From: Candidatus Poribacteria bacterium | GTDB lineage: Bacteria; Poribacteria; WGA-4E; WGA-3G | NCBI GenBank assembly: GCA_965209095.1 | Contig: OZ242381.1 | Coordinates: 4,126,630 to 4,190,629 of the forward strand | Reading direction: 5' to 3' | Length of the DNA stretch: 64,000 nt | Program-made: the position numbers and the translations under genes | Shown: piece after piece, positions 1 through 64,000 of the stretch | How positions within the stretch are numbered: the first letter of the stretch is position 1 | How the letters are laid out: every line of letters starts with the position of its first letter | Notes under the pieces: generated by a model | The model's input: the letters and a program-made list of their open reading frames with translations, nothing else | Databases searched by the model: none | Told to the model about the DNA's origin: nothing

Positions 1-90
1 GTGCCCCGCCATCTATAACCAACAATTGCGGGGCACGGAGACCCCGCACTACAATGAACATGAAATGTTTGCCGAAAACTTTACACACCC
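1..90. repeat. Right half of a family-1 MITE-like element, truncated by the window edge. It has the internal GC hairpin gtgccccgc...gcggggcacgg and the terminal repeat TGCCGAAAACTTTACACACCC.
   Basis: Near-identical to positions 60441..60545. The terminal motif GGGTGTGTAAAGTTTTTGGCAAACA recurs in inverted orientation at several loci in the window. Confidence 0.6.
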
Positions 91-139
91 TTCACGAGTA
101 CATTGACGATAGGAAACATCTATCTTATACATATACCTC

Positions 140-2083
140 TTACGGCCAAAAGTTATACATCGGTTGCTGCGTCACCACACTCATGAGACTCCAAATTCCA
201 CCAATCGTAAAATCCCCCAACATCAATCCAACAGCAAACATCACCAATTGACGTGATGCATGCGGTCCACCGATTTTCAACACAGACCATTTCACAACCG
301 AACTGACCAACATACAACTCCACAAATACCGCATACCCCAATCGCTTGAAACGACAAAGCCAATCGGATGGAAGGGCCACCAGAAAAACCGCGCACGCAT
401 AAACATCAGTCCGGTCGAAAAAAGAAGACCGAATACTATCCCACCTGTCGCATAGAAATTCGGTTCAGTAGGATAGTAAAACCATCTTTGGAGTCCGCTG
501 AAGACACGTTCACCAAAACCGATGTTCCAACTGCTACTCCCACTCATATTCAAGGCACCGTAAGTATAATAGATGTAGAGAATCACCCCAAAGACCATAA
601 TTGAGGCAAACGTGGAAATTCCGAGAAGTGCTAAGAACAACCGCTGCGGTGCAATTGCCGTTCGTTCCGACAGTTTGAATCCCTCTAATTGATGTGGCAT
701 CGGATTGCTCGTATAACTGCGATTGAACCAACGATATAACGTCATGGCAACAAGGTTGTTTGTTCCCAACATGCGTGTGCCGAAACTATCAATGAGAATA
801 TGATGATTCGGCATGTTTTCCATTGCATGCACAGGGAAACCTTGTTCAGCACGCATCCGCGTCAATACCAACACGATGATAAAATAGATGGCAAAAAACA
901 ACGGAATTAGCCATAGTGACATCCCGATTCGATTAGAAAAGATAAAGAGGACCGCAAGTCCCCCAACGATACCCCATAACGCAAATCTATACGGAATAGG
1001 TTCATCGGAATCTTCAGCAGTGCGATGCCGTGCAATACGGAACACGCCTCGTATATGACGCGAATTCAACACCAACACCGAAATGAATATCCCAATGGCA
1101 GCCCCAAAACACTGTCTGTCAATGTATGGAAATCCGGGTAGACTGGACAACCCAACAGCACTTGAGAATACCAATTGTGCTTTATAGAAAAAGAAGAAAA
1201 ACCAGCTGGAAAATGATAGGTCAAGTGGCATCAACAACCCTAATCCGATAACAAAAGGATAATAGGACATACTGATGCCGCCGATGGCATTCCACGGCTT
1301 TTCTGTGAATAGATGTCCAAAACCACGCCATCCACCGATTCGCTTTATTGGTAAGTAGGGAATTGTAGGATATAGATAACTGAATCCGTTGAGGATTGCA
1401 ATAGACGCTGCGATACCGAAACCGATCCACATAATGCGATGCCTAAACAGCGACTTCGTGTTATGTGTAACATGGAAAGCGATTTGTGTAATAGGATAAG
1501 CGAGTCGTTCTCGTTCCACCCATTGCTTTCGGAGTATAACATTGATACATAACATCACCAGCACAAGTGCAGTGATAAACAGTGTCCAAGAAAGTATTGG
1601 AACGAGCCACACGCCGACAATCTCAATCGTCGTCAAATTGGTTTCGCCTTTATAATATCCAGTAAGAGCCTTTGAATCGTCTACAAGAAGCCATCTTGGA
1701 AGGTAGTCCCAAAAGATTTGTTTCCATTCGTTTTCGGGAGTGGCAAACCAGAAGGCATGACCGACGGTTGTGACGAGGATCGTCATTAGAGTAATGGAGG
1801 GAAATGCGCATGCGGTGCTTAGCAGAATGTAGATAGTGAGAAGCTCAGCATCGGAAATTAAGCGGATACGGGTGGTATGGCGAACAATAAGGTTGAACAG
1901 TGTGAATGTGAAAACGACAAAGACAACATTGTAAAATGGGACAGCGTAAGTATTGAGGGCATAACCGACGAGTCCTACTTCACCAGCGATAATCCAGTAG
2001 AAATTGAACGGAATCAACACAAGTGTAATGAGAACAGACTTCCATGTGACTCCGTACGATTTCAACTGTCCATCTTCTTTCAT
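140..2083 (-). CDS. Polytopic membrane protein of unknown family (about 14 predicted TM segments). Paralog of 32774..34702.
   Basis: 647-aa ORF with many hydrophobic segments. Conserved blocks shared with the paralog include NEW..F..YLP.WL, LAYPI.Q, RWxxxPxEPN and WWPFHP.GY. No ABC-permease EAA motif is present. Confidence 0.75.
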   Translation of the reverse strand: MKEDGQLKSYGVTWKSVLITLVLIPFNFYWIIAGEVGLVGYALNTYAVPFYNVVFVVFTFTLFNLIVRHTTRIRLISDAELLTIYILLSTACAFPSITLMTILVTTVGHAFWFATPENEWKQIFWDYLPRWLLVDDSKALTGYYKGETNLTTIEIVGVWLVPILSWTLFITALVLVMLCINVILRKQWVERERLAYPITQIAFHVTHNTKSLFRHRIMWIGFGIAASIAILNGFSYLYPTIPYLPIKRIGGWRGFGHLFTEKPWNAIGGISMSYYPFVIGLGLLMPLDLSFSSWFFFFFYKAQLVFSSAVGLSSLPGFPYIDRQCFGAAIGIFISVLVLNSRHIRGVFRIARHRTAEDSDEPIPYRFALWGIVGGLAVLFIFSNRIGMSLWLIPLFFAIYFIIVLVLTRMRAEQGFPVHAMENMPNHHILIDSFGTRMLGTNNLVAMTLYRWFNRSYTSNPMPHQLEGFKLSERTAIAPQRLFLALLGISTFASIMVFGVILYIYYTYGALNMSGSSSWNIGFGERVFSGLQRWFYYPTEPNFYATGGIVFGLLFSTGLMFMRARFFWWPFHPIGFVVSSDWGMRYLWSCMLVSSVVKWSVLKIGGPHASRQLVMFAVGLMLGDFTIGGIWSLMSVVTQQPMYNFWP

Positions 2084-2553
2084 GTCGCCTTATGTCTCGC
2101 GTAAAAAAGCGGTGAATGCATCCAGTTCTTCAAATACATTTGGCATTAATTCTTTCAGATGGAATGCAAGTTTCTTTACATCTTCAATAACTATTGGTGT
2201 GTCCGCTCTAATTTTGCGGGTATAATCGTTTTAACCGGATGCGTGCATCATCCGTTGTAAACTGCCAGTCTACAGTTTGATTTGAACTGTATTGGCTTGA
2301 TATGGACGTTATCCACCGACTTTCAAGGTTACTGCGATGCGGTTTTATTTCGACTTTCGCTGGGCAGTCTGTGATGCCCTTGCACATATTTCGTTTCTGA
2401 GCCGTCTACATCCCACAAGCGAAAGCATGGGGATTTGATGGGAGGTGTTAAAATTTTGTTGCAAGTCCGAAATTACTTATTGCGAATTTATATTCAAACT
2501 ATAATTTCATACGTATGATTTTAGGATCCAAACATCATAGACAATTGGGGAAT

Positions 2554-3411
2554 CTATTTTAGTTCAGGCCCGGGTGTTCGATTCCATTGCAATGGTTCAA
2601 CGTCCCCTTGATAATTTGGGTTGAGCTCTGCAATTCTTTCCCAATCTTCATCTGACCATTCCAATTTCTGCCGCATTCTCCCGATATGTGCCTGCATTGC
2701 TTCTGGTAATAAAGCAAAAAATGGATGATACCATAAGGTGATGACTGTGCGTCGTTCTATTGATTTATTGCTGTGTGATGCGTGTAGCAACCGAGAATCG
2801 CCGATAACAAGATCACCTGCCTTGACGGTGATATCTACCTCATCTGGATATTTCTGAAATGCAGGATGGTCTGCATTTTCAACCCGTTGTAGTTCCGCGC
2901 CGTGCGCATTTGGTAATATGTCGTGTAGTCGGTGTCTTGTAAGATGTGAGCCATTGATCACACGTAGGCATCCGTTATGTGGTGTGGTATCAACCAAATA
3001 ATACATTAGAAAAAGTTGTTGTGGTAATGCTGTGTAACTACAAGGATCGTTCCAACCCCACCAATCCTGATGCCAAAAAAGCGGAGGACTCTTCGGTGGT
3101 TTGCTAATAACATATCCTGAAGAGAATTTTGGTCGCAGGAAACCTAATGCCTCCATAGCAAGTAATGCGCGTGGATAGACGACCAATTCTGAAAACAGAG
3201 AGTGCGTATAAATACTAATCATACTCCCGGATGAACGGGTTGCAGCTAGTTGCTCTTCTGTCTGTGCCTCCAACAGCGTATCTGTAACTGAACGAAGTTG
3301 CATTATCATGTCATCTTCAAGAACATTCTCAACGACACAATAACCATCTGAGATCAATTGGTCGTATTTTTCTTTAGTTTTTTCAATTTCCATTTTAATT
3401 TTACCAGGCAA
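2554..3411 (-). CDS. Phytanoyl-CoA dioxygenase (PhyH) family Fe(II)/2-oxoglutarate oxygenase.
   Basis: 285-aa ORF. The WHQDW motif supplies the His-x-Asp of the facial triad, with downstream His residues. Similar to the second PhyH-like ORF at 44374..45108. Confidence 0.7.
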   Translation of the reverse strand: MPGKIKMEIEKTKEKYDQLISDGYCVVENVLEDDMIMQLRSVTDTLLEAQTEEQLAATRSSGSMISIYTHSLFSELVVYPRALLAMEALGFLRPKFSSGYVISKPPKSPPLFWHQDWWGWNDPCSYTALPQQLFLMYYLVDTTPHNGCLRVINGSHLTRHRLHDILPNAHGAELQRVENADHPAFQKYPDEVDITVKAGDLVIGDSRLLHASHSNKSIERRTVITLWYHPFFALLPEAMQAHIGRMRQKLEWSDEDWERIAELNPNYQGDVEPLQWNRTPGPELK

Positions 3412-3418
3412 GTTGAGA

Positions 3419-4795
3419 TTATTCTACTAAATCTTTTGCTTTCTGATACTTCTGTTTCGCGAATTGTCCCCATTCTTTTATTTTCTCGTTACGATATACT
3501 TGATCATTCCAATCTGATGCAGCCATAGTCATTGCTTTGTCCTCATTTAGTGGTATTTTGACCAATTCAGCAATTGCTTCAGAGCGTTTTTCAGCATCTT
3601 TAGAGTTCGCAATTGCTTTCCAAGCATCAACAAGATCGGTATGGGAGTCAATGATTAGAATACCGAATAGATCGTTAACAATGTCCCAACGTGTGCTGCC
3701 TTTTTCTGCATCATAGGGAAATGGAGACAATTCCATATCAAAAGGATTTGTTACAACACACCGATCTCCCAATTGTTCGTAGAGATCGGGCAGAACACTT
3801 GCGCGATTTAATCCACCTTTCCATTTTGGTCCCTCTTCATCACTATCACGTAACATCCACAATTTTTGAGCTTGTTCAGACAAAACAAACTCGACGAATA
3901 ATTTTGCAACCGACATGTTCGGTGCACCTTTGAGAATTGCGATTGAATCGGGATTGACCACCGTCCCATCAGTTGGTAAGACGTACTTAATTGTATTGGA
4001 ACCTAAAGCAGCGATTTGACTATATGCATAAAAATCTATTGCTAATCCATAGATAACTTGTCCTGTTCCGACATCTCTGGGTATTACGTTTGATCCTGCG
4101 GAAAACTTCTTTACATTACCACCTAATTTTGTAAGGAGTGCAAATCCTTTTTCCCAACCATGTGTTTGTAGTATTATCTCATACATCATGTGGGCACTTC
4201 CACTTTCTCTCGGATCAGCAGCTCCAATTAGGTTAATTAAAGCAGAATTGCCCAGATCCTCCCATTTTTTTACTTCTGGCAAATTCTCCAATGCTCGCAA
4301 CTGGTCATTATACATAATACCGAAACTTGATAAGGCTGCACCGTACCACCTATGTTGTGAATCGTATACAGGTATCCCATGATAAGCTTGTGGAATTTGA
4401 TTAAGTTGTGATTCGGGAAGTTTATAGGGTGTAAGTAAATCCATATCAGCCAAACGGAGATAATTGTCTGTTCCACCGCCAAAGAAAATATCTATACCAA
4501 TGCCATCAGGTTTTCGATTAAATTCACCTGCAATAAAACGGTAATTAGAAGATGTTCCACCGACATCACGCCAGTCAGTTTTGACAGGTCTTCCAGTCTT
4601 TTCTTCATGCCATTTTTCAAAATTGCTTCCAAATTCTGACTCGATACTTTCAGGATGAGGTGAAATGATTATAAGTTGATCCTCTGTTTGTTGAGGTGAC
4701 TGGCAATTCCATATTATAGTCAGGCAGAGTAGTATCCCGATTGGAATGATATTGTTGATCTTAATTACATGCCGAAACGAATTAAAATTGGACAT
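3419..4795 (-). CDS. ABC transporter periplasmic substrate-binding protein (family 1; ferric/polyamine/thiamine type).
   Basis: The ORF track gives 3419..4852. The start probably lies at the internal Met (MSNFNSF...) that precedes a hydrophobic signal segment. Length and the FFGGGTDNY block resemble AfuA/PotD-type binding proteins. Confidence 0.65.
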   Translation of the reverse strand: MSNFNSFRHVIKINNIIPIGILLCLTIIWNCQSPQQTEDQLIIISPHPESIESEFGSNFEKWHEEKTGRPVKTDWRDVGGTSSNYRFIAGEFNRKPDGIGIDIFFGGGTDNYLRLADMDLLTPYKLPESQLNQIPQAYHGIPVYDSQHRWYGAALSSFGIMYNDQLRALENLPEVKKWEDLGNSALINLIGAADPRESGSAHMMYEIILQTHGWEKGFALLTKLGGNVKKFSAGSNVIPRDVGTGQVIYGLAIDFYAYSQIAALGSNTIKYVLPTDGTVVNPDSIAILKGAPNMSVAKLFVEFVLSEQAQKLWMLRDSDEEGPKWKGGLNRASVLPDLYEQLGDRCVVTNPFDMELSPFPYDAEKGSTRWDIVNDLFGILIIDSHTDLVDAWKAIANSKDAEKRSEAIAELVKIPLNEDKAMTMAASDWNDQVYRNEKIKEWGQFAKQKYQKAKDLVE

Positions 4796-4864
4796 GGTTG
4801 TCAATTCTCCTAAATAAGAAATTTCCTTAATCATTGGAAGTAGGTAAAACAAAAATAGATGTAC

Positions 4865-5005
4865 TTATACACCGAAAAGTGAAATAATATCCTTCATTTT
4901 CCAAGCTAAAACCAAGATACCTATTAGTAGAATTAGATACCAAATAATCATTGATTTTAGCTGCTTTGTATTGAAGAATGAGCGAGGTTGTTTCTTCTGT
5001 TTCAT
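4865..5005 (-). CDS. Possible 46-aa small membrane protein (MKQKKQPRSFFNTKQLKSMIIWYLILLIGILVLAWKMKDIISLFGV). It falls below the ORF-track size cutoff.
   Basis: Hand translation of the minus strand. The ATG at 5005 is preceded by AAGGA 8 nt upstream, one TM helix is predicted, and the ORF ends 12 nt upstream of the substrate-binding-protein gene. Confidence 0.3.
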   Translation of the reverse strand: MKQKKQPRSFFNTKQLKSMIIWYLILLIGILVLAWKMKDIISLFGV

Positions 5006-5838
5006 CGGTTATTCCTTACACATATCTGTTGAACAAAGTTGTGAAAATGATAGCACATAATGGAATTGTATGTCAAAGAATATTACACAACAACACAGGT
5101 GTGTAATATTCTGTACAAATATGACTGTCTCTTAGTAGTGCATGGTCTGTGTGCCCCTCCGCCGTAGGTGATGAATTGAAGACTATGGTGGCATTAGTGT
5201 TCATGAATTTCGCCTAACATTTAACAGCGAATTCTCTGTGTTTATCTTGAAGTTTCATTGAAATCTTCCTCTTAAAAATCGTACTATATGGTACAGTTTT
5301 TCGTACTATAGTACGATTTTTAAAATTGCTCTAAACATAGTGTACATAAGGGTTTGTAAGGATAATTTCTAAAATCAAAAAAATTTAAAATAGTACAGTT
5401 TCCATTTTCGGATTTTGTCGTGTGAAATCGGTTTTCTGTTTCAGACAATTGCCCAATATTATACTCATGGATGCTTGAATGTTGATAAAGGTTAAAATAG
5501 ATGTAATAAAAATGCCCTTGGTGAATGTGTAAGACATTTTCATTGACACTTATTGTTATTGAAATGTCGTTTCTTAGTTCTGATATTTTATATATTGAAA
5601 AGAGTATATATCGGATAATCGGTGTGAATTGTCCGTCAGGATTTGTGTACATGTTTTTTACTCTTAGAAAAATAAATGTGATGTGAAATATATTATAACG
5701 TATACAAATTGTTGATGTCAAGTTAATTATTACATTTATAAGATGATTTTTGTGTTTTTTGTAAAAAAGGGAATTTTTCCTTGTATTTTGCGTTTTATGT
5801 GATAAGTTTCATTACTCTGAACAGATATAATTTCTCCT

Positions 5839-6024
5839 GGGGATGTGTAAAGTTTTTGGCACTGCACGTAGGGGCAGGGTTTCCCCGCCCGATTCCCACC
5901 CCTTGCCACATTCCCATCCCAACCACTGCTGATGGATAGGATGTGTTCCAACGAGGGCGAGGGGACCTCGCCCCTACGATGTGTCTGAACGTGAGATAAC
6001 CTTTGCCAAAAACTTTACACACCC
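5839..6024. repeat. Complete family-1 MITE-like element (186 bp).
   Basis: Terminal inverted repeats are GGGGATGTGTAAAGTTTTTGGCA and TGCCAAAAACTTTACACACCC. The interior holds two GC-rich hairpins built on acgtaggggc...gcccctacg. The right end overlaps the ORF-track start of selA. Confidence 0.7.
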
Positions 6025-6092
6025 TCTCCTGGGTATATAAGTTGACATCTGATAGATTATCTGTTAAAATGAACAACATTGAAATATTCTTG

Positions 6093-7550
6093 ATGATATC
6101 ATTCTCTTATTGGTGTTTGAATTTGACAACAAAAGACAAAATAAACCAGCATCTACTCCGTGAACTCCCATCAATTGAAAAACTCCTACTGTTGCCAGAG
6201 TTGCAGGAGTTAATTGCTTCTTATTCACGAACACTTGTTACGAATGCACTAAGGTCAGTTGTATCATCAGTACGAGAGCAAATCCTGGGTGGAGAAATTG
6301 CCCAAACACTTCCCGTCCCCTCTGAATACGCTACTTTGGCATTAACAGAAATTGAGGAATTAACCCGTTCTCCACTACGCACCGTCATAAATGCGACAGG
6401 GACTGTAACACATACAAATCTCGGTCGTTCATTGCTATCTCAATCTGCATGTGATAGTTTACTAAACGCTGCACAAAACTATGTCAACCTTGAATATGAC
6501 CTTGAGACAGGCAAACGTGGACACCGTGACAGGATAACAGAGCCACTTTTGCAGCAATTAACTGGATGTGAAGCATCCACAGTTGTTAATAATAATGCTG
6601 CTGCAGTCCTAATTGCACTTCAAACCGTTGCTGCAGGAAAAGAAGTTATTGTCTCACGCGGGGAGTTAATTGAGATCGGTGGGGCGTTTCGTATTCCTGA
6701 TGTAATGGCAGCAAGTGGTGCCATTTTGAGAGAGGTAGGCACTACAAATCGGACACACCTGCGAGATTATGCTGAAGCCATCAACGAGAATACTGCCCTA
6801 CTATTAAAGGTGCATCCAAGCAATTATAAGATTGTAGGTTTTACTTCTACACCAGAGATGCGTGAATTGACTGAATTGGGTGCAGAACACGGTATCTTAA
6901 CAATGGAAGATTTAGGTAGCGGTGCTTTGGTTGATCTTTCAGAGTTTGGACTCCCTAAAGAACCGGTTGTCGCTGATAGAATTGCCGATGGCGTTGACAT
7001 CGTAACATTTAGTGGGGATAAATTACTTGGTGGTCCACAAGCGGGGATTATCGTTGGAAAAGCAGAATGGATACATCAAATTAGAAAGAATCCTCTGATG
7101 CGTGCACTAAGGGTGGATAAACTGACTATCGCAGCACTATCAACAACATTACAAACATATCTATATCAAGACAATATCACAGAACATTTCCCTATGCTTC
7201 AACGTTATACTCGGTCAATTGATGATTTGCAAAATGTTGCAGGACAGCTGGTAGAAAAACTTGAGAATATATTCCAAGACAGTATAACAATTGACGTTTC
7301 TGAAACTCAGTCGGAGATAGGAAGTGGATCGCTTCCCGTTGAGACATTACCGAGTATTGCAGTTGTGTTAACACCCAAAACTATCTCTATATCTAAACTT
7401 TCCGAATGCTTCAGGCAAGGAAAAACACCTGTCATCGGAAGGATTGAAAATGATCAGTTGATGTTTGATCTTCGCACATTATATGAGGCAGAAATACAAT
7501 TTTTGATTCAAACAGCAGCTGAAGTCGTATCAAATATTGGAAATGAATAA
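6093..7550 (+). CDS. selA: L-seryl-tRNA(Sec) selenium transferase (selenocysteine synthase, SelA).
   Basis: Strong matches to SelA blocks: TGTVTHTNLGRS, NNNAAAVL, VSRGELIEIGGAFRIPDVM, VGTTNRTH, FSGDKLLGGPQAGIIVGK (the PLP lysine) and IGSGSLP. The ORF-track start at 6003 lies inside a MITE, so the start is more likely the Met at 6093 or nearby. Confidence 0.9.
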   Translation: MISFSYWCLNLTTKDKINQHLLRELPSIEKLLLLPELQELIASYSRTLVTNALRSVVSSVREQILGGEIAQTLPVPSEYATLALTEIEELTRSPLRTVINATGTVTHTNLGRSLLSQSACDSLLNAAQNYVNLEYDLETGKRGHRDRITEPLLQQLTGCEASTVVNNNAAAVLIALQTVAAGKEVIVSRGELIEIGGAFRIPDVMAASGAILREVGTTNRTHLRDYAEAINENTALLLKVHPSNYKIVGFTSTPEMRELTELGAEHGILTMEDLGSGALVDLSEFGLPKEPVVADRIADGVDIVTFSGDKLLGGPQAGIIVGKAEWIHQIRKNPLMRALRVDKLTIAALSTTLQTYLYQDNITEHFPMLQRYTRSIDDLQNVAGQLVEKLENIFQDSITIDVSETQSEIGSGSLPVETLPSIAVVLTPKTISISKLSECFRQGKTPVIGRIENDQLMFDLRTLYEAEIQFLIQTAAEVVSNIGNE

Positions 7551-8373
7551 TTTAAGTAGAATGAAGGTCACTTTGCTAATTTCAATGTCTCTTTTTTCTG
7601 CTTGTATAGATAGTTCACAAAACCCCGTTGAAACGAAAGAATTAAATGAGAGAATAGTATCACACATTGATAATGCAGAGATGCAGTTGATACCATCTGG
7701 CACATTTTTGATGGGTAATTCTGATGAAGATGTAGGAGATGTAGACGAATTACCTGTTCATGAAGTATATCTGGATGCATTTTATATTGATATTTTTGAG
7801 GTTACCAATGCGAAATACCAACAATTTGTGTTGTCTACGGGATATCCATTCCCTCCACTATGGAACGACCAAAAGTTTAATCAACCAGAAAATCCTGTTG
7901 TTAATATTAAATGGGTTGATGCATTTGCTTATGCAAACTGGGCAAATAAACGACTACCAACTGAAGCTGAATGGGAGTATGCTGCACGTGGTAATCTGAT
8001 TGAAAAGAAGTTTCCATTTGGTGATACAATTACACGCGACGATGCGAATTTTGGTGGTGAAGAAGGGAAAGATATTTGGAGATGGACATCTCCTGTCGGG
8101 AGTTTCTCACCAAATGGTTTTGGTCTATTTGATATGGCTGGAAACGTCTGGGAATGGTGCTTTGATGAATACAATGCTGAATTCTATGCTATATCATCAA
8201 AGAACAATCCCAGATATGGGAGAGAATCAGCACCAGATAATGAAAACTTTCGTATATTGAGAGGTGGGGGATGGGGTGGAAGTAGCGAAGATTTGCGTGT
8301 TTCTGATAGATGGTACCATCTCACTTCAGGAAGCACTATCGGTTTTCGTTGTGTGAAGGATGTTATTGAATAA
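7537..8373 (+). CDS. Formylglycine-generating enzyme (FGE/SUMF1) family protein, probably a lipoprotein.
   Basis: The N-terminus LLISMSLFSAC looks like a lipobox signal. FGE-sulfatase domain blocks are present (NVWEWCFDEY, RGGGWGGS, GFRCV). It overlaps the selA stop by 14 nt. Confidence 0.75.
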   Translation: MEMNNLSRMKVTLLISMSLFSACIDSSQNPVETKELNERIVSHIDNAEMQLIPSGTFLMGNSDEDVGDVDELPVHEVYLDAFYIDIFEVTNAKYQQFVLSTGYPFPPLWNDQKFNQPENPVVNIKWVDAFAYANWANKRLPTEAEWEYAARGNLIEKKFPFGDTITRDDANFGGEEGKDIWRWTSPVGSFSPNGFGLFDMAGNVWEWCFDEYNAEFYAISSKNNPRYGRESAPDNENFRILRGGGWGGSSEDLRVSDRWYHLTSGSTIGFRCVKDVIE

Positions 8374-8395
8374 ACACATATTCAGGACTTACGCA

Positions 8396-8480
8396 TTCCC
8401 CTTGATAAGGGGGGTTAGAAGGGTTAAAAAGTCGTTATTTCAGTGAATTAACCCCCTAAATCCCCTTATCAAGGGGACTT
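8396..8480. repeat. Compound palindromic (REP-like) intergenic element.
   Basis: CCCCTTGATAAGGGG at about 8400 and its reverse complement CCCCTTATCAAGGGG at about 8461. These flank an internal GGGTTAA...TTAACCC inverted repeat. Confidence 0.45.
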
Positions 8481-8549
8481 TAAGAGAACTGCGTAGTGCA
8501 TTTTACATTTCGTAGGAAAAACAGAAATGTTATTGAAGGTATAAATTTA

Positions 8550-9617
8550 ATGTCTGTTAGTGTTCAGTTAGACCATATTACAAAAGCATTTGATACGACT
8601 TATGCGGTCAATGATGTTTCTTTGACTATTGAGTCGGGTGAACTATTTTTTTTATTAGGTCCGTCTGGTTGTGGAAAATCAACACTACTCCGAGTGATTG
8701 CTGGGTTCTATCGTCCTGATGCGGGGCAACTTATGTTTGATGATAAGGATATGATCAATGTTCCACCACATCAGCGTAACACGGGTATGGTATTTCAAAA
8801 TTACGCATTATGGCCACATATGACAGTGAGTGAAAATATTGAATATGGATTGCAGATCCGAAAACTCGACAGACCAGACCGAAATGAAAAAATTGATAAA
8901 GTTCTTGAAATGGTACAAATGTCAGAATACCGCGATCGTCCTGTCAACACGCTTTCAGGTGGTCAACAGCAACGGATTGCATTAGCACGTGCGATGGTTA
9001 TTGAACCGAGTGTGCTATTACTTGATGAACCGCTAAGTAATTTAGATGCCGCATTACGTCAAAATCTTCGTGACGAGATAAAAGAGATACACCGTAGAAC
9101 GAAAATCACGACAATCTATGTGACTCATGACCAAGTAGAAGCAATTTCTATGGCTGACCGAATGGCAATTATGAAAGATGGTGTCTTTATCCAAGTCGGT
9201 ACACCGCGAGAGATCTACCAACATCCTGCTAATTCTTTTGTAGCAAGTTTCGTTGGAGAAACGAACTTTATTTCTGGCAATATCAAAGAGATTTCTAATG
9301 GTAAAGCAGCCATAGAAACCGAGGTAGGAATCCTTCATACAGAAAGTAATTATAACGATTTCACTCCAGGGCAAGAAGTCAGCTGTTCTATTCGACCAGA
9401 ATCTATTTACTTTAATGATAATGCTGCAGTAAACCAATTAGCTGCTACAGTAGGAACAATAACCTATCTTGGAAGAACTGAAGAATATGAATTGAGAATA
9501 GCGGATACACTAAAACTAAAAGCCGTAGTCCATAACCCGGGCACCGATATAATTAGACAGGGAGAATCTGTAAATATATCAATATCTCCTGAATCCGTTA
9601 TTCCGTTACCGTTATAA
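8550..9617 (+). CDS. ABC transporter ATP-binding protein (PotA/FbpC-like importer ATPase with a C-terminal TOBE-like domain).
   Basis: Walker A GPSGCGKST, signature LSGGQQQR and Walker B LLLDEP are present. The start is taken at the internal MSVSVQLDHITKAF; the ORF track starts at 8496. Confidence 0.85.
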   Translation: MSVSVQLDHITKAFDTTYAVNDVSLTIESGELFFLLGPSGCGKSTLLRVIAGFYRPDAGQLMFDDKDMINVPPHQRNTGMVFQNYALWPHMTVSENIEYGLQIRKLDRPDRNEKIDKVLEMVQMSEYRDRPVNTLSGGQQQRIALARAMVIEPSVLLLDEPLSNLDAALRQNLRDEIKEIHRRTKITTIYVTHDQVEAISMADRMAIMKDGVFIQVGTPREIYQHPANSFVASFVGETNFISGNIKEISNGKAAIETEVGILHTESNYNDFTPGQEVSCSIRPESIYFNDNAAVNQLAATVGTITYLGRTEEYELRIADTLKLKAVVHNPGTDIIRQGESVNISISPESVIPLPL

Positions 9618-9621
9618 TGCG

Positions 9622-12600
9622 TTGAGTAAAGTAATGAACTTAACACCGAACCAACATAGAGCATTAGATATAAACCGACACATCTGCGTAACTGCGGGTG
9701 CTGGTTCTGGAAAGACCACCGTTTTAGTTGGGCGTTATCTTGAATTACTGAAACAAGATAATGTCAAACCTGAACAAGTTGTTGCGATTACATTCACAGA
9801 TAAAGCTGCTGCTGAAATGAAAGGTAGAATAATTGAAGAATTGAATGAACCACATAATTCCGAGTTTCGGGAAAGACATATTGAACAGATGAATTCTGCT
9901 CCAATATCAACGATTCACTCTTTCTGTGGTAATATCCTCAGAGAGTTCCCATTTCAAGCAGGTGTTCCTGCTAACTTCAATATTGTTCAAGGTATTGACC
10001 AAAAACTTCTACTCAATCAAACTATACAAGAGAACTTGAGTGAGATTGCCACTAATCCGAATCATGGACATTACGAAGCCTTACGAATTTTGCTACAAAG
10101 ATATGGCAATCGTAAGAACTTAGTTGATCTTTTTTCAATGCTTATTGAGAAACGTGATATAGTCGACCCACTATTAGAAAAGGTTTATTCAAGCAGCAGA
10201 AATGGTGAGATACCTACAGTTTGGCAAGAGATGTTTCTTGATCAATTGCCTTCTGAAGCTGATATTAATGAATTTCTACAATCTTTATCTACTGTTTTGC
10301 AGGTTGCAAAGGGTAAAAACAGGACAGAAGTTGATATTTTAACAACTAAATTAGGTGCGTTGTCAGATAGAAACCCAAATTCTCCTGATGTTCTGAACTG
10401 TTTGAATGGGATTGCCCCACTAATTACAACTTCGGCTAACAATATTGCAAAAAGAGATTTCTTAGGTAATCGTGTGGACGTGTCTGAACTTCAAGAGGAG
10501 ATTGAAACATTAGAATCGGTGGCAACAAGGATAAAATCTGCTCCACCGATTGATAATGAGGATACTGAAACAGACGATCAATTTATGTTGGAAACAACAG
10601 CGGACATTTTGACACTATATAATGCAATCAAGGATGACTACCAAAATAATAAACTTACACAAGGTAAACTGGATTTTACCGATCTCCAGTTGATGACCCG
10701 TGACTTACTTAAATCCGATGAAAATATCCGCAACAGATTGCTTGAACGACACAATTATTATATGATAGATGAATTTCAAGATACAAACGAGGTGCAGTAT
10801 GAATTAGTTATGCTGCTGACAAACGACCTACAAGATGCTAACCTGTTTATTGTTGGTGACCCGAAGCAGAGCATTTTTGGGTTTCGCGGTGCTGATGTTC
10901 GTGTCTTTAATAAAACAAGAGAGAAAATTGAGGAAAATGGTGGAGAGAATATTCAACTTAAAGAGAATTTCCGATCCCTTCGTCATCCGGTGGGATTTGT
11001 CAATCATTTTTTTGAAAGTTTGATGGGAGATGGAACACAATCTGAATACGATGTAAGATTTGAAGCATTAACAAAAGCACGTGTGGAGAAGGAGCATGAT
11101 GATGGTTCTGTAGAAATCCTGATGGGGAATAGTGGTGATAGTCCAGTGAGTGAATATAAACTTATTGCACATCACATAAACAGGATGGTTGCAGATGGGA
11201 TTAACTATGAAGACATTGCAATTCTAATCCGAAGTAGAACGCATCTACCGGACATTGAGGCGGCATTGATTTCAGCAAGAATTCCATATCTTACTACAGG
11301 CGGGGTTGGTTTCTATCAACGGCAAGAGATATATGATATTTGGAATTATCTCCACTTTCTAAATGACCCATCCAAAAACCATACTTCACTTGTAGGAATA
11401 TTACGCGGTCCTGCTTTTTGTATTTCTGATACTGAGTTGTATGAGGTTTCTCTTCAAAACGGTAATAGTTTCTGGGAAAAAGTAAGAAACATTCAAACTC
11501 AATCTACACACCTAAAGAAAGCAAATGAAATAATTGAGCACCAACTGCAGTATGTCCATAGGATGCCAGTGAATCAACTTATTCAATCAGTCGTCAATGA
11601 AACAGGATTAATTGGGACATTGAATTTAGGTCAACAAGGACAGCAAAGATATGCCAATTACCAGAAGTTATTAGACCTTGCCAGACATTTTGATAGTGAT
11701 GAAAACAGACAGACTCTATCAGAATTTATCTCTTTTCTTGATAAACTAATTACAGATGAACCCCGTGAAGGACAAGCACCGATTGAGAATACAAGCGGCT
11801 CAGTTGAAATCATGACAGTACATTCTGCAAAAGGAAGGGAATTTCCAGTAGTAATCCTCCCTTGTCTTCATCGCAGTGGCGCAAGAACATCAGAACCGTT
11901 CATTGACGAAAAGGTTGGTATCGGCTTTAGTCCTCGTAAACCTGATGAGGAATATATAAAATCTGAACCTGAAATTGTAGAGATGATGAGGACTCGTGCG
12001 AAAAACAAAGATGAGGTTGAAAAGAAAAGATTGTTTTATGTGGCTGCAACCCGTGCTAAAGATAGACTTGTTCTTTCAGGTGCATTGAAAAATGATAAGA
12101 CAGGAGATTTACTAAAATGGTTGTTTGAGCACCTTGGTATAAATATTCATGATGGATATGTAAGTTTAGAAGTAGAATTAGATGAATATTCTGATCGTTC
12201 TTCACTACGAAATCAAGTGAAAATAAATATACCGATTATAGATAGAATTGATGTTAATTCACTTGATGACACATCACATGATGTAAAACATTTAGATTTT
12301 CCAGAACTACCTATAAAGTCATTACAACAAGGATTCATAGATGCGTCCTATTCTGTTGTTGAACTTGCTAATTATGTCAGATGTCCGCTACGATACCAGT
12401 TAGAGCATGTGCTACGAATTCCTCCAATTAATAATGAGCAATCAGCTGCAAAGGATGAGGTATTAGATTGGATAATTCGTAATGTGATTATACAAATCCA
12501 ACACCCGCAGGATAATCAAGACCTGAAGAGACTAATAGAACAGACAATAGGCAATTTTTCCGATTTAAACATAGAATCATCAGTAACAGAATTTAGAGAT

Positions 12601-13065
12601 GAGATTACGGAACATATCATGAATTACCAGAGATCGGAGATTGGAGATATTTTACTTGCGTCAACGAAAGCGGAAAATAATCGTTCTATCCATGCTGAAA
12701 TAAATGGACGAATAATTTCATGTCGAATTGACAGGATATTCAAAGATCATTCTGGTCATTGGAACGGATTAATGTTTATTACAAATGAACAGCATGATAT
12801 AGAATATTATGAACCTGAAATGGAACTAATCTGTCTATTATTACATAAATCATATCCTGAACAAGAAAGTGTTTCAGTTAGTAATTTCAACACACTTTTG
12901 AATCAATATCATACAGTATGTTATAATGATACAGATTTTCAGGAAATCAGCGTAAAATGGTCAACATTAATCACAACAATACAGCAGAGAAATTTTGACA
13001 AAAACCTTTCACATTGCAATTTATGTCTATATTCAGATCTACAAGGTCACTGCATTGTTGATTGA
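9622..13065 (+). CDS. UvrD/Rep-family SF1 helicase fused to a C-terminal PD-(D/E)xK nuclease domain (AddA/RecB-like, single chain).
   Basis: 1147 aa. Walker A AGAGSGKTT and UvrD helicase blocks are present (FTDKAA, DEFQDT, VGDPKQSIF, VHSAKGREF). The C-terminal region contains a cysteine cluster, C-x2-C-x8-C. Confidence 0.75.
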   Translation: MSKVMNLTPNQHRALDINRHICVTAGAGSGKTTVLVGRYLELLKQDNVKPEQVVAITFTDKAAAEMKGRIIEELNEPHNSEFRERHIEQMNSAPISTIHSFCGNILREFPFQAGVPANFNIVQGIDQKLLLNQTIQENLSEIATNPNHGHYEALRILLQRYGNRKNLVDLFSMLIEKRDIVDPLLEKVYSSSRNGEIPTVWQEMFLDQLPSEADINEFLQSLSTVLQVAKGKNRTEVDILTTKLGALSDRNPNSPDVLNCLNGIAPLITTSANNIAKRDFLGNRVDVSELQEEIETLESVATRIKSAPPIDNEDTETDDQFMLETTADILTLYNAIKDDYQNNKLTQGKLDFTDLQLMTRDLLKSDENIRNRLLERHNYYMIDEFQDTNEVQYELVMLLTNDLQDANLFIVGDPKQSIFGFRGADVRVFNKTREKIEENGGENIQLKENFRSLRHPVGFVNHFFESLMGDGTQSEYDVRFEALTKARVEKEHDDGSVEILMGNSGDSPVSEYKLIAHHINRMVADGINYEDIAILIRSRTHLPDIEAALISARIPYLTTGGVGFYQRQEIYDIWNYLHFLNDPSKNHTSLVGILRGPAFCISDTELYEVSLQNGNSFWEKVRNIQTQSTHLKKANEIIEHQLQYVHRMPVNQLIQSVVNETGLIGTLNLGQQGQQRYANYQKLLDLARHFDSDENRQTLSEFISFLDKLITDEPREGQAPIENTSGSVEIMTVHSAKGREFPVVILPCLHRSGARTSEPFIDEKVGIGFSPRKPDEEYIKSEPEIVEMMRTRAKNKDEVEKKRLFYVAATRAKDRLVLSGALKNDKTGDLLKWLFEHLGINIHDGYVSLEVELDEYSDRSSLRNQVKINIPIIDRIDVNSLDDTSHDVKHLDFPELPIKSLQQGFIDASYSVVELANYVRCPLRYQLEHVLRIPPINNEQSAAKDEVLDWIIRNVIIQIQHPQDNQDLKRLIEQTIGNFSDLNIESSVTEFRDEITEHIMNYQRSEIGDILLASTKAENNRSIHAEINGRIISCRIDRIFKDHSGHWNGLMFITNEQHDIEYYEPEMELICLLLHKSYPEQESVSVSNFNTLLNQYHTVCYNDTDFQEISVKWSTLITTIQQRNFDKNLSHCNLCLYSDLQGHCIVD

Positions 13066-13079
13066 CATAAGGAAAAACA

Positions 13080-13778
13080 ATGAAAAACGCAATTACCATT
13101 AAAGTCACCTTCATTTTGTTAAGTTTGACATTCTTTTCAATCTTGCAAGCGTTTGCCGGAACCTGGCGAGATGATTTTGAAGATAAAAGAACTACTGAAT
13201 GGGAGATCTATAATGAAGATAAACGGTTAGAGAAATGGTGGATTAATGATGGGGAAGCAGTTGGGGAGATTTTCAGTCCCCCTTTTTCAAGTATATGGTT
13301 GACTGGTGACATTGAATGGGAATTTTATAGTGTATCATGTCGTGTAATGTTGGAAGAAGATTGGAATGACCCACCATCAATTGCGTTGAATCTTCATGAT
13401 AGGGGCGATGAAAGAAGTCGGTATATATTTATTCTCGATTATGTTTTTAACACTGCAAGGATCATTAAAGGTGCACCTGGTGGTAGACAAAAAGAGATCG
13501 AATTCGTTGCAGAAAAAGAGGTATGGTACGATCTTAAAGCAACAGTTTATGAAACGGGTGATCTTGAGTTCCGAATTAACGACACGGTATTCGAAGCATT
13601 TGATCCACAACCACTAAGTGGTGGTCAGGTAGGGCTTATGGTTACTGATGCCCGCGCAAGGTTTGATAATGTTGAAATAACAGGTGACAATATACCCAAT
13701 GGTGGACCAGGAAAACCGTTTGATGTTGTACCGAAAGATAAACTCACAACTATGTGGGGAAAACTTAAAATGAAGTGA
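13080..13778 (+). CDS. Secreted hypothetical protein, possibly a concanavalin/LamG-like jelly-roll (DUF1080-like).
   Basis: N-terminal signal peptide. The last strand, RFDNVEI, resembles DUF1080-type proteins. The assignment is tentative. Confidence 0.35.
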   Translation: MKNAITIKVTFILLSLTFFSILQAFAGTWRDDFEDKRTTEWEIYNEDKRLEKWWINDGEAVGEIFSPPFSSIWLTGDIEWEFYSVSCRVMLEEDWNDPPSIALNLHDRGDERSRYIFILDYVFNTARIIKGAPGGRQKEIEFVAEKEVWYDLKATVYETGDLEFRINDTVFEAFDPQPLSGGQVGLMVTDARARFDNVEITGDNIPNGGPGKPFDVVPKDKLTTMWGKLKMK

Positions 13779-13882
13779 GTTGTCTGTATCATTCTCACTA
13801 AAAATTCCGATACAAAATGGAAAGAGGATATAATATTTGCGATTTCATTCCTGTCAACTGTAGGATTGATATTCATACCAAT

Positions 13883-15547
13883 ATGATGCATTTTTTTTCA
13901 ACATTGAAGATAGTTCTGTCATTTACATTATCTGTTTTTTGTATTCAGTCTACGGTAAATCTTTCAGCAGAACAGCTGCCTCAATTTACAGAAATAACCA
14001 AAGAGGCAGGTATCACCTTCGTACACAATAGCGGTGCATTCGGTAAGAAATATCTACCTGAAACAATGGGTTCTGGATGCGCCTTTATTGATTATAATAA
14101 CGATGGTTGGCAGGACATTTTATTTGTAAATGGAATGGATTGGGAAAGTCATAAAACCGGGAAATCACAAACTCCATCACTCTATAAGAATAATCAGGAT
14201 GGCACTTTTACAGATGTGACCTTATCTGCCGGTCTGAATAAATCTATGTATGGGATGGGTGTGGCTATTGCTGATTACGATAATGATGGGGATGATGACA
14301 TATACCTGAGTTGTCTCAATGCAGATAGATTATTTCAAAACAGTGGTGATGGTACATTTCTGGATGTAACAGAAATAGCCGGGATTGCTAACCCAGGTTT
14401 CGGGGCAAGTTGTGCTTGGTTTGATTACAATCAGGATGGCTATCTTGACATATATGTTGCAAATTATGTTGAGTGGACTATTGATACAGATCTTTTCTGT
14501 ACACTTGACGGTAAAAACAAATCGTACTGTACACCTGAATCTTACAAAGGTCAGTCAAGCAAACTTTTTCGGAACCGTGGGAATGGTACATTTGTTGATG
14601 TATCTCAACAAGCAGGGATTAGCGATCCGTTCAGCAAATCTTTAGGTGTATGTATTCTTGATCACAATCAAGACGGTCTACCCGATATTTTTGAAGCCAA
14701 CGATACTCAACCCAACAAATTATATCAGAATAACGGTGATGGAACTTTCATAGAAGTTGGAATGCTGGCAGCAGTTGCATATAATGAGAGTGGCGTTGCA
14801 ACCGGTGCAATGGGTGTTGATTCTGCTGATTATGATCGTATTGGTCGGGAAAGTCTGATTATAGGTAATTTTTCTAATGAAATGTTGAATCTATATCACA
14901 ACGAAGGTGGCTTTTTCATTGATGATGCGCCTATCGCACAAATTGGTCACAAAAGTCTATTGACACTTACCTTCGGTTGTTTTTTCTTTGATTTTGATCT
15001 TGATGGATTTGACGATATATTTACAGCAAATGGTCATGTTGAAACTGATATAAACAGTGTTCAAAGTGAAGTCACATATCCACAACCACCGCATCTATTT
15101 CGAAATTTATCTAATGGTAAGTTTGCAGATGTGATGGATCAAATAGGAAATGATTTAGTAAAACCAGTTGTTGGTCGTGGAGCAGCTTATGCAGATATTG
15201 ACAACGATGGAGACCATGATATACTCGTCACTACATCCAACGGTTCTGCACATTTATTCCGAAATGATGGGGGAAATCGTAATAATTGGTTGAAAATAAA
15301 GCTGATTGGAAAGAAAAGCAATCGCAATGGAATTGGTGCAAGAATCCGTGTCACTTCTGCGATTGGTACGCAGACAAAAACTGTAAAGAGTGGATCAAGC
15401 TATTGTTCTCAAAGTGAGTTGACTACAATATTTGGTCTTAAGAACAACACGATAGTTGAAGAGATTAAGGTGAGTTGGCTTAGTGGATCAGTCAATACAC
15501 TCAAAAACAGTAAAGTAAATCAATTAATCCTAATCACTGAAGAATAG
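13883..15547 (+). CDS. CRTAC1/ASPIC-UnbV family protein with FG-GAP-like repeats; secreted.
   Basis: Repeated FG-GAP-like D-x-[DN]-x-D-G-x-x-D motifs are present (DYNNDGWQD, DYDNDGDDD, DYNQDGYLD, DHNQDGLPD, DIDNDGDHD). The C-terminus NRNGIGARIRV is UnbV-ASPIC-like. Start set at the internal Met before the signal peptide; the ORF track starts at 13817. Confidence 0.75.
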   Translation: MMHFFSTLKIVLSFTLSVFCIQSTVNLSAEQLPQFTEITKEAGITFVHNSGAFGKKYLPETMGSGCAFIDYNNDGWQDILFVNGMDWESHKTGKSQTPSLYKNNQDGTFTDVTLSAGLNKSMYGMGVAIADYDNDGDDDIYLSCLNADRLFQNSGDGTFLDVTEIAGIANPGFGASCAWFDYNQDGYLDIYVANYVEWTIDTDLFCTLDGKNKSYCTPESYKGQSSKLFRNRGNGTFVDVSQQAGISDPFSKSLGVCILDHNQDGLPDIFEANDTQPNKLYQNNGDGTFIEVGMLAAVAYNESGVATGAMGVDSADYDRIGRESLIIGNFSNEMLNLYHNEGGFFIDDAPIAQIGHKSLLTLTFGCFFFDFDLDGFDDIFTANGHVETDINSVQSEVTYPQPPHLFRNLSNGKFADVMDQIGNDLVKPVVGRGAAYADIDNDGDHDILVTTSNGSAHLFRNDGGNRNNWLKIKLIGKKSNRNGIGARIRVTSAIGTQTKTVKSGSSYCSQSELTTIFGLKNNTIVEEIKVSWLSGSVNTLKNSKVNQLILITEE

Positions 15548-15578
15548 ACAGAAAACAAAATGCGAAATAATGCGTATA

Positions 15579-15998
15579 CTATAAGTCAAATATAACTTGT
15601 GCTTCCCAATCACCATCAGTGTTTTGGACGACATATAATTGATGATATGTTACCGCTTTAATTTCCGTATATACGATATGTTTGTTAAAATCTGTTGGTT
15701 CACCGTATACTTCTGCAATCAATTCTGTTGGACTGATTGATTTTATGTCAACACGTTTGAAGAACATCTCTTCTGTTTCATGTTTGAAGACTAATTCATC
15801 TAACCAAGCGACTAATAGCATATCAACCGATTCTGATTCAATTTGAACTTCTATTGCAGATGTTTCATCAATTGTTTCAGTAACTGCTATCATCTCAAAT
15901 AAACCTTGTGCTGCGTTGGTAAAGAGAGAATGTAGAGAATCACCTCTAACAAGCATCCCCGCATCTGCTGTATGTTCTATGTATTCAAAAGGTTTCAT
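15579..15998 (-). CDS. Archease family protein.
   Basis: The N-terminus FEYIEHTADAG matches the archease signature, and the C-terminal AVTYHQL...VIFDL block is also conserved. 139 aa. Confidence 0.75.
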   Translation of the reverse strand: MKPFEYIEHTADAGMLVRGDSLHSLFTNAAQGLFEMIAVTETIDETSAIEVQIESESVDMLLVAWLDELVFKHETEEMFFKRVDIKSISPTELIAEVYGEPTDFNKHIVYTEIKAVTYHQLYVVQNTDGDWEAQVIFDL

Positions 15999-16094
15999 AT
16001 TTCTAATTACAAATTCATCACACCATTTTAATTTTGAGTTATTATAGTCAAAATATTACAATGTGTCATCAACATTTTCTATAGGCAGTATACA

Positions 16095-19000
16095 ATGCAT
16101 AAGGTTATTGTTCGTCATGTTTCCCGAATAAGTTTCTGCTTTCTCGTAGGATTCCTCTGTCTACTTGTCTTTGAGTTGCAGGCAGAACCTTGGAAATGTG
16201 GTACTCCGTTATTATGTGATAACATCACACATGATCATAACATAGAAATCTCAAATGACAATAGTATCTTTACGTTGCCTGCTGCCCCAGCGAAAATAGG
16301 ACAATCCAATCGGTTCTTTGTTCACATACCTGAAGCATCAATTCAAGCTACATGTGTTGCTATTGGAAAGTATTGTTATATCTTTGTTGAAGACACTTAT
16401 GGAGATATGCTGACAGATGCCCAGGCAAAAGATGTCGCAGATACTTTTGATACAGAAATATATCCGAAAGTCCACCACTGGATCGGATCGGAAACACAAC
16501 CAGGTTTGGATCGTGACATCAGAATCACTATATTATTCCATGATGTTGGTATGAATCAATCTGGACAAGATTATGGGGGATATTTTTCTCCTGTGGATCT
16601 TCACGCTACACATCCGACAAGTAATAGACGCGATATAGTCTATATGGATATTTTTCAGTATAAACAACGTAGTAGACTTACTTTCACTAGCAGCCTTGCC
16701 CATGAATTCGCACATTTGATAAACTGGTATCAGAACGGGGGAAAATCGGATCAACGTTGGTTGGAAGAAGGTATTGCATCATTTGTTGAATGGGGTATTT
16801 ATGGATATGTTCATACGTTGTTTGTAGATGGTTATCTTGCAGCCCCAAGTATGTCATTGACAACTGCTAACACCTTTGACACATATTACGGTGCAGCGTT
16901 TATGTTTCTGCTTTACCTATATGAGAACCATGGGGGGCTCAATTTCATCAGGAAACTTGCAGATGAAGATAATCTCGGTTTACCAGCGATTGATACATCT
17001 TTGGATGATAGAGATAATTTAGTATCTATCTTTCTCAATTGGGCAACTGCAAATTGGTTGAACAACACAAAATATGGAAAGAGTCTAAGCTACCAACACC
17101 TACCAAATCGTAGAGTTACTTATCGCACTCCAAGGGTGATTCAGTACCCAAAGACTTCAGGGAACATACAAATAGACAGTTGGGGTGTCCAATACGTACT
17201 CTTTCAAAACTTACCAACAAAATTTGAATTGACCTTGAATTCAAACAGTGATTCATATCTATATGCAAATATTGCCTATTTTGCTCCAAACAGAAACCGA
17301 CCAATTATCAGATCTGTTCTACCTATATTAGATGTAAACGCATTAGATAATAAACGCATTAACAAAATACAGATAGGCAATCTAAGCAATGATGGTGAAA
17401 TTTTATTGATTATTACTTCTGAATACCCGCAAACTTTTCATTATACTGCAAAACAAGATGAGGATGTTACTACAATTGATATTGAAAAACTGATTCAGAC
17501 ACAAATACCCAATTTTCATCATTCTATTGATAGTTGGTTTCCACGTGAAGAAACCTATGCTCCCACAAGAAGAACACAACCAGTATTTAAAGACCACAAT
17601 TCATTAATTCCATCTGATCCGACTATTGAACTTGATCCTGTTTCCCAAATACATCTCTCCAGTAACTACAACGAGATTATGATAAAGGATAATATCGCTT
17701 ATGTAACCAGTGATTGGGGTTTAGAGATATTTTCATTGAATCCTATACCAATTCCAATCGGAGAAATTGCCACGCCAGGACAGGCACAAGCCGTAACAAT
17801 TGATGACGAACATGTCTATGTAGCAGACGGTAAATCTGGCGTTCTGATGATCAGTGTTAATCCTCCAACAGCACCACGTATTATAAAATCTTTGGGAGGA
17901 TTTCATGAGGCAAGAGACGTACACTTTGCAGATGATAGATTATATGCACTTGATACCCTCCGTGGTCTATTGATCTTCAATAGGCAGGATTTAGAAAATA
18001 ACGAAAATCCACAACCACGACAGTCATTTAAAACTGATGGTACCCCTTTGAAGGTTTCAACAAACGAAGATGGCAAAATATATCTTAGTGACAATGCAAG
18101 GGGGCTATACATTTTGACACCTGACAACCTTGGCGGATTCACTATATCGAACACCGTTCCATTATTAATTCCAGATTTTCAGATATTAGGAAGATATATT
18201 CTTGCTGCATCTGGTGATCTCCAAGTTGTAAATATAGCCAATATCTTTGATACGAATGTCATTTCTCGTGCTAATACCCCGGGTAGTGTCACGGCACTTA
18301 GTTTCTTTCAAGGATTACTCTACCTAACCGATAAACAGTCAGGACTACAAATTGTAAATGTGGATAGTGCGCAAACTCCTCGTGTAATCTCATCACATCC
18401 AACGATAGGTAATGCTGAAGATATTGCTCTCCGTTTTTCGGCAGAAGACAAAAAGACTTATGCACATATTGCTGATGGAATCGGAGGAATACAAACAATA
18501 GATGTGACACACCCCGACAATCCGATATGGGAAAACCACTATAATGCCAAAGGGGTTGCTTCAGCACTTGATGTGATAAACGATGGACAAAACACAACCA
18601 TTGCTATTGCAAACGGGACTGGTGGATTAAAAATCGTAGAATTAACAGATCCATTCATTGGCAGAATAGTGAACGAGATACGTTCTATTCCAGGGCAACA
18701 AGGTGTATTGTGTGTTAAAATTCTCAACCAATTTGCTTTTGTAGGTTCTGACACAGGATTGACAGTTACTAATATCATAACAGGTGAAATTCAGAGACAT
18801 ATTCGGACGCGACAACCTGTGTGGAGTATAGAATTAATCAAGAATCATGCATATCTATGTACAAAATCATTAATTGTAGTAGACATATCTATTCCGGAAC
18901 AGAGTCGTATCGTTGCACAACGAACACTGCCTGGTACAGCGTATAGAATTTCCTACGACGAATCTCATGCTTATGTTGCAGCACTTGAAGGAGGTGTACA

Positions 19001-19733
19001 GATATTTGATATAACAGAGCCTAACCAACCACGTCATATTTCATCTTTCTTAACTGATGGTTCAGCCACAAATGTCGTGATTAATAGTCATAGACTGTTT
19101 GTATTGGATAATCGTCATGGTGTGATTCAGATAGATACTCATAATCCTGAACAATTGACTATAGTTAGCGAATACGGTGATACACAATTGCCTATAGCTG
19201 CTGCAATAAGTGATAATCATCTATATCTACTTGATATTGATACATTGCAGATTATTGATACTCGTACAATGACACGTTTGAGTCGATATTCACAATTTCA
19301 TTCTCCTACAGATATTGTAGCAACTGGTTCTGCACTCTATGTAACTGATAAACATCAACTCAAGATTTTTCGTGTTAACACTCAACAGAATAATCTTGCT
19401 GTAGAAGAATATCCTCATAACTATTTAAAACAGACAACACAAATGTCCTTAACACCCAAAAACGAACTTCTACAGAATCATCCGAATCCATTTAACCCAG
19501 ACACCTGGATTCCCTACACACTCGCAAAACCCACAGATGTGTCTCTCTCAATTTATGATTCTTATGGTCGTCTAATCCTACAAAAATCGTTAGGATTTCA
19601 ATTCTCAGGTAAACATACTACCTATTGGGATGGGAATAATACTATTGGCGAACCTGTTGCAAGTGGGATATACTTTTATCAATTAACTGCCGATGGTTTT
19701 TCGTCTACACTTAAAATGGTTATACAAAGGTAG
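16095..19733 (+). CDS. Large secreted multidomain protein with a gluzincin-type HExxH metalloprotease motif, LVIVD beta-propeller repeats and a T9SS-type C-terminal sorting domain.
   Basis: Signal peptide present. HEFAHLINW is followed by EEG about 20 aa downstream. More than twelve G-[LV]-x-I-[VFI]-[DN]-[VI] units preceding a short P-rich turn (the LVIVD pattern). The C-terminus reads NHPNPFNPDTWIPY...IYD..G..............WDG.......ASGIYFYQL. Confidence 0.7.
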   Translation: MHKVIVRHVSRISFCFLVGFLCLLVFELQAEPWKCGTPLLCDNITHDHNIEISNDNSIFTLPAAPAKIGQSNRFFVHIPEASIQATCVAIGKYCYIFVEDTYGDMLTDAQAKDVADTFDTEIYPKVHHWIGSETQPGLDRDIRITILFHDVGMNQSGQDYGGYFSPVDLHATHPTSNRRDIVYMDIFQYKQRSRLTFTSSLAHEFAHLINWYQNGGKSDQRWLEEGIASFVEWGIYGYVHTLFVDGYLAAPSMSLTTANTFDTYYGAAFMFLLYLYENHGGLNFIRKLADEDNLGLPAIDTSLDDRDNLVSIFLNWATANWLNNTKYGKSLSYQHLPNRRVTYRTPRVIQYPKTSGNIQIDSWGVQYVLFQNLPTKFELTLNSNSDSYLYANIAYFAPNRNRPIIRSVLPILDVNALDNKRINKIQIGNLSNDGEILLIITSEYPQTFHYTAKQDEDVTTIDIEKLIQTQIPNFHHSIDSWFPREETYAPTRRTQPVFKDHNSLIPSDPTIELDPVSQIHLSSNYNEIMIKDNIAYVTSDWGLEIFSLNPIPIPIGEIATPGQAQAVTIDDEHVYVADGKSGVLMISVNPPTAPRIIKSLGGFHEARDVHFADDRLYALDTLRGLLIFNRQDLENNENPQPRQSFKTDGTPLKVSTNEDGKIYLSDNARGLYILTPDNLGGFTISNTVPLLIPDFQILGRYILAASGDLQVVNIANIFDTNVISRANTPGSVTALSFFQGLLYLTDKQSGLQIVNVDSAQTPRVISSHPTIGNAEDIALRFSAEDKKTYAHIADGIGGIQTIDVTHPDNPIWENHYNAKGVASALDVINDGQNTTIAIANGTGGLKIVELTDPFIGRIVNEIRSIPGQQGVLCVKILNQFAFVGSDTGLTVTNIITGEIQRHIRTRQPVWSIELIKNHAYLCTKSLIVVDISIPEQSRIVAQRTLPGTAYRISYDESHAYVAALEGGVQIFDITEPNQPRHISSFLTDGSATNVVINSHRLFVLDNRHGVIQIDTHNPEQLTIVSEYGDTQLPIAAAISDNHLYLLDIDTLQIIDTRTMTRLSRYSQFHSPTDIVATGSALYVTDKHQLKIFRVNTQQNNLAVEEYPHNYLKQTTQMSLTPKNELLQNHPNPFNPDTWIPYTLAKPTDVSLSIYDSYGRLILQKSLGFQFSGKHTTYWDGNNTIGEPVASGIYFYQLTADGFSSTLKMVIQR

Positions 19734-19776
19734 TATAAATCTAATGCTTAGTCAACATCTGTTTGATAGTTCAATT

Positions 19777-19913
19777 GTAGGTCGGATAGAGGCACGAAAC
19801 CCGACAGGATAGCCACAATCATATATGTCCAAATCAACGTCTAATGCGCGTGGCAGAATACGCGTTTGGTATTCTGCATGATTTGTCGGGTTTCGTGCCT
19901 CTACCCGATCTAC
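19777..19913. repeat. Hairpin-type repeat with 29-bp arms (GTAGGTCGGATAGAGGCACGAAACCCGAC and its complement) around a 79-bp loop.
   Basis: Two mismatches in the arms. The loop carries ccaaatcaacgtctaatgcgcgt, the same motif found in the family-1 MITE at 60405. AGGCACGAAACC also occurs at 37040. Confidence 0.55.
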
Positions 19914-20270
19914 AAGTTAGGTGTTGACACAGCACTAACTAATAACTGCAAGTAACTTCTTAGTATCTCTTCGTCCAGAACATCTTCGTACAGAACATGT
20001 ATGTAACCCTATAATAATTGTAAACGTTAAAATGCATAGAATGGGTATGATTTATTCACACAAATACATAGTTATTAAGATGTCTTATTAATGGTAATTG
20101 GACACTTTGATGTCGTAACTACAGCGTTTACATGCTGTTTCTCCGAACGGGAACGAACAAAATTAGTTAGGTTAGAATAACCGTTCGGCATACCTTTTAG
20201 ATTACTATAGTTCACGCTCAGATCAGACCAGTATGTATAGCTCATGCAGAATCTGTAAAGGAGATTTCGG

Positions 20271-21935
20271 ATGGTCGAGAACAGTGTATCGGGAAGTTTT
20301 AGAGGTATAGAGATTAGTTTTAACTATAATGGGCCGCATGTTGTTATGAGTGTTCTGAATACAACAGATGAAGGTAAACTACTTCGTGTGATGTTTCAGC
20401 AACAGCCGCGAAGCGGTCGTGTCAATTGGACAACATTTCAGTTGACTGGCCAACTCCAGGAAGTAGTGGTACCACCTGAGGTAATGCAGTCACACAAATT
20501 AGCATTCTATGTTGATAATCATGAACCGATTGCAACTTATACTGATAAAATCATAGATGAATTAAAGCAGATACAGGAGAAAAGTAATCTGGATAATCCT
20601 CCAAATGTCCCTGGACCAGAATTGGATCAGCAATCCCCTCTACTTACCAAAAATGATGGATTTGATGCTTCAATAAATAACCAGGATACCGAAAAAACGC
20701 CGACTGGTATTCATAATGATAACGTCATAGATCACACAAGCAAAGTAAAGCCAGATGGAACTGATTTTCAACATGCCTCTGATGACACAGATGACGTTCA
20801 AACATCTACGAAAGTAGATGACATTAGACAGAATGAAACTGGTGATAAAAAAACAGTTACTCCCTCAACAACATCCAATACAAACCCATCTGATATTTCT
20901 AATGGACCTCAGCCAAAGGATCAGAATGATATTGTAGATAGGTTAACATCTGAAGCGAAGTCTAATCTGTTAAGAAATGGGAAACCCAAAACAACCAGAA
21001 TCAGTAGACCTATTCCTGATGTAAATACTGAATTACAGTTCAAAATTAAAGTGCCATCTCTACCAAAAAGTGCTACGAAAAAACAAACGACTTTTATGCC
21101 AGTTCAAACTGCCCAATTCTCAGCAACAAACCAACAAAAGCAAGGGTTTTTTGGTAATTTAGCTGGAGCATTTGGTTTATCGTTTGCAAATAAGAAACAG
21201 TACTATATTGAGCAAAACAAACATCTTCATGACAGATTTCATGCTGATTTAGAAAAAATGGAGAATGACTACAATAACGGTAATGGCATTCCACTTGAAT
21301 CATGGGATATTGCAGCGTTAAATGAACAACAGACTGCAGTTCTTCTACTTAACCTTATGGTTAACGAGATAAGTGAATGGAAAAAGGATACCCAGAAAGC
21401 AAGTTCAACAGAAGATACACTTGTTAAATCTCTTGAGGAAATTGAAAGGGAACTGAAACGGACCTTGAAGCATACCAGGGGTATAAATGCCCCGTCTCCC
21501 ACTCTTTTTCCTGATAGGAACGCCACCTCTGATCAAGAATTAGAACGTATTCAAAAAGACTGTGATAGTTACTTACAACGGTTTTCTGAAAAGTTATCTA
21601 CACTTGAACAAAAACATGCAGAAAAAGTCCGCGTACCAGCATTCAAAAAGTTTTTGTTGGAATTTGTGCGTGATAAACTCTTTCCTTCAGTTGCAGAATT
21701 CAGTTCTCTTAAATCAGTCCAGTCAAGGTTAAGTTGGTTTCTTGATTTAATTGACTATGAATTAATGCCGATTGAACCGGGTGTAACTAAGTTTTCTCCT
21801 GAACTTCATGAACTGAAAGATGTCTGTAGCAGTGGTCTTGATACTGATACTATTGTTGAAGTTGTCACACCTGGATTACAATTGAAGGGCGGGAAACGGA
21901 TTGTACAGAATGCTGTTGTGATTCAAGCGGAGTAG
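20271..21935 (+). CDS. GrpE-like nucleotide-exchange-factor domain at the C-terminus, fused to a low-complexity N-terminal extension of about 340 aa.
   Basis: The C-terminal FSPELHEL...DTIVEVVTPGLQLKGGKRIVQNAVVI resembles the GrpE beta-domain FDPNLHEA...VVEV.QKGYKL.DRVLRPAMV.V. The preceding helices, FKKFLLEFVRDKLFPSVAEF, resemble GrpE KFAKDLLPVLDNLERA. The N-terminal two-thirds is rich in T/S/N/D/Q/P with no recognisable domain, and the start is uncertain. Confidence 0.5.
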   Translation: MVENSVSGSFRGIEISFNYNGPHVVMSVLNTTDEGKLLRVMFQQQPRSGRVNWTTFQLTGQLQEVVVPPEVMQSHKLAFYVDNHEPIATYTDKIIDELKQIQEKSNLDNPPNVPGPELDQQSPLLTKNDGFDASINNQDTEKTPTGIHNDNVIDHTSKVKPDGTDFQHASDDTDDVQTSTKVDDIRQNETGDKKTVTPSTTSNTNPSDISNGPQPKDQNDIVDRLTSEAKSNLLRNGKPKTTRISRPIPDVNTELQFKIKVPSLPKSATKKQTTFMPVQTAQFSATNQQKQGFFGNLAGAFGLSFANKKQYYIEQNKHLHDRFHADLEKMENDYNNGNGIPLESWDIAALNEQQTAVLLLNLMVNEISEWKKDTQKASSTEDTLVKSLEEIERELKRTLKHTRGINAPSPTLFPDRNATSDQELERIQKDCDSYLQRFSEKLSTLEQKHAEKVRVPAFKKFLLEFVRDKLFPSVAEFSSLKSVQSRLSWFLDLIDYELMPIEPGVTKFSPELHELKDVCSSGLDTDTIVEVVTPGLQLKGGKRIVQNAVVIQAE

Positions 21936-21938
21936 CAT

Positions 21939-22946
21939 GTGATTATTCGAGAAGATCTTCTCCAAAGAATTGCGAAAATCCCACAAGTTGATATTGGTCA
22001 TTTTCCAACCCCGCTTGAGGCGTGTCCGCGCCTCACCGAAGCACTCGGTGGCCCCCGTATCTACATTAAACGCGAAGACTGTTCTGGATTAGCAATGGGT
22101 GGGAACAAAGTCCGTCAATTGACTTTCACAATTGGCGATGCAGTTGCCCAAGGAGCAGATACAATCGTTCATGGGGCAGCATCTCAATCCAACCATTGCC
22201 GTCAAGCTGCTGCTGCTTGCAATAAACTCGGATTAAATTGTTATCTACGCCTTGCCAAAGATCATAAAAGTATCATACAGGGTAATTTGCTTTTAGATAA
22301 TCTGTTTGGGGCAGATATTGAGATCGTAGATATACCATTTGGTCCTGAATTAGAGGAATATAAGGCTCAACTTGCCGAGAAGTTAAAAGCAGACGGCTTA
22401 AACCCTTATGTCGTTACTTCACCGCGATCAACAGCACTTGCAGCAGTTGCCTTCACTTGGTGTGTCGCAGAAATACACGAGCAGCAAGAAGAAATGGGAA
22501 TAGATGCTGATTATATATACACCGCATCTGTAGGAGGAACACAAGCAGGATTAGTATTGGGTAGGAAAGCTATGAATATGAAACTGAAACCTTATGGGAT
22601 TGCTCCAATCCATTGGGAAGGGAAATATGACCGTATGCGTAATGCTGCGAATTCAGCTGCATCACTATTAGACATTGATATAAACATATTGGATACCGAT
22701 ATACAGAATAGTGATGATTATATTGGAGAAGGATACGGTCATCTCACGCCAGAGTGTATTTCAGCACTTAAATTGGTCGCAAGGACAGAAGGCATAATAC
22801 TTGATCCGGTTTATACTTCAAAGGCGATGGCTTGTTTAATTCAACATATCAAGCAGAACAAATTTGATAGGAATGATACTGTAATCTTCCTACATACTGG
22901 CGGAACACCAGCACTTTTTGCGTATAATGACGATATTCAATTCTAA
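21939..22946 (+). CDS. PLP-dependent D-cysteine desulfhydrase / ACC deaminase family protein.
   Basis: The N-terminus reads FPTPLE...IYIKREDCSGLAMGGNKVRQL, which contains the PLP lysine context. The tryptophan-synthase-beta-like fold length is 335 aa. Confidence 0.75.
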   Translation: MIIREDLLQRIAKIPQVDIGHFPTPLEACPRLTEALGGPRIYIKREDCSGLAMGGNKVRQLTFTIGDAVAQGADTIVHGAASQSNHCRQAAAACNKLGLNCYLRLAKDHKSIIQGNLLLDNLFGADIEIVDIPFGPELEEYKAQLAEKLKADGLNPYVVTSPRSTALAAVAFTWCVAEIHEQQEEMGIDADYIYTASVGGTQAGLVLGRKAMNMKLKPYGIAPIHWEGKYDRMRNAANSAASLLDIDINILDTDIQNSDDYIGEGYGHLTPECISALKLVARTEGIILDPVYTSKAMACLIQHIKQNKFDRNDTVIFLHTGGTPALFAYNDDIQF

Positions 22947-22955
22947 TTCACCGTA

Positions 22956-23738
22956 TTAAGACATTTTCTCATAGTGGACAAATTCTGTTTTTTCCAATCT
23001 TACAGAATCTCCGTTTTCTGTATCCATATACCCTAATCTCAATAGTGTCATCACTTCATGGAAGTCCGGGATATTAAAGTGTTTGCGGATATTATCTCGA
23101 TCTGTCTTGCTTTCTAATGGCGCACTGACAAATTGCACGCCAATTCCAAGAGCAGTCGCAGCCAATAGTATATTCTGGATTAACATGCCTATACTTAACC
23201 ACATCCATCTATCCGCACCTTCCCCTGGTGGTTTTCTTTGTGTGTTCATAGTAATCAGTATCAATAGAGGTGCATGACGAACTTGTGCTGCAATTTCATT
23301 TGCGGGAATCTTACCTGCTCCTAAATGTCCTAATATTGATAATGATTTAGCATTTTTTACCAATACTTTCAGCAGACTACCCGTAAGTTTTTTCGGTGCG
23401 TCTTTAAACATCTTAGGTAAAGTAATATGGTCTGTCAATAGGACACCATCACTACGATCTTTCCATTCATTTTCATCTATGCTCATCCACTTGCTATTGT
23501 CATCCAAAAACTGTGTGTCTTTGAACTGTTGGACTATTGCTTGTTCTGTCATATTCGCAAGGATATCTTTTCCTTCTGATTCTTTTATTATGAGTAATTC
23601 CCAAGGTTGTGTATTAAAGGGTGACGGGGTCCATCGTGCGGACTCAATTATATGATTCAAATCAGCGTCATCAATAGGACGTTGCTTGAATTCACCGCGA
23701 TAACTTCTACGTTGTATGATAGCATCAAATATGTTCAT
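22956..23738 (-). CDS. Nitroreductase family protein.
   Basis: The N-terminus IIQRRSYRGEF...TPSPFNTQPWELLII matches the nitroreductase fold signature. It overlaps the downstream kinase gene by 14 nt. Confidence 0.7.
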   Translation of the reverse strand: MNIFDAIIQRRSYRGEFKQRPIDDADLNHIIESARWTPSPFNTQPWELLIIKESEGKDILANMTEQAIVQQFKDTQFLDDNSKWMSIDENEWKDRSDGVLLTDHITLPKMFKDAPKKLTGSLLKVLVKNAKSLSILGHLGAGKIPANEIAAQVRHAPLLILITMNTQRKPPGEGADRWMWLSIGMLIQNILLAATALGIGVQFVSAPLESKTDRDNIRKHFNIPDFHEVMTLLRLGYMDTENGDSVRLEKTEFVHYEKMS

Positions 23739-24789
23739 TCTGTTTCTTATATCTTTTCAAGATATCTTCAGGATAGGCAGTGCCTGTTGTGCCAATTTTT
23801 GTTATTGTGATAGATGCCACCAAGTTTCCAATATAAGCAGCTTCTACTACCTTCTCTTTTCCCATGCTACAGAGCGTAGCAACTATTCCTGCAGATACAC
23901 TATCTCCCGCACCTACAGGATCTATCTTTTCATCAACTTTTATACTTGGTATATGTGCTAATCGATCATTATGATACACAAGAATTCCATCTTCACCAAG
24001 CGTAACGTATACAGTATTTTGCGTTTGCTCTGAAAGTTTTATCGCACAGTTTTTTGCAGTATTAATGTCAACATTTTTTTCATCCCAAAGTTGATCCAGT
24101 GCTCGTTGTGCTTCAAAACGATTCGGTTTAATGATTACATTTTTATATCTGCCAATTCGATTTCGTGAGTCTGCCAAGATGACTTTCTCCGGATATGATG
24201 AAGCGAAACTACACAATTCTTCACGGACACGTTCTGTTATGACTCCATAATTTTCATGTTGCATTTGATCACCTATGATAATACCATCTACATTTGGTAT
24301 ACAATCATATAAGGCATTTAGAACTTCTTTCTCAACATTTTCAGAGATTGGCGTTCTGTTTTCAATATCAAAACGCGGTCCTTCGTGTTCTATATCTTCA
24401 AAGCCCCGGTGTATCGGTTTCAGATAGGTCGGGGTTACACAATTCGGTGCAGAAATCATATAATCGGTAATACAGCCACTTTCATTTAACTCATTCAGTA
24501 ATATTTGACCAAAACCATCTTCGCCAACGACCCCGATTGTATAGACTGTTCCTATACCCAGTGCCTTTAGGTTATTTGTTACGGTTCCTGCTGCACCTGG
24601 GCTATATCGTTGGTCAACCACAGGATTTGTATACCATGGTGTTTCCAATGACAGCGTCGAAAGGGTTTTATCAATATACCAATATGCATCCAGATAAAAA
24701 TCACCTATGACAAGGATGCTTAAAGTTTTAAATCCTGATAATATAGATTGTAGTTCTTCAAATGTGATCAATTCTACGCTCCGAAACAT
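23725..24789 (-). CDS. PfkB-family carbohydrate kinase, similar to the RfaE/HldE heptose-7-phosphate kinase domain.
   Basis: The N-terminus ILVIGDFYLDAYWY resembles HldE domain I, VLVVGDVMLDRYWYG. The C-terminal block DPVGAGDSVSAG is the PfkB anion-hole motif. Confidence 0.65.
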   Translation of the reverse strand: MFRSVELITFEELQSILSGFKTLSILVIGDFYLDAYWYIDKTLSTLSLETPWYTNPVVDQRYSPGAAGTVTNNLKALGIGTVYTIGVVGEDGFGQILLNELNESGCITDYMISAPNCVTPTYLKPIHRGFEDIEHEGPRFDIENRTPISENVEKEVLNALYDCIPNVDGIIIGDQMQHENYGVITERVREELCSFASSYPEKVILADSRNRIGRYKNVIIKPNRFEAQRALDQLWDEKNVDINTAKNCAIKLSEQTQNTVYVTLGEDGILVYHNDRLAHIPSIKVDEKIDPVGAGDSVSAGIVATLCSMGKEKVVEAAYIGNLVASITITKIGTTGTAYPEDILKRYKKQNEHI

Positions 24790-24848
24790 ACATATTCAAC
24801 TAACTACTATTATATCATAATCCTGCTTCTGTCAAATATAAAAACCTT

Positions 24849-25047
24849 GGAGGGTGTGAAAAGTTTTTGATACTTGTCTGAACCAGGATTTTCAGGATTT
24901 ATAGATTTTCGGGATTTTTCTCATCAAGTCCTATTTCATAAAGACAACACCAAACATGCATCAAAAAGCCTGGATATGGTAATTCTGGTAATCTGTAAAT
25001 CCTGAAAATCCTGGTTCAGACAAGTGCTAAAAACTATACACCCCCCC
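24849..25047. repeat. MITE-like element with 52-bp terminal inverted repeats (a family-1 variant).
   Basis: Left end GGAGGGTGTGAAAAGTTTTTGATACTTGTCTGAACCAGGATTTTCAGGATTT. Right end AAATCCTGAAAATCCTGGTTCAGACAAGTGCTAAAAACTATACACCCCCCC. AAAAACCTTG occurs on both flanks but not immediately adjacent. A fragment (aatcctggttcagacaa) recurs at 60700. Confidence 0.65.
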
Positions 25048-25157
25048 ATATAATTTGAAAAACCTTGACATCATATATAAAAAAAGATATACTAAATGAA
25101 GGAATAACAAATCGTAAATTGAAAGGATTAATGGATTTCTCGCCATAAAGATTTCTT

Positions 25158-25949
25158 ATGAACCTTGGACTCAAAAACAAAATTGCAGTTGTAGGAGCAT
25201 CAAGTAAAGGACTTGGAAAAGCAATCGCACTCGGTTTAGCACAAGAAGGTGCGAAAGTTACAATCTGTGCAAGAGACAGCGGCACTTTGGCAGAAACAGC
25301 AGCAGAAATACAAAAGGAAACCGGTTCTGAAGTATTCGCTGTCCCAACCGATGTAAGTCAACCAACTCAAGTTGAATCGCTCATAAATGAGACAATATCA
25401 CATTTTGGTGGGATTGATATTTTAGTCAACAATGCTGGTGGTCCACGAGCAGGTAGGTTTGATGACCTATCAGCAGAAGATTATATAAGTGCTGTTCAAC
25501 TGAACTTGATGAGTACCATAAATCTATCTCGTGCAGTTGTTCCATCTATGCGTAAACGTGGCGGTGGACGTATTATCAACCTAACTTCAGTATCTGTCAA
25601 ACAACCTGTAGATGGTCTTATGTTATCTAATATGGCACGCACAGGCGTTATCGGTTTTGCAAAGACTCTTGCAACAGAACTTGCACCTGATAAGATTCTC
25701 GTTAACAATGTCTGTCCCGGAATTATTTTCACAGATAGGATAAAGCAGTTAGCCACCGTTAGAGCGGAAGAGGGAGGAATTTCCTTTGAAGCGGCACTTG
25801 AGAAAATGACTGCAGACATACCGCTCGGTAGAATTGGGGATCCTAAAGAATTCGCGAATTTAGTTGTCTTCCTTGCATCTGAACGTGCAAGTTATATTAC
25901 AGGTGCGACAATCCAAGTTGATGGAGGAATGGTTAGGTCTCTGCTTTAG
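25158..25949 (+). CDS. Short-chain dehydrogenase/reductase (SDR) family oxidoreductase, FabG-like.
   Basis: Glycine-rich NAD(P)-binding motif VVGASSKGLGKA, NNAG, and spacing appropriate for the catalytic region. Confidence 0.8.
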   Translation: MNLGLKNKIAVVGASSKGLGKAIALGLAQEGAKVTICARDSGTLAETAAEIQKETGSEVFAVPTDVSQPTQVESLINETISHFGGIDILVNNAGGPRAGRFDDLSAEDYISAVQLNLMSTINLSRAVVPSMRKRGGGRIINLTSVSVKQPVDGLMLSNMARTGVIGFAKTLATELAPDKILVNNVCPGIIFTDRIKQLATVRAEEGGISFEAALEKMTADIPLGRIGDPKEFANLVVFLASERASYITGATIQVDGGMVRSLL

Positions 25950-25982
25950 GGCAATTAATGATACCACATCTCTATTCTGATA

Positions 25983-26015
25983 TTCGAACCTAAGTTGCCA
26001 CCTATGTAGCACAAT
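25983..26015. repeat. Solo terminus of the family-2 MITE (AACCTAAGTTGCCACCTATGTAGCACAATCTG).
   Basis: Matches the ends of the elements at 40943..41237 and 54018..54160. Confidence 0.5.
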
Positions 26016-26483
26016 CTGTACGAAGTTCAAATAAATATTTCGGTAATCTATTAGAAAAAACGGTGTTTGTATGTCTAAAATCCTAATGAGATTTGACATT
26101 CAAGTTCGGCAATGACAGACGTAGGGGTTGGGTTTCCCAACTCATCTGGAGCTTTGTTGATTGCACACCGGGTGAGGTTCCCTCGCTCCTACGAATACGC
26201 AATTTGAAAGAAATGAGGATATTCTCATGTTATTAAAACTTATAGAACAACGCCGTAACAGGTACAAGCGATTCGTTTTGATCTATGCTGTTATCAGTTG
26301 TGTTGCAGGATTAATTCTGCTTGGAAGTATCGGTCTGATGCATGCGTTGCATGTATATTCCTTCGACAGCGGTTATCATCGGGCTACTGATTGTGGTGTT
26401 CCAATACATCCCAAACCAACACAACCGCTTTCAAACCAACCGCCATGCTTGTTGGACGCAGGCAGATAAAGGAGGAACCTATC

Positions 26484-26977
26484 ATGAATAAGAAGTTTTA
26501 TTGGGATTAGTTATCCTCATCACTTTACTGGTAGATACTGCATGTGTTGTGTTTCTTCTTCATAAACATGCCCCACAAGAAGCATTTGATTTGTTTGAAT
26601 CGTTTTTTCGATACCATTTTATAGACCAACGCGAAGTCCAAGTGTATTTTTTAGAAATTGAAGGAAAAGACCCACCCTCAGAATTTATGGATCGGTTTGC
26701 TGGGCATTCACCTTCTATAAAGAATGGTTCTGAATTTATATCGGATGGTTTTGAGAATAGTGATGGTATTTTATTTCAAATTGATAGTTGGAGATGGCGC
26801 GGTTGGGGTTGGCTTACCAGAGCTCATGCTGTAATATCTGGTGGATATCGAGATAAATTTGGTGTTTCTTACGCTACTTACATTTTGAAAAGGGAGAAAA
26901 ATAGGTGGACATTGGATCGTGTGGGGCATGGATTTGGCATTGAATTCGTAACTCCACAAATGCCACCAAGCCCATAG
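26484..26977 (+). pseudogene. Frameshifted paralog of the downstream N-anchored protein gene. An ATG with a strong RBS gives MNKKFYWD-stop. A 1-nt shorter G-run than the paralog shifts the frame, and the remaining ORF was called from a TTG at 26501.
   Basis: tattgggattagttatcctcatcact here versus tattggggattagttatcctcatcact at 27008. Adding one G restores MNKKFYWGLVILITLLV..., which continues into the 158-aa ORF. Confidence 0.5.
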
Positions 26978-26987
26978 GAGTAATATT

Positions 26988-28346
26988 ATGGTGACCCGTA
27001 GAATGTATTGGGGATTAGTTATCCTCATCACTCTTGTTGTCACTGCCACAGTGTGGGTAGTGGTACACAACAATGCGGCAATAGAACAAATGAAAGAGGA
27101 GTCAGCTGAACTTTTGCCACAAAGCGATGATCCATCATTGCAAAACACACCGAAACGTGTGGCAGATTCACCAGACTACCAACCGCCCCCGCTTGGCGAA
27201 ACAGATGACACGGGATATTGGGAAGGCAACACGTGGCATCAAAAACCTGCTCCGAAACCGAAAAAAAGAGGGTTCTGGTCAGAGGACATAGATACACTCG
27301 CACATCGGATAATACGCGGTGTTGAGATTAAAAATCCAGAAAGATTCCAGTTAGCGCAACGTATCATCCGTGAATATCCTTATTCCGAAGCTGTGCTCAA
27401 AATGAGGTACACATTCATGCATTACGACGAAAATGGTTATAGTCGTTCACTTGGTGGTGAAGACCAAATAGAGTATCTCAAGGGCATGCTAAAATACCAT
27501 CCGAATTCACCACGTGTGCTGTCAGATTTAGCAATGTATCTGAGCTACGATTCTTCGGAGGAGGCGATTGCTTTTGCTAAAAAGTCGCTGCGTGTAGACC
27601 CATCAAATATAGACGCGCATGATGCATTAGGGACAGCGTATCAACGTTTGGGCGATTACAAAACTGCGTTAGTCCACCTGAAGGCGGGTCAGAAGTTGAG
27701 TGATCCGAATGATGGGTCCCGTTGGGTAGAAATCGTTATAGACGAAAACACGAGCCTTTACAATGACTATGATGAGTTTACGTATGAAATATCTATGATA
27801 GCAGCGGGTACCCCGCGTTATGGTCCGGCACCGCAGCCGCCTGTATCATCGTCTGTGGACGTTCCGATGTTTCCTTCGGATGCTGTGTCTACACCGCCCC
27901 CTGCCCTTGATCCATCGTTTGATCCGTTGTCTACTCCGTTTGATATGCCTGCTGCTTCGTCTGTAGATGAGCGTGACGTTGCTTCAGCAGGGTCTCCTTC
28001 GTGGCGTGATGCTCCTGCGGGACGTGCGCGTGCATCGATGGAAACGGAACGTCGTCGCCGTGAAGAGTTTGATAGTTTTCTGCAATGGATGGAGCAGATA
28101 GAGCGAGCGAAGTCACCTGCGGATTTAGATGACTTTTTGATGCGTGAGATGGCGATGCAGCTGCAAGGTGGGACCTCTGCGTTCACACCGGATCGTTTGG
28201 TGCGTGCGTTTGAAACGTTACAACGTCATGGGGAGCGTCAAGGGCGTATAGAACTTGAAAAGCGCGATGCGGAGTTAGCGCGTGAAATGGAACGGGCAAG
28301 CCCGAAAAACGGTGTGTCTTCTCGGTCTGTCCCGAATAAAAGTTAG
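26988..28346 (+). CDS. N-terminally membrane-anchored hypothetical protein with a TPR-like helical segment, a Pro-rich low-complexity region and a C-terminal coiled coil.
   Basis: 452 aa. The TM helix YWGLVILITLVVTATVWVV is nearly identical to the upstream paralog N-terminus. No catalytic motifs recognised. Confidence 0.55.
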   Translation: MVTRRMYWGLVILITLVVTATVWVVVHNNAAIEQMKEESAELLPQSDDPSLQNTPKRVADSPDYQPPPLGETDDTGYWEGNTWHQKPAPKPKKRGFWSEDIDTLAHRIIRGVEIKNPERFQLAQRIIREYPYSEAVLKMRYTFMHYDENGYSRSLGGEDQIEYLKGMLKYHPNSPRVLSDLAMYLSYDSSEEAIAFAKKSLRVDPSNIDAHDALGTAYQRLGDYKTALVHLKAGQKLSDPNDGSRWVEIVIDENTSLYNDYDEFTYEISMIAAGTPRYGPAPQPPVSSSVDVPMFPSDAVSTPPPALDPSFDPLSTPFDMPAASSVDERDVASAGSPSWRDAPAGRARASMETERRRREEFDSFLQWMEQIERAKSPADLDDFLMREMAMQLQGGTSAFTPDRLVRAFETLQRHGERQGRIELEKRDAELAREMERASPKNGVSSRSVPNKS

Positions 28347-28424
28347 ATTTGCGCATCTAAAATGTTGTAGGTAGCAAATTGAGTTATTCAATGTAAATGG
28401 ACAACAATCCCTAAGTAATGCACA

Positions 28425-29135
28425 ATGTTAGTATCTGTAATCATTCCAGCATATAACGAAGAGCAAACAATTCTACAGGTATTAGAAAATGTGCAAGCGT
28501 TACCGATTCAAAAACAGATTATTGTTGTGAATGATGGTTCTACGGATAACACACATGCACTTCTTGAAAAAGTAAGTGTTGATGCCGAGGTGACTATAAT
28601 TCATCACGAGGTGAATAGAGGAAAAGGTTACGCAATTCGAAGTGGGATACCGCATATTAAGGGTAATTTGGTAATCATTCAGGATGCAGATATGGAACTC
28701 TGTCCGAGTGATATATTGCAGATAGTAGAACCGTTAAAAGATGATAGTGTTAAAGTTGTCTACGGTTCAAGGTTTCTAAATGGTAGAGGAAACGCGAGTC
28801 TTCACAACTATGTAGCAAACAAAATTCTTGCTATCTATACAAATATGCTTTATGGATGTAGAATCACGGATGAGTCTACGGGATATAAAGCATTTTCATC
28901 AAATCTGTTAAAGGCACTAAATTTAACTTGTGAAGGATTTGAATTTTGTCCTGAAGTGACAGCAAAGATATTACGTGGTGGTTTTAAGATTCAGGAAGTA
29001 CCTGTTTCCTATTTTCCACGTTCTAAGAAAGAGGGTAAGAAACTTCGCTTTTTCACGGATGGTTTCTTTGCTGCTTGGACATTGTTGAAATTTCGTTTTA
29101 TTTCAAAGAATAAGATTTTTAAGAAGAATACATGA
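28425..29135 (+). CDS. Family 2 glycosyltransferase (DPM1/GtrB-like).
   Basis: VSVIIPAYNEE, VVNDGSTDNT and a DxD-type motif near QDADME. Confidence 0.8.
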   Translation: MLVSVIIPAYNEEQTILQVLENVQALPIQKQIIVVNDGSTDNTHALLEKVSVDAEVTIIHHEVNRGKGYAIRSGIPHIKGNLVIIQDADMELCPSDILQIVEPLKDDSVKVVYGSRFLNGRGNASLHNYVANKILAIYTNMLYGCRITDESTGYKAFSSNLLKALNLTCEGFEFCPEVTAKILRGGFKIQEVPVSYFPRSKKEGKKLRFFTDGFFAAWTLLKFRFISKNKIFKKNT

Positions 29136-29158
29136 AATATTCAATTGGAGGTTAATGA

Positions 29159-30778
29159 TTGATGATTTATAAAAACATGTTTATTTCCATATTATCTGTT
29201 GTGCTTATTGTGGGTTTTGTTATTTCAGTGCATGGGCACGGAGACGGTTCTACGCTATTAGAAGATGTCAATAACGATGGAACAGTCAACATACAAGACC
29301 TTGTGTTGGTGGCAAATTCGTTTGGACAACCAGGTGATCGGACTTCTGCAACAAATCCTGATGTTAATCGAGATGGTTTTGTTGATATTCTTGACCTTGT
29401 TCGTGTGGCAAACCGATTTGGTGAGACTGAACAGGGAGATAATTCGGCATATCATGACATTCAGGATCACATTTTTGACAAAAGTTGTGCAAATAGTGCA
29501 TGTCATGCACCGCCAACAAATTCTGCAGATTTAAACCTAACTTATGGACAGTCATATCAGGATTTGGTGAACCGGATCCCTCGTAATTCTGCAGCGGCAG
29601 CGGCGGGTATGAAACTCATTGATCCTGACAACCCTGACAACAGTTTCTTATTGACAAAGTTAATGAATATAGAAAATCAAGAGTTTGGGTCGCGCATGCC
29701 ATTTCAGATGGGGCAACTCCATAATGGCAAAATAGAAGCACTTCGAACATGGATTTCAGCTGGTGCACCACAAGAGGGTAAATTGGCAGGTATTGGTGAC
29801 TTAGGTGTCCTTCGTGATCCAGAGGAAAAATTCAATCCACCTAAACCGCCTGCTCCAGGAGAAGGGTATCAACTCTATTTACCACCCTTCAAAATTGAAC
29901 CTGGTACTGAACGAGAAGTCTACTTTGCAACGCAAATCTTGGATGACAACGGTGAACCTATAGAAGAAGACATTTTCATCAATAGAGTTGAGATTTTCTA
30001 TCCATCGGGTAGCCATCACTTCATCATATATCGACTCACAGAAGAAGGGCTTGCAAATGGCATTCTGGATAGAGGGGTAGATACGACAATTGGTGTTGAT
30101 CCAACACACGAATTCAGAGAACTTGATCCGGATGATCCACAAGTTTTGGGTAATTTCGGTATTGATAGGTTGTTTGTAGTAGGAACACAAACCGATGACA
30201 CAACCTTTGCATTTCCTGATAATGTCGCTCTCCGATTACCGGGAAATACGGTCTTTGACCTGAATTCTCACTATATCAACCTACTTGGTGATGAAACGTT
30301 GATCGGTGAAACTTATGTCAATATCTATACTATCCCTGAAGAAGATGTAAAATACGAAGCAATAGAGATATTTGTTTCCAATCGAGCAATCAACGTGCCT
30401 CCCAATACTACACGTGTCGCAAAATTAACTTGGTATGTTGAAGATGAGTTAGAACGTCGAGGACATGATCCTGACACGGAATTGCATGTATTTCTACTTA
30501 CATCACACATGCATAGACACGGTGAATTGTTTGAGATTTTTCAAGACTCAACAGGTGAGTTATTACACCGTAGTATAGCTTATGACGATGCCCCAATTAC
30601 ACTATTTCCCTCACCGATAATTTTAAGTGTGGACGACGGTATAAGTTTCCAATGCACCCATAACAATTACGATATAGATGGACCGCTTCAATTCGGACTT
30701 ACCTCCGAAGATGAGATGTGTATTATCTTCGGTTATTATTTCATTCCAATAGAAAAGGCTGGAGAAACAATCAAATAG
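29159..30778 (+). CDS. Secreted protein combining a dockerin repeat pair, a PSCyt1-like (planctomycete cytochrome-c-like) domain and a PHM/DBH-like copper type II monooxygenase domain.
   Basis: Signal peptide present. Dockerin repeats DVNNDGTVNIQDLVLVANSFG and DVNRDGFVDILDLVRVANRFG. The PSCyt1-like segment reads CANSACH...LNL...L..G...LIDPDNPDNSFLLTKL....RMP.....L....IEALRTWISAGA. The C-terminal 300 aa carries an HH pair at residues 286-287, H-x-F-x4-H-M-H-x2-G at 443-455 and Met520 in DEMC about 70 aa later. Confidence 0.6.
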   Translation: MMIYKNMFISILSVVLIVGFVISVHGHGDGSTLLEDVNNDGTVNIQDLVLVANSFGQPGDRTSATNPDVNRDGFVDILDLVRVANRFGETEQGDNSAYHDIQDHIFDKSCANSACHAPPTNSADLNLTYGQSYQDLVNRIPRNSAAAAAGMKLIDPDNPDNSFLLTKLMNIENQEFGSRMPFQMGQLHNGKIEALRTWISAGAPQEGKLAGIGDLGVLRDPEEKFNPPKPPAPGEGYQLYLPPFKIEPGTEREVYFATQILDDNGEPIEEDIFINRVEIFYPSGSHHFIIYRLTEEGLANGILDRGVDTTIGVDPTHEFRELDPDDPQVLGNFGIDRLFVVGTQTDDTTFAFPDNVALRLPGNTVFDLNSHYINLLGDETLIGETYVNIYTIPEEDVKYEAIEIFVSNRAINVPPNTTRVAKLTWYVEDELERRGHDPDTELHVFLLTSHMHRHGELFEIFQDSTGELLHRSIAYDDAPITLFPSPIILSVDDGISFQCTHNNYDIDGPLQFGLTSEDEMCIIFGYYFIPIEKAGETIK

Positions 30779-30818
30779 AGTCTTTTAATTGGATTCAGTA
30801 AATTCAATTACCTACCTA

Positions 30819-30854
30819 CGATTCCTGTGCCTACTTATATAGGCACGGGAATCG
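30819..30854 (+). terminator. Intergenic stem-loop with a 14-bp stem (CGATTCCTGTGCCT-acttatat-AGGCACGGGAATCG) between the monooxygenase-like gene and the Hcy-methyltransferase gene.
   Basis: Inverted repeat with one G-U position. The downstream tract TATTACGTC is only weakly U-rich, so its function as a terminator is uncertain. Confidence 0.3.
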
Positions 30855-30885
30855 TATTACGTCATCATACACAGTTGCAATAAGC

Positions 30886-32763
30886 ATGCCTATAGATTCC
30901 AAATCAAACAACTTCTTGAATGCCTTGTCGAACCGAGTGCTGGTTTGTGATGGTGCCATTGGAACAGAACTTCGGAAACGGATCAAGGCATTACTTCCTT
31001 GCGTGGATGCTTGTAATATCATTGAAGAATATGCAGATGAAGTAGTCAAGATTCATACTGCTTATGTGAATGCGGGTGCTGATGTAATTCAAACCAACAC
31101 ATATCAAGCGAATAGGGAAGCATTGTCTATACATGGATTTGGTGATAAAGTAGATGAGATTAACCGTGTTGGTGTTAGATTAGCGCGACGTGCTGCAGGA
31201 AACCAACGGTTTGTCGCAGGTTCGGTTGGTGAAATATCCTTCAACATTGACAATGCTACAGACGCAGATATTGAACCATCCACCAAAAGAATTAGAACGC
31301 TATTTCAAGAACAGATGGATGCACTTGTAGATGAAGGTATTGATCTGTTAATATTAGAGACCTTTGTATCACAGAAACAAGCGGAGATTGCCACGAAGCA
31401 GGCACTAACTTACGATGTACCCGTTATAGTTGAAATAAGTGGTATTTCTGGTGGTACAGTTGGATCAGGATTAGATGTTAGAGTGTTTGCTCAGGAACTG
31501 GAACAATTAGGTGCACATGTAGTCGGTATCAATTGCAGAGGCCCCCACGACCTCGTTCAAGCGATGGAACTTCTTGCACCTGTGATCAGTGTGCCACTTG
31601 TTGTGCAACCCAATGCAGGAAATCCAAGAGTAGAACAGGGAGAAATAACCGTTTCTTACACCGTAGATTCAGATGTGTTTACGGACTATGTTCAAAAACT
31701 GATAAAGCTTGGTGCAAATATGATTGGTGGGTGTTGCGGTACGACACCTGAATATATCGCGAAGATTCAGGCAGCAGTTGGACAACAAAAACCGATAAAA
31801 CGAGTTCCGCGTATCTTTGTTCTACCCAAGAGTTCACCGTCTATTAAGACGCGCACAGACAATCCAGTTCAGCAAGTATTTGAGACTCGTCAACGCATTG
31901 TTAGTGTGGAAGCACGAGCAAATACTTTCCCACAACTACGTGCATTGTTGAAAGAAGCAAAGGTATTGGCGGCAATGGGGGTTGATCTCTTTGATGTAAC
32001 AGACAATTCTGGTGCGGCAGTCAACATAGGTGCGATCGGCACAGCATTTCGTCTACAACAAGCAACACACATTCCAACACTCATCCATTGGACAACGCGA
32101 TCTCGAAACCTCATCAGCATGCAATCACATCTGTTGGAAGCAGAGGCGTTGGGAATACGGGGGATTGTGGCACTGTCGGGTGATCATCCGAAGGCAGGAC
32201 CTTTTGAATCTGCAAGTCTTGTTCCTGATGTGCGTGGTGCAGTTCAATTGATGAAACTCATCTCCAGACTCAATCAAGGTGAACTTGCTGACGGTTCGTC
32301 AATTGGAGATCCGTGTGGGTTTTACATTGGCGGGGGTTTTACGATTGCTGAGAATCTTGATCCACATCTCAAGCATCTACGGAATAAGGTTGCGGCAGGT
32401 GCAAAATTTGCTTATACACAACCTGTGTGGACATTTGAGGACATCGTACGATCTCAGAAAGCAACAGAGGATATCGGAATAAAGATACTATATGGGATCT
32501 TACCATTAACAAGTTTCCGAAGTGCATCCTACCTACGCGATAATTTAGGTTTGTATATTCCTCAATTAATTGTGGACAAGTTCCGTGATCTTGGGGATAC
32601 TGCTGGAAACGAACTCGGTATGAAATTGACACTTGACCTTGTTCGTGAAATCCGAAATCAGGATACAGTCGCTATTGATGGTATCTATCTAATCCCGCCT
32701 GCCCGATTAAACTGGAGAAACAGACGTGGTGTCATCTCAGAAATCGTAAAAGTCTACCGTTAG
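30886..32763 (+). CDS. Bifunctional homocysteine S-methyltransferase / 5,10-methylenetetrahydrofolate reductase (YitJ-like fusion).
   Basis: N-terminal Hcy-binding domain blocks (VLVCDGAIGTEL, DVIQTNTYQAN) and the zinc-ligand region GGCCGTTPEYI. The C-terminal 300 aa resemble MetF/MTHFR (FDVTDNSGA, LSGDHP). 625 aa, comparable to B. subtilis YitJ. Confidence 0.8.
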   Translation: MPIDSKSNNFLNALSNRVLVCDGAIGTELRKRIKALLPCVDACNIIEEYADEVVKIHTAYVNAGADVIQTNTYQANREALSIHGFGDKVDEINRVGVRLARRAAGNQRFVAGSVGEISFNIDNATDADIEPSTKRIRTLFQEQMDALVDEGIDLLILETFVSQKQAEIATKQALTYDVPVIVEISGISGGTVGSGLDVRVFAQELEQLGAHVVGINCRGPHDLVQAMELLAPVISVPLVVQPNAGNPRVEQGEITVSYTVDSDVFTDYVQKLIKLGANMIGGCCGTTPEYIAKIQAAVGQQKPIKRVPRIFVLPKSSPSIKTRTDNPVQQVFETRQRIVSVEARANTFPQLRALLKEAKVLAAMGVDLFDVTDNSGAAVNIGAIGTAFRLQQATHIPTLIHWTTRSRNLISMQSHLLEAEALGIRGIVALSGDHPKAGPFESASLVPDVRGAVQLMKLISRLNQGELADGSSIGDPCGFYIGGGFTIAENLDPHLKHLRNKVAAGAKFAYTQPVWTFEDIVRSQKATEDIGIKILYGILPLTSFRSASYLRDNLGLYIPQLIVDKFRDLGDTAGNELGMKLTLDLVREIRNQDTVAIDGIYLIPPARLNWRNRRGVISEIVKVYR

Positions 32764-32773
32764 CACCTTTTCA

Positions 32774-34702
32774 ATGTCAACACATGGTCATCAAACCTCA
32801 ACGAAGCATATCACAGGACGTTCACTTCTCTTAGGTGTCCTTCTCATACCAATCAATGTTTACTGGATGACAATCGTTGAGGTGAAATACTACTCTCTTG
32901 ACGGATCATGCCTTCCACTGTTTATTCAGCCTGTCTTTATCATGTTTGTGTGTGCTGTTGCCAATGTCTCGTTGAAACGTATAGCACCACAATATATGCT
33001 GCGTCAAGGTGAGTTATTGACTGTCTATATTATGGTGGCAATTTCCTGCACATTTGCTGGACACGACGCTATGCAGAATATGTTTGGCAGTATTGCTCAT
33101 CCATTCCGTTTTGCAACGGAAGAGAATGAATGGCAGACACTGTTTTTTCGGTATCTTCCATCTTGGCTTACCGTGTCAGATCCTCTGAGTCTACAAGGAT
33201 TTTATGAAGGTGATGCCAGTTTCTATACCAGCCATAATTTTTCTGTGTGGTTAAAACCGTTATTATATTGGGGACTCTTTTTTCTTACGATGATGTTTAT
33301 GATGCTATGCATCAACACACTTGTCCGCAAACGGTGGGCAGAACAGGAGAAATTGGCTTATCCGATCATACAACTTCCATTGCATTTATCAGAAGCAGGT
33401 GGCATTAGTCTGTTGAAGAATAGAATGATGTGGATAGGATTTACGATAGCAGTGATTATTGGTGTCATAAACGGGATCAATTATCTGTTTCCACAGTTTC
33501 CACTGATCCCGTATATCAAGCGGACAGCAGTTTTTCAAGACATCTTCACAGAACGACCGTGGAGTGCGATACGAGGGACTCGTATCTCCATATATCCGTT
33601 TGCTGTTGGGTTGGCATTTTTTCTACCACTGGATCTATCATTTTCGTGTTGGTTTTTCTTTGTTGTACGGTTAGCAGAATTTGTGGTTGCGGCTGCACTT
33701 GGCACCCGATATTTTCCTGCCTTAAATGAACAGGCTTACGGAGCTTGGGTTGCGCTATTCGTTCTTGCAGTGTGGGTAACTCGTAGTCATTTGAAAGGTG
33801 TATTGAAAAAGGCACTGTGGTTCAGTTCTGATATAGATGACTCAAATGAACCGATGTCATATCGTGCTGCGATGTTAGGTATTATCGGATCGCTTATTGC
33901 ACTTGGCATCTTTGCCAATATTGCAGGAATGGCTTTATGGATTGCAGGTATATTCTTCGGTGTATATTTTCTTCTATCATTTGCGATCACTCGTGTTCGC
34001 GCTGAACTCGGCACCCCACATGAAATCTATTATGTCAACCCACACGATATGTTGGCTACTGTAGGTGGAACGCGTCAGTTTGATACAAGCAGTCTTACAA
34101 TCATGTCACTGTTTTATTGGTTCAATCGAGGCTATCGTAATCACCCTATGCCGAATCAGATTGAAGCATTTAAGTTGGCAGAGTCAACTGGGATGGGGAA
34201 CCGTCGGTTGTGGGTTGCGATGCTCATTGCGATTGTGGTTGGTATTATAGCAACTTTTTGGGCGAATCTTGACATTACATTCCGTAATGGGGCAGTAGCA
34301 AAGGCAGGTGGATTCAAGGGATGGGTCGGTAGAGAGTCATTTGGTAGACTTCAACGTTGGTTACATAATCCATCTGAACCGAATGTTGTTGGTATTGGGT
34401 TTATGGGGATTGGTGCGTTATTGACATTTGTTATGATGTATATGCGGATGCATTTCTTGTGGTGGCCATTCCATCCTGCTGGTTATGCACTTGCGATTAG
34501 TTTTGCGATGGATTATTTCTGGTTTGCGTTCTTTGTCGCATGGTTCTTGAAGTTATTGATATTACGTCATGGGGGGCTGAAGTTACATCGTAAAGTTGCA
34601 CCTCTATTCTTAGGTTTGATTTTGGGCGATTATGTTATTGGTAGTGTTTGGGCTATTATAGGACCTGCAACAGGGTTGCGGACTTACAAGATATTCATCT
34701 AA
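32774..34702 (+). CDS. Polytopic membrane protein of unknown family. Paralog of 140..2083, lying 11 bp downstream of the Hcy-methyltransferase/MTHFR gene.
   Basis: 642 aa with about 14 TM segments. Shares many conserved blocks with the 140..2083 protein. Confidence 0.75.
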   Translation: MSTHGHQTSTKHITGRSLLLGVLLIPINVYWMTIVEVKYYSLDGSCLPLFIQPVFIMFVCAVANVSLKRIAPQYMLRQGELLTVYIMVAISCTFAGHDAMQNMFGSIAHPFRFATEENEWQTLFFRYLPSWLTVSDPLSLQGFYEGDASFYTSHNFSVWLKPLLYWGLFFLTMMFMMLCINTLVRKRWAEQEKLAYPIIQLPLHLSEAGGISLLKNRMMWIGFTIAVIIGVINGINYLFPQFPLIPYIKRTAVFQDIFTERPWSAIRGTRISIYPFAVGLAFFLPLDLSFSCWFFFVVRLAEFVVAAALGTRYFPALNEQAYGAWVALFVLAVWVTRSHLKGVLKKALWFSSDIDDSNEPMSYRAAMLGIIGSLIALGIFANIAGMALWIAGIFFGVYFLLSFAITRVRAELGTPHEIYYVNPHDMLATVGGTRQFDTSSLTIMSLFYWFNRGYRNHPMPNQIEAFKLAESTGMGNRRLWVAMLIAIVVGIIATFWANLDITFRNGAVAKAGGFKGWVGRESFGRLQRWLHNPSEPNVVGIGFMGIGALLTFVMMYMRMHFLWWPFHPAGYALAISFAMDYFWFAFFVAWFLKLLILRHGGLKLHRKVAPLFLGLILGDYVIGSVWAIIGPATGLRTYKIFI

Positions 34703-36954
34703 TCTGGTCGTGTTTTAATTTTCATTTGCAGTTCACCTGTTTCAACATTCCATTTATGAAACCATCTTGTATCAATATCAGTACTTATTAGACTTTCACC
34801 ACTTGGTAAGAACTCATAAGCATCTATCGGTCCTCCAACCGCTTCAATAGTAGCTTTGAGTTTTCCCGTATTTAAATCCCATACGTGAAGTAAAACAGGA
34901 TCTCCTTTGCTAATTAAAGTATTCCCATCTGGAGACATAATGATCTGCGAGTGACTATATCCGTTCTTCTCAAGTATTGAACGGAGTGTGCCAGTATCTG
35001 TTTCCCATAACCGAATAGTTTTGTCAAGACTGCCGCTAACCAAAGTTTTTCCATTTTTTGTAAATTCAAGGTAATGGATCCAAGATGTATGTCCTTCAAG
35101 AGTCGCACTTTGTTTAGTATCAAGATTATATAACCATATTGTGTCATCCGAACTTGCACTTGCAAGCTTATTTCCATTTTCTGTAAACCTTATGAGATTG
35201 ATCTTGCCTGTATGTCCTTCATAAGTTGCTATTGGTTGTGCGTTTTGCACCGATGATATGTCCCAAAGCAGAATCTTGTTATCATGACATGCACTTGCAA
35301 GTAATTTTCCATTGGAAGATAATTCCATTGTATGAACACCTGCGGTGTGTTCTTTGAGTGTTACCTTATGTTCACCTGTTTTCGTGTCCCACAGACGTAT
35401 TGTGCTGTCACGGCTTGCACTGAACAGCGTTTTGCCATCTGGTGAAAATGCAAGGTCATCAATCCAAGACGTATGTCCATTGAGTGTTGTCTTGAGTTTT
35501 CCATTTCTTGTGTTCCATAGTCGAATCTGACTGTTATTCCAACCGTTTCCTGTAGCGATCGTTTTGGCATCAGGAGATAGTGCAACAGAATATATTTGTG
35601 CGAATTCGTCTTTAATTGTCACTCTGTGTTTACCAGAATCTGCATTCCATAGAGCGATGTCGTTGTTACTTATACTAACAAAGGTTTTTCCATCCTTGGC
35701 AAAAAAAGTAGATTTAACAGGAGACTGATAGTAGACTGGTGTTTCATGGACTTCACTGAGTTTCGTTCCTTTACGTGGAATTTTCCCGATATTAGTATTA
35801 CCTGATAGTATTTTATTTAGAGGCGGTTGCAGGAAGACAATCACGTATTGCCATCCAGCAAAGGAATCTTCAACGATATAGGTTACAGTGCTGACATCTG
35901 GTGAAAATTTAATTGGAGCACTATTCCGAATCCGATCATCCGAGATCGTTCTCTTATGCTTTCCAGTTTTTACATCCCATATACGTATACTATTCCAATG
36001 TGTATCACTCATACTTGCTAACATATTCCCGTCGGGTGAAAAATCTAAAGTAGTAACTCCCGCAACAAATATATAAGGTTTTGAAAGTGTTTTTATGTGT
36101 TGTGCCTTACTTACATCCCACAGCAAAATTTCTTGGTAACTGCCACCAGCAAGAATGTTACCGTCAGGTGAAAAAGCGAGAGATTCAACACTGCCTCTAT
36201 GTCCGGTTAGAGAGTTTAGTCTTTTTCCTGTGTTTGGATTCCATAAGATTATTTCCTGAAAACCCGCACTTGCAAGGACCTTTCCATCTGGAGAAAATTC
36301 GGCATCATAAACTTCGTCTGTATGTCCTTCCAGAGTATGTTTTAGATTACCTGTGTTAATATCCCACAACGCAATTCTCTGAATTCCGGTTAATGCGATA
36401 GTATTACCGTCTGGTGAAAACGCGGTCAAATTGCTCGCAGATACTTTGATAGACTTTAGTAAATGACCTGTTTGGACATCCCAAACCCTTATCATATCAT
36501 CAGATCCTTCACTCGCGATTTTTTTACTGTCAGGAGAAAATAGAATGGAGTAAGTTACATCTGTTGGTTCAAATATTGATAGTATTTCTTCACCATTGAT
36601 TGGATTCCATAATTGAATTTCATCATTTCGGTTATTCACACTTGCTAATATATTTCCATCATGAGAAAACTCAACCATATCGTACCATCCACCATAGGGA
36701 TGTGTATCGTCTTTGATGGTTAACTTTTTTTCATAAGTGTGTGCGTCAAATAACCATATTTCATCTGTAGCTGCTATAGCAAATCGGTTTCCATCTGGAG
36801 AATACTCGAAATCCTTTATTGCAGAAGATTCCATGATACTTAGAGCATCAACTGTTATAGGAAGATGCATAATGACATAGAAGAATGAACATATTGAGAT
36901 TATGAAAACAAGATATGAGTTTAGAATGTATTGGTTGAATTTAATGCCTTTCAT
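34699..36954 (-). CDS. WD40-repeat beta-propeller protein with an N-terminal TM/signal anchor (751 aa).
   Basis: Many WD units of the type FSPDG..LAS.S.D..I.LWD. An N-terminal hydrophobic helix is present. The stop overlaps the stop of the convergent membrane gene. Confidence 0.8.
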   Translation of the reverse strand: MKGIKFNQYILNSYLVFIISICSFFYVIMHLPITVDALSIMESSAIKDFEYSPDGNRFAIAATDEIWLFDAHTYEKKLTIKDDTHPYGGWYDMVEFSHDGNILASVNNRNDEIQLWNPINGEEILSIFEPTDVTYSILFSPDSKKIASEGSDDMIRVWDVQTGHLLKSIKVSASNLTAFSPDGNTIALTGIQRIALWDINTGNLKHTLEGHTDEVYDAEFSPDGKVLASAGFQEIILWNPNTGKRLNSLTGHRGSVESLAFSPDGNILAGGSYQEILLWDVSKAQHIKTLSKPYIFVAGVTTLDFSPDGNMLASMSDTHWNSIRIWDVKTGKHKRTISDDRIRNSAPIKFSPDVSTVTYIVEDSFAGWQYVIVFLQPPLNKILSGNTNIGKIPRKGTKLSEVHETPVYYQSPVKSTFFAKDGKTFVSISNNDIALWNADSGKHRVTIKDEFAQIYSVALSPDAKTIATGNGWNNSQIRLWNTRNGKLKTTLNGHTSWIDDLAFSPDGKTLFSASRDSTIRLWDTKTGEHKVTLKEHTAGVHTMELSSNGKLLASACHDNKILLWDISSVQNAQPIATYEGHTGKINLIRFTENGNKLASASSDDTIWLYNLDTKQSATLEGHTSWIHYLEFTKNGKTLVSGSLDKTIRLWETDTGTLRSILEKNGYSHSQIIMSPDGNTLISKGDPVLLHVWDLNTGKLKATIEAVGGPIDAYEFLPSGESLISTDIDTRWFHKWNVETGELQMKIKTRPD

Positions 36955-37076
36955 TTTATATCTCCGTGAGTGATATGTTTTTCATAGTAGATCTGTTCTA
37001 TAAAAACGTGAGACCAGTGTATTTGTCGTAGGTTAGGTTAAGGCACGAAACCTAATATTCCTTACTGAATATTGTT

Positions 37077-37237
37077 CGGGGTTAGAAACCCCTCCTACAA
37101 GAGAGTATCAATCGGGGTTAGAAACCCCTCCAACAAGAGTATCAATCGGGGTTAGAAACCCCTCCAACAAGAGTATCAATCGGGGTTAGAAACCCCTCCA
37201 ACAAGAGTATCAATCGGGGTTAGAAACCCCTCCAATA
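37077..37237. repeat. Tandem array of about 4.7 copies of a 34-bp unit (CGGGGTTAGAAACCCCTCCAACAAGAGTATCAAT). Each unit contains the palindrome GGGGTTagaAACCCC.
   Basis: Units start at 37077 (36 bp), 37113, 37147, 37181 and 37215 (partial). Copies are near-identical with no unique spacers. The array abuts the stop codon of the 711-aa WD40 gene and lies upstream of the 751-aa WD40 gene. Confidence 0.85.
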
Positions 37238-37239
37238 GG

Positions 37240-39375
37240 TTATCTCCTTGGTTGTAGATTAGGATTGTCCAATTTCCAAAGTAGAATAGTACTGCCAACA
37301 CTTGCAATAGTTTTTTCATCTTTAGAAACTATAAATGTATCAATATAATCTGGTTGTGCGTCAAGGGTCAATTTTGGTTCCCACGTTTCTGTGTTCAAAA
37401 ACTCGATCATGTTTCCACTTATACTTACTAATGTATTTCTATCTGGGTAAAATGAAACTGGTTGATACCCAAATAGTGTTTTCTTATACGCTCCAGTCTT
37501 TGTATCCCATAACAGAGTATGTCCAAAATAACTTGTGGTTGCTACGGTTTCACCATCAGGAAAAAAGACTATTGAACTGACACTTTCTGTATGCCCTATA
37601 AGTGTAGCAATGAGTTCAAAAGTCTCTGTATTCCATAATCGTACTGTTTCGTCAAGACTTGCACTTGCTAAAATACTTTTATCGGGTGAGAAGACAATAA
37701 AATCCACACCACCAGTATGTCCTTTCAGCGTTGTTATATGTTCACCAGTATTGACATTCCATATTGGAATACGACCACCTCCCAGACCTATCAACATTTG
37801 ACTATCTGAAAAAAATTCAACGGAATTAACGTTGTAGTCCTTGATATCCATTGTCAATTTATGATCAGCTGTGCCTACATTCCAGAGTTCAAGTGTGGGT
37901 TCAGAACTTGTAGCACGACTGACTAAAGTTTTGCCATCAGGCGAAAAATGTAGTAACTGTAATCTACCTTTCTTACCTGTAGAAATTATCCTTTCTCCTT
38001 CACCCGTTTTTGTGTTCCACAATTGTATAATTGGAGGATCATTCCAATTATTTACCCTATTAATTCCAATTGCTACCATAATTCCATCTGAAGATATTGA
38101 AGCAACATCACCTGAATAGGTTCTAATTAGCTTTTGCGTATTTATATCCCAGATCTGTATATGGTTCAGATACCAACAGGCAATTGCATTTCCATCGTGA
38201 ATGATCATTGCATTAGATTGTACTGAGATATGTTTTTCATTGATTGGCGTATGTTCTCCTGTAGTAATATCCCATAGTCCCAGATCATTCGCGAGTTTTT
38301 TGCCGTCAGGTGAAAACACTAATGTGTTGTTTTCTGATTTGATATCAAGGAGCGTTTTTTCAATTTCTCTTGTATTCATATCCCATATATTGATTTTGTC
38401 TTGTTCGTAGCTTGCATATTTTTTCCAATTTGGAGAGATAAATATGCGTCCTTTATGTTCCCATGTAGGATTGCCGGTCCTAACATCCCACAATTTGGAG
38501 TTATTTTTGTGTATTGTTACTATCGTCCTATTGTCTGGAGAAAAAGCAATGAAATTGGTGTCATATAGACCAACATTAAATTTCTCTTTGAATGTTCTGA
38601 TATTTTTACCAGATTTCGTGTCCCATAACCGGAGCGTTCCATCATAGGTAAGACTAACGAGCATACGGTTATCTCGTGAAAAAGCAACAGAATAGACTAC
38701 GTCTTTATAGTTGAGAGGCTTTGATGGCATATTGAGTTTGTGAATCTGTTGACCGGTTTCTGCATTCCATATTCGAGATGTACCATCATCACTACCACTT
38801 GCCAACATACTATTGTCTGGTGAGAAGGAAATCGCTGTTACATCACTTGTATGTCCTTTAATGTTATTCATGTTCTCACCAGTGTTTGTATTCCACAATT
38901 TAATAGTCCTATCCTTGCTTGCAGTTGCAATTGTATTGCCATCAGATGCATACACAATACTCGTAATATCTTTTGTATGACCTTTTAGTGTTGTTCTGAG
39001 ATTTGCTTGGATTGGGTCATAAGATATATCCCATAATTCAACAGCCTTATCCGATGGATCATTAGCAGCAAACATCGTTCCATCAGGTGAAAAGACAATG
39101 TTTGACACATTTATAGGCAGTAGCCTAATTTCTTTGTATGTCGTTGCGTCATAAATCCATAAACCTATCGTACTTGGTATTATTATCTTTGTGCTATCTG
39201 GAGAAAAAACAATTTTATCTGTGATGTAGCCCTTTCCAATGCGTGCAATTGCACCTTCAGGTAATTCCCATTTTGAATATTCTTGGGTAAAACCGATTGA
39301 GAGTATTTGCATCATTGAGAGGATGATTGTGATAAAGTATTTCATGGATTTTAATTTACCTAATACAAAATTCAA
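37240..39375 (-). CDS. Secreted WD40-repeat beta-propeller protein (711 aa) with signal peptide.
   Basis: The N-terminal signal is MKYFITIILSMMQILS. Numerous WD40 units are present (GHT..V.S..FSPD...LAS.S.D.T.RLWN). Confidence 0.8.
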   Translation of the reverse strand: MNFVLGKLKSMKYFITIILSMMQILSIGFTQEYSKWELPEGAIARIGKGYITDKIVFSPDSTKIIIPSTIGLWIYDATTYKEIRLLPINVSNIVFSPDGTMFAANDPSDKAVELWDISYDPIQANLRTTLKGHTKDITSIVYASDGNTIATASKDRTIKLWNTNTGENMNNIKGHTSDVTAISFSPDNSMLASGSDDGTSRIWNAETGQQIHKLNMPSKPLNYKDVVYSVAFSRDNRMLVSLTYDGTLRLWDTKSGKNIRTFKEKFNVGLYDTNFIAFSPDNRTIVTIHKNNSKLWDVRTGNPTWEHKGRIFISPNWKKYASYEQDKINIWDMNTREIEKTLLDIKSENNTLVFSPDGKKLANDLGLWDITTGEHTPINEKHISVQSNAMIIHDGNAIACWYLNHIQIWDINTQKLIRTYSGDVASISSDGIMVAIGINRVNNWNDPPIIQLWNTKTGEGERIISTGKKGRLQLLHFSPDGKTLVSRATSSEPTLELWNVGTADHKLTMDIKDYNVNSVEFFSDSQMLIGLGGGRIPIWNVNTGEHITTLKGHTGGVDFIVFSPDKSILASASLDETVRLWNTETFELIATLIGHTESVSSIVFFPDGETVATTSYFGHTLLWDTKTGAYKKTLFGYQPVSFYPDRNTLVSISGNMIEFLNTETWEPKLTLDAQPDYIDTFIVSKDEKTIASVGSTILLWKLDNPNLQPRR

Positions 39376-39533
39376 TTAATGATTTACCTTTGAGATGAAA
39401 TGTAAAATGCGTAATGAATTGTCAAAAATAACACTACAAGTTGACACAGTTTGTTGTTTTCTGATAATCTGTTAAACATAATGCTTCACCTTTACTAACT
39501 CATAGACAAATTATATTCAAGGAGTTTCAATTT

Positions 39534-40547
39534 ATGAAAATTACAGATATTGAATACCGAACCGTTTCAATCCCATTTATACCTGCCATTGAGGAACATT
39601 CAGGTATGGTGTATCCGACTACATTAGTTTGGGTGCACACCGATGAAGGAATTACAGGTTTAGGTGAAAGTAATGCTGTTCATAGCGATATTACAGAACA
39701 AGCAGAACAGATTGCTGAAAGATACGTTGGCAAGAACTTCTGGGAATTTGATATTGCCGATGAAGGCTTCACATTCCAATCAGCGTTTTACGATATTGCC
39801 GGACAAGCATTAGGTGTACCTGCACATAAGTTAATGGGTCGTCTACATCGTGAAAGTGTTGAACTTGCCTATTGGTCACCTCCGATGCCACCTGAAGCTA
39901 CTGCTGCAGAGGCGGAACGTGCTGCGAACTTAGGTTTCCGTGTTCATAAACTCAAAGCGCGAAAAGCAACTATTGTTGAAACTGCAAGGTTAATTAAAGA
40001 AGCATGTGGACCTGATTTTGGAATACGCGTTGACCCAAACACAGAATTTGGTGATCTGGAAACAGGTATCCGTTTAGCAGATGAACTGATTCCTTATAAC
40101 ATTGAAGTCTATGAAGACCCTATTCAATTTGAAGATCTATCGTGGTATGCTGAACTTAGGAAACGGACTGATGTACCAGTTGCCAGACATATTGGTGGTC
40201 TTCAAGAGATACTGCGTAACATCCAGGCTGATGCCGTTGATGCGATAAACACACAAGGAAATTTATCTGGTTTACGCAAAAGTGCTGCGATAGCAGAAGC
40301 TGCGGAAATACCAATTTGGGTACAATGCTTTGCATTCGGTTGTTGCGTTGCTTCCACTTTCGCTGCCCATATTGTTTCTACTATCCCCAATTGTTCCATG
40401 CCGATTGATGAACTGCCTCATATTCGTGTTGATGATCTGTCTGGTGGTAGTATGAACCTAAAGAACGGTGCAATACACTTGTCGGATGAACCGGGTTTAG
40501 GACTTCAATTGGATATGGATGCCGTTGAACGTTATAGGATAAAATAG
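39534..40547 (+). CDS. Enolase-superfamily enzyme (mandelate racemase / muconate lactonizing enzyme family).
   Basis: The N-terminal capping domain reads MKITDIEYRTVSIPF...GITGLGES. Barrel-domain metal-ligand spacing is consistent with the family (DPN..F, YEDP). RBS AAGGAG is upstream. Confidence 0.7.
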   Translation: MKITDIEYRTVSIPFIPAIEEHSGMVYPTTLVWVHTDEGITGLGESNAVHSDITEQAEQIAERYVGKNFWEFDIADEGFTFQSAFYDIAGQALGVPAHKLMGRLHRESVELAYWSPPMPPEATAAEAERAANLGFRVHKLKARKATIVETARLIKEACGPDFGIRVDPNTEFGDLETGIRLADELIPYNIEVYEDPIQFEDLSWYAELRKRTDVPVARHIGGLQEILRNIQADAVDAINTQGNLSGLRKSAAIAEAAEIPIWVQCFAFGCCVASTFAAHIVSTIPNCSMPIDELPHIRVDDLSGGSMNLKNGAIHLSDEPGLGLQLDMDAVERYRIK

Positions 40548-40601
40548 TATGCACTCTAAAAGTGTCTGTAATTTTATCTTTGTTTTGTAAGCCAAGAATG
40601 T

Positions 40602-40913
40602 CTATTGCTTTGATTTCAAAGTTCCCCATAAAACTGTCAACTTTTCTACAGGGTCAACTTTATACACAAACCTTGACTTATAGTTTTGCTTAATTTCATT
40701 CTCAGTAAGTGCCCGGTCGTAAATCCTAACTTCATCAATTAATCCTCTGTAAAAGCGTTCTGCATTTCCTTGATTGTTTGCTGCTCCAAGAAATATAGGT
40801 TCCGAAAATGGAAGAAAAACAAGAGAATCAGCACCTCTTCCACTTGAACTTCGTTTTTCACCATCAATATGTATACGAATCTCGTGCATTTCTACATCCA
40901 ATCGTCCTGCCAT
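40602..40913 (-). pseudogene. C-terminal fragment of a LamG/concanavalin-like (Laminin_G_3) domain protein, truncated at its 5' end by the adjacent MITE.
   Basis: FRGLIDEVRIYDRALTENEI is the characteristic terminal LamG_3 block. Only about 100 aa remain, and the ORF start abuts the family-2 MITE terminus at 40943. Confidence 0.5.
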
Positions 40914-40942
40914 GAATTTCCTTATGATTATTTCATTAACAT

Positions 40943-41237
40943 AACCTAAGTTGCTACCTATAAGATTTTAGACACACAGACACTATTTTTAATAGATAAC
41001 AGTTCGTTATTGGTGAATATTGTAGCGTCCACTTTCAGTTTGCGGACTAATATGCACAAACTAGTAGTCTGTCCAGTCTAAAATTGTAAGTATCAGCAAT
41101 AGTCGGGAATCGGAGTTCCCTCCTACAAAGAGCAGGCGGTATTGGTAGGAGCGATCTCCGAATCGCGACCTTTACATGCAAAATTTCGGTAGACAGTCCA
41201 CTAGAAAGTTTGTGCTACATAGGTGGCAACTTAGGTT
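40943..41237. repeat. Family-2 MITE-like element (295 bp).
   Basis: Ends AACCTAAGTTGCTACCTATAAG and (reverse-complemented) AACCTAAGTTGCCACCTATGTAGCACAA. Related copies lie at 54018..54160 and 25983..26015. Confidence 0.65.
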
Positions 41238-41990
41238 AACATATACAATATGATGCCATTTACCAAAGGATGCTCCCGATGCTGCTATTAGGTTTCGTGT
41301 TCTTTTAGTTTTATGAATACGCGCATTATCCATTATGACGAGATGGTTTTCTCCGAGTTGTGGACATACTTGACTTTCAAGCCATGCATTGAAACACGCC
41401 GCATTACAACTCCCTTTCAAATAGAGTAGGTGTTGTAAATGCTTGATCAATACGGGCAGCTAATAAAGTTGTTGTACGGGTTCTTTGACTTGATATGAGG
41501 TCAAAAACAGGTTCCCCTTTTGGGGCATACCCAAAACGCCTAAAACTTTCTGATCGAAACCCGCTTTCATCAATAAAAACTAATGTTTTTCCGCTGCGAG
41601 TTGTTCACAATAGGTTTTCGCTGTTGATCACATCGCTCCTTATAACCGAATGTCTTTTTTTCTCGAGATGCCGAGTTTCCGCAGCCCATACCAGATACAA
41701 TAGGGTGAGACACCGAAATGTGCAGCACGTTCAACGTTAGTTTGATCAGGAAAATCTTGGACATGTTGTTTGAGTGCGCTATAGTCAATACACCTGGGAC
41801 CTCGGGGTCCCGTCTTTTGCGGGGTAAGTGGGTCTGGTGCTTTTAGCCATTTGTAGATAATATCCCGCGAGATATTATACCGCTTTGCAGCTTCTACTTT
41901 GCTACCGCCACCTTCTACAAAATCAAGGACACGCTTACGTAAATCTTTCGAATATGACATAATGCCAGATATTATATCATAAATATAAAA
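41172..41990 (-). mobile_element. Degraded IS630/Tc1-mariner family transposase gene. It is frameshifted near 41600-41650 and 3'-truncated by the family-2 MITE.
   Basis: N-terminal HTH ORF (MSYSKDLRKRVLDFVEGGGS...), the first-Asp block KTLVFIDESGF in another frame, and VIMDNARIHK matching the second-Asp block of IS630 transposases. The usual C-terminal PPYSPDLNPIE block is missing. Confidence 0.6.
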
Positions 41991-42013
41991 AAATGTATAA
42001 TTATTTATATTCT

Positions 42014-42400
42014 TTACCATAGTATCTGCAGCACATCATCTAAATCAACAGACATATCGTTGACATTTGTGTCTTGTTCTCCTTGCGTTGTTGTCTGGGT
42101 AAAAGCAAGTTGTGTAAGACTGGTAGCGACAAAACTGAGTTGTGCGAAACGATTCAATCCCTGACGATTTCGGAGTTGATAGGTATCAAAACCGAAGTTC
42201 TGTTTGGCATCCCGTAAAGCAGTTTCAATCTGCCACCGATTTCTATAGTGTTGGATCAACGCCTCTTTGGGACGCTCTAAATCAGAGGTAAATAAACGAA
42301 AATACTGATATGTTTTAGAGCTTTTCTGCCGAGTGCGTCCGACAATGATTGAAATTGTTATACTTGAAGAGACTTCTATATTCTGATAACATGCTTTCAA
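42014..42400 (-). pseudogene. C-terminal fragment of a DDE transposase (IS4/IS701-like, YRNRWQIETALRDAKQ block). The N-terminal part is absent.
   Basis: 128-aa ORF. The R-W-x-I-E motif is typical of the third catalytic residue region in IS4-type transposases. No upstream continuation is present in the window. Confidence 0.45.
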
Positions 42401-42666
42401 AGCGGAGAAGAGGATTCATTGAAAACTTCCTTTCAAAAAAGGTATATTATATTGAAAGGATACCCTCTTTTCTGCTTTTTGTCACTCAAAAAAAAATAAA
42501 ACTGTCCAAACTATAGTTATCTTAGACAGTGGTCTAAATTTCCAATGGCAGTACAACCTGTTCACTTTATTCTAAATTTTCTACCAAAATCTCAAATTGT
42601 ATGCTAAACTAAAACCGTAATTAAAAGACTGATTTCATCTGAGAAATACGAATAAGACATAGTAAT

Positions 42667-44295
42667 TTGAGGAAATACTGGGACATGATTGGCACAATGA
42701 TGAATAATCCTTTATCAATTTCGCTAATAATTGAACACGCTAATAGTATACACGGTGATAAGTATGTGTATACTCTTTTGCCAAATGGAAAGAGAAATGA
42801 CTTTGCCTATTCAACCCTTTACAGCCGTATAATGAAATTAGCAAATGCTATCTCAAATTTGGGCATACAACAAGGGGAGATTGTGGGTGCTTTTGCTACC
42901 AATTCATACCAACATTTGGAACTTTGCTTTGCCGTTCCAGTTATAGGTTCAATTATCCATCCACTAAACATTAGACTTTCACCTGTGCAACTTGCTAAGA
43001 TTATCAGAGAAGCAGATGACAAAATCATCTTTGTTGATGAAATGGTTTATGACAAATTCGCTCACTTAATTAGTGAAATTGAAAGTCTACAATCTATAGT
43101 CTACAACTCTCAGAAATGCATGAATGAATCAACATGTCAATATGAAATGTTGTTATCTAATGCAAGTAACAAATACAAATCAGAAATCATTGACGAAAAT
43201 ATGGCAATGGCATTATGTTATACAAGTGGTACGAATGGTGAACCAAAGGGTGTTCTCTATACACATCGTTCCATGCTTTTACATACTTTAGTAGTCAATC
43301 AAACTGATGTGTTTGGTCTAACAGAAGCAGATGTTGTGATGCCGCTTGTGCCAATGTATCACGCAATGGGATGGGGACTACACTTCGCAGCTATATTTGT
43401 CGGTGCGGATCTCGTGTTAACCGATCCGAACAATAAACATATAATTGATCTCATCGCAGAAACCAAAGTTACCGTTTCAGCAGGAGTGCCAACTGTTTGG
43501 AAAAAACTATTGCCTGATTTTCTCAAAAGAAAAAACGATGTTTCTTCACTACAACGAATAATAGTCGGCGGAGAACCGATGCCAGAACAACTCGTTGAGG
43601 TGTATGAAAAAGAACTGGATATAGAAGTCCGACATGCATGGGGAATGACGGAAATGTCTCCAACTGGGACATTTTCTATGCTTAGAAAGAAACATCATAA
43701 ACTATCTGATAAAGAAAGATACAAAATAAAGGCATTACAAGGTCAACCAATTCCCGGCGTTCAGTTACGGGTCGTTGATGAAAATCAGCGTATACTATCT
43801 AATGATGGAATTTCTGTAGGAGAAGTGCAAGTCAAGAGTCCTTGGACAGCATGTAGTTACTTCAACAACGGATTAGACAACGATAGTTTTACTGAGGATG
43901 GTTGGTTACGCACGGGGGATCTTGCAACAATCAATGAAGAAGGTTACATGAAGATTGTTGACCGATCTAAAGCACTTATCAAAAGTGGTGGCGAGGCCAT
44001 TTCTCCTATGGCATTAGAAGCAGCACTACTAAATCATCCACTTGTTATTGATAGTGTAGTTATCGGTGTTTCTGATGACAAATGGGGTGAAAGACCGTTG
44101 GCAATCGTTGTGTTATCAGAACAGAACGGTGGAGATATATCAGAAGCACTGAAGGAACATCTTTCTACAGATTTCCCAAAATTTTGGATACCAGATAGGT
44201 TTATTGTTGTCGATGAAATTCCAAGAACTGGCGTGGGTAAAACAGATAAACAAACAATAGGACGGCTGTTACATATTAACGAAAGTTTGATATAA
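42667..44295 (+). CDS. AMP-dependent acyl-CoA synthetase/ligase (long-chain fatty-acid-CoA ligase-like).
   Basis: AMP-binding motif YTSGTNGEPKGV, GWGL/TE blocks and a C-terminal GVGKTDK-like lysine region. The start may be the Met at 42685, which has GAGGAA 10 nt upstream. Confidence 0.8.
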   Translation: MRKYWDMIGTMMNNPLSISLIIEHANSIHGDKYVYTLLPNGKRNDFAYSTLYSRIMKLANAISNLGIQQGEIVGAFATNSYQHLELCFAVPVIGSIIHPLNIRLSPVQLAKIIREADDKIIFVDEMVYDKFAHLISEIESLQSIVYNSQKCMNESTCQYEMLLSNASNKYKSEIIDENMAMALCYTSGTNGEPKGVLYTHRSMLLHTLVVNQTDVFGLTEADVVMPLVPMYHAMGWGLHFAAIFVGADLVLTDPNNKHIIDLIAETKVTVSAGVPTVWKKLLPDFLKRKNDVSSLQRIIVGGEPMPEQLVEVYEKELDIEVRHAWGMTEMSPTGTFSMLRKKHHKLSDKERYKIKALQGQPIPGVQLRVVDENQRILSNDGISVGEVQVKSPWTACSYFNNGLDNDSFTEDGWLRTGDLATINEEGYMKIVDRSKALIKSGGEAISPMALEAALLNHPLVIDSVVIGVSDDKWGERPLAIVVLSEQNGGDISEALKEHLSTDFPKFWIPDRFIVVDEIPRTGVGKTDKQTIGRLLHINESLI

Positions 44296-44373
44296 GAAAA
44301 ATGGTCAAATTACTATGGCTGAATCTCCTACAATAGCAGTAGGAATGGTTTTGCAGTTATTTGAGGTAAAAAA

Positions 44374-45108
44374 ATGACAGACAATGATTATAAATTGAGC
44401 TTAAAAGAAGCGAATCAATTTCGAAAACAGGGGTACCTTGGTCCTTATACACTCTGTAGTCCAGAAGAAATGCTAAAACATCAACCGGAAATTGAGCATA
44501 TTCTTGAAACTGATGCACCTGATCATAAGAATAGGGTCCATAACCGTCATCTTGACTATCCGTTGATATATGACCTTGCTACACATCCATCCATCGTTGA
44601 TCGTATGTCATCTCTTTATGGACCCGATCTTTTGCTATGGCGGACAAATTTCTTCGTAAAAGAACCAGGTGCAAAAGAAATACCTTGGCATCAGGATTTC
44701 AACTATTGGCCTCTTGAACCCCCAATTATTATATCAGCATGGATAGCAATTGATTCTGCTACTTTGGAAAATAGTTGTCTCCAAATTGTGCCTGGATCGC
44801 ATCGCAAAGTAATTCCTCATGTAAAAGCAACATCAGAAATGGCATTTGGACAGATGGGTGATCTTAACTATATTGACGCAAATAATTATGTCAATCTTGA
44901 AATGCAACCAGGTGAATTTGTTCTTTTCAATGAACGTACACTTCACCACTCTGAAGCAAACCGTTCAGAGAAAAGACGAATTGGATTGGCTGTGCGTGTC
45001 ATCGTACCAATTGTAAAAGTCTTTGATTGGGATTCTCCGAAACACGAGTTGATAGTAATTAGTGGAAAAGATACAGTACAATTCAATAAAAGGAGTTATA
45101 ATGAATAG
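44374..45108 (+). CDS. Phytanoyl-CoA dioxygenase (PhyH) family Fe(II)/2-OG oxygenase.
   Basis: PWHQDFNYW (the HxD of the facial triad) with a downstream His in LHHSEAN. Translationally coupled to the next gene through the ATGAATAG overlap. Confidence 0.7.
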   Translation: MTDNDYKLSLKEANQFRKQGYLGPYTLCSPEEMLKHQPEIEHILETDAPDHKNRVHNRHLDYPLIYDLATHPSIVDRMSSLYGPDLLLWRTNFFVKEPGAKEIPWHQDFNYWPLEPPIIISAWIAIDSATLENSCLQIVPGSHRKVIPHVKATSEMAFGQMGDLNYIDANNYVNLEMQPGEFVLFNERTLHHSEANRSEKRRIGLAVRVIVPIVKVFDWDSPKHELIVISGKDTVQFNKRSYNE

Positions 45109-46111
45109 ACAAATAACATTAGCTGCACGTCCTGTTGGATATCCAAAAGAATCAGATTTCAAACTTGTAGAAACGCCTATTCCTTCACCGGATGATGGTC
45201 ATGTCTTAGTTAAAACCATCTATCTTTCAGTTGATCCATATATGCGTGGACGAATGAATCAGGTGCGTTCTTATGCTGCAAACGTTGAATTCAATGAAGT
45301 GATGGTAGGTGGTGTTATCGCCCAAGTAGTAGAATCGAAGCATAAAGATTTTCGAGAAGGTGATATAGTCAACGCACATATTGGTTGGCAAGAATATGGT
45401 GTCTCTGGTGGAGATGGATTACGGAAAATAGATCCTTCTATTGCTCCGATTTCAACGGGTATCGGTATACTCGGTATGCCTGGATTGACTGCTTATTTTG
45501 GATTGCTTGAGGTGGGGAATCTTCAAGACGGTGAAACCGTGTTTGTTTCAGGAGCTGCGGGTGCTGTCGGTTCTGTTGTCGGTCAGATTGCAAAAATAAA
45601 AGGTTGTCGTGTTATTGGGTCGGCAGGGACAGATGAAAAGCTTGCTTATGTAACAGATGAACTCGGTTTTGATGAAGCCTTTAATTATAAGAACGTTGAT
45701 GATTATCATACAAAGTTAGCGGAACTCTGTCCTGATGGCATTGATGTATATTTTGATAATGTCGGTGGAAAGATAACTGATGCTGTATTCCCAAATTTAA
45801 GAGTTAAGGGACGGGTTGTTATTTGTGGACAGATATCACAATACAATTTAGAAAGTCCTGAAACTGGTCCGCGTTTCCTTTGGTATATGATTACAAAACG
45901 CGCAAGAATTGAAGGGTTCCTTGTCTCTGATTTTACTGGAAAATATGCGGATGGTCTAACCCAACTTGCGGATTGGCTACAGCAAGGTAAACTGCAATAC
46001 CGGGAAACCATTACTGAAGGTGGGATAGAAAACGCACCTGCAGCATTTATCAGCATGCTCAAAGGTGGAAATATCGGTAAACAACTGGTAAAAATATCTG
46101 ATCCAAGTTAA
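45101..46111 (+). CDS. NADP-dependent medium-chain dehydrogenase/reductase (2-alkenal/enone reductase, YncB/PTGR1-like).
   Basis: Nucleotide-binding motif GAAGAVGSVVGQIAKIKGCRVIGSAG. The N-terminus ARPVGYPKESDF is typical of this subfamily. RBS AAGGAG precedes the ATG at 45101. Confidence 0.8.
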   Translation: MNRQITLAARPVGYPKESDFKLVETPIPSPDDGHVLVKTIYLSVDPYMRGRMNQVRSYAANVEFNEVMVGGVIAQVVESKHKDFREGDIVNAHIGWQEYGVSGGDGLRKIDPSIAPISTGIGILGMPGLTAYFGLLEVGNLQDGETVFVSGAAGAVGSVVGQIAKIKGCRVIGSAGTDEKLAYVTDELGFDEAFNYKNVDDYHTKLAELCPDGIDVYFDNVGGKITDAVFPNLRVKGRVVICGQISQYNLESPETGPRFLWYMITKRARIEGFLVSDFTGKYADGLTQLADWLQQGKLQYRETITEGGIENAPAAFISMLKGGNIGKQLVKISDPS

Positions 46112-46124
46112 TAAAATATATGTT

Positions 46125-47069
46125 CTAATATCCCTTTCGCTTGTCAATTACACTAAGCAAAGGTTTGCCGACAAGGAATCGTTCCAAGTTATCACAGAAG
46201 AGTGATACAGTCCTTTCCATTCGAATCGGTGAACCGCCAGCAACGTGTGGTGTGATAATGACATTTGGCATATCCCACAAAGGATTATCAGCAGGAAGCG
46301 GTTCAACAGGCGTGACATCCAAACCTGCACCACCAATCTGTCCTTCATCTAAAGCACGGATGAGTGCAGGACCATCAACAATCCTACCACGAGTAACGTT
46401 GATTAGTAATGCATGTGACTGCATTTTTTGGAACACTCTATCGTTAAACATACACTCGGTTTCTGGTGTTAATGGTGCACAGATACAAACAATATCGGAT
46501 TGAGATAACAATTCATCAAACTTGTCCATTTTCCATGTTTCATGCACAAATGTTGGTGGTTCAACTGTTTCTGGGTCAACAGCAATGACACGCATTTCAA
46601 ATCCTTGAGCACGTCGGGCAACCTCAATTCCCGTACCACCAAGTCCCACAATACCAAGTGTTCGTTCTCCGAGTTCCCATGTTGCTAATCGGATTGACAT
46701 TTTATTGTCCCAAGTCCGTTCACGTACTGAACGGCCAATACCACGAAGTAACCCTAAAATCAATGCCCATGCCTGATCGGCAAGATGTGTGCCTACATAT
46801 CCTTTTGCACTTGTTAATATCACATCACTATCAACGAATTCTGGAAACAGAATTCCATCTACACCTGCCGCCCACACTTGTACCCATTTCAATTGTGTTG
46901 CTTTTTCAAAAAGTGTGTGATTGAATCCACCGAATACAATATCAGTGTCTACGATTTCATCTAATGCTTCAGTAGAATTCTTTGGTCTAACTATGTTCAA
47001 TGTATCAGAAATTGATTCAATCTGTTGATGTTGTTCTAATGTGATTTCGGAATTTATCATTATTTTCAT
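46125..47069 (-). CDS. D-isomer-specific 2-hydroxyacid dehydrogenase family protein (NAD-binding).
   Basis: GIVGLGGTGIEVARRA Rossmann motif. The catalytic region has the conserved R-(x)n-E-(x)n-H arrangement (VTRGRIVD...HVAGGS). Confidence 0.75.
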   Translation of the reverse strand: MKIMINSEITLEQHQQIESISDTLNIVRPKNSTEALDEIVDTDIVFGGFNHTLFEKATQLKWVQVWAAGVDGILFPEFVDSDVILTSAKGYVGTHLADQAWALILGLLRGIGRSVRERTWDNKMSIRLATWELGERTLGIVGLGGTGIEVARRAQGFEMRVIAVDPETVEPPTFVHETWKMDKFDELLSQSDIVCICAPLTPETECMFNDRVFQKMQSHALLINVTRGRIVDGPALIRALDEGQIGGAGLDVTPVEPLPADNPLWDMPNVIITPHVAGGSPIRMERTVSLFCDNLERFLVGKPLLSVIDKRKGY

Positions 47070-47146
47070 GTTGACATCTGCTCCTTACCGTGTTATTCTA
47101 TCAATGATTTACTTTTAATATAAATCATAGGAGTGAAAATAGTTAT

Positions 47147-47653
47147 ATGCTATTTGATAAAAAACATTTATACGCAGTTACACTTACTATATTTTCAGTA
47201 TGTATTTTACTTACTGCTGGACTAATATCTGGTTGTGGAGATGAAGGTGATCCTCCTACAGAGATGGTCAACGGAAATGGTGATAAAACACCAGATCCCG
47301 ATCCTGATCCTACAGATCCTGTTGTTGATCCCGATCCTGATCCTGTTGATCCTCCTGCCCCTGGTGTAACCTTTAAGGATGATATTATGCCAATCCTTGC
47401 ACAAACTTGTGCCATTGCTAATTGCCATGACAATACTGCTCTAAAAGGACTAAATCTTACCACTTATGACAACTTCAAGAAAGGTGGCAATAGTGGTCCT
47501 GCCTTTGTAGCAGAGGATGCGGACAACAGTCTCGTTGTAAAGTATATTAAAGGAGAAGAGCAACCTCAAATGCCCATTGGTGGAAATCCACTAAATGCAG
47601 ACGAAATTCAGCTTTTTGTTGATTGGATCAATGCAGGTGCTGAAAATAATTAA
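47147..47653 (+). CDS. Lipoprotein with a Pro/Asp-rich linker and a PSCyt1-like cytochrome-c-type domain.
   Basis: The lipobox is LISGC. The linker reads PDPDPDPTDPVVDPDPDPVDPP. The domain reads CAIANCH...LKGLNL....KGGNSGPAFVAEDADNSLVVKYI.....MP.GGNPL...EIQLFVDWINAGA. Confidence 0.65.
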   Translation: MLFDKKHLYAVTLTIFSVCILLTAGLISGCGDEGDPPTEMVNGNGDKTPDPDPDPTDPVVDPDPDPVDPPAPGVTFKDDIMPILAQTCAIANCHDNTALKGLNLTTYDNFKKGGNSGPAFVAEDADNSLVVKYIKGEEQPQMPIGGNPLNADEIQLFVDWINAGAENN

Positions 47654-47975
47654 TTTTCGTCCTATCTCCATTTGTATGCGGGGTCTGTCTCTATGACAAA
47701 CCCCGCATTTTCATTGTAACACATCTATCAAACCAACATTCCAATATATCAATACATAATCATATCAACATTTCGTTCCTCAATCAACGATATTTATCTA
47801 ATTGAGGGATGTGCATAAATATTTGACGCATCAACACAACAGCGACAGACTTCTGGTGCAGCTTATTTATAAAAAGCAGAATGCGCCAAATCAACGGTAT
47901 GAATGGGTGTGTAAAGTATTTGTCACCATAGTCATCAATTTCTTGAAAGGACATTGCATTTTTGATCTTTGAAAA

Positions 47976-48033
47976 GGTACCGTTTGGTACGTTTTTTCGG
48001 ATTACGGTACGTTTTTGGTACGTTTTTGGTACG
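47976..48033. repeat. Array of five GGTAC(C)G(TTTTT) direct repeats with 10/20/11/11-bp spacing (helically phased). An extra copy lies at about 48108.
   Basis: Read directly: ggtaccgtttggtacgttttttcggattacggtacgtttttggtacgtttttggtacgg. Confidence 0.6.
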
Positions 48034-48594
48034 GTGCTGTGAGTCCAGTCTGTATATGGGTTTGTGAATGATTTTCGTGTATATTTCTGGAAATTTCAAT
48101 TTTTCGATTCGGTACGTTTTGTGATTTATGTTTTGGGTGTCCTGATATGTATTATTTAAGATATATAGACACCACATCATAATCCGATTGATCCGTGTGG
48201 TGTATTCTGATTCAGTCTGTTTTTCACTTCTATTGTCCTGCGTTAACATGATATTCTCTCTGCTGGTTTGGACCAATTCTATTCTTGAAATTGCTTTTTC
48301 TGTTGTAATGTATGAGGAGCAATGAATTGTGCGACTATGCCCCTATTGTCCTTCATGATATGTTCAGAACTTGTATAGAACAATCGTGATGTGCGAAATC
48401 ATGGTTATATCGTAAGATTTCTCTGACTGAGTTGCCTATTTGCGTTTCTAAACTTGCGTAGTTGAATTGGACATATCCACTAAACACATGTTAAGTATAC
48501 TATACATATATGTGATTGTCAAGTAAAAATAATAGAGAATCTATATTTTTTCAGATATTGTTGATAATCTTGAATTTCTATCGTATTGTTTCAA

Positions 48595-49557
48595 CGATTT
48601 AGACGTTGTTGCTTTAGAAAAAACACTCAGTGCATGGGCAGCTGATGTGTTCGCAGCTACGCAGGAAGACGATAAGAATGCGGTAGCAATAGATGGCAAA
48701 ACCTTATGTGGCAGTCTCACTCAAGATGCTCAAATCACACAGCTGTTATCTGTTGTGACACATCAACTCGGTATCACACTCACACAGCGACCTGTGTCTG
48801 ACAAAACGAATGAAATCCCTATTGCTTCACGCATCCTACAAGCGTTTGATGTCGCAGGCGAAGTGGTGACAACAGATGCATTGCTGACACAACGCGCGTT
48901 CTGTCAAGATTTATGTGATGCGGATGCGGATTATGTCATGCCTGTGAAAGAAAATCACCCGCTCTATTAGAAGATATTCGCGCCGTATTTGAAAGTGGAC
49001 ACTCGGACACCCGGACGTCACACCCCACAAAAACAAGTGAACAGATACATAAGGAACTCGGGGCACGGACAGATACTTGCACCACTGTTGAAAAAGACAA
49101 GGGTGGCTTCAAACGCGCACGATGACGACAAGCACAATCCTAATAGATACAGGATATGTGGACTGGCCGGGGCTTGCACAAGTTTACTAATATAAGAGAG
49201 AACGAAAACATGCCCGCACCGGAGAAAAGAGCACGATGACGCAATATGGCATAACAAGTCTAACGCCTGAGTGTGGGTCAGCAAAACGGATTCTAATGCT
49301 CCGTCGTGGGCATTGGGCGATAGAGAACCTATCGCACCGCACGCGGGATGTGCTCTTTGATGAGGATGCGTCTCAAGTCCGGTGTGGCAACATACCTCAG
49401 GTGATGTGTGCATTACGAAATGCAACCATTAGTCTATTGCGCACTTCTGGAAACACAGCCATAGCTTCTGCATTCCGCTATTTTGGAGCAAAACCTAAAG
49501 AAGCATTCACACTATTAGGAGCAAACATCTACAATTGAATGCTTCTGCTACCCGACC
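48595..49557 (+). pseudogene. Older ISAs1-family copy, 5'-truncated and frameshifted. Its probable degenerate right terminus lies at about 50937..50950.
   Basis: Fragments VAIDGKTLCGS...TDALLTQRAFCQD and MTQYGITSLTPE...RRGHWAIENLSHRTRD align with the middle and C-terminus of the intact transposase at 49696..50859. Frames are disrupted between them. Confidence 0.6.
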
Positions 49558-50874
49558 CAGGGTTATTTAGTTTTCGGTATTTTAGTCGTTTTTTATCACA
49601 AACGTTAATAATTTTAGATACGCAGAAATAGCGTGAAAAATCACGCTATTTCTGCTATACTTCACCTTAAAAATCTTAACCCTTTGAGGTGAAAAATGAC
49701 AGAGAATAACTCTCGCCACTTGTTAGATAGATTAGCAGAAATCGAAGACCCGCGCAACGAAAAAGGAAAACGACATCCGTTGAATTCAATCCTTGGCCTT
49801 AACATTATTGGTTTTATGACTGGACATAAAGGATATACATCCACCGCAAAGTGGGCACGATCTCAACCAGATCTCGTCCAAGCACTCGGTTTTACACACG
49901 AGAAATCACCTTGTTCCGCAACGATACATAATGTTCTAAAAATATTAGATGCGGATACTGTTGAAAAGACATTTACAAACTGGGTAGAAGATGTTTGTCC
50001 AAGTCGGTCTGATTTAGCAGGATGTCTTGACGCAGTCGCTATAGACGGTAAAACGATGCGTGCCTCCAAAAAAAGTGGTGCGGCAATAAGCCATTTACTC
50101 TCCGTTGTTTCTCATGAGTTAGGGGTTACCCTGACACAACAAGGTATCAGGGACAAAACCAACGAAATACCGATTTCAACAGAGATCCTCAAAAACTTTG
50201 ATGTGAGTGGTAAAGTCATCACAACAGATGCGCTTTTGACACAGAAAACTTTCTGCCAAGAAATCATAGAGGGTGATGGAGACTATGTGCTCCCTGTCAA
50301 AAACAACCACCCCGACCTTTGCGATGATATCCAAAAACTCTTTCAAGATGTTCCTGACACACCTTCACAAGACGCTACACATCCTCTATTGGGAGACCCT
50401 ATTGACACTCACGAGACTTATGAAAAATCACATGGTAGAATTGAGACAAGATGCCTAAAAGCAAGCACAAGTCTCAACGCATATCTGGACTGGCCAGGGA
50501 TAGAACAGGTGATCCAATATCGTTATATTCACGAAAACCCAAATACAGGAGAAGAAACAACCAAAGTCACCTATGGTATTACAAGTCTGACACCCGAAGC
50601 AGCTACTGCCGAACGCTTACTTGAACTACGCCGTGGGCATTGGTCTATAGAGAACAAATCGCATTGGATCCGAGATACTCAACTTGGAGAAGACGCATCG
50701 TCTGTCCGATGCGGTGCTATTCCGCAGGTTATGGCTGCTTTGCGAAATGCAGCATTAGCAGTATTGAGATTTGATGGCGTTACAAGTATAGCTGATAAAA
50801 TAAAATATTATGCTTCAAAACCTTTACTCGCAGTTAACTTGATAACTGAATGTTTTTAAAACTAAATAACCCTG
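49558..50874 (+). mobile_element. Intact ISAs1-family insertion sequence (1317 bp) with 15-bp terminal inverted repeats and a 9-bp target-site duplication.
   Basis: Left inverted repeat CAGGGTTATTTAGTT (49558..49572). Right inverted repeat AACTAAATAACCCTG (50860..50874). Direct repeat TACCCGACC at 49549..49557 and 50875..50883. Confidence 0.75.
49696..50859 (+). CDS. ISAs1-family (H-repeat-associated, DDE_Tnp_1-like) transposase.
   Basis: 387 aa. VAIDGKTMRAS, TTDALLTQK and RRGHWSIENKSHWIRD are characteristic ISAs1 transposase blocks. Confidence 0.8.
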   Translation: MTENNSRHLLDRLAEIEDPRNEKGKRHPLNSILGLNIIGFMTGHKGYTSTAKWARSQPDLVQALGFTHEKSPCSATIHNVLKILDADTVEKTFTNWVEDVCPSRSDLAGCLDAVAIDGKTMRASKKSGAAISHLLSVVSHELGVTLTQQGIRDKTNEIPISTEILKNFDVSGKVITTDALLTQKTFCQEIIEGDGDYVLPVKNNHPDLCDDIQKLFQDVPDTPSQDATHPLLGDPIDTHETYEKSHGRIETRCLKASTSLNAYLDWPGIEQVIQYRYIHENPNTGEETTKVTYGITSLTPEAATAERLLELRRGHWSIENKSHWIRDTQLGEDASSVRCGAIPQVMAALRNAALAVLRFDGVTSIADKIKYYASKPLLAVNLITECF

Positions 50875-50959
50875 TACCCGACCTACAACACTTCATAAAT
50901 ATGAACAAATGTGATAAAATACAACCAAAATACCTAAAACTAAATAGTCCCGTGAGAAA

Positions 50960-51060
50960 GGGGTGAGTAAGTTTTTGGTATCAATTTCCAGAGTGCTTAC
51001 AAAGCACCAAATCAACAAGACCAATGCTAATTAGCATTCCCCGTCTACGAATATCCGATG
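50960..51060. repeat. Degenerate family-1 MITE fragment (GGGTGAGTAAGTTTTTGGTA ... ccaaatcaacaagaccaatgctaattagcatt).
   Basis: Shares the terminal motif and the internal ccaaatcaac motif with the copy at 60358..60545. Confidence 0.4.
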
Positions 51061-51278
51061 CACAATGAATTGCTCAACTACAAACACTTGTCTTGGTAAT
51101 GAAAGACTATATTAATGGTAAAACTATTGATTTATGACAGTTCTTGATAATTGAATGTACAATAAAAAAGGCACACATGGTTAGCGTGCCTAAAGGAGTA
51201 TTGTTGACTAAATTACAGTTTACGTTTAAGGTAGGTGTGCTATATGTTCAGACTAAATAATTCAACCTCTTGAGTCTG

Positions 51279-51662
51279 TTATATTTGTTTCTGGATTGCA
51301 TAAGCACTTACATCAACTCTTTCGGATAATTTCTTTTGTGTGGATGTGAGTTCTGTAGATTCACCATCTATTGCTTCAATATCAGTACTATTTTTCCCAG
51401 TTGTATCTTTGTTCTCTGTATCATTAAATTCTATGTAATGGATTTCCTCATGGTCTGTATCAGATGTTTCATCAATGTGTTGGGTTTCTACTTTTTGATT
51501 GTTGTCATATATTTCTACAGTAGACATCATAAATTGAAACCATACAAAACATCCGATTGTAAAAATCATTATGAAAATTGATCCACCGACAATCCAGTTT
51601 TCTATTGAAAAATCTTTTAACATGGTGTTCTCCCTATTGTCCGTTGTTCGTCCAGTCATCAC
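51279..51662 (-). CDS. Small single-pass membrane protein with an acidic C-terminal tail, downstream of the first ECF-fusion gene.
   Basis: One TM helix (IVGGSIFIMIFTIGCFVWF) followed by a D/E/T-rich tail. The start is uncertain (MLKDFS... possible). Confidence 0.4.
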   Translation of the reverse strand: MMTGRTTDNRENTMLKDFSIENWIVGGSIFIMIFTIGCFVWFQFMMSTVEIYDNNQKVETQHIDETSDTDHEEIHYIEFNDTENKDTTGKNSTDIEAIDGESTELTSTQKKLSERVDVSAYAIQKQI

Positions 51663-51974
51663 TGGGAGTGAAACTCTTTATTCTCTCTCGGTTAATCGTT
51701 AGACATATCAATCACTTATGTGTTCACAATATGTATATCAAATTAGTTGAAAGTTACAATCAATTCTTTCAGACTTTTTGTGTCTCTGTAATTAAAGAGA
51801 CATATCTTGGGAAAAAGGTTGCACTTTTTTACTAAAATATACAAATAAAGAGGAAAAAAGTTGCATATTGGTGGATATTTATTTCAATTTACGTGTTTTT
51901 GCTATCTGATGAACGTGGATAAATAAGATTCAGAGCAGAAAGGTAGACTACTGTTTTGTATATACTTGAAAGAA

Positions 51975-53822
51975 TTAATCAGAGAAACGAAGTTCTTCAT
52001 CAGGAATTGGTATGTTAAATTCTGCCTTATCTACTTGCATTTGGAAAAATTGTCCTGACATTTCGGTTTCAGGATCATAACCTACACCGTAAGTTGCAGA
52101 TTTTGGAAACCAAATTTCTGGAGTAAACTGTTCAATGTTAAATGTATGTTTAATTCGACTAATTACTTCTTCAGGTTCTAAGAGGATACGTTTTCCATCA
52201 GGACCCACGAGTACTGCTCGAGACATACCCTTTGAGGTTTTTAAACTTTGAGTTGGTCTATATCCTTTCGCCGGATCTATCCATATCTGTTGAATAGCAG
52301 AATTGTCTTTGCCATGAATTCGTTGTAAGGTAATTAAGTATTGAGGAACTTTATTGACCATAACCTGCTCTACTTTTATGGGATTATAATAATTCCGGGT
52401 TAGGAAAGTAAAACTAAATATGCTCGGATGCCATCCCCAACTGAGTGGACTATAATCATATATGAATATTGATTTATCCACTGGTTTTGGATGCTGTACC
52501 CATAACTCATCCTCATTTTTCTCTCTTATCAACATCTCTTTTTTAGCAATCTGAAACTGGTAGTGTTTTTCTTCCCAATCTGGAAGTAGAAAACCAACGA
52601 AATCCATCTTCCGACGAAATTTGACATCATACAAATGACGTGTTCCTTGAAAAGTATAGGTTATCTGGTAAATTCCTACTTCTTCATATTTGGCTTTTTC
52701 ATCTACCGGTTTTTGCAGTAAGAAATTCAGAAAACGGATGAATAGGTTCTTCTGTGTTTTAGGTGGCACATAATCATTCTGCTTAATTTGAAATTCGATT
52801 TTCCCACTTTGCAATTTACCATTATATGCAATTACTTCTTTCGTGATTTTTTCCAAAAGATCAGCCGATTCTTTGGATAGAACTACATCTGACGGTGGTG
52901 CTTGAACTGTGGCATCTGTCCTATCATCCTCTTGATTTCCCACACCATTTGTATTACCATCTTCATCTGATTGACCTAACTGATTACGTTTATCTGGTTC
53001 CTCTTTTAAATCCAGGAATAGATCAGTATCAACTAATTCAACCGTAGTCTCTGATGTAGAATCCAAACTATACGGTTTCTGATAACTTCTTAGATTCTGT
53101 GCACCAATCACTATCAGCAAGACAAAAATAATGGCTGATGCAGCTGATATTGCTAACGGTATAAAAGGTCTATTGACCGATGGTGTTATTGGAATTATAC
53201 GGTTTACCTCTTTCAGGATGTTTTCTGTCATTTGTGTCGGTAGTTGGAAACTATTCAAGTTTTCTTGAATCATTGCTTCTTCCTTCTTTAATCGGTTACG
53301 AGCACGGTGGAGTCGACTCCGTACCGTATTGGGAGACATTCCCAAAAACTTACCAATCTCTTCACAGGACATTTCTGCGATATAATACAGATTTACGACA
53401 GTGCGGTCACTCTCTTGCAGTGTACTGAGCAACTTCTGAACGGCTGTACGTCGTTTTTCTTTTGCCGCATCTTCGCGTTGTTGAGTCATATATTCTGAAT
53501 AGCATACCTCCTCTAATTCAACGGGATCTGTCGCTTCTAACGATTGCGGTTGTGGTGATTTCTTTCGGTGCCACGCAATACATTTACGGTTGGTAATCAC
53601 ATAGAGCCATCCCGCGAAACGATTATGGTCTGTGAGCGTAGAGAGCTTTTGGAATGCTGTAAAGAACGCATCCTGTGTAATCTCTTGAGCAATGTGGAAA
53701 TCACCAATTTTCTGCCAGGCTAACGCGTGTACCTGTTTTTGGTATTTTTCCACAAGTGCAGCAAACGCTTTCTGGTCACCCTCTAAAGTTTGTTGAATCA
53801 GGTCAGAGTCATCGTAAGTCAT
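51975..53822 (-). CDS. ECF sigma factor fused through one TM helix to an extracytoplasmic domain of about 370 aa (paralog 1; no BNR repeats).
   Basis: Sigma70 region 2 (DLIQQTLEGDQKAFAALVEKYQKQVHALAW...WLYVITNRK) and region 4 (EMSCEEIGKFLGMSPNTVRSRLHRARNRL). A TM helix follows at about residue 240 (FIPLAISAASAIIFVLLIVIGA). Start set at MTYDDSD; the ORF track gives 53888. Confidence 0.75.
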   Translation of the reverse strand: MTYDDSDLIQQTLEGDQKAFAALVEKYQKQVHALAWQKIGDFHIAQEITQDAFFTAFQKLSTLTDHNRFAGWLYVITNRKCIAWHRKKSPQPQSLEATDPVELEEVCYSEYMTQQREDAAKEKRRTAVQKLLSTLQESDRTVVNLYYIAEMSCEEIGKFLGMSPNTVRSRLHRARNRLKKEEAMIQENLNSFQLPTQMTENILKEVNRIIPITPSVNRPFIPLAISAASAIIFVLLIVIGAQNLRSYQKPYSLDSTSETTVELVDTDLFLDLKEEPDKRNQLGQSDEDGNTNGVGNQEDDRTDATVQAPPSDVVLSKESADLLEKITKEVIAYNGKLQSGKIEFQIKQNDYVPPKTQKNLFIRFLNFLLQKPVDEKAKYEEVGIYQITYTFQGTRHLYDVKFRRKMDFVGFLLPDWEEKHYQFQIAKKEMLIREKNEDELWVQHPKPVDKSIFIYDYSPLSWGWHPSIFSFTFLTRNYYNPIKVEQVMVNKVPQYLITLQRIHGKDNSAIQQIWIDPAKGYRPTQSLKTSKGMSRAVLVGPDGKRILLEPEEVISRIKHTFNIEQFTPEIWFPKSATYGVGYDPETEMSGQFFQMQVDKAEFNIPIPDEELRFSD

Positions 53823-54017
53823 CTGATACCTCAATAACGAATTAGTCTTTTTAATATATAGACGCGATTTTGAGGAAAAGAATTGCATTTTTTTGAAAAA
53901 AGCGTATTCTCAAAGAAATGTATGGGTTTTAGTTCAGAGAAGTCAGAAGTTGTATGTAGGGTAGTATGAAATGGTATTACATACCAGGTAGGTGAATATT
54001 GAACTATTTATTATTCA

Positions 54018-54160
54018 AACCCAAGTTGCTACCTATAAGTTTTAAGACCTGGAAAGACCTTTTTTAATGAAAAAACTGATAATTAGCCAATATTTTGTAG
54101 CGTAAACTTCCAGTTTGCGCCTCTTATGACACAATCTGGCAGATTGTGCTACAAGGTAGC
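54018..54160. repeat. Family-2 MITE-like element (143 bp) between ECF-fusion genes 1 and 2.
   Basis: Ends AACCCAAGTTGCTACCTATAAG and CTACAAGGTAGCAACTTGAGTT, with the internal cacaatctggcagattgtg palindrome. Confidence 0.6.
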
Positions 54161-54168
54161 AACTTGAG

Positions 54169-57060
54169 TTATTCAAGTCGAATCTTATACACGCCGCTAC
54201 CGTAAGTGCCAGCGTAAATAAAACCGTCAACTACTGCTAAGGATGAAACCTGTTTGTGAAGAGAACCAATCGACTTCCAATGCTGTTTTTCCTCTATCCA
54301 TTGGAAAACACTTGTAGGTGTGCTGACATACACCTCAGTCCCATCTGTTCCTATTGATGTAGCAGATGTTTCATCCAGACCCTCGTTGATGGTTATCCAT
54401 GTATTGCCTCCATCCTTGGAACGAAATACCCCGTTGTTCCAAAAGCTTGCATATAAGGTTGTATCGACCCACTTGAGATCAGACAAACCGTCATCAATCA
54501 TATCTGTTATGTGAATAGGTTCCCAACGGTGTTCTTTAAAACGGTAGATTTCATTGCCCGCGGTGCCATGAATTCCTGTAACCGCAATCACACTCTCTTT
54601 GTTGGCAGACAACATCGAGATTTCGCGATGTTGTTCCAAGCCAAGTTTGGTAAGACCCATTTTCTGATCCCACCGGAAGACCCCACTTGACCATGTGCCC
54701 ATATAAAAGGTATTGCCAACTACATCCATACTTCGAATTCCATACATGTCCCTATCTGTGAAAAGTTCGACCAAAGTGTTATTTTCTCTATTCAACGTAT
54801 AGACACTATCTCCCTCACGACCAGAATAAGGAGGAATATATTTATCATTACCAAAGTAAGCACCAATGTAGAGCTCTCCATTTGAAACACAAATGGATTC
54901 AACACCACATTTGCCCTGATTTAAAGGATCGTTTACAGGCAACCATGTATCTCCACCGTCGGCTGAATAGACAAGCTTGCTACCAACAACGGTGTATAGT
55001 TTATCACCAATTATCTCTAATTTGCTTACATCTGTATTTATTATGCCAGTGCTGCATTCTACCCAAGAATCCCCTGCATCTGTTGTGCGAAAGACTCCAT
55101 TGTCCGATGTGCCTACAAAAACAGTATTATCATTGATTGGTAACAATGTTAAAACATCATCATACATGACTCCATCATTGATTGATATCCAGGAATCACC
55201 CATATCATTCGAAAGATAGATCAAACCGTCAGAAGTGCCGGCATATAGCCTCTCACCTTGTACGGTAATTGTCTGAACGTCATCACCTTCTTCTCCTACT
55301 TTTTCTGGGGTGATGAGCGTCCATGTGTCGCCTCCGTCATTTGAACGGAAGAGCCCAGATTCTTTGCCTATACTTCCACTCAAAAAAAGTAAATGTTTCA
55401 TAGAAGCTAACGACTCAACATATAAATCATAAGAAGAATCTTGCTTAGGTGAAGGATTTGATTTTGGTTTATCTTTCGAATTATTTTCCGATTCAACCCC
55501 ATCTGAATGCACAATGACAGTTGGGTTGACTGGTGTCCACGAGTCGTCATTTTCCATTCTACGAAAGAGCCCCTTTTTTGTTGCAACGACTAGTAGTGCT
55601 GTACCAACACTTGCGAGTTTAAAAACCGGCATCGGGTTTAGGGCAAAGGGTCTAACAATAGGCGAGTTGCTATCTAAGAGACGCCCATGTAACATAATTC
55701 CGAGTCCCTCATTGATTTGTACCCATGAATTACCATCTGACTGCCAAACACCTGAGAGATGTGTACTAACATAGATGTGGTCACCATGAATCACAATATC
55801 AGTGATTATTGCAGGTGCTTTGAAAGCAGATACAGGTTGCCAGGTGTTGCCAATATCAGTAGAAATGTATAATGCCTCCCCCGTGCTAACATAGATCATA
55901 TCCCCCATTTCTGCGATTGCAGTAACTACCATGGGGGACCTACTTGGGTGGGTGTGTAATCCAGTATTAACAGGTGTCCAACTATTTCCATGATCTGTGG
56001 AGCGGAAAACTCCTGCCCCATCTGTCCCCGCAAGAAGCACGCCATTAGAGGTGTTATAAAGCGTAGTTATCTTGCCACCGTAAGGGCCATTCGTCTGTCT
56101 CCATCTGCCTTTAAACTTGCTGCTTTCTGCACCATCTGATTGTGCTGCTGCAGGCAGTGATGTATCCGGTTCCTGATCTGTTCCATCATTTTTACTGAGT
56201 ACATCAGAACGACTAACCTGATTGATTATTGCAGGTTTGGCAGGGGATTCAAAGACTACTCGTGTGTCAACGATTTCAATCGTTGGTTTTGATGTTGCCT
56301 CTATACTATACGGTTTCTGAAACCGAATTATATTTTGCGCACCAAAACCTATCAGTAAAACAACTAAAATGGTTGATGCAGCAGAAACTGCTAAAGGTAC
56401 TAAAGGTTTACTTCCTGATGGCGTTACTGGGTTGAGCCGTGATATTTCCTTCCTGATGTTTTCTGTCAATTGTGTTGGCAGTTGGAAACTGCTAAGATTT
56501 TCTTGTATCATTGCTTCCTCCTTCTTTAACCGCTCTCTGGCTCGGTGAAGTCGACTCCGTACCGTATTGGGAGACATTCCCAAAAACTTGCCAATCTCTT
56601 CACAGGACATTTCAGCGAGGTAATAGAGACTCATCACTGTACGGTCACTTTCCTGTAGCTTGCTGAGCAATTTATGGACAATTGTTCGGTGTTTTTCTTT
56701 TGCTGCTTCTTCACGTTGTTCGGTCATATATTCTGAATAATATACCTCTTCCAACTCAACTGGATTTGTATCATCAATTGATTGCGTTTCAAGTTTTTTC
56801 TTCCGATGCCACGCAATGCACTTTCGATTCGTAACGACATAAAGCCATCCTGCAAATTGTTTGTAGTGTGTGAGGGTCGAGAATTTTTGATAGGCAGTGA
56901 TGAAAACATCTTGCGTAATTTCTTGTGCGATGTGAAAATCACCAATTTTCTGCCACGCAAGGGTGTGTACCTGCTCTTGGTATTTTTCTACAAGTTGGGC
57001 AAAAGCGTGTTGATCACCTTCTAATGTGCGTTGAATTAGTTCAGCATCATCGTTTTTCAT
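54169..57060 (-). CDS. ECF sigma factor, TM helix and periplasmic BNR/Asp-box beta-propeller fusion (paralog 2, 963 aa).
   Basis: The N-terminal sigma regions 2 and 4 are as in paralog 1. The TM helix is LVPLAVSAASTILVVLLIGFGA. There are at least seven S-x-D-x-G-x-[ST]-W Asp-box motifs (STDHGNSW, STDIGNTW, SNDGGDTW, SNDMGDSW, TTDAGDSW, SADGGDTW, SKDGGNTW). Confidence 0.8.
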   Translation of the reverse strand: MKNDDAELIQRTLEGDQHAFAQLVEKYQEQVHTLAWQKIGDFHIAQEITQDVFITAYQKFSTLTHYKQFAGWLYVVTNRKCIAWHRKKKLETQSIDDTNPVELEEVYYSEYMTEQREEAAKEKHRTIVHKLLSKLQESDRTVMSLYYLAEMSCEEIGKFLGMSPNTVRSRLHRARERLKKEEAMIQENLSSFQLPTQLTENIRKEISRLNPVTPSGSKPLVPLAVSAASTILVVLLIGFGAQNIIRFQKPYSIEATSKPTIEIVDTRVVFESPAKPAIINQVSRSDVLSKNDGTDQEPDTSLPAAAQSDGAESSKFKGRWRQTNGPYGGKITTLYNTSNGVLLAGTDGAGVFRSTDHGNSWTPVNTGLHTHPSRSPMVVTAIAEMGDMIYVSTGEALYISTDIGNTWQPVSAFKAPAIITDIVIHGDHIYVSTHLSGVWQSDGNSWVQINEGLGIMLHGRLLDSNSPIVRPFALNPMPVFKLASVGTALLVVATKKGLFRRMENDDSWTPVNPTVIVHSDGVESENNSKDKPKSNPSPKQDSSYDLYVESLASMKHLLFLSGSIGKESGLFRSNDGGDTWTLITPEKVGEEGDDVQTITVQGERLYAGTSDGLIYLSNDMGDSWISINDGVMYDDVLTLLPINDNTVFVGTSDNGVFRTTDAGDSWVECSTGIINTDVSKLEIIGDKLYTVVGSKLVYSADGGDTWLPVNDPLNQGKCGVESICVSNGELYIGAYFGNDKYIPPYSGREGDSVYTLNRENNTLVELFTDRDMYGIRSMDVVGNTFYMGTWSSGVFRWDQKMGLTKLGLEQHREISMLSANKESVIAVTGIHGTAGNEIYRFKEHRWEPIHITDMIDDGLSDLKWVDTTLYASFWNNGVFRSKDGGNTWITINEGLDETSATSIGTDGTEVYVSTPTSVFQWIEEKQHWKSIGSLHKQVSSLAVVDGFIYAGTYGSGVYKIRLE

Positions 57061-57121
57061 TGGACACCTTCATACAGAAAAATAGAAATGCAATTACAAA
57101 TAATAGACTCTCTATAATTAA

Positions 57122-57157
57122 AAACGCGATTTTATGGTATAGAATTGCACATTTTTG
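57122..57157 (-). promoter_or_regulatory. Candidate ECF-type promoter for paralog 2. On the coding strand it reads TGTGCAATTCT-N13-AAAATCGCGTTT. A near-identical motif lies upstream of paralog 1 at about 53861..53895.
   Basis: Coding-strand sequences: paralog 2 attttttcaaaaatgtgcaattctataccataaaatcgcgttt; paralog 1 ttttttcaaaaaaatgcaattcttttcctcaaaatcgcgtct. ECF promoters typically pair an AA-containing -35 with a CGTC-containing -10. Confidence 0.4.
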
Positions 57158-57270
57158 AAAAAATTGCAATTTTGGGGGAAAAACGATAATTTAAAAAAAA
57201 GAGAAGAGGATTTAGGCAGAATTATAAAAAAGCACACCTACTAATAGGCGCACATTATGATTTACTGGTA

Positions 57271-57290
57271 GGCGCGCCTGGAAGCGCGCC
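57271..57290. other. GC-only stem-loop GGCGCGC-ctggaa-GCGCGCC in the intergenic region between ECF-fusion genes 3 and 2. A second copy at 60599..60618 is called as a terminator.
   Basis: A 7-bp all-GC stem in an AT-rich background, with no clear U-tract on either strand. Confidence 0.4.
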
Positions 57291-57330
57291 TAAAAAGAGT
57301 AATGTAAATTGCAAATCAACTATAAGCAGC

Positions 57331-60159
57331 TTACTTTTCAATTTGAATACGATGGACACCTGCTTGAGTGCCAGCGTAGAGGAAACCGTCCAATACCGCT
57401 AAGGATTGAACTGGTAAACTTAGCGAACCCAACTGTTCCCACTTCTCATCTTTATGGAGCCACTTGAAAACCCCATGCTGCGTTGTGCCGATGTAGAAGT
57501 CAGTGCCATCAATCTCTACAGTTTCGATTGATACCTGTTCTATACCACTGTTTAATTGAGTCCAAGTATTACCATCGTCTAATGACCGTATTAGTCCTTC
57601 TTGACCAGACAGTAAGTAAAGTTTATTGTCAATCTTTCTTGATGCTGCGAACCGCCTATGCGCCTTTTTACCCTTTATTTGTTCCCACTGCGCTTGGTGG
57701 CCTTGCAGACAGAAAAATTCGTTTCGCTGTGTCCTTGCATAGATATTAGCATCGCTTACCGTAATGTCAGTGATAAATTGACCATTTAATCCAAGATTTA
57801 GCCACGAGTCCCAACCTTCATTCCAAAGGAAAACACCTTGTCCTTGTGTGCCAACATAAAACGTCGTATCTACAATATGCATACTTTCTATCCCGTACGC
57901 TTCTCTATCAGTTGTAATTTCAATCAATGCGTTGTTCTGTTCATCTAATTGGAAAACACCACCAACGACTCCCCCATGACTGTTAGGAGCAAATCTTAAG
58001 GCACCAATGTACAATCTTCCATTCAAAGCAGAAATCTCTGCAAAGTGAAAATCATACGGTTTAGGCGAGTTCTCAATTTGTTCCCACTTATCTCCACCAT
58101 TTGTACTATATAGAAGTCTACCTTCTACAGTAAAAGCATAAATTCTGTCTCTCAAAACTTCCAAATCGACAACTGAAGTGCCCATTATTCCTTTATCTGC
58201 TTCCACCCACGAATTACCTCCATCTGTCGTGCGAAAAATGCTTCCTTCAAGTGTAGTGGCGAAAACTGTATCTGCACTAATTGCCACTAATTCCTTACTC
58301 ATTCCATCTGTTAGATCTTTGCCAACGGGTGTCCAAGAATCACCTTTGTCATTCGAACGGAAAACACTTCCACCAAAAGTACTGGCGTACAGTGTAGATT
58401 CAAAAACTGCCAACGCTTCAACGGTTCGTTTCATTTCTTTAGCGGTGATACGTGTCCAAGAATCACCTTCATCATCAGATCGAAATAAACCTTTGTCTTT
58501 ACCCATATATACACCAATATATAGTAAATCATCCATAGAAGCAATTGAGTCCACTCGAATTCCTGCAGGAAAGAGCGGTCTTGGAGGCGGATCAAATCCC
58601 GATTCAATTTGCGCTTTAATGAATGGTTCCTCGTCAATGGGTTGCGCACTAAATCCTGAATTGATTGGTTGCCACCTATCTTCAGTTGCTTTTTTGCGAA
58701 AAGCACCATCCTCTGTCCCAACAACAAGGGTGGTACCAATATTTGCAAATTCACGGATCCGTACATCTATCAGACCATCGTTCATTGGTGTCCAAGACTT
58801 CTCATCATCTGAATACCATACACCTCCCACATCCCCACGTCCTGGATATGTACTGATGTATATACGGTCACCAATAATTACGATACCAGAAATTGTGCTA
58901 TCCTGTGGATCGGTTGGAACATAATGCCATGTTTTCCCAGTATCGGTTGACTTATATAAATCCCCGATAACACTTGCGTAGAATGTATCCTCTTTTTGTG
59001 TAAATGCCAAAACATTTATTTCAAGATCTTCGTATATGTCAGGTACTTCCACATTCGCTGACACCCAAGAATCACCGAGATCAGTTGAACGAAAAATTCC
59101 GTGATTCATTGTCCCAGCTAAAAGTATTCCCTCAGAGGTCGCAAAAAGTGTACTGATATCTCCTCCATAAGGACCGTTGGTCTGACTCCATTGTGCTTTT
59201 GACGTTGAATTTTCTGCATCATCCGATTGTGCTGCTGCAAGCAGTGATGTACCCGGTTTCTGCTCTGTTCCATCATTGTTAATGAGAACATCAGAACGAC
59301 TAACCTGATTGTTTATTGCAGGTTTGACAGGGGATTGCAAGACTATTGGAGTATCTACGATTTCAATCGTTGGTTTTGATGTTGCCTCTATACTATACGG
59401 TTTCTGAAACCGAATTATATTTTGCGCACCAAAACCTATCAGTAAAACAACTAAAATGGTTGATGCAGCAGAAACTGCTAAAGGTACTAAAGGTTTACTT
59501 CCTGATGGCGTTACTGGGTTGAGCCGTGATATTTCCTTCATGATGTTTTCTGTCAATTGTGTTGGCAGTTGGCAACTGCTAAGGTTTTCTTGAATCATTG
59601 CTTCCTCCTTCTTTAACCGCTCTCTGGCTCGGTGAAGTCGACTTTTAACCGTGTTCGGAGATACCCCCAAAAACCTACCAATCTCTTCACACGTTAAGCC
59701 TGCAAGGTAATGCATCGTTACGACTGTCCGTTCACTCTCTCCAAGTTTACTGATCAGTTTTCGAACAATTGCTCTCCGATTTTGATTCGCTGCTTCTTCA
59801 CGTTGACGAGACGTATATTCGGAATAATACACCTCTTCTAATTCCATTGGGTCTGTCTCCTCCAGAGATTGTAATTGCGGTTTTTTCTTCCGGTGCCACA
59901 TGTTACACTTGTTACTGGTAATGACGTAGAGCCATCCCGCAAATCGGTTGTGATGTGTGAGGGTTGCGAGTTTTTGATACGCAGTGACGAAGGCATCTTG
60001 TGTTATCTCTTGTGCGATGTGGAAATCACCAATTTTCTGCCACGCCAAAGCGTGTATCTGTTCTTGGTATTTTTCTACAAGTGCAGCAAAGGCGTGTTGA
60101 TCACCTTCAAGTGTGCGTTCAATCAATTCAGCATCATTATGTTTCATGGAACACCTCAC
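57331..60159 (-). CDS. ECF sigma factor, TM helix and periplasmic BNR/Asp-box beta-propeller fusion (paralog 3, 942 aa).
   Basis: Sigma regions 2/4, TM helix and Asp-box motifs (STDLGDSW, STDTGKTW, SDDEGDSW, SNDKGDSW, TTDGGNSW, STNGGDKW, SLDDGNTW). The juxtamembrane segment is about 97% identical at DNA level to paralog 2. Confidence 0.8.
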   Translation of the reverse strand: MRCSMKHNDAELIERTLEGDQHAFAALVEKYQEQIHALAWQKIGDFHIAQEITQDAFVTAYQKLATLTHHNRFAGWLYVITSNKCNMWHRKKKPQLQSLEETDPMELEEVYYSEYTSRQREEAANQNRRAIVRKLISKLGESERTVVTMHYLAGLTCEEIGRFLGVSPNTVKSRLHRARERLKKEEAMIQENLSSCQLPTQLTENIMKEISRLNPVTPSGSKPLVPLAVSAASTILVVLLIGFGAQNIIRFQKPYSIEATSKPTIEIVDTPIVLQSPVKPAINNQVSRSDVLINNDGTEQKPGTSLLAAAQSDDAENSTSKAQWSQTNGPYGGDISTLFATSEGILLAGTMNHGIFRSTDLGDSWVSANVEVPDIYEDLEINVLAFTQKEDTFYASVIGDLYKSTDTGKTWHYVPTDPQDSTISGIVIIGDRIYISTYPGRGDVGGVWYSDDEKSWTPMNDGLIDVRIREFANIGTTLVVGTEDGAFRKKATEDRWQPINSGFSAQPIDEEPFIKAQIESGFDPPPRPLFPAGIRVDSIASMDDLLYIGVYMGKDKGLFRSDDEGDSWTRITAKEMKRTVEALAVFESTLYASTFGGSVFRSNDKGDSWTPVGKDLTDGMSKELVAISADTVFATTLEGSIFRTTDGGNSWVEADKGIMGTSVVDLEVLRDRIYAFTVEGRLLYSTNGGDKWEQIENSPKPYDFHFAEISALNGRLYIGALRFAPNSHGGVVGGVFQLDEQNNALIEITTDREAYGIESMHIVDTTFYVGTQGQGVFLWNEGWDSWLNLGLNGQFITDITVSDANIYARTQRNEFFCLQGHQAQWEQIKGKKAHRRFAASRKIDNKLYLLSGQEGLIRSLDDGNTWTQLNSGIEQVSIETVEIDGTDFYIGTTQHGVFKWLHKDEKWEQLGSLSLPVQSLAVLDGFLYAGTQAGVHRIQIEK

Positions 60160-60357
60160 AAATAGACTAATCTTTTAATATAAAGATGCTATTTGGTTTA
60201 TGAAGGTTGCATTTATCAGAAAAAGTACGGATTGAAAGAGAAAGACTAATTTTGTGCAGCTTCTCTCCGTGAAAATTATGATAAAATTTCTTTAATGGAA
60301 AGTTTTGCTTTAAAAGGGTAGCATATAGTTGGACAATTGCCAACTATAGTAAATCAG

Positions 60358-60545
60358 ATGGATATGTAAAGTTTTTGGCAAACATCTCACTGGTGATTGT
60401 AGTGCCAAATCAACGTCAAATGCGCGTATGGCATTTGTCGGGGTCTCTGTGCCCCGCAATTATTGGTAGATTAAAGGTAGCGGGGCACGGAGCCCCCGCA
60501 CTACAATGGATGGTCCGTAGTTTGTGCCAAAAGCTTTACACACCC
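60358..60545. repeat. Complete family-1 MITE-like element (188 bp) upstream of ECF-fusion paralog 3.
   Basis: Terminal repeats TGTAAAGTTTTTGGCAAACA and TGTGCCAAAAGCTTTACACACCC. Internal hairpin gggtctctgtgccccgc/gcggggcacggagcccc. ccaaatcaacgtcaaatgcgcgt motif present. Confidence 0.7.
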
Positions 60546-60588
60546 AATCAGATTTCATGCTTTTAAAGTGGTTGGAAATGATTCGTGC

Positions 60589-60618
60589 AAAGAAGAAAGG
60601 CGCGCTTGGAAGCGCGCC
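60589..60618 (-). terminator. Probable rho-independent terminator for the lipoprotein gene: GC stem-loop GGCGCGC-ttccaa-GCGCGCC followed by TTTCTTCTTT on the minus strand.
   Basis: A 7-bp GC stem followed by a T-rich tract, about 110 nt downstream of the stop of 60727..61455. Confidence 0.55.
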
Positions 60619-60726
60619 TATAATACCAAATTAACTTGATTCTAATCCAAGTGCCATTTAATAGATAATGCTTATACTTTGAATAGGAATTTGAGAGAAC
60701 CAGACTCATAATCCTGGTTCAGACAA

Positions 60727-61455
60727 TTAATGATCTTCTACTTCCTGCGATGGTAATACCTGCGATGGTATCGTAACTGTCTCACCTGTTGGGGTTCTAA
60801 TACTCGTGGTTGAACGTCTTTTTAGGATGCCAAACAACCTTTTTTCATAATAGGATAAATTCAATAGCGGGTGTTCCATTTCTGACAGTTCCCTATAGAA
60901 ATTTCTATCAATATATGTCAAGACCCCGTCCCAACGTACTGCAATTTTGGCATCTTCTGGTCTTTCTTTTAAAATTAATTCAAGCACACCGCTTGATCGT
61001 TGATATGTTGAAGTTCTTGCACGTGTATGTGTTGAATATCCATCAACATATACTATTGATTTAGACAATTCCCACATCTTGCCATTGGTAAGTTGATAAC
61101 TGGGTTCACCAAGTTTCTCAATACTCTTTTGGACAAGATTTAGTGCATTTGTAGTCGGTTTTTGCGTCATATAACCAGCTGCACGTAATTTATTATTTCT
61201 AAAAGTATACACAAGATAAACAGGAACTTGGTCAATTATAGATTTGTAAACAAGTAGATCCGGTGTTCGCATAAACACTGTTTTACCTTGTTCAATTAAC
61301 ATTACACGTTCCTGCGAGTACCCCCACCGTACCCCACGAAAATCATAATAGCCTTGCATATCTTCAGATACAATATTGTGAAAGGATGAACACCCTACGA
61401 AAAGTGTTGTAATAATAAGTATTCCAAAAAAGGAATTAAATTTTGTGATATTCAC
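60727..61455 (-). CDS. Hypothetical lipoprotein (242 aa).
   Basis: The N-terminus is a signal peptide with a lipobox-like LFVGCSS. No recognisable catalytic motif. The 3' end overlaps a fragment of the 24849-type MITE (aatcctggttcagacaa). Confidence 0.5.
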   Translation of the reverse strand: MNITKFNSFFGILIITTLFVGCSSFHNIVSEDMQGYYDFRGVRWGYSQERVMLIEQGKTVFMRTPDLLVYKSIIDQVPVYLVYTFRNNKLRAAGYMTQKPTTNALNLVQKSIEKLGEPSYQLTNGKMWELSKSIVYVDGYSTHTRARTSTYQRSSGVLELILKERPEDAKIAVRWDGVLTYIDRNFYRELSEMEHPLLNLSYYEKRLFGILKRRSTTSIRTPTGETVTIPSQVLPSQEVEDH

Positions 61456-61556
61456 TACGGTCTATCCTCCTTTATTATTTACATAATTTACTATAAGAAC
61501 GACTTGTGCCAGTTAACAATATGTTTATTATGTATTCACACATATTTGATTTGTCA

Positions 61557-61639
61557 TATAAACATATCGTCCCTACGGGACTAAAGAGGGTGTTAAAGAC
61601 GTTTTTCTATAAACATATCGTCCCTACGGGACTAAAGAG
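61557..61639. promoter_or_regulatory. Two direct copies of a 32-bp sequence (TATAAACATATCGTCCCTACGGGACTAAAGAG), each containing the palindrome GTCCCtacGGGAC, 51 bp apart and upstream of the lipoprotein gene.
   Basis: Perfect copies at 61557..61588 and 61608..61639. Palindrome-containing direct repeats are typical of dimeric regulator operators. Confidence 0.45.
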
Positions 61640-61756
61640 CGTTCAAAAAAATAGAAATACGGCCAAAACCATCTATTTATGTGAAACAATGTTTAACATA
61701 AAGTTATTTAGCACAACTCGTTATAAGAGAAAATGCGTAAGTCCTATTGTTATACT

Positions 61757-63949
61757 TTACTGCAAAATCAACATTTTGCGCAGGAACGACATATTGTCCG
61801 CCTGCAGTTGATAGAAATATATACCGCTTGCCACCTTTTCACCGAACTCGTTTGTGCCATCCCAATGTGCCGCACGTCCACGCGTTTGATATATACCTGC
61901 CGGTTGGTGCCCCAAATCAAGTTGGCGGACCACAGCACCACGTGCATCATAGATCGTAATCTGCACGTCACTGGCATCTGCTAAACGATACGGTATCCAC
62001 GTCTCCGGGTTGAACGGGTTCGGATAGTTTTGGAACAGTTGGGTACGCTTTATCTGACCGAGTGTGACAAGTTTCTTGCCGCGTGACTCAACGGAGAACG
62101 GCTCAGCCCCGGATCTGTAAACCCATAAGAGAACGGTGCCGTCCCAACTTCCACTTGCGAGGGTTCTTTCATCCGGACTGAACGCTACGCTTGCGACCCG
62201 CGCTGTATGTCCTTTGAGTATTCTCTTTTCTTCGCCGTTAGCAACATCCCACAGACAGATGGTATTGTCATAACTTCCACTTGCGAGTGTGTTTCCATCA
62301 GGACTGAAAGCAATGCTAAAGACCGCCTCTGAATGTCCTTTGAGTATTCCCTTTTCTTTGCCTGTATCAACATCCCACAGACGAATAGTACCGTCCCCAC
62401 TTCCACTTGCGAGCATCTTTCCATCAGGACTGAATGCTACACTATAGGCAGCCGCTTTAAGTATTCTCTTTTCTTTGCCTGTATCAACATCCCACAGACG
62501 AATAGTACCGTCCCCACTTCCACTTGCGAGTGTGTTCTCATCCGGACTGAACGCTACGCTATAGACCCAATATGTATGTTCTTTGAGTATTCTCTTTTCT
62601 TCTCCGGTATCAACATCCCACAGACGAATGGTGCCGTCCTGACTTCCACTTGCGAGGGTTCTTTCATCCGGACTGAACGCTACGCTTTTGACCGCCTCTG
62701 TATGTCCTCTGAGTATTCTCTTTTCTTTACCTATAGCAACATCCCACAGACGAATGGTACTGTCATAACTTCCACTTGCGAGCATCTTCCCATCCGGACT
62801 GAACGCTACGCTTGCGACCGGCCATGGCCGTATATGTTCTTTGAGTATTCTCTTTTCTTCGCCTGTATCAACATCCCACAGACGAATAGTGCCGTCCCCA
62901 CCTCCACTATGACTTCCACTTGCGAGCATCTTCCCATCCGGACTGAACGCTACGCTTTCAACAGGTGCTGTATGTCCTTTGAGTATTCTCTTTTCTTCGC
63001 CTGTATCAACATCCCACAGACTGACTCCACTTGCGATTGTTTTTCCATCCGGACTGAACGCTACATGGTCCCCCACTGTATTTCCATTGAGTATTCTCTT
63101 TTTTTCACCAGTATCAACATCCCACAGATGGATGGCGCCCCAACCTGCACTTGCGAGTGTTTTTTCATCCGGACTGAACGCTACGCTTTCAACAGACCAT
63201 GTATGTCTAAGTATTCCCTTTTCTTCGCCTGTAGCAATATCCCACAGACTGATGGTGTCGTCCCTGCTTCCACTTGCGAGTGTGTTCCCATCCGGACTGA
63301 ACGCTACGCTTGTGACATATCCTCTATGTCCTCTAAATATTTCCTTTTCTTCTCCAGTATCAACATCCCACAGACGGATAGTGATGTCATAACTTCCACT
63401 TGCGAGTGTTTTTCCATCCGGACTGAACGCTACGCTTGTGACAAGTTCTGTATGTCCATTGAGTATTCTCTTTTCTTCACCTGTAACCACATCCCAGAGG
63501 CGGATAGTGCTGTCTAAACTTCCACTTGCGAGGGTTTTTCCATCCGGACTGAACGCTACACTATAAACATTTGCTGTATGTCCTTTAAGTATTCTCTTTT
63601 CTTTTCCAGTGTCAACATCCCACAGGTGGACGGTGTTGTCTAAACTTCCACTTGCGAGGGTTTTTCCATCCGGACTGAACGCTACACTATAAACATTTGC
63701 TGTATGTCCAATATATAGGTCCAGTTCTTCACCTGTTAGTGCGTCATATATCCAAACACCGATGCTACTCGCCACTGCCAGTTTAGAGCCGTCTGGGGAA
63801 TATGCAATTTCACCGTTACCTCCTTTTCCAAACCGCACTTTCGCGCCTTCGGGTAACTCCCAACGTGTGTAGTCTTGAGCGAAGGCGTTTAATGTAAAAA
63901 TAAATATCGTTAAAAGAACAGTTGGAATGAAGAATGGTTTGTTTTTCAT
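61757..63949 (-). CDS. Secreted WD40-repeat beta-propeller protein with a T9SS-type C-terminal sorting domain (730 aa). It is highly repetitive internally.
   Basis: Signal peptide present. Fifteen or more WD units, several identical over 40 aa (GHTANVYSVAFSPDGKTLASGSLD.T..LWDV.TG.EKRILK). The C-terminus reads NYPNPFNPETWIPYRL....V.I.IYDARG..V..L.........WDG.N..GEKVASGIYFYQL. Confidence 0.8.
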   Translation of the reverse strand: MKNKPFFIPTVLLTIFIFTLNAFAQDYTRWELPEGAKVRFGKGGNGEIAYSPDGSKLAVASSIGVWIYDALTGEELDLYIGHTANVYSVAFSPDGKTLASGSLDNTVHLWDVDTGKEKRILKGHTANVYSVAFSPDGKTLASGSLDSTIRLWDVVTGEEKRILNGHTELVTSVAFSPDGKTLASGSYDITIRLWDVDTGEEKEIFRGHRGYVTSVAFSPDGNTLASGSRDDTISLWDIATGEEKGILRHTWSVESVAFSPDEKTLASAGWGAIHLWDVDTGEKKRILNGNTVGDHVAFSPDGKTIASGVSLWDVDTGEEKRILKGHTAPVESVAFSPDGKMLASGSHSGGGDGTIRLWDVDTGEEKRILKEHIRPWPVASVAFSPDGKMLASGSYDSTIRLWDVAIGKEKRILRGHTEAVKSVAFSPDERTLASGSQDGTIRLWDVDTGEEKRILKEHTYWVYSVAFSPDENTLASGSGDGTIRLWDVDTGKEKRILKAAAYSVAFSPDGKMLASGSGDGTIRLWDVDTGKEKGILKGHSEAVFSIAFSPDGNTLASGSYDNTICLWDVANGEEKRILKGHTARVASVAFSPDERTLASGSWDGTVLLWVYRSGAEPFSVESRGKKLVTLGQIKRTQLFQNYPNPFNPETWIPYRLADASDVQITIYDARGAVVRQLDLGHQPAGIYQTRGRAAHWDGTNEFGEKVASGIYFYQLQADNMSFLRKMLILQ

Positions 63950-64000
63950 GAGAAAGTTTCCTCCTAACGCAAAATTAACTTGATAATAGTATACGGTGTT

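Follow-up and report, generated by a model that had tools for sequence, protein, structure and literature searches.

An ECF sigma factor fused to its own membrane sensor is the simplest possible trans-membrane transcription switch, and very few such proteins have been studied. Three tandem genes of Candidatus Poribacteria, a sponge symbiont, raise the question of how a switch of this kind can work when it is reduced further: the fused ECF sigma factors studied so far contain an anti-sigma domain, whereas the Poribacteria proteins are apparently without one. The genes, here g1, g2 and g3, lie in a 64-kb stretch of a single contig (the window, 64,000 nucleotides), and an original prediction made from the DNA letters had read them as single-polypeptide sigma/anti-sigma/sensor units released by proteolysis. 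Our analysis shows that g1, g2 and g3 are part of a large, undescribed, Poribacteria-specific family that reuses one sigma–anchor cassette. No published description of the family was found in the searchable literature on sigma factors or on BNR/WD40 proteins of Poribacteria.

Architecture of the three sigma–TM proteins

The three uninterrupted minus-strand open reading frames were found where they had been placed originally (Table 1). Sigma70_r2, Sigma70_r4/r4_2 and Sigma70_ECF all score above the Pfam gathering thresholds in g1, g2 and g3, and the NCBIfam sigma70-ECF model TIGR02937 gives 94–96 bits against a cut-off of 42.9, in agreement with the complete regions 2 and 4 first read from the translations. 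The same Pfam and NCBIfam scan returned no match to sigma region 3 or region 1 in any of the three; g1, g2 and g3 are ECF (group 4) sigma-70 factors, with sigma-2 and sigma-4 and without sigma-1.1 or sigma-3. Hydropathy analysis identifies exactly one strongly hydrophobic segment per protein (19–23 aa, KD 2.4–2.8), as expected for the single membrane crossing that had been proposed. Each product is a single polypeptide with an ECF sigma factor at its N terminus, followed by one TM helix and a large domain outside the cytoplasm, and the order of parts is the same throughout: sigma-2/sigma-4, a 33-aa cytoplasmic linker, the TM helix, a juxtamembrane segment of ~45 aa, a low-complexity spacer and the ectodomain.

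Two start codons were corrected. The ATG at 53888 of g1 falls within the promoter motif, and the actual start is at 53822 (MTYDDSDLIQ), with GAGGT upstream, yielding 615 aa; g3 starts at the ATG at 60147, yielding 938 aa. The exact 615-aa and 938-aa products are present in the public protein collection, from which the longer versions are absent.

Table 1. Features of the g1–g3 locus, in window coordinates.
Feature	Position	Strand	Details
Terminator-like hairpin after small acidic ORF	51169-51191		
Small single-TM acidic protein ORF downstream of g1	51279..51662	-	likely start 51623
g1, sigma–TM fusion	51975..53822	-	615 aa, corrected start
g1 probable LolA-like ectodomain	51978-52895	-	aa ~310-615
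g1 TM	53100-53168	-	aa 219-241
g1 sigma	53268-53822	-	aa 1-185
g1 predicted promoter, class A	53862..53887	-	TGCAATTCTTTTCCTCAAAATCGCGT; ECF-type -35 TGCAAT and -10 CGTC
g2, sigma–TM–double BNR propeller	54169..57060	-	963 aa; identical to database protein P0001
g2 ectodomain	54172..56103	-	aa 320-963; ~14 four-stranded blades, two tandem 7-bladed Asp-box propellers
g2 extracytoplasmic juxtamembrane segment	56197..56337	-	aa 242-288; ..RFQKPYSxEATSxPTIEIVD..NQVxRSDV
g2 single TM helix	56338..56406	-	aa 219-241; invariant P219, P222, G238; hydropathy, invariant columns
g2 conserved cytoplasmic linker	56407..56505	-	aa 186-218; ..NLSSFQLPTQLTENIxKEISRLNPxTPSGSKP
g2 ECF sigma core, regions 2 and 4	56506..57060	-	aa 1-185; Pfam, NCBIfam
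g2 predicted promoter, class A	57124..57149	-	TGCAATTCTATACCATAAAATCGCGT
Terminator-like hairpin between g3 and g2 promoter	57232..57253	-	
g3, sigma–TM–double BNR propeller	57331..60147	-	938 aa, corrected start
g3 propellers	57334-59190	-	
g3 TM	59425-59493	-	
g3 sigma	59593-60147	-	
g3 predicted promoter, class B	60186..60211	-	TGCAACCTTCATAAACCAAATAGCAT; variant TGCAAC-N14-TAGCAT

Ectodomains of g1, g2 and g3

The ectodomains of g2 and g3 had been described as BNR propellers with seven to eight Asp-boxes. A relaxed pattern finds seven in each, and the strict pattern S-x-D-x-G-x-x-W finds six in g2 and five in g3. Both proteins match Sortilin-Vps10 and PSII_BNR above the Pfam threshold, as well as DUF6242, and reach 107–115 bits with the NCBIfam glycosylhydrolase model F510_1955, below its cut-off of 175. 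In the AF2 model of the g2 ectodomain (pLDDT mostly 80–92), ~56 strands form ~14 blades, and Foldseek matches it to GH74 xyloglucanases and to the periplasmic sensor domains of BT4663 and BT4673 (E 1e-20 to 1e-18), the GH74 structures being the closer (TM 0.47–0.52 on target, 13–15% identity). The sigma domains of g2 are likewise modeled with confidence. The g2/g3 ectodomain is a tandem seven-bladed Asp-box propeller with a GH74-like fold; a glycan is therefore the best guess for the ligand, as judged from the modeled fold.

The first gene was said to carry a different domain, and indeed Pfam finds no match past the TM helix of g1. This ectodomain is probably LolA-like, the LolA-like fold being one with an N-terminal helix and an open antiparallel β-sheet half-barrel. 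Its free homologues (311–344 aa) carry N-terminal signal peptides, and the WD40 ectodomains of other family members start like a signal-peptide-bearing WD40 protein encoded at 61757-63949. Because their homologues are free or secreted proteins with signal peptides, the C-terminal parts are assigned to the outside of the cytoplasm; Asp-box propellers, C-type lectin and redoxin are typical extracytoplasmic domains.

A Poribacteria-specific family with interchangeable ectodomains

The architecture recurs in more than 100 full-length homologues from independent assemblies, and the 189 loci detected in species-representative genomes all belong to Candidatus Poribacteria, some of them on complete chromosomes; the word-indexed homology search is not exhaustive, having missed the 615-aa g1 product that was later found by exact look-up. 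This recurrence, complete chromosomes included, answers the suggested check of related genomes for the architecture and, with the uninterrupted reading frames, shows that it does not stem from separate genes joined by a frameshift. Family genes often stand in tandem arrays with shared promoters across related loci, consistent with the expanding signaling family that had been suggested.

The idea that g1 is a one-off chimera or a decaying pseudogene was rejected, given the 615-aa product on record and a 92.9%-identical orthologue in another assembly. Against that orthologue, synonymous changes outnumber non-synonymous ones in the sigma half (37:11) and in the ectodomain half (29:19), from which we conclude that g1 is functional. 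A second, divergent group with the g1 type of fusion comprises nine members, one of them named Poribacteria. Truncated family copies (172, 289 and 335 aa) are found elsewhere; sigma-less TM-BNR derivatives also occur, and some gene calls begin past the sigma part.

At 50% identity the sigma–anchor cassette is present in ~142 clusters. The 95 of sufficient length for classification divide into 17 ectodomain groups unrelated in sequence, among them BNR, WD40 (a subclass of ~35 clusters), Kelch, C-type lectin, GHL15, redoxin, transglutaminase and trypsin+TPR. This census was compiled by BLAST clustering and targeted scans, an alignment-based Pfam census having been swamped by WD40 sub-families. 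The BNR propeller is one among many interchangeable ectodomains, a point that the original prediction missed. Several ectodomains (redoxin, transglutaminase, trypsin, GHL15) are enzyme-like and not classical sensors, a counterpoint to the sensor view; by domain model, the enzyme-like types are Redoxin/AhpC-TSA, Transglut_core, Trypsin_2+TPR, GHL15 and Peptidase_M16_C.

The linker, TM helix and juxtamembrane segment

Across 87 family members, mean column conservation is 0.83 in the linker, 0.79 in the TM helix and 0.76 in the juxtamembrane segment, as compared with 0.84–0.87 in the sigma domains and 0.62 in the low-complexity spacer of ~50 aa that leads from the juxtamembrane segment to the ectodomain. 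The helix-breaking residues Pro219, Pro222 and Gly238 (g2 numbering) are invariant or nearly so in the family. Cys81 in sigma-2 is at least 90% conserved family-wide, and Cys153 in sigma-4, invariant throughout the BNR subfamily, varies in the diverse set. The juxtamembrane motif F-Q-[KQRE]-P-Y is invariant as F-Q-x-P-Y in an alignment of 17 linker–TM–juxtamembrane sequences (A7), and the segment is kept alike in members with BNR, WD40 and lectin ectodomains. Its conservation regardless of ectodomain suggests that family members share a processing or partner machinery.

The notion of a sigma/anti-sigma/sensor unit holds for the sigma factor and the ectodomain on one polypeptide and is not supported for the anti-sigma part. 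The 33-aa linker gives no match to an anti-sigma family in Pfam at E ≤ 10 or in a PDB profile search, and AlphaFold does not dock it on the sigma domains (linker pLDDT < 50); with all three negative, the idea of an anti-sigma domain in the linker was rejected. The segment LPTQLTENIMKEI may resemble the final pre-membrane helix of RsiW-type anti-sigma factors. The only PDB match of the linker–TM–juxtamembrane profile, the Notch3 TM peptide (8os0, E 0.009), was put down to hydrophobic composition. Self-cleavage of the RsgI type at an Asn-Pro bond was likewise set aside, as the juxtamembrane segment is without Asn-Pro, and we know of no cleavage site that resembles the juxtamembrane motif. The window shows no gene for a site-1 or site-2 protease.

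Promoters and transcription units

Shared promoter motifs had been proposed for the three genes. The class A motif TGCAAT-N14-TCGCGT is found upstream of both g1 and g2, and the window holds three matches at no more than one mismatch (0.43 expected), a number reached in 0 of 100 shuffles. Over the 95 nt upstream of g1, the orthologous locus L066 shows 100% identity. ECF-type promoters are marked by AAC in the -35 element and CGT in the -10 element. Family-wide, the motif TGCAAY-N17-CGTC/CATC/TGTC is conserved 38–70 nt ahead of the start codon, class A preceding 48 family genes and class B 22. An exact scan of 620 kb, made up of the neighborhoods of family genes and one 64-kb window, places 70 of the 71 matches directly upstream of family genes.

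The -10 variant tracks a loop in sigma-2. Proteins with the loop xNRKCIx are preceded by TCGCGTC (36 class A, 0 class B) and those with TSNKCNM-like loops by TAGCATC (19 class B, 0 class A); in a third promoter class, the loop xxxKCKN pairs with TGTGTC. This correspondence without exceptions favors autoregulation, and, as far as sequence can indicate, argues for the predicted ECF-type promoter of each gene serving that purpose. The pairing could derive in part from shared descent of orthologues rather than from independent co-evolution. Exact and relaxed scans of the 620 kb gave nothing convincing in the way of target promoters besides those of family genes, so that co-regulated neighbor genes were dismissed; the relaxed motif produced 13 non-family matches where 5.4 are expected, two of the 13 at locus ends.

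The hairpin between g3 and the g2 promoter indicates that each gene forms its own transcription unit. Homologues of the small acidic TM protein encoded downstream of g1 are found 250–450 nt downstream of sigma–TM genes at eight other loci; its gene is a recurrent accessory gene of the family.

A model for activation and its alternatives

The model that we favor, with somewhat better than even confidence, is that of a one-polypeptide membrane-anchored ECF sigma factor in which a fixed cassette carries a swappable outside domain and which is released by regulated proteolysis and autoregulates. The sigma part would be synthesized in the cytoplasm and kept at the inner membrane, as the order of domains indicates, and would be inactive while tethered. 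Binding of a ligand to the ectodomain, or loss of or damage to that domain, would make the shared juxtamembrane segment accessible to site-1 cleavage, after which an intramembrane site-2 protease would cleave the TM helix, by analogy with IutY and SigW/RsiW. The freed sigma factor could join RNA polymerase and act at its own class-specific ECF-type promoter, in positive autoregulation consistent with the match between conserved motifs and sigma-2 loop type, and would probably also drive a further regulon.

By analogy with IutY regulated proteolysis is plausible, and it is the most likely mode of activation. That a tethered sigma factor cannot join RNA polymerase is assumed: ToxR and CadC are transcription factors that sit in the membrane, and membrane-bound one-component regulators are an established class. 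The sigma factor may instead stay bound and recruit RNA polymerase at the membrane, with the ectodomain modulating it by conformation or oligomerization through the conserved linker; that no anti-sigma domain was detected fits this arrangement, as does a linker as conserved as the sigma core, which is expected if it transmits a signal or sets the geometry. We nevertheless hold it to be improbable. There is no known case of a membrane-tethered sigma factor acting in this way, the invariant prolines and glycine in or beside the TM helix suit an intramembrane-protease substrate, and ~50 aa of low-complexity spacer make a poor conduit for conformational signals. Moreover, IutY, the sole fused sigma factor whose activation has been characterized experimentally, is freed by proteolysis, and proteolytic processing is the proposed model for SCO4117 too (PMC8999054). 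An arrangement without any membrane span, in which the extension is a cytoplasmic regulator as proposed for ECF41, ECF42 and ECF57, would have the propeller control the sigma core from within the cytoplasm as a protein-interaction domain; ECF57 proteins with WD40-like C-terminal repeats are proposed to act by protein interaction and conformational change (PMC8999054). Cys81 and, in the BNR subfamily, Cys153 recall two ECF57 cysteines. The hydrophobic segment, whose KD reaches 2.8 across 19 residues, is too strong and too conserved, the homologues of the C-terminal domains are secreted with signal peptides, and Asp-box propellers, C-type lectin and redoxin are so typically found outside the cytoplasm that this arrangement is very unlikely. 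Least probable of all, to the point of being negligible, is that sigma and TM/propeller genes were joined by a sequencing frameshift or that the genes are decaying; the truncated copies and the gene calls beginning after sigma could be cited for it, but for g1, g2 and g3 it is refuted by intact reading frames, by the more than 100 homologues from independent assemblies and by the excess of synonymous changes between g1 and its orthologue.

Release by proteolysis may also serve another end, in which the ectodomains are working surface or periplasmic binders or enzymes and the sigma–TM cassette is a generic N-terminal anchor. The cassette would be processed once its ectodomain has been shed or damaged or has been turned over, and the released sigma factor would mainly re-induce its own gene, closing a self-reporting loop. 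We regard this as unlikely, if less so than activity in the tethered state. The enzyme-like domains borne by the same cassette speak for it, as do the free secreted counterparts of ectodomains in the same genomes, the restriction of motif-bearing promoters in 620 kb to family genes, the individual -10 variant and sigma-2 loop of each paralogue class and the occurrence of sigma-less TM-BNR derivatives. Weighing against it, the 620 kb cover family-gene neighborhoods and one 64-kb window, so that distant regulon members would escape; anti-sigma factors that act as sensors through enzyme-like or carbohydrate-binding ectodomains are known (RsgI of Clostridium thermocellum); and a positive loop confined to itself requires a shut-off, of which none is evident.

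A related and equally tentative idea is that the cassette is a portable module in which the tether is all there is: membrane attachment alone would silence the sigma factor, for which reason no anti-sigma domain would be needed, and the module would have been grafted onto at least 17 sequence-unrelated groups of exported domains as self-contained loops. Loss or engagement of the outside domain would release a sigma factor aimed mainly at its own class-specific promoter. If true, such a loop would be a new logic for matching the synthesis of a surface protein to its fate outside the cell, and would connect transcription directly with the 'eukaryote-like' WD40, BNR, Kelch and lectin proteins that sponge symbionts possess. 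The data suggest that part of the Poribacteria WD40/BNR/Kelch/lectin repertoire is signal input to gene regulation and does not consist only of secreted effectors; possibly this input concerns host-matrix glycans. Being large, highly modular and apparently free of anti-sigma domains, the family offers a clean system for control by a tether alone and for juxtamembrane read-out, and the three promoter classes with their own sigma-2 loops are candidate orthogonal sigma/promoter pairs.

Comparison with known systems

The proposed novelty stands in part: no characterized example with a BNR propeller was found in the searchable literature, but the general kind is known from IutY, ECF52/ECF53/ECF48 and the WD40-bearing ECF57. 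IutY of Pseudomonas putida (ECF243) is a sigma/anti-sigma hybrid that is activated by Prc and then RseP and whose truncated form is constitutively active (PMC8999054). It shares with the Poribacteria proteins an N-terminal ECF sigma factor, a membrane span and a periplasmic C-terminal part on one polypeptide, but has a FecR-type anti-sigma domain in place of a 33-aa linker without an anti-sigma match. IutY works with a TonB-dependent siderophore receptor, whereas the Poribacteria ectodomains are propellers, lectins, enzymes and others, and no TonB-receptor gene is present among the neighbors of family genes in the window, L001 and L066.

The actinobacterial ECF52, ECF53 and ECF48 likewise have an ECF sigma factor fused to one or two TM helices and to a portion outside the cytoplasm; that of SCO4117 (Streptomyces coelicolor) is a carbohydrate-binding domain, and proteolytic activation has been proposed (PMC8999054, PMC5826349). 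These proteins have a ZAS-like zinc finger (HxxxCxxC) between sigma core and membrane and a proline-rich region, whereas the Poribacteria linker contains no Cys or His and gives no zf-HC2 match; the Poribacteria family belongs to another phylum, and its cassette is highly conserved. Planctomycetal ECF57 factors (5.3 per genome; PMC7826278) and the WD40 ECFs of Gemmataceae resemble the family in their long C-terminal β-propeller repeats and several paralogues per genome. Conserved cysteines lie in sigma-2 and sigma-4 of ECF57, where the Poribacteria proteins have Cys81 family-wide and Cys153 in the BNR subfamily. No report of BNR/GH74-like propellers or other ectodomain types in ECF57 was found in the literature examined, and TIGR02989, the Rhodopirellula/Verrucomicrobium family model, scores 73–75 bits, below its cut-off of 124.55.

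The nearest solved structure to the g2 sigma core is SigW of Bacillus subtilis (5wuq, E 9e-24), and SigW is also the best NCBIfam match, at 106–115 bits far below the equivalog cut-off of 209. SigW–RsiW is the textbook example of a sigma factor set free by site-1 and site-2 proteolysis, and the SigW promoter, of TGAAAC..CGTA type, resembles the family's TGCAAT-N17-CGTC. Unlike in the Poribacteria fusions, the anti-sigma factor of SigW is a protein in its own right and carries a four-helix zinc-binding domain. The SigI/RsgI systems of Clostridium thermocellum are many paralogous autoregulated sigma units in one genome that differ in their extracellular sensing domains, which are carbohydrate-binding or glycosidase-like, and are in this respect akin to the Poribacteria family. 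They differ in being two separate proteins, SigI not being an ECF factor and RsgI having a defined anti-sigma domain; RsgI cleaves itself within its juxtamembrane domain, at an Asn-Pro bond, unlike the Poribacteria proteins with their F-Q-[KQRE]-P-Y motif. The context of SigI in C. thermocellum is given in PMC10575876. Although their output consists of kinase, receiver and AraC domains rather than a sigma factor and their TM-scores against g2 are low (0.23–0.31), the Bacteroides hybrid two-component systems BT4663 (a heparin sensor, 4a2l) and BT4673 (3ott/3va6) join a periplasmic, glycan-sensing tandem propeller through a TM segment to a transcription output within one polypeptide, as g2 does.

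Three tandem genes join an ECF sigma factor to a membrane helix and an ectodomain

The three minus-strand open reading frames of the region (g1, g2 and g3) are all uninterrupted, and their products pass the curated Pfam thresholds for Sigma70_r2, Sigma70_r4/r4_2 and Sigma70_ECF. They score 94–96 bits against the NCBIfam superfamily model TIGR02937 (cut-off 42.9) and reach none of the NCBIfam equivalog models, the best being SigW (106–115 bits against a cut-off of 209). The nearest solved structure to the sigma core is likewise B. subtilis SigW (5wuq, E 9e-24), and the match stops near residue 181. Each protein contains exactly one strongly hydrophobic segment, at residues 219–241 in g2 numbering, beyond which g2 and g3 match Sortilin-Vps10, PSII_BNR and DUF6242; C-terminal to this segment g1 has no Pfam match. 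The observation behind the original prediction therefore stands: all three genes join sigma70 regions to a transmembrane (TM) helix and an outer part, two carry Asp-box propellers, with seven repeats each, and the outer domain of g1 differs from those of g2 and g3.

Start codons were corrected to 53822 for g1 (MTYDDSDLIQ, preceded by GAGGT; an ATG at 53888 falls within the conserved promoter motif) and to 60147 for g3, and the public protein collection holds exactly these 615-aa (g1) and 938-aa (g3) products, not longer versions.

Coordinates of the features (window positions, or residues where stated; conservation is the mean column value in an alignment of 87 family members)
Feature	Position	Strand	Remarks
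g1	51975–53822	–	
g2	54169–57060	–	
g3	57331–60147	–	
Sigma-2	residues 1–89		conservation 0.84
Sigma-4	residues 128–185		conservation 0.87
Cytoplasmic linker	residues 186–218		conservation 0.83
TM helix	residues 219–241		conservation 0.79
Extracytoplasmic juxtamembrane segment	residues 242–266		conservation 0.76
Spacer after juxtamembrane segment	residues 267–320		conservation 0.62
Near-identical stretch, g2	56281–56520		
Near-identical stretch, g3	59368–59607		
Small ORF directly after g1	51279–51662	–	likely start 51623; one TM helix (FSIENWIVGGSIFIMIFTIGCFVWFQ), acidic tail
Putative lipoprotein gene	60727–61455	–	upstream of array; 242 aa (..LFVGCSS..), no Pfam match
IS transposase, intact	49696–50859	+	just downstream of array; DDE_Tnp_1 with DDE_Tnp_1_assoc
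Transposase fragment	49236–49538	+	related to the intact transposase
WD40-repeat protein, exported	61757–63949	–	large; signal peptide
WD40-repeat protein	34699–36954	–	large
WD40-repeat protein	37240–39375	–	large
SelA (selenocysteine synthase)	6003–7550	+	adjoins next gene
FGE-sulfatase family	7537–8373	+	
ORF antisense to g3	58178–58924	+	long; low-complexity/repetitive translation, most likely no gene
ORF antisense to WD40 gene	62333–63517	+	long; low-complexity/repetitive translation, most likely no gene
GC-rich hairpin GGCGCGCTTCCARGCGCGCC	57270–57290	–	after g3
GC-rich hairpin GGCGCGCTTCCARGCGCGCC	60598–60619	–	after lipoprotein gene
Palindromic GC-rich elements	60400–60560		560-nt spacer 5' of g3; GCGGGGCxxxxxxCCCCGC

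A frameshift joining separate genes is excluded as the source of the fusion: more than 100 full-length homologues (930–1060 aa) have the same architecture, all named ones being Candidatus Poribacteria, and the g2 product has an exact database counterpart, a protein from a 5.44-Mb contig. When the first 275 residues of g2 were scanned against a single genome from each GTDB species, a search that reaches close relatives only, 189 relatives were returned. The 63 loci retained, of sponge and coral origin and with several complete chromosomes among them, are Poribacteria MAGs, except for two contigs of one assembly titled 'uncultured bacterium'; within this range of close relatives, the family is so far known only from Poribacteria associated with sponges and corals.

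Over its N-terminal ~300 residues, g1 is positionally orthologous to the 'third gene' in tandem arrays of other genomes (71–76% identity over the first ~300–320 residues), and homology stops in the spacer. That g1 is a one-off chimera is refuted by a 92.9% orthologue in another assembly and by a second, divergent group of nine members with the same fusion type. The orthologue has the same small ORF downstream, and its promoter and 5' UTR are 100% identical to those of g1; synonymous to non-synonymous differences stand at 37:11 in the sigma half and 29:19 in the ectodomain half.

Homologues of that small ORF lie 250–450 nt downstream of sigma–TM genes in eight other Poribacteria loci (L066, L010, L027, L041, L043, L045, L052 and L053), and because of this recurrence it is a putative accessory gene of the family. 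The putative lipoprotein gene is kept beside family genes in loci L066, L049, L014, L028 and partly L024 (72–89% identity). At the position of the transposase, L066 has FGE-sulfatase, HhH-GPD/NUDIX (MutY-like) and aldo-keto reductase genes instead. Besides the FGE-sulfatase-family gene next to SelA in the window, one is also located close to the sigma array in the related loci L001 and L066.

A conserved cassette carries diverse ectodomains

Conservation extends from the sigma regions through the linker (consensus NLSSFQLPTQLTENIMKEISRLNPxTPSGSKP), the TM helix and the juxtamembrane segment (RFQKPYSxEATSxPTIEIVD), and drops in the spacer, where D, E, N, Q and S abound. Pro219 and Pro222 are invariant and Gly238 almost so, the most diverse members included, and F-Q-x-P-Y shows no variation in a 17-sequence linker–TM–juxtamembrane alignment. 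The original prediction described single-polypeptide sigma/anti-sigma/sensor units; an anti-sigma part is not detectable, the linker–TM–juxtamembrane region having no Pfam match at E<=10 and no anti-sigma chain among the PDB sequences when all of these were searched by profile, and residues 185–316 of g2 being undocked in the AlphaFold model (pLDDT <50). The ~240 nt encoding linker, TM helix and juxtamembrane segment are 95–100% identical in DNA between g2 and g3, against 65–85% elsewhere, a pattern suggestive of recent gene conversion between the tandem paralogues.

In the AF2 model of g2 (mean pLDDT 70, from an alignment of 73 sequences), residues 320–963 are confident (mostly pLDDT 80–92), their ~56 strands corresponding to ~14 blades. 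A Foldseek search against the PDB returned two groups of tandem seven-bladed propellers, namely GH74 xyloglucanases (target TM-score 0.47–0.52, 13–15% identity) and, with lower TM-scores, the periplasmic sensor domains of BT4663 (the heparin/heparan sulphate system) and BT4673, two hybrid two-component systems of Bacteroides. Given these matches, a glycan ligand is a reasonable guess, no more.

Exhaustive HMMER searching of 1.84 billion representative proteins with a 163-aa query spanning sigma-4 to the juxtamembrane segment yielded, at E<=1e-30, 142 clusters of 50% identity, ~400 to 1377 aa long, most matching at one position, residues 128–288. For the 95 clusters of >=450 aa with a recognisable sigma motif, the C-terminal parts were clustered and scanned with targeted Pfam models, giving BNR (~39 clusters), WD40 (~35), GHL15 (7), CarboxypepD_reg with C-type lectin (3) and a g1-type group, the singletons Kelch, Redoxin/AhpC-TSA, Transglut_core, Trypsin_2+TPR, Big_5 and Peptidase_M16_C, and several clusters with no Pfam match. 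In sigma–TM–WD40 fusions elsewhere, the WD40 ectodomains share their start with the mature N-terminus of the exported WD40 protein, DYTRWELPEGAKVRFGKG... This common start and the census indicate that the cassette has been joined repeatedly to domains also found on their own as exported proteins. The C-terminal tail of the same WD40 protein resembles the FlgD_ig/Por_Secre_tail called on its L066 counterpart.

Sigma-less derivatives occur in other Poribacteria genomes (proteins P0050 and P0095; 538–716 aa, starting MKIRTYFKEISRLNP..), with TM helix and BNR propeller kept and the sigma part and juxtamembrane segment absent. Three short family copies with intact promoters (L034 (4000), L012 (4000) and L038 (4000); 172, 289 and 335 aa) may be pseudogenes or sensor-less variants; the 172-aa copy is sigma only, cut within sigma-4, and the 335-aa copy ends just past the spacer.

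Promoter classes follow the sigma-2 loop

TGCAAT-N14-TCGCGT precedes g1 and g2 (three matches in the window with one mismatch allowed, against 0.43 expected), and the variant TGCAAC-N14-TAGCAT precedes g3, so that the promoter motifs predicted to be common to the array fall into classes A and B. Compared with the consensus of B. subtilis SigW/SigM/SigX, the motif reads as a typical ECF-type promoter (-35 TGCAAY, -10 CGTC/CATC, 17-nt spacer). Across 620 kb (window and loci), 70 of 71 exact matches lie directly 5' of family genes, and motif and start codon are 38–70 nt apart. Without exception there, the -10 variant follows the sigma-2 loop: class A (TCGCGTC) goes with xNRKCIx (36 A, 0 B), class B (TAGCATC) with TSNKCNM-like loops (19 B, 0 A), and a third class, C (TGTGTC), with xxxKCKN. 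Both the position of the motif and this pairing support class-specific positive autoregulation as a candidate mode of control, although shared descent of orthologues also contributes to the pairing. The relaxed motif gave 13 non-family matches (two at locus ends) against 5.4 expected by shuffling, and neither exact nor relaxed scans of the 620 kb made co-regulated neighbour genes evident.

Terminator-like hairpins lie between g3 and g2 and beyond the small ORF 3' of g1, so each array gene looks like its own transcription unit, g1 possibly co-transcribed with the small ORF. The palindromic GC-rich elements near the array are possibly REP- or MITE-like repeats.

Proposed release of the sigma factor

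Domain order, cassette conservation and conserved promoters matched to sigma type are established features of the family. Prc and RseP free IutY, a fused sigma/anti-sigma protein, and processing has been proposed for SCO4117 (ECF52) (PMC8999054). By analogy, we infer that the sigma factor would stay at the membrane, inactive while tethered, until an event at the ectodomain led to a cut in the shared juxtamembrane segment and next in the TM helix, freeing it. The helix-breaking residues of the TM helix fit this model, as does a juxtamembrane segment that is constant whatever the ectodomain, which also suggests one common processing machinery.

Alternatively, the ectodomains could be the working proteins, on an anchor that replenishes itself as the sigma factor chiefly re-induces its own gene. 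Enzyme-like ectodomains in the family and the absence so far of other sigma targets in the motif scans of 620 kb speak for this reading, which we consider unlikely; a ToxR-like sigma factor, tethered yet active, appears less probable still. As an overall explanation for the family we favour release by proteolysis, with moderate confidence.

Comparison with known systems

The feature is real and well defined, and fused sigma/TM/sensor proteins are already known as a kind. ECF sigma factors whose C-terminal extensions span the membrane are an established type: IutY belongs to group ECF243, ECF52/53/48 combine a zinc finger, TM helices and a carbohydrate-binding domain, ECF263 has 5–7 TM helices, and ECF57 of Planctomycetes carries WD40-like repeats at 5.3 copies per genome (PMC7826278). 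The Poribacteria family would work like these; unlike IutY, it has neither a FecR-like domain nor a TonB-receptor neighbour gene, and unlike ECF52/53/48 it has no ZAS domain. In the literature covered, which is incomplete, we found no publication on the family and none on a sigma factor that carries a BNR/GH74-like ectodomain, the latter in agreement with the original prediction. Relevant both to ECF specialists and to sponge-symbiosis research, the family differs from known systems in a strongly conserved, portable cassette with no detectable anti-sigma domain, a wide range of grafted ectodomains, three promoter classes paired with sigma-2 loop types, and an occurrence confined so far to Poribacteria associated with sponges and corals.

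Follow-up and report, generated by a model that had tools for sequence, protein, structure and literature searches.

The short repeats scattered through a 64-kb stretch of Candidatus Poribacteria DNA (the window; 39.6% G+C) very probably form a family of miniature elements that the DDE transposase of an ISKra4-group insertion sequence (prokaryotic Mutator-like, p-MULT 4) mobilises in trans and would direct to promoters. A sequence-only reading of the same DNA had proposed that a non-coding, non-autonomous transposon family has proliferated here. Our analysis supports this proposal through target-site duplications, termini shared with an insertion sequence (IS), a pair of filled and empty sites, and copies outside the window.

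Miniature elements in the window

As a query for the terminus we used the 21-bp sequence GGGTGTGTAAAGTTTTTGGCA with up to three mismatches, and shuffled sequence served as the control. The terminus matched eight times in the window versus 0.00 times in the shuffles. The matches lie at 70-90(-), 5841-5861(+), 6004-6024(-), 24852-24872(+), 25025-25045(-), 47905-47925(+), 60360-60380(+) and 60525-60545(-), and raising the tolerance to four or five mismatches added none in the window. They pair up into three complete elements of 184-194 bp. The partial copies number three: a half that runs off the window edge, a truncated end and a half that has degenerated.

The complete 186-bp element at 60360..60545, with termini at 60360-60380 and 60525-60545, is flanked by an exact 8-bp target-site duplication (AATCAGAT, 60352-60359 and 60546-60553). 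It folds into a whole-element hairpin (-79.9 kcal/mol, z -7.6), and its core is an inverted pair of GTAG plus GC-rich hairpins in which the left arm carries an added CCAAATCAACGTCAAATGCGCGT module. Its relatives are L078:1034-1187 (87%) and elements in L041, L044 and L005. The 184-bp element at 5841..6024 (termini 5841-5861 and 6004-6024) represents a second core subfamily. It too has an exact 8-bp duplication (TCTCCTGG, 5833-5840 and 6025-6032) and folds as a whole (-83.6 kcal/mol, z -7.1), and it is 82% identical over 187 bp to L060:49-234. The third complete element, at 24852..25045, is a variant of 194 bp. Its inverted arms extend over 65 nt and are 83% complementary, its whole-element hairpin has z -12.7, and its relatives are L061:2995-3192, L090:4475-4651 and L071. 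The termini of this variant have diverged (three mismatches apiece), and its flanks hold no clean 8-9 bp duplication. It is flanked instead by a longer imperfect direct repeat, ATATAA...AAAAACCTTG, at 24836-24851 and 25048-25069.

Positions 1..90 contain the right half of an element of the 60358 type, as we call the copy at 60360 after the start first proposed for it. This half ends in a right terminus at 70-90, is 79-88% identical to the 60358 copy and has the same relatives (L078, L041, L044 and L005). The truncated copy at 47905..47941 (+) consists of a lone left terminus with two mismatches, followed by at least ~20 nt of subterminal sequence; the subterminal homology to elements of other genomes covers ~36-49 nt. 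The copy adjoins a CCAAATCAACGGTATGAA module of another repeat. The degenerate left half at 50960..51052 (+) has the terminus GGGGTGAGTAAGTTTTTGGTA, with one indel and two mismatches, and a core that is 72-82% identical to element cores in L005, L085, L095 and L012. A right-hand partner was not found for the termini at 47905 and 50960 with up to six mismatches allowed. In addition, positions 5098-5170 contain aGGTGTGTAAtATTcTGtaCA and then TAGTAGTGCATGGTCTGTGTGCCCC; this segment, which has seven mismatches and was missed by the terminus search, is a probable decayed copy of the 60358 type.

The sequence-only reading had placed full copies at 5839..6024 and 60358..60545, a right half at 1..90, a long-terminal-repeat variant at 24849..25047 and fragments at 47905 and 50960, and had given them no coding capacity. 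Each of these features was recovered, the boundaries now being those given above, and the ORFs that overlap the 60358 copy are spurious ones of 63 aa or less. Scans of the window against Rfam (gathering thresholds) and for tRNAs returned nothing; thus, the element hairpins are not known RNA families.

The autonomous partner

An IS of 1.43-1.46 kb has the same termini as the short elements, is flanked by 8-9 bp duplications and encodes a single transposase of 428-448 aa. Among the matches listed, inverted terminus pairs lie 1,430-1,459 bp apart at 13 loci, and the 428-448 aa ORF is intact and uninterrupted in 14 IS copies, with 51-100% protein identity. The copy at L021:4555-6013, for instance, has perfect 25-bp inverted repeats and one 439-aa ORF. 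This ORF matches the NCBIfam model NF033572 (ISKra4 family transposase) with 247 bits, the cutoff being 205, across positions 26-422 of the 422 in the profile, and it also matches Pfam UPF0236. In the transposase ORFs the blocks VS.DG, GDGA.WIWNL and IESACKHVV are invariant, as are D, D and E blocks that are candidates for a DDE catalytic triad, and Cys residues are clustered near the N-terminus. Transposase lineages that are 51-75% identical all have the same 21-bp terminus. The putative partner is widespread in Candidatus Poribacteria, and a tblastn search with its transposase found no homolog in the window.

Three full IS copies in one Poribacteria genome (L021, L025 and L036) are 99.8-99.9% identical, which indicates recent activity in that genome; these are complete insertion sequences and not miniature elements. 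For the source genome of the window, recent activity had been claimed by the sequence-only reading, and this claim found no support: the window lacks a transposase, and copies of the same subfamily are just 79-88% identical. The search for an autonomous partner, which that reading had recommended together with a check for target-site duplications, was successful, as was the check, at both of the best window copies.

What the short elements share with the IS is confined to their ends. The two match over the terminal 21-29 bp only, and across 183 ends the information content is 1.4-2.0 bits at positions 1-21 and at most 0.26 bits from position 22 onward. Thus, the only sequence common to all copies and to the autonomous element is the 21-bp terminus. 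Among the matches listed, the related short elements measure 103-512 bp. We considered whether they are internal deletions of the IS, and this is true for one of about 60 (L049, 1035 bp); the others share the termini alone.

Transposition has left footprints at many of these loci. Exact duplications of 8 or 9 bp flank 24 of the 57-62 terminus pairs among the matches listed: 13 of the 15 elements of 1,430-2,793 bp and 11 short ones, both best window copies included. By chance, an exact 8-bp match is expected at ~1.5e-5 per pair. There is also a filled and an empty version of one site. In L001, a full IS (362-1814) with the 9-bp duplication TATGTCATC splits the ortholog of a window gene for a PhyH-family dioxygenase, 2554..3411(-). 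The L001 flanks align to window positions 3393-3107 and 3114-2555, their 8-bp overlap being the sequence duplicated in L001; the empty target site is thus found in the window, as a single TATGTTAT(T) at 3107..3114. We found no empty-site ortholog for the 5841 or 60360 copy; the sole syntenic locus, L160, has a full IS.

Predicted promoters at the tips

We defined a sigma-70 promoter as TTG..., a spacer of 16-18 nt and TAnnnT, directed outward and starting 15-20 nt past an element tip. Ends with mutually unrelated flanks were counted, 181 altogether, and flank windows shifted 30-80 nt outward served as the control. The promoters reported here are consensus matches, not mapped transcription starts. 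Among the matches listed, 63 of the 181 ends (35%) have an outward promoter, compared with 9 of 1081 shifted controls (0.8%). TTGAC starts at flank position 17 in 20 of the 181 ends, at positions 16-18 in 30 and at positions 15-20 in 38, over a background of 0.0012 per position; the reverse-complement motif shows no peak. The shorter TTGA begins at positions 15-20 in 48 ends, 40 of which also have TAnnnT after a spacer of 16-18 nt (mostly 17). Many -10 boxes of the tip promoters are TATAAT with an extended TG, and the promoters point away from the element. A promoter is present on at least one side of 28 of 38 short elements and 12 of 19 long ones among the matches listed, and approximately one-quarter to one-third of the elements have no recognisable promoter at either end. 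Full elements have promoters next to either end relative to the transposase gene.

All three complete copies in the window follow this distance rule. The predicted selA promoter (6042..6070, plus strand; TTGACA, N17, TG-extended TAAAAT) begins 17 nt past the 6024 tip, and selA itself was identified by PF03841 with 534 bits. The 24852-25045 element sits between two divergent promoters. On its left, TTGACA at 24835 on the minus strand is 16 nt from the tip; on its right, TTGACA-N17-TATACT at 25065-25093 on the plus strand is 19 nt from the tip and upstream of a short-chain dehydrogenase gene. Lastly, a candidate sigma-70-type promoter at 60315..60343 on the minus strand, TTGGCA-N17-TACCCT, lies 16 nt from the 60360 tip. 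It is a weak consensus match, and it faces a gene for a fusion of an ECF sigma factor with a beta-propeller, 57331..60159(-). L160 and the window are syntenic across selA, and in L160 the end of a full IS is found 16 nt upstream of TTGACA-N17-TAAAAT, before the selA ortholog. The full IS of L160 and the miniature element of the window appear to target the same selA promoter.

The fusion gene belongs to a cluster. Window positions 51975-60225 hold three tandem paralogs of 637, 963 and 942 aa in which an ECF sigma factor is joined to a beta-propeller of the Sortilin/BNR type. A conserved ~45-nt motif that resembles an ECF-type promoter precedes each of them.

We considered three other explanations for the repeats and their location. 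According to the first, the elements are themselves a source of promoters or terminators, as the sequence-only reading had suggested: an outward TTTACA would act as the -35 box with a -10 box in the flank, and the hairpin would act as a terminator. TTTACA does lie 5 nt from each tip, TAnnnT is present at the matching spacer in 15% of flanks versus 5% at random locus positions, and there is a 10/12 hybrid match at 60370..60343 on the minus strand. However, the enrichment is just about two-fold when neighbouring flank positions are the reference, and base composition can explain it because the native -35 box is immediately preceded by this AT-rich zone. Around the copies, promoter-like matches are no more numerous than in shuffles, and the promoters that are complete and near consensus are located outside the elements. 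The hairpins formed by whole elements, although very stable, are not followed by a U-tract. We consider this explanation unlikely. The relationship seems to be the reverse of the one suggested, in that the elements lie ~16 nt upstream of outward sigma-70 promoters that were already there.

The second explanation is that insertion into AT-rich intergenic DNA is random, and that the copies which spare, improve or insulate a promoter are the ones that survive. The flanks are indeed AT-rich, insertions into genes would be purged, one full IS is found inside a gene (L001), and the elements without a recognisable promoter also fit. Selection for tolerance, however, predicts a broad spread and not a peak of 1-3 nt at flank position 17. 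Moreover, two of the three near-identical recent copies, L025 and L036, have the full promoter pattern at the rule position, which argues for a choice made at integration and not for later selection; the third, L021, has just the -35 box, TTGACA at flank position 18, with no correctly spaced -10. The same fixed distance has also been reported for related transposases, in the case of TnGBS experimentally (as cited in PMC3942029). Random insertion is therefore a very unlikely account. Promoter targeting by the ISKra4-type transposase would account for the location of the repeats at gene boundaries, an observation of the sequence-only reading that was borne out.

Cores and nested repeats

The cores of the short elements fall into at least six multi-member clusters that are connected by common modules. 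They are mosaics of other short repeats, mainly of inverted pairs of GTAG plus GC-rich hairpins, so that several repeat families are nested within one another. This composition turns each element into one long hairpin. Such doublets make up the cores of the 60360, 1-90 and 5841 copies, and the 24852-type subfamily has none. A 402-bp element of L005 contains in series the modules that are found apart at window positions 60360, 50960 and 19775.

A similar doublet exists by itself in the window. The palindromic repeat at 19775..19915 (z -10.9) has 32-nt arms that begin with TTGTAGGTCGG, that is, GTAG and a hairpin. It lacks GGGTGTG termini, and no duplication is visible. A module of 23 nt is common to this repeat and the 60358 copy, and one of 41 nt to this repeat and the core of the L005 element. 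As GTAG-hairpin pairs without GGGTGTG termini are also present at L160:244-412 and L036:6250-6380, we read 19775-19915 as a putative separate, REPIN-like repeat that is outside the family and also serves as cargo within miniature elements. The sequence-only reading had related this hairpin (19777..19913) to the family; the module shared with the 60358 copy upholds part of that claim, whereas the missing GGGTGTG termini mark a different type of repeat.

A GTAG start followed by a palindrome is the hallmark of REP sequences. The element cores and 19775-19915 are inverted GTAG-hairpin doublets as REPINs are; the difference is that here the doublets are cargo inside ISKra4-bounded elements. We know of no 8-9 bp duplications in REP/RAYT systems and of no REPINs with DDE-type terminal repeats. 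Thus, although the doublets occur both in the cores of the 60358, 1-90 and 5841 copies and at sites without GGGTGTG termini, it is extremely improbable that the family consists of REP/REPIN-type repeats moved by a RAYT (Y1) transposase with incidental GGGTGTG ends, since it is defined by 21-bp termini that are identical to those of a DDE IS and abutted by 8-9 bp duplications, and since it includes the 24852-type subfamily. For 19775-19915 itself, the REP/RAYT explanation may be right.

Distribution

We scanned genomes, one per species, with a degenerate form of the terminus and found at least 104 stretches that contain it in public genomes; the matches listed come from Candidatus Poribacteria (101), Acidobacteriota (2) and one unclassified organism. 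A metagenome scan added 58 further stretches, and a scan of viral contigs found no terminus. Thus, the copies are not restricted to the window. They are also dispersed: among the matches listed, 181 ends at 104 loci have no flanks in common. Many of the metagenome contigs stop 77-99 nt from a terminus, as is typical of a repeat that breaks assemblies. Similarity between the window and other stretches extends to 82% identity over 3.3 kb of chromosome OY282386.1 (L103), 70-72% over ~6 kb of L160 and 76% across one gene of L001.

In three Acidobacteriota-like metagenome contigs of 59-64% G+C (L113, L137 and L139), the 21-bp terminus pattern adjoins an ISKra4-like transposase that is ~23% identical to the Poribacteria transposase. 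The terminal sequence may therefore be conserved far beyond Poribacteria. As the same 21-mer is found beside so divergent a transposase, the terminus alone cannot tell which transposase acts on it.

A model for promoter-targeted miniature elements

Our model starts with the transposase of the ISKra4-type partner, which would bind the 21-bp termini of a miniature element and then excise or copy it. Integration would follow at approximately -52 relative to the transcription start, so that the duplication would span roughly -52 to -44. The site could be found in one of two ways: the transposase may read the promoter DNA directly, or it may contact promoter-bound RNA polymerase, as has been proposed for TnGBS. 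Either way, genes and core promoters would stay intact, and copies would for this reason accumulate at gene boundaries.

Much of this behaviour has precedents. TnGBS and ISLre2 (p-MULT 3) spare genes by inserting ahead of sigmaA promoters, 15-17 bp before the -35 box, and the junctions of 13 ISKra4-group elements have a promoter 13-17 bp away (Guerillot et al., 2014; PMC3942029). Within that survey, integration at promoters is a trait of the ISKra4 group that the ISAzba1 and ISMich2 groups lack (PMC3942029). The ISKra4 group has a single ORF, whereas a -1 frameshift is required in the ISMich2 group. A published signature motif between the transposase domains N1 and N2 is linked to promoter targeting. 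For the relatives it is established that the transposase is a Mutator-like DDE enzyme and that its N-terminal domain binds the inverted repeats. In TnGBS and ISLre2 the inverted repeats are asymmetric, and insertion therefore takes one orientation only; elements with near-perfect inverted repeats have promoters on both sides (PMC3942029).

The partner IS described here resembles the ISKra4 group in its NF033572 match, its single ORF, its near-perfect inverted repeats starting with GGG, its 8-9 bp duplications and its targeting of promoters on either side of the element. The window copies differ from the group in being non-coding, in measuring 184-194 bp and in sharing only the 21-bp termini. 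With TnGBS and ISLre2 the Poribacteria elements share the rule of insertion upstream of promoters. They differ in that the partner transposase is distant (the ISLre2 model gives 75.5 bits, with a cutoff of 200) and in that promoters are found at either end.

The short elements have the features of MITEs: they are short and non-coding, their termini match an IS, their duplications have the parent's length (8/9 bp) and their copies are dispersed. Classical MITEs such as Correia/CREE, RUP, Nezha and MITEAba12 are likewise short, non-coding and intergenic, with IS-derived terminal inverted repeats, target-site duplications and whole-element hairpins (PMC10969869). Those elements are described as targeting short motifs or AT-rich DNA (PMC10969869), whereas here a promoter at a fixed distance sets the site. 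The 2014 survey makes no mention of miniature derivatives and does not list Poribacteria among the host phyla (PMC3942029), and ISKra4, ISLre2 and promoter targeting are all absent from a review of prokaryotic MITEs published in 2024 (PMC10969869). Our own non-exhaustive search for MITEs of Poribacteria or of the ISKra4 group turned up no account of this family or of miniature derivatives. Thus, we have apparently come upon an undescribed MITE family of a known IS group with a known, unusual targeting mode.

These results extend a rare mode of targeting, that of TnGBS, ISLre2 and ISKra4, to non-autonomous miniature elements and to an uncultivated phylum of sponge symbionts. Each intact terminus predicts a sigma-70 promoter ~16 nt away, which may aid annotation where there are no transcript data, and the breaks that these repeats cause in short-read assemblies make them useful for assembly diagnostics. 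We also considered, as a doubtful extension of the model, that the promoter-seeking MITEs are mobile cis-regulatory cassettes in Poribacteria. If so, insertion would systematically bring hairpin or REPIN-like cargo to the position (~-52) that suits an UP element or an upstream activator site. The cargo could insulate genes from upstream read-through, or add or remove regulator sites at many genes, and the mosaic cores would reflect selection among cargos. A weaker version is more likely, namely that the tips provide a promoter map at single-nucleotide resolution for an uncultivated phylum.

Neighbouring ISAs1 elements and other repeats

The window also contains an apparently intact ISAs1-family IS at 49564-50946, with 50-nt inverted repeats and a 387-aa transposase (NF033564, 232 bits), and a separate ISAs1 fragment at 48647-48970. 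The sequence-only reading had put copies of the family inside an ISAs1 remnant; we found instead that the pieces at 47905 and 50960 flank the element and the fragment. Because of this adjacency we considered the window ISAs1 as the partner of the short elements, and rejected it: its 50-nt repeats begin with TATTTAGTTTTCGG, which is unrelated to GGGTGTGTAAAG. The degenerate half at 50960 begins 14 bp past the right inverted repeat of the ISAs1 element, and L028:1849-1934 has the same junction of an ISAs1 end with the start of a miniature element. An ISAs1-type end lies ~6-17 nt from a GGGTGTG tip at no fewer than five loci (at least L028, L037, L044, L055 and L064) in addition to the window (50946/50960), which suggests that one of the two kinds of element targets the other. 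At L102:2474-5266 there is a nested insertion: a GGGTGTG-bounded IS that has a 9-bp duplication is split by an ISAs1-type element, which is homologous to window 49558-50310.

Several other repeats were observed in the window. At 37068-37269, a 34-nt unit that includes the hairpin CGGGGTTAGAAACCCC is present in at least five tandem copies between two large WD40-like repeat ORFs on the minus strand (34699..36954 and 37240..39375); similar units are present at L033:4955-5063 and within a 684-bp GGGTGTG-bounded element at L103:3887-4570. An interspersed repeat of AGTCCCGTAGGGAC hairpins at 61545-61643 is 81-88% identical to sequences in L004, L033, L036, L052 and L088 and 74% identical to one in L001, and it forms a tandem array at L036:6040-6230. 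The segment at 54008-54172 is shared by L007, L052 and L053 (76-86%), and that at 8379-8495 is 88% identical to a segment within an 867-bp element of L053. Positions 41099-41171 have a module in common with the element cores of four loci. Finally, 25980-26085 and 40961-41244 contain two inverted-repeat pairs (38 nt at 89% and 30 nt at 83%) that are ~15 kb apart; these bracketing repeats may delimit a larger segment, 25980-41244, that is mobile or invertible.
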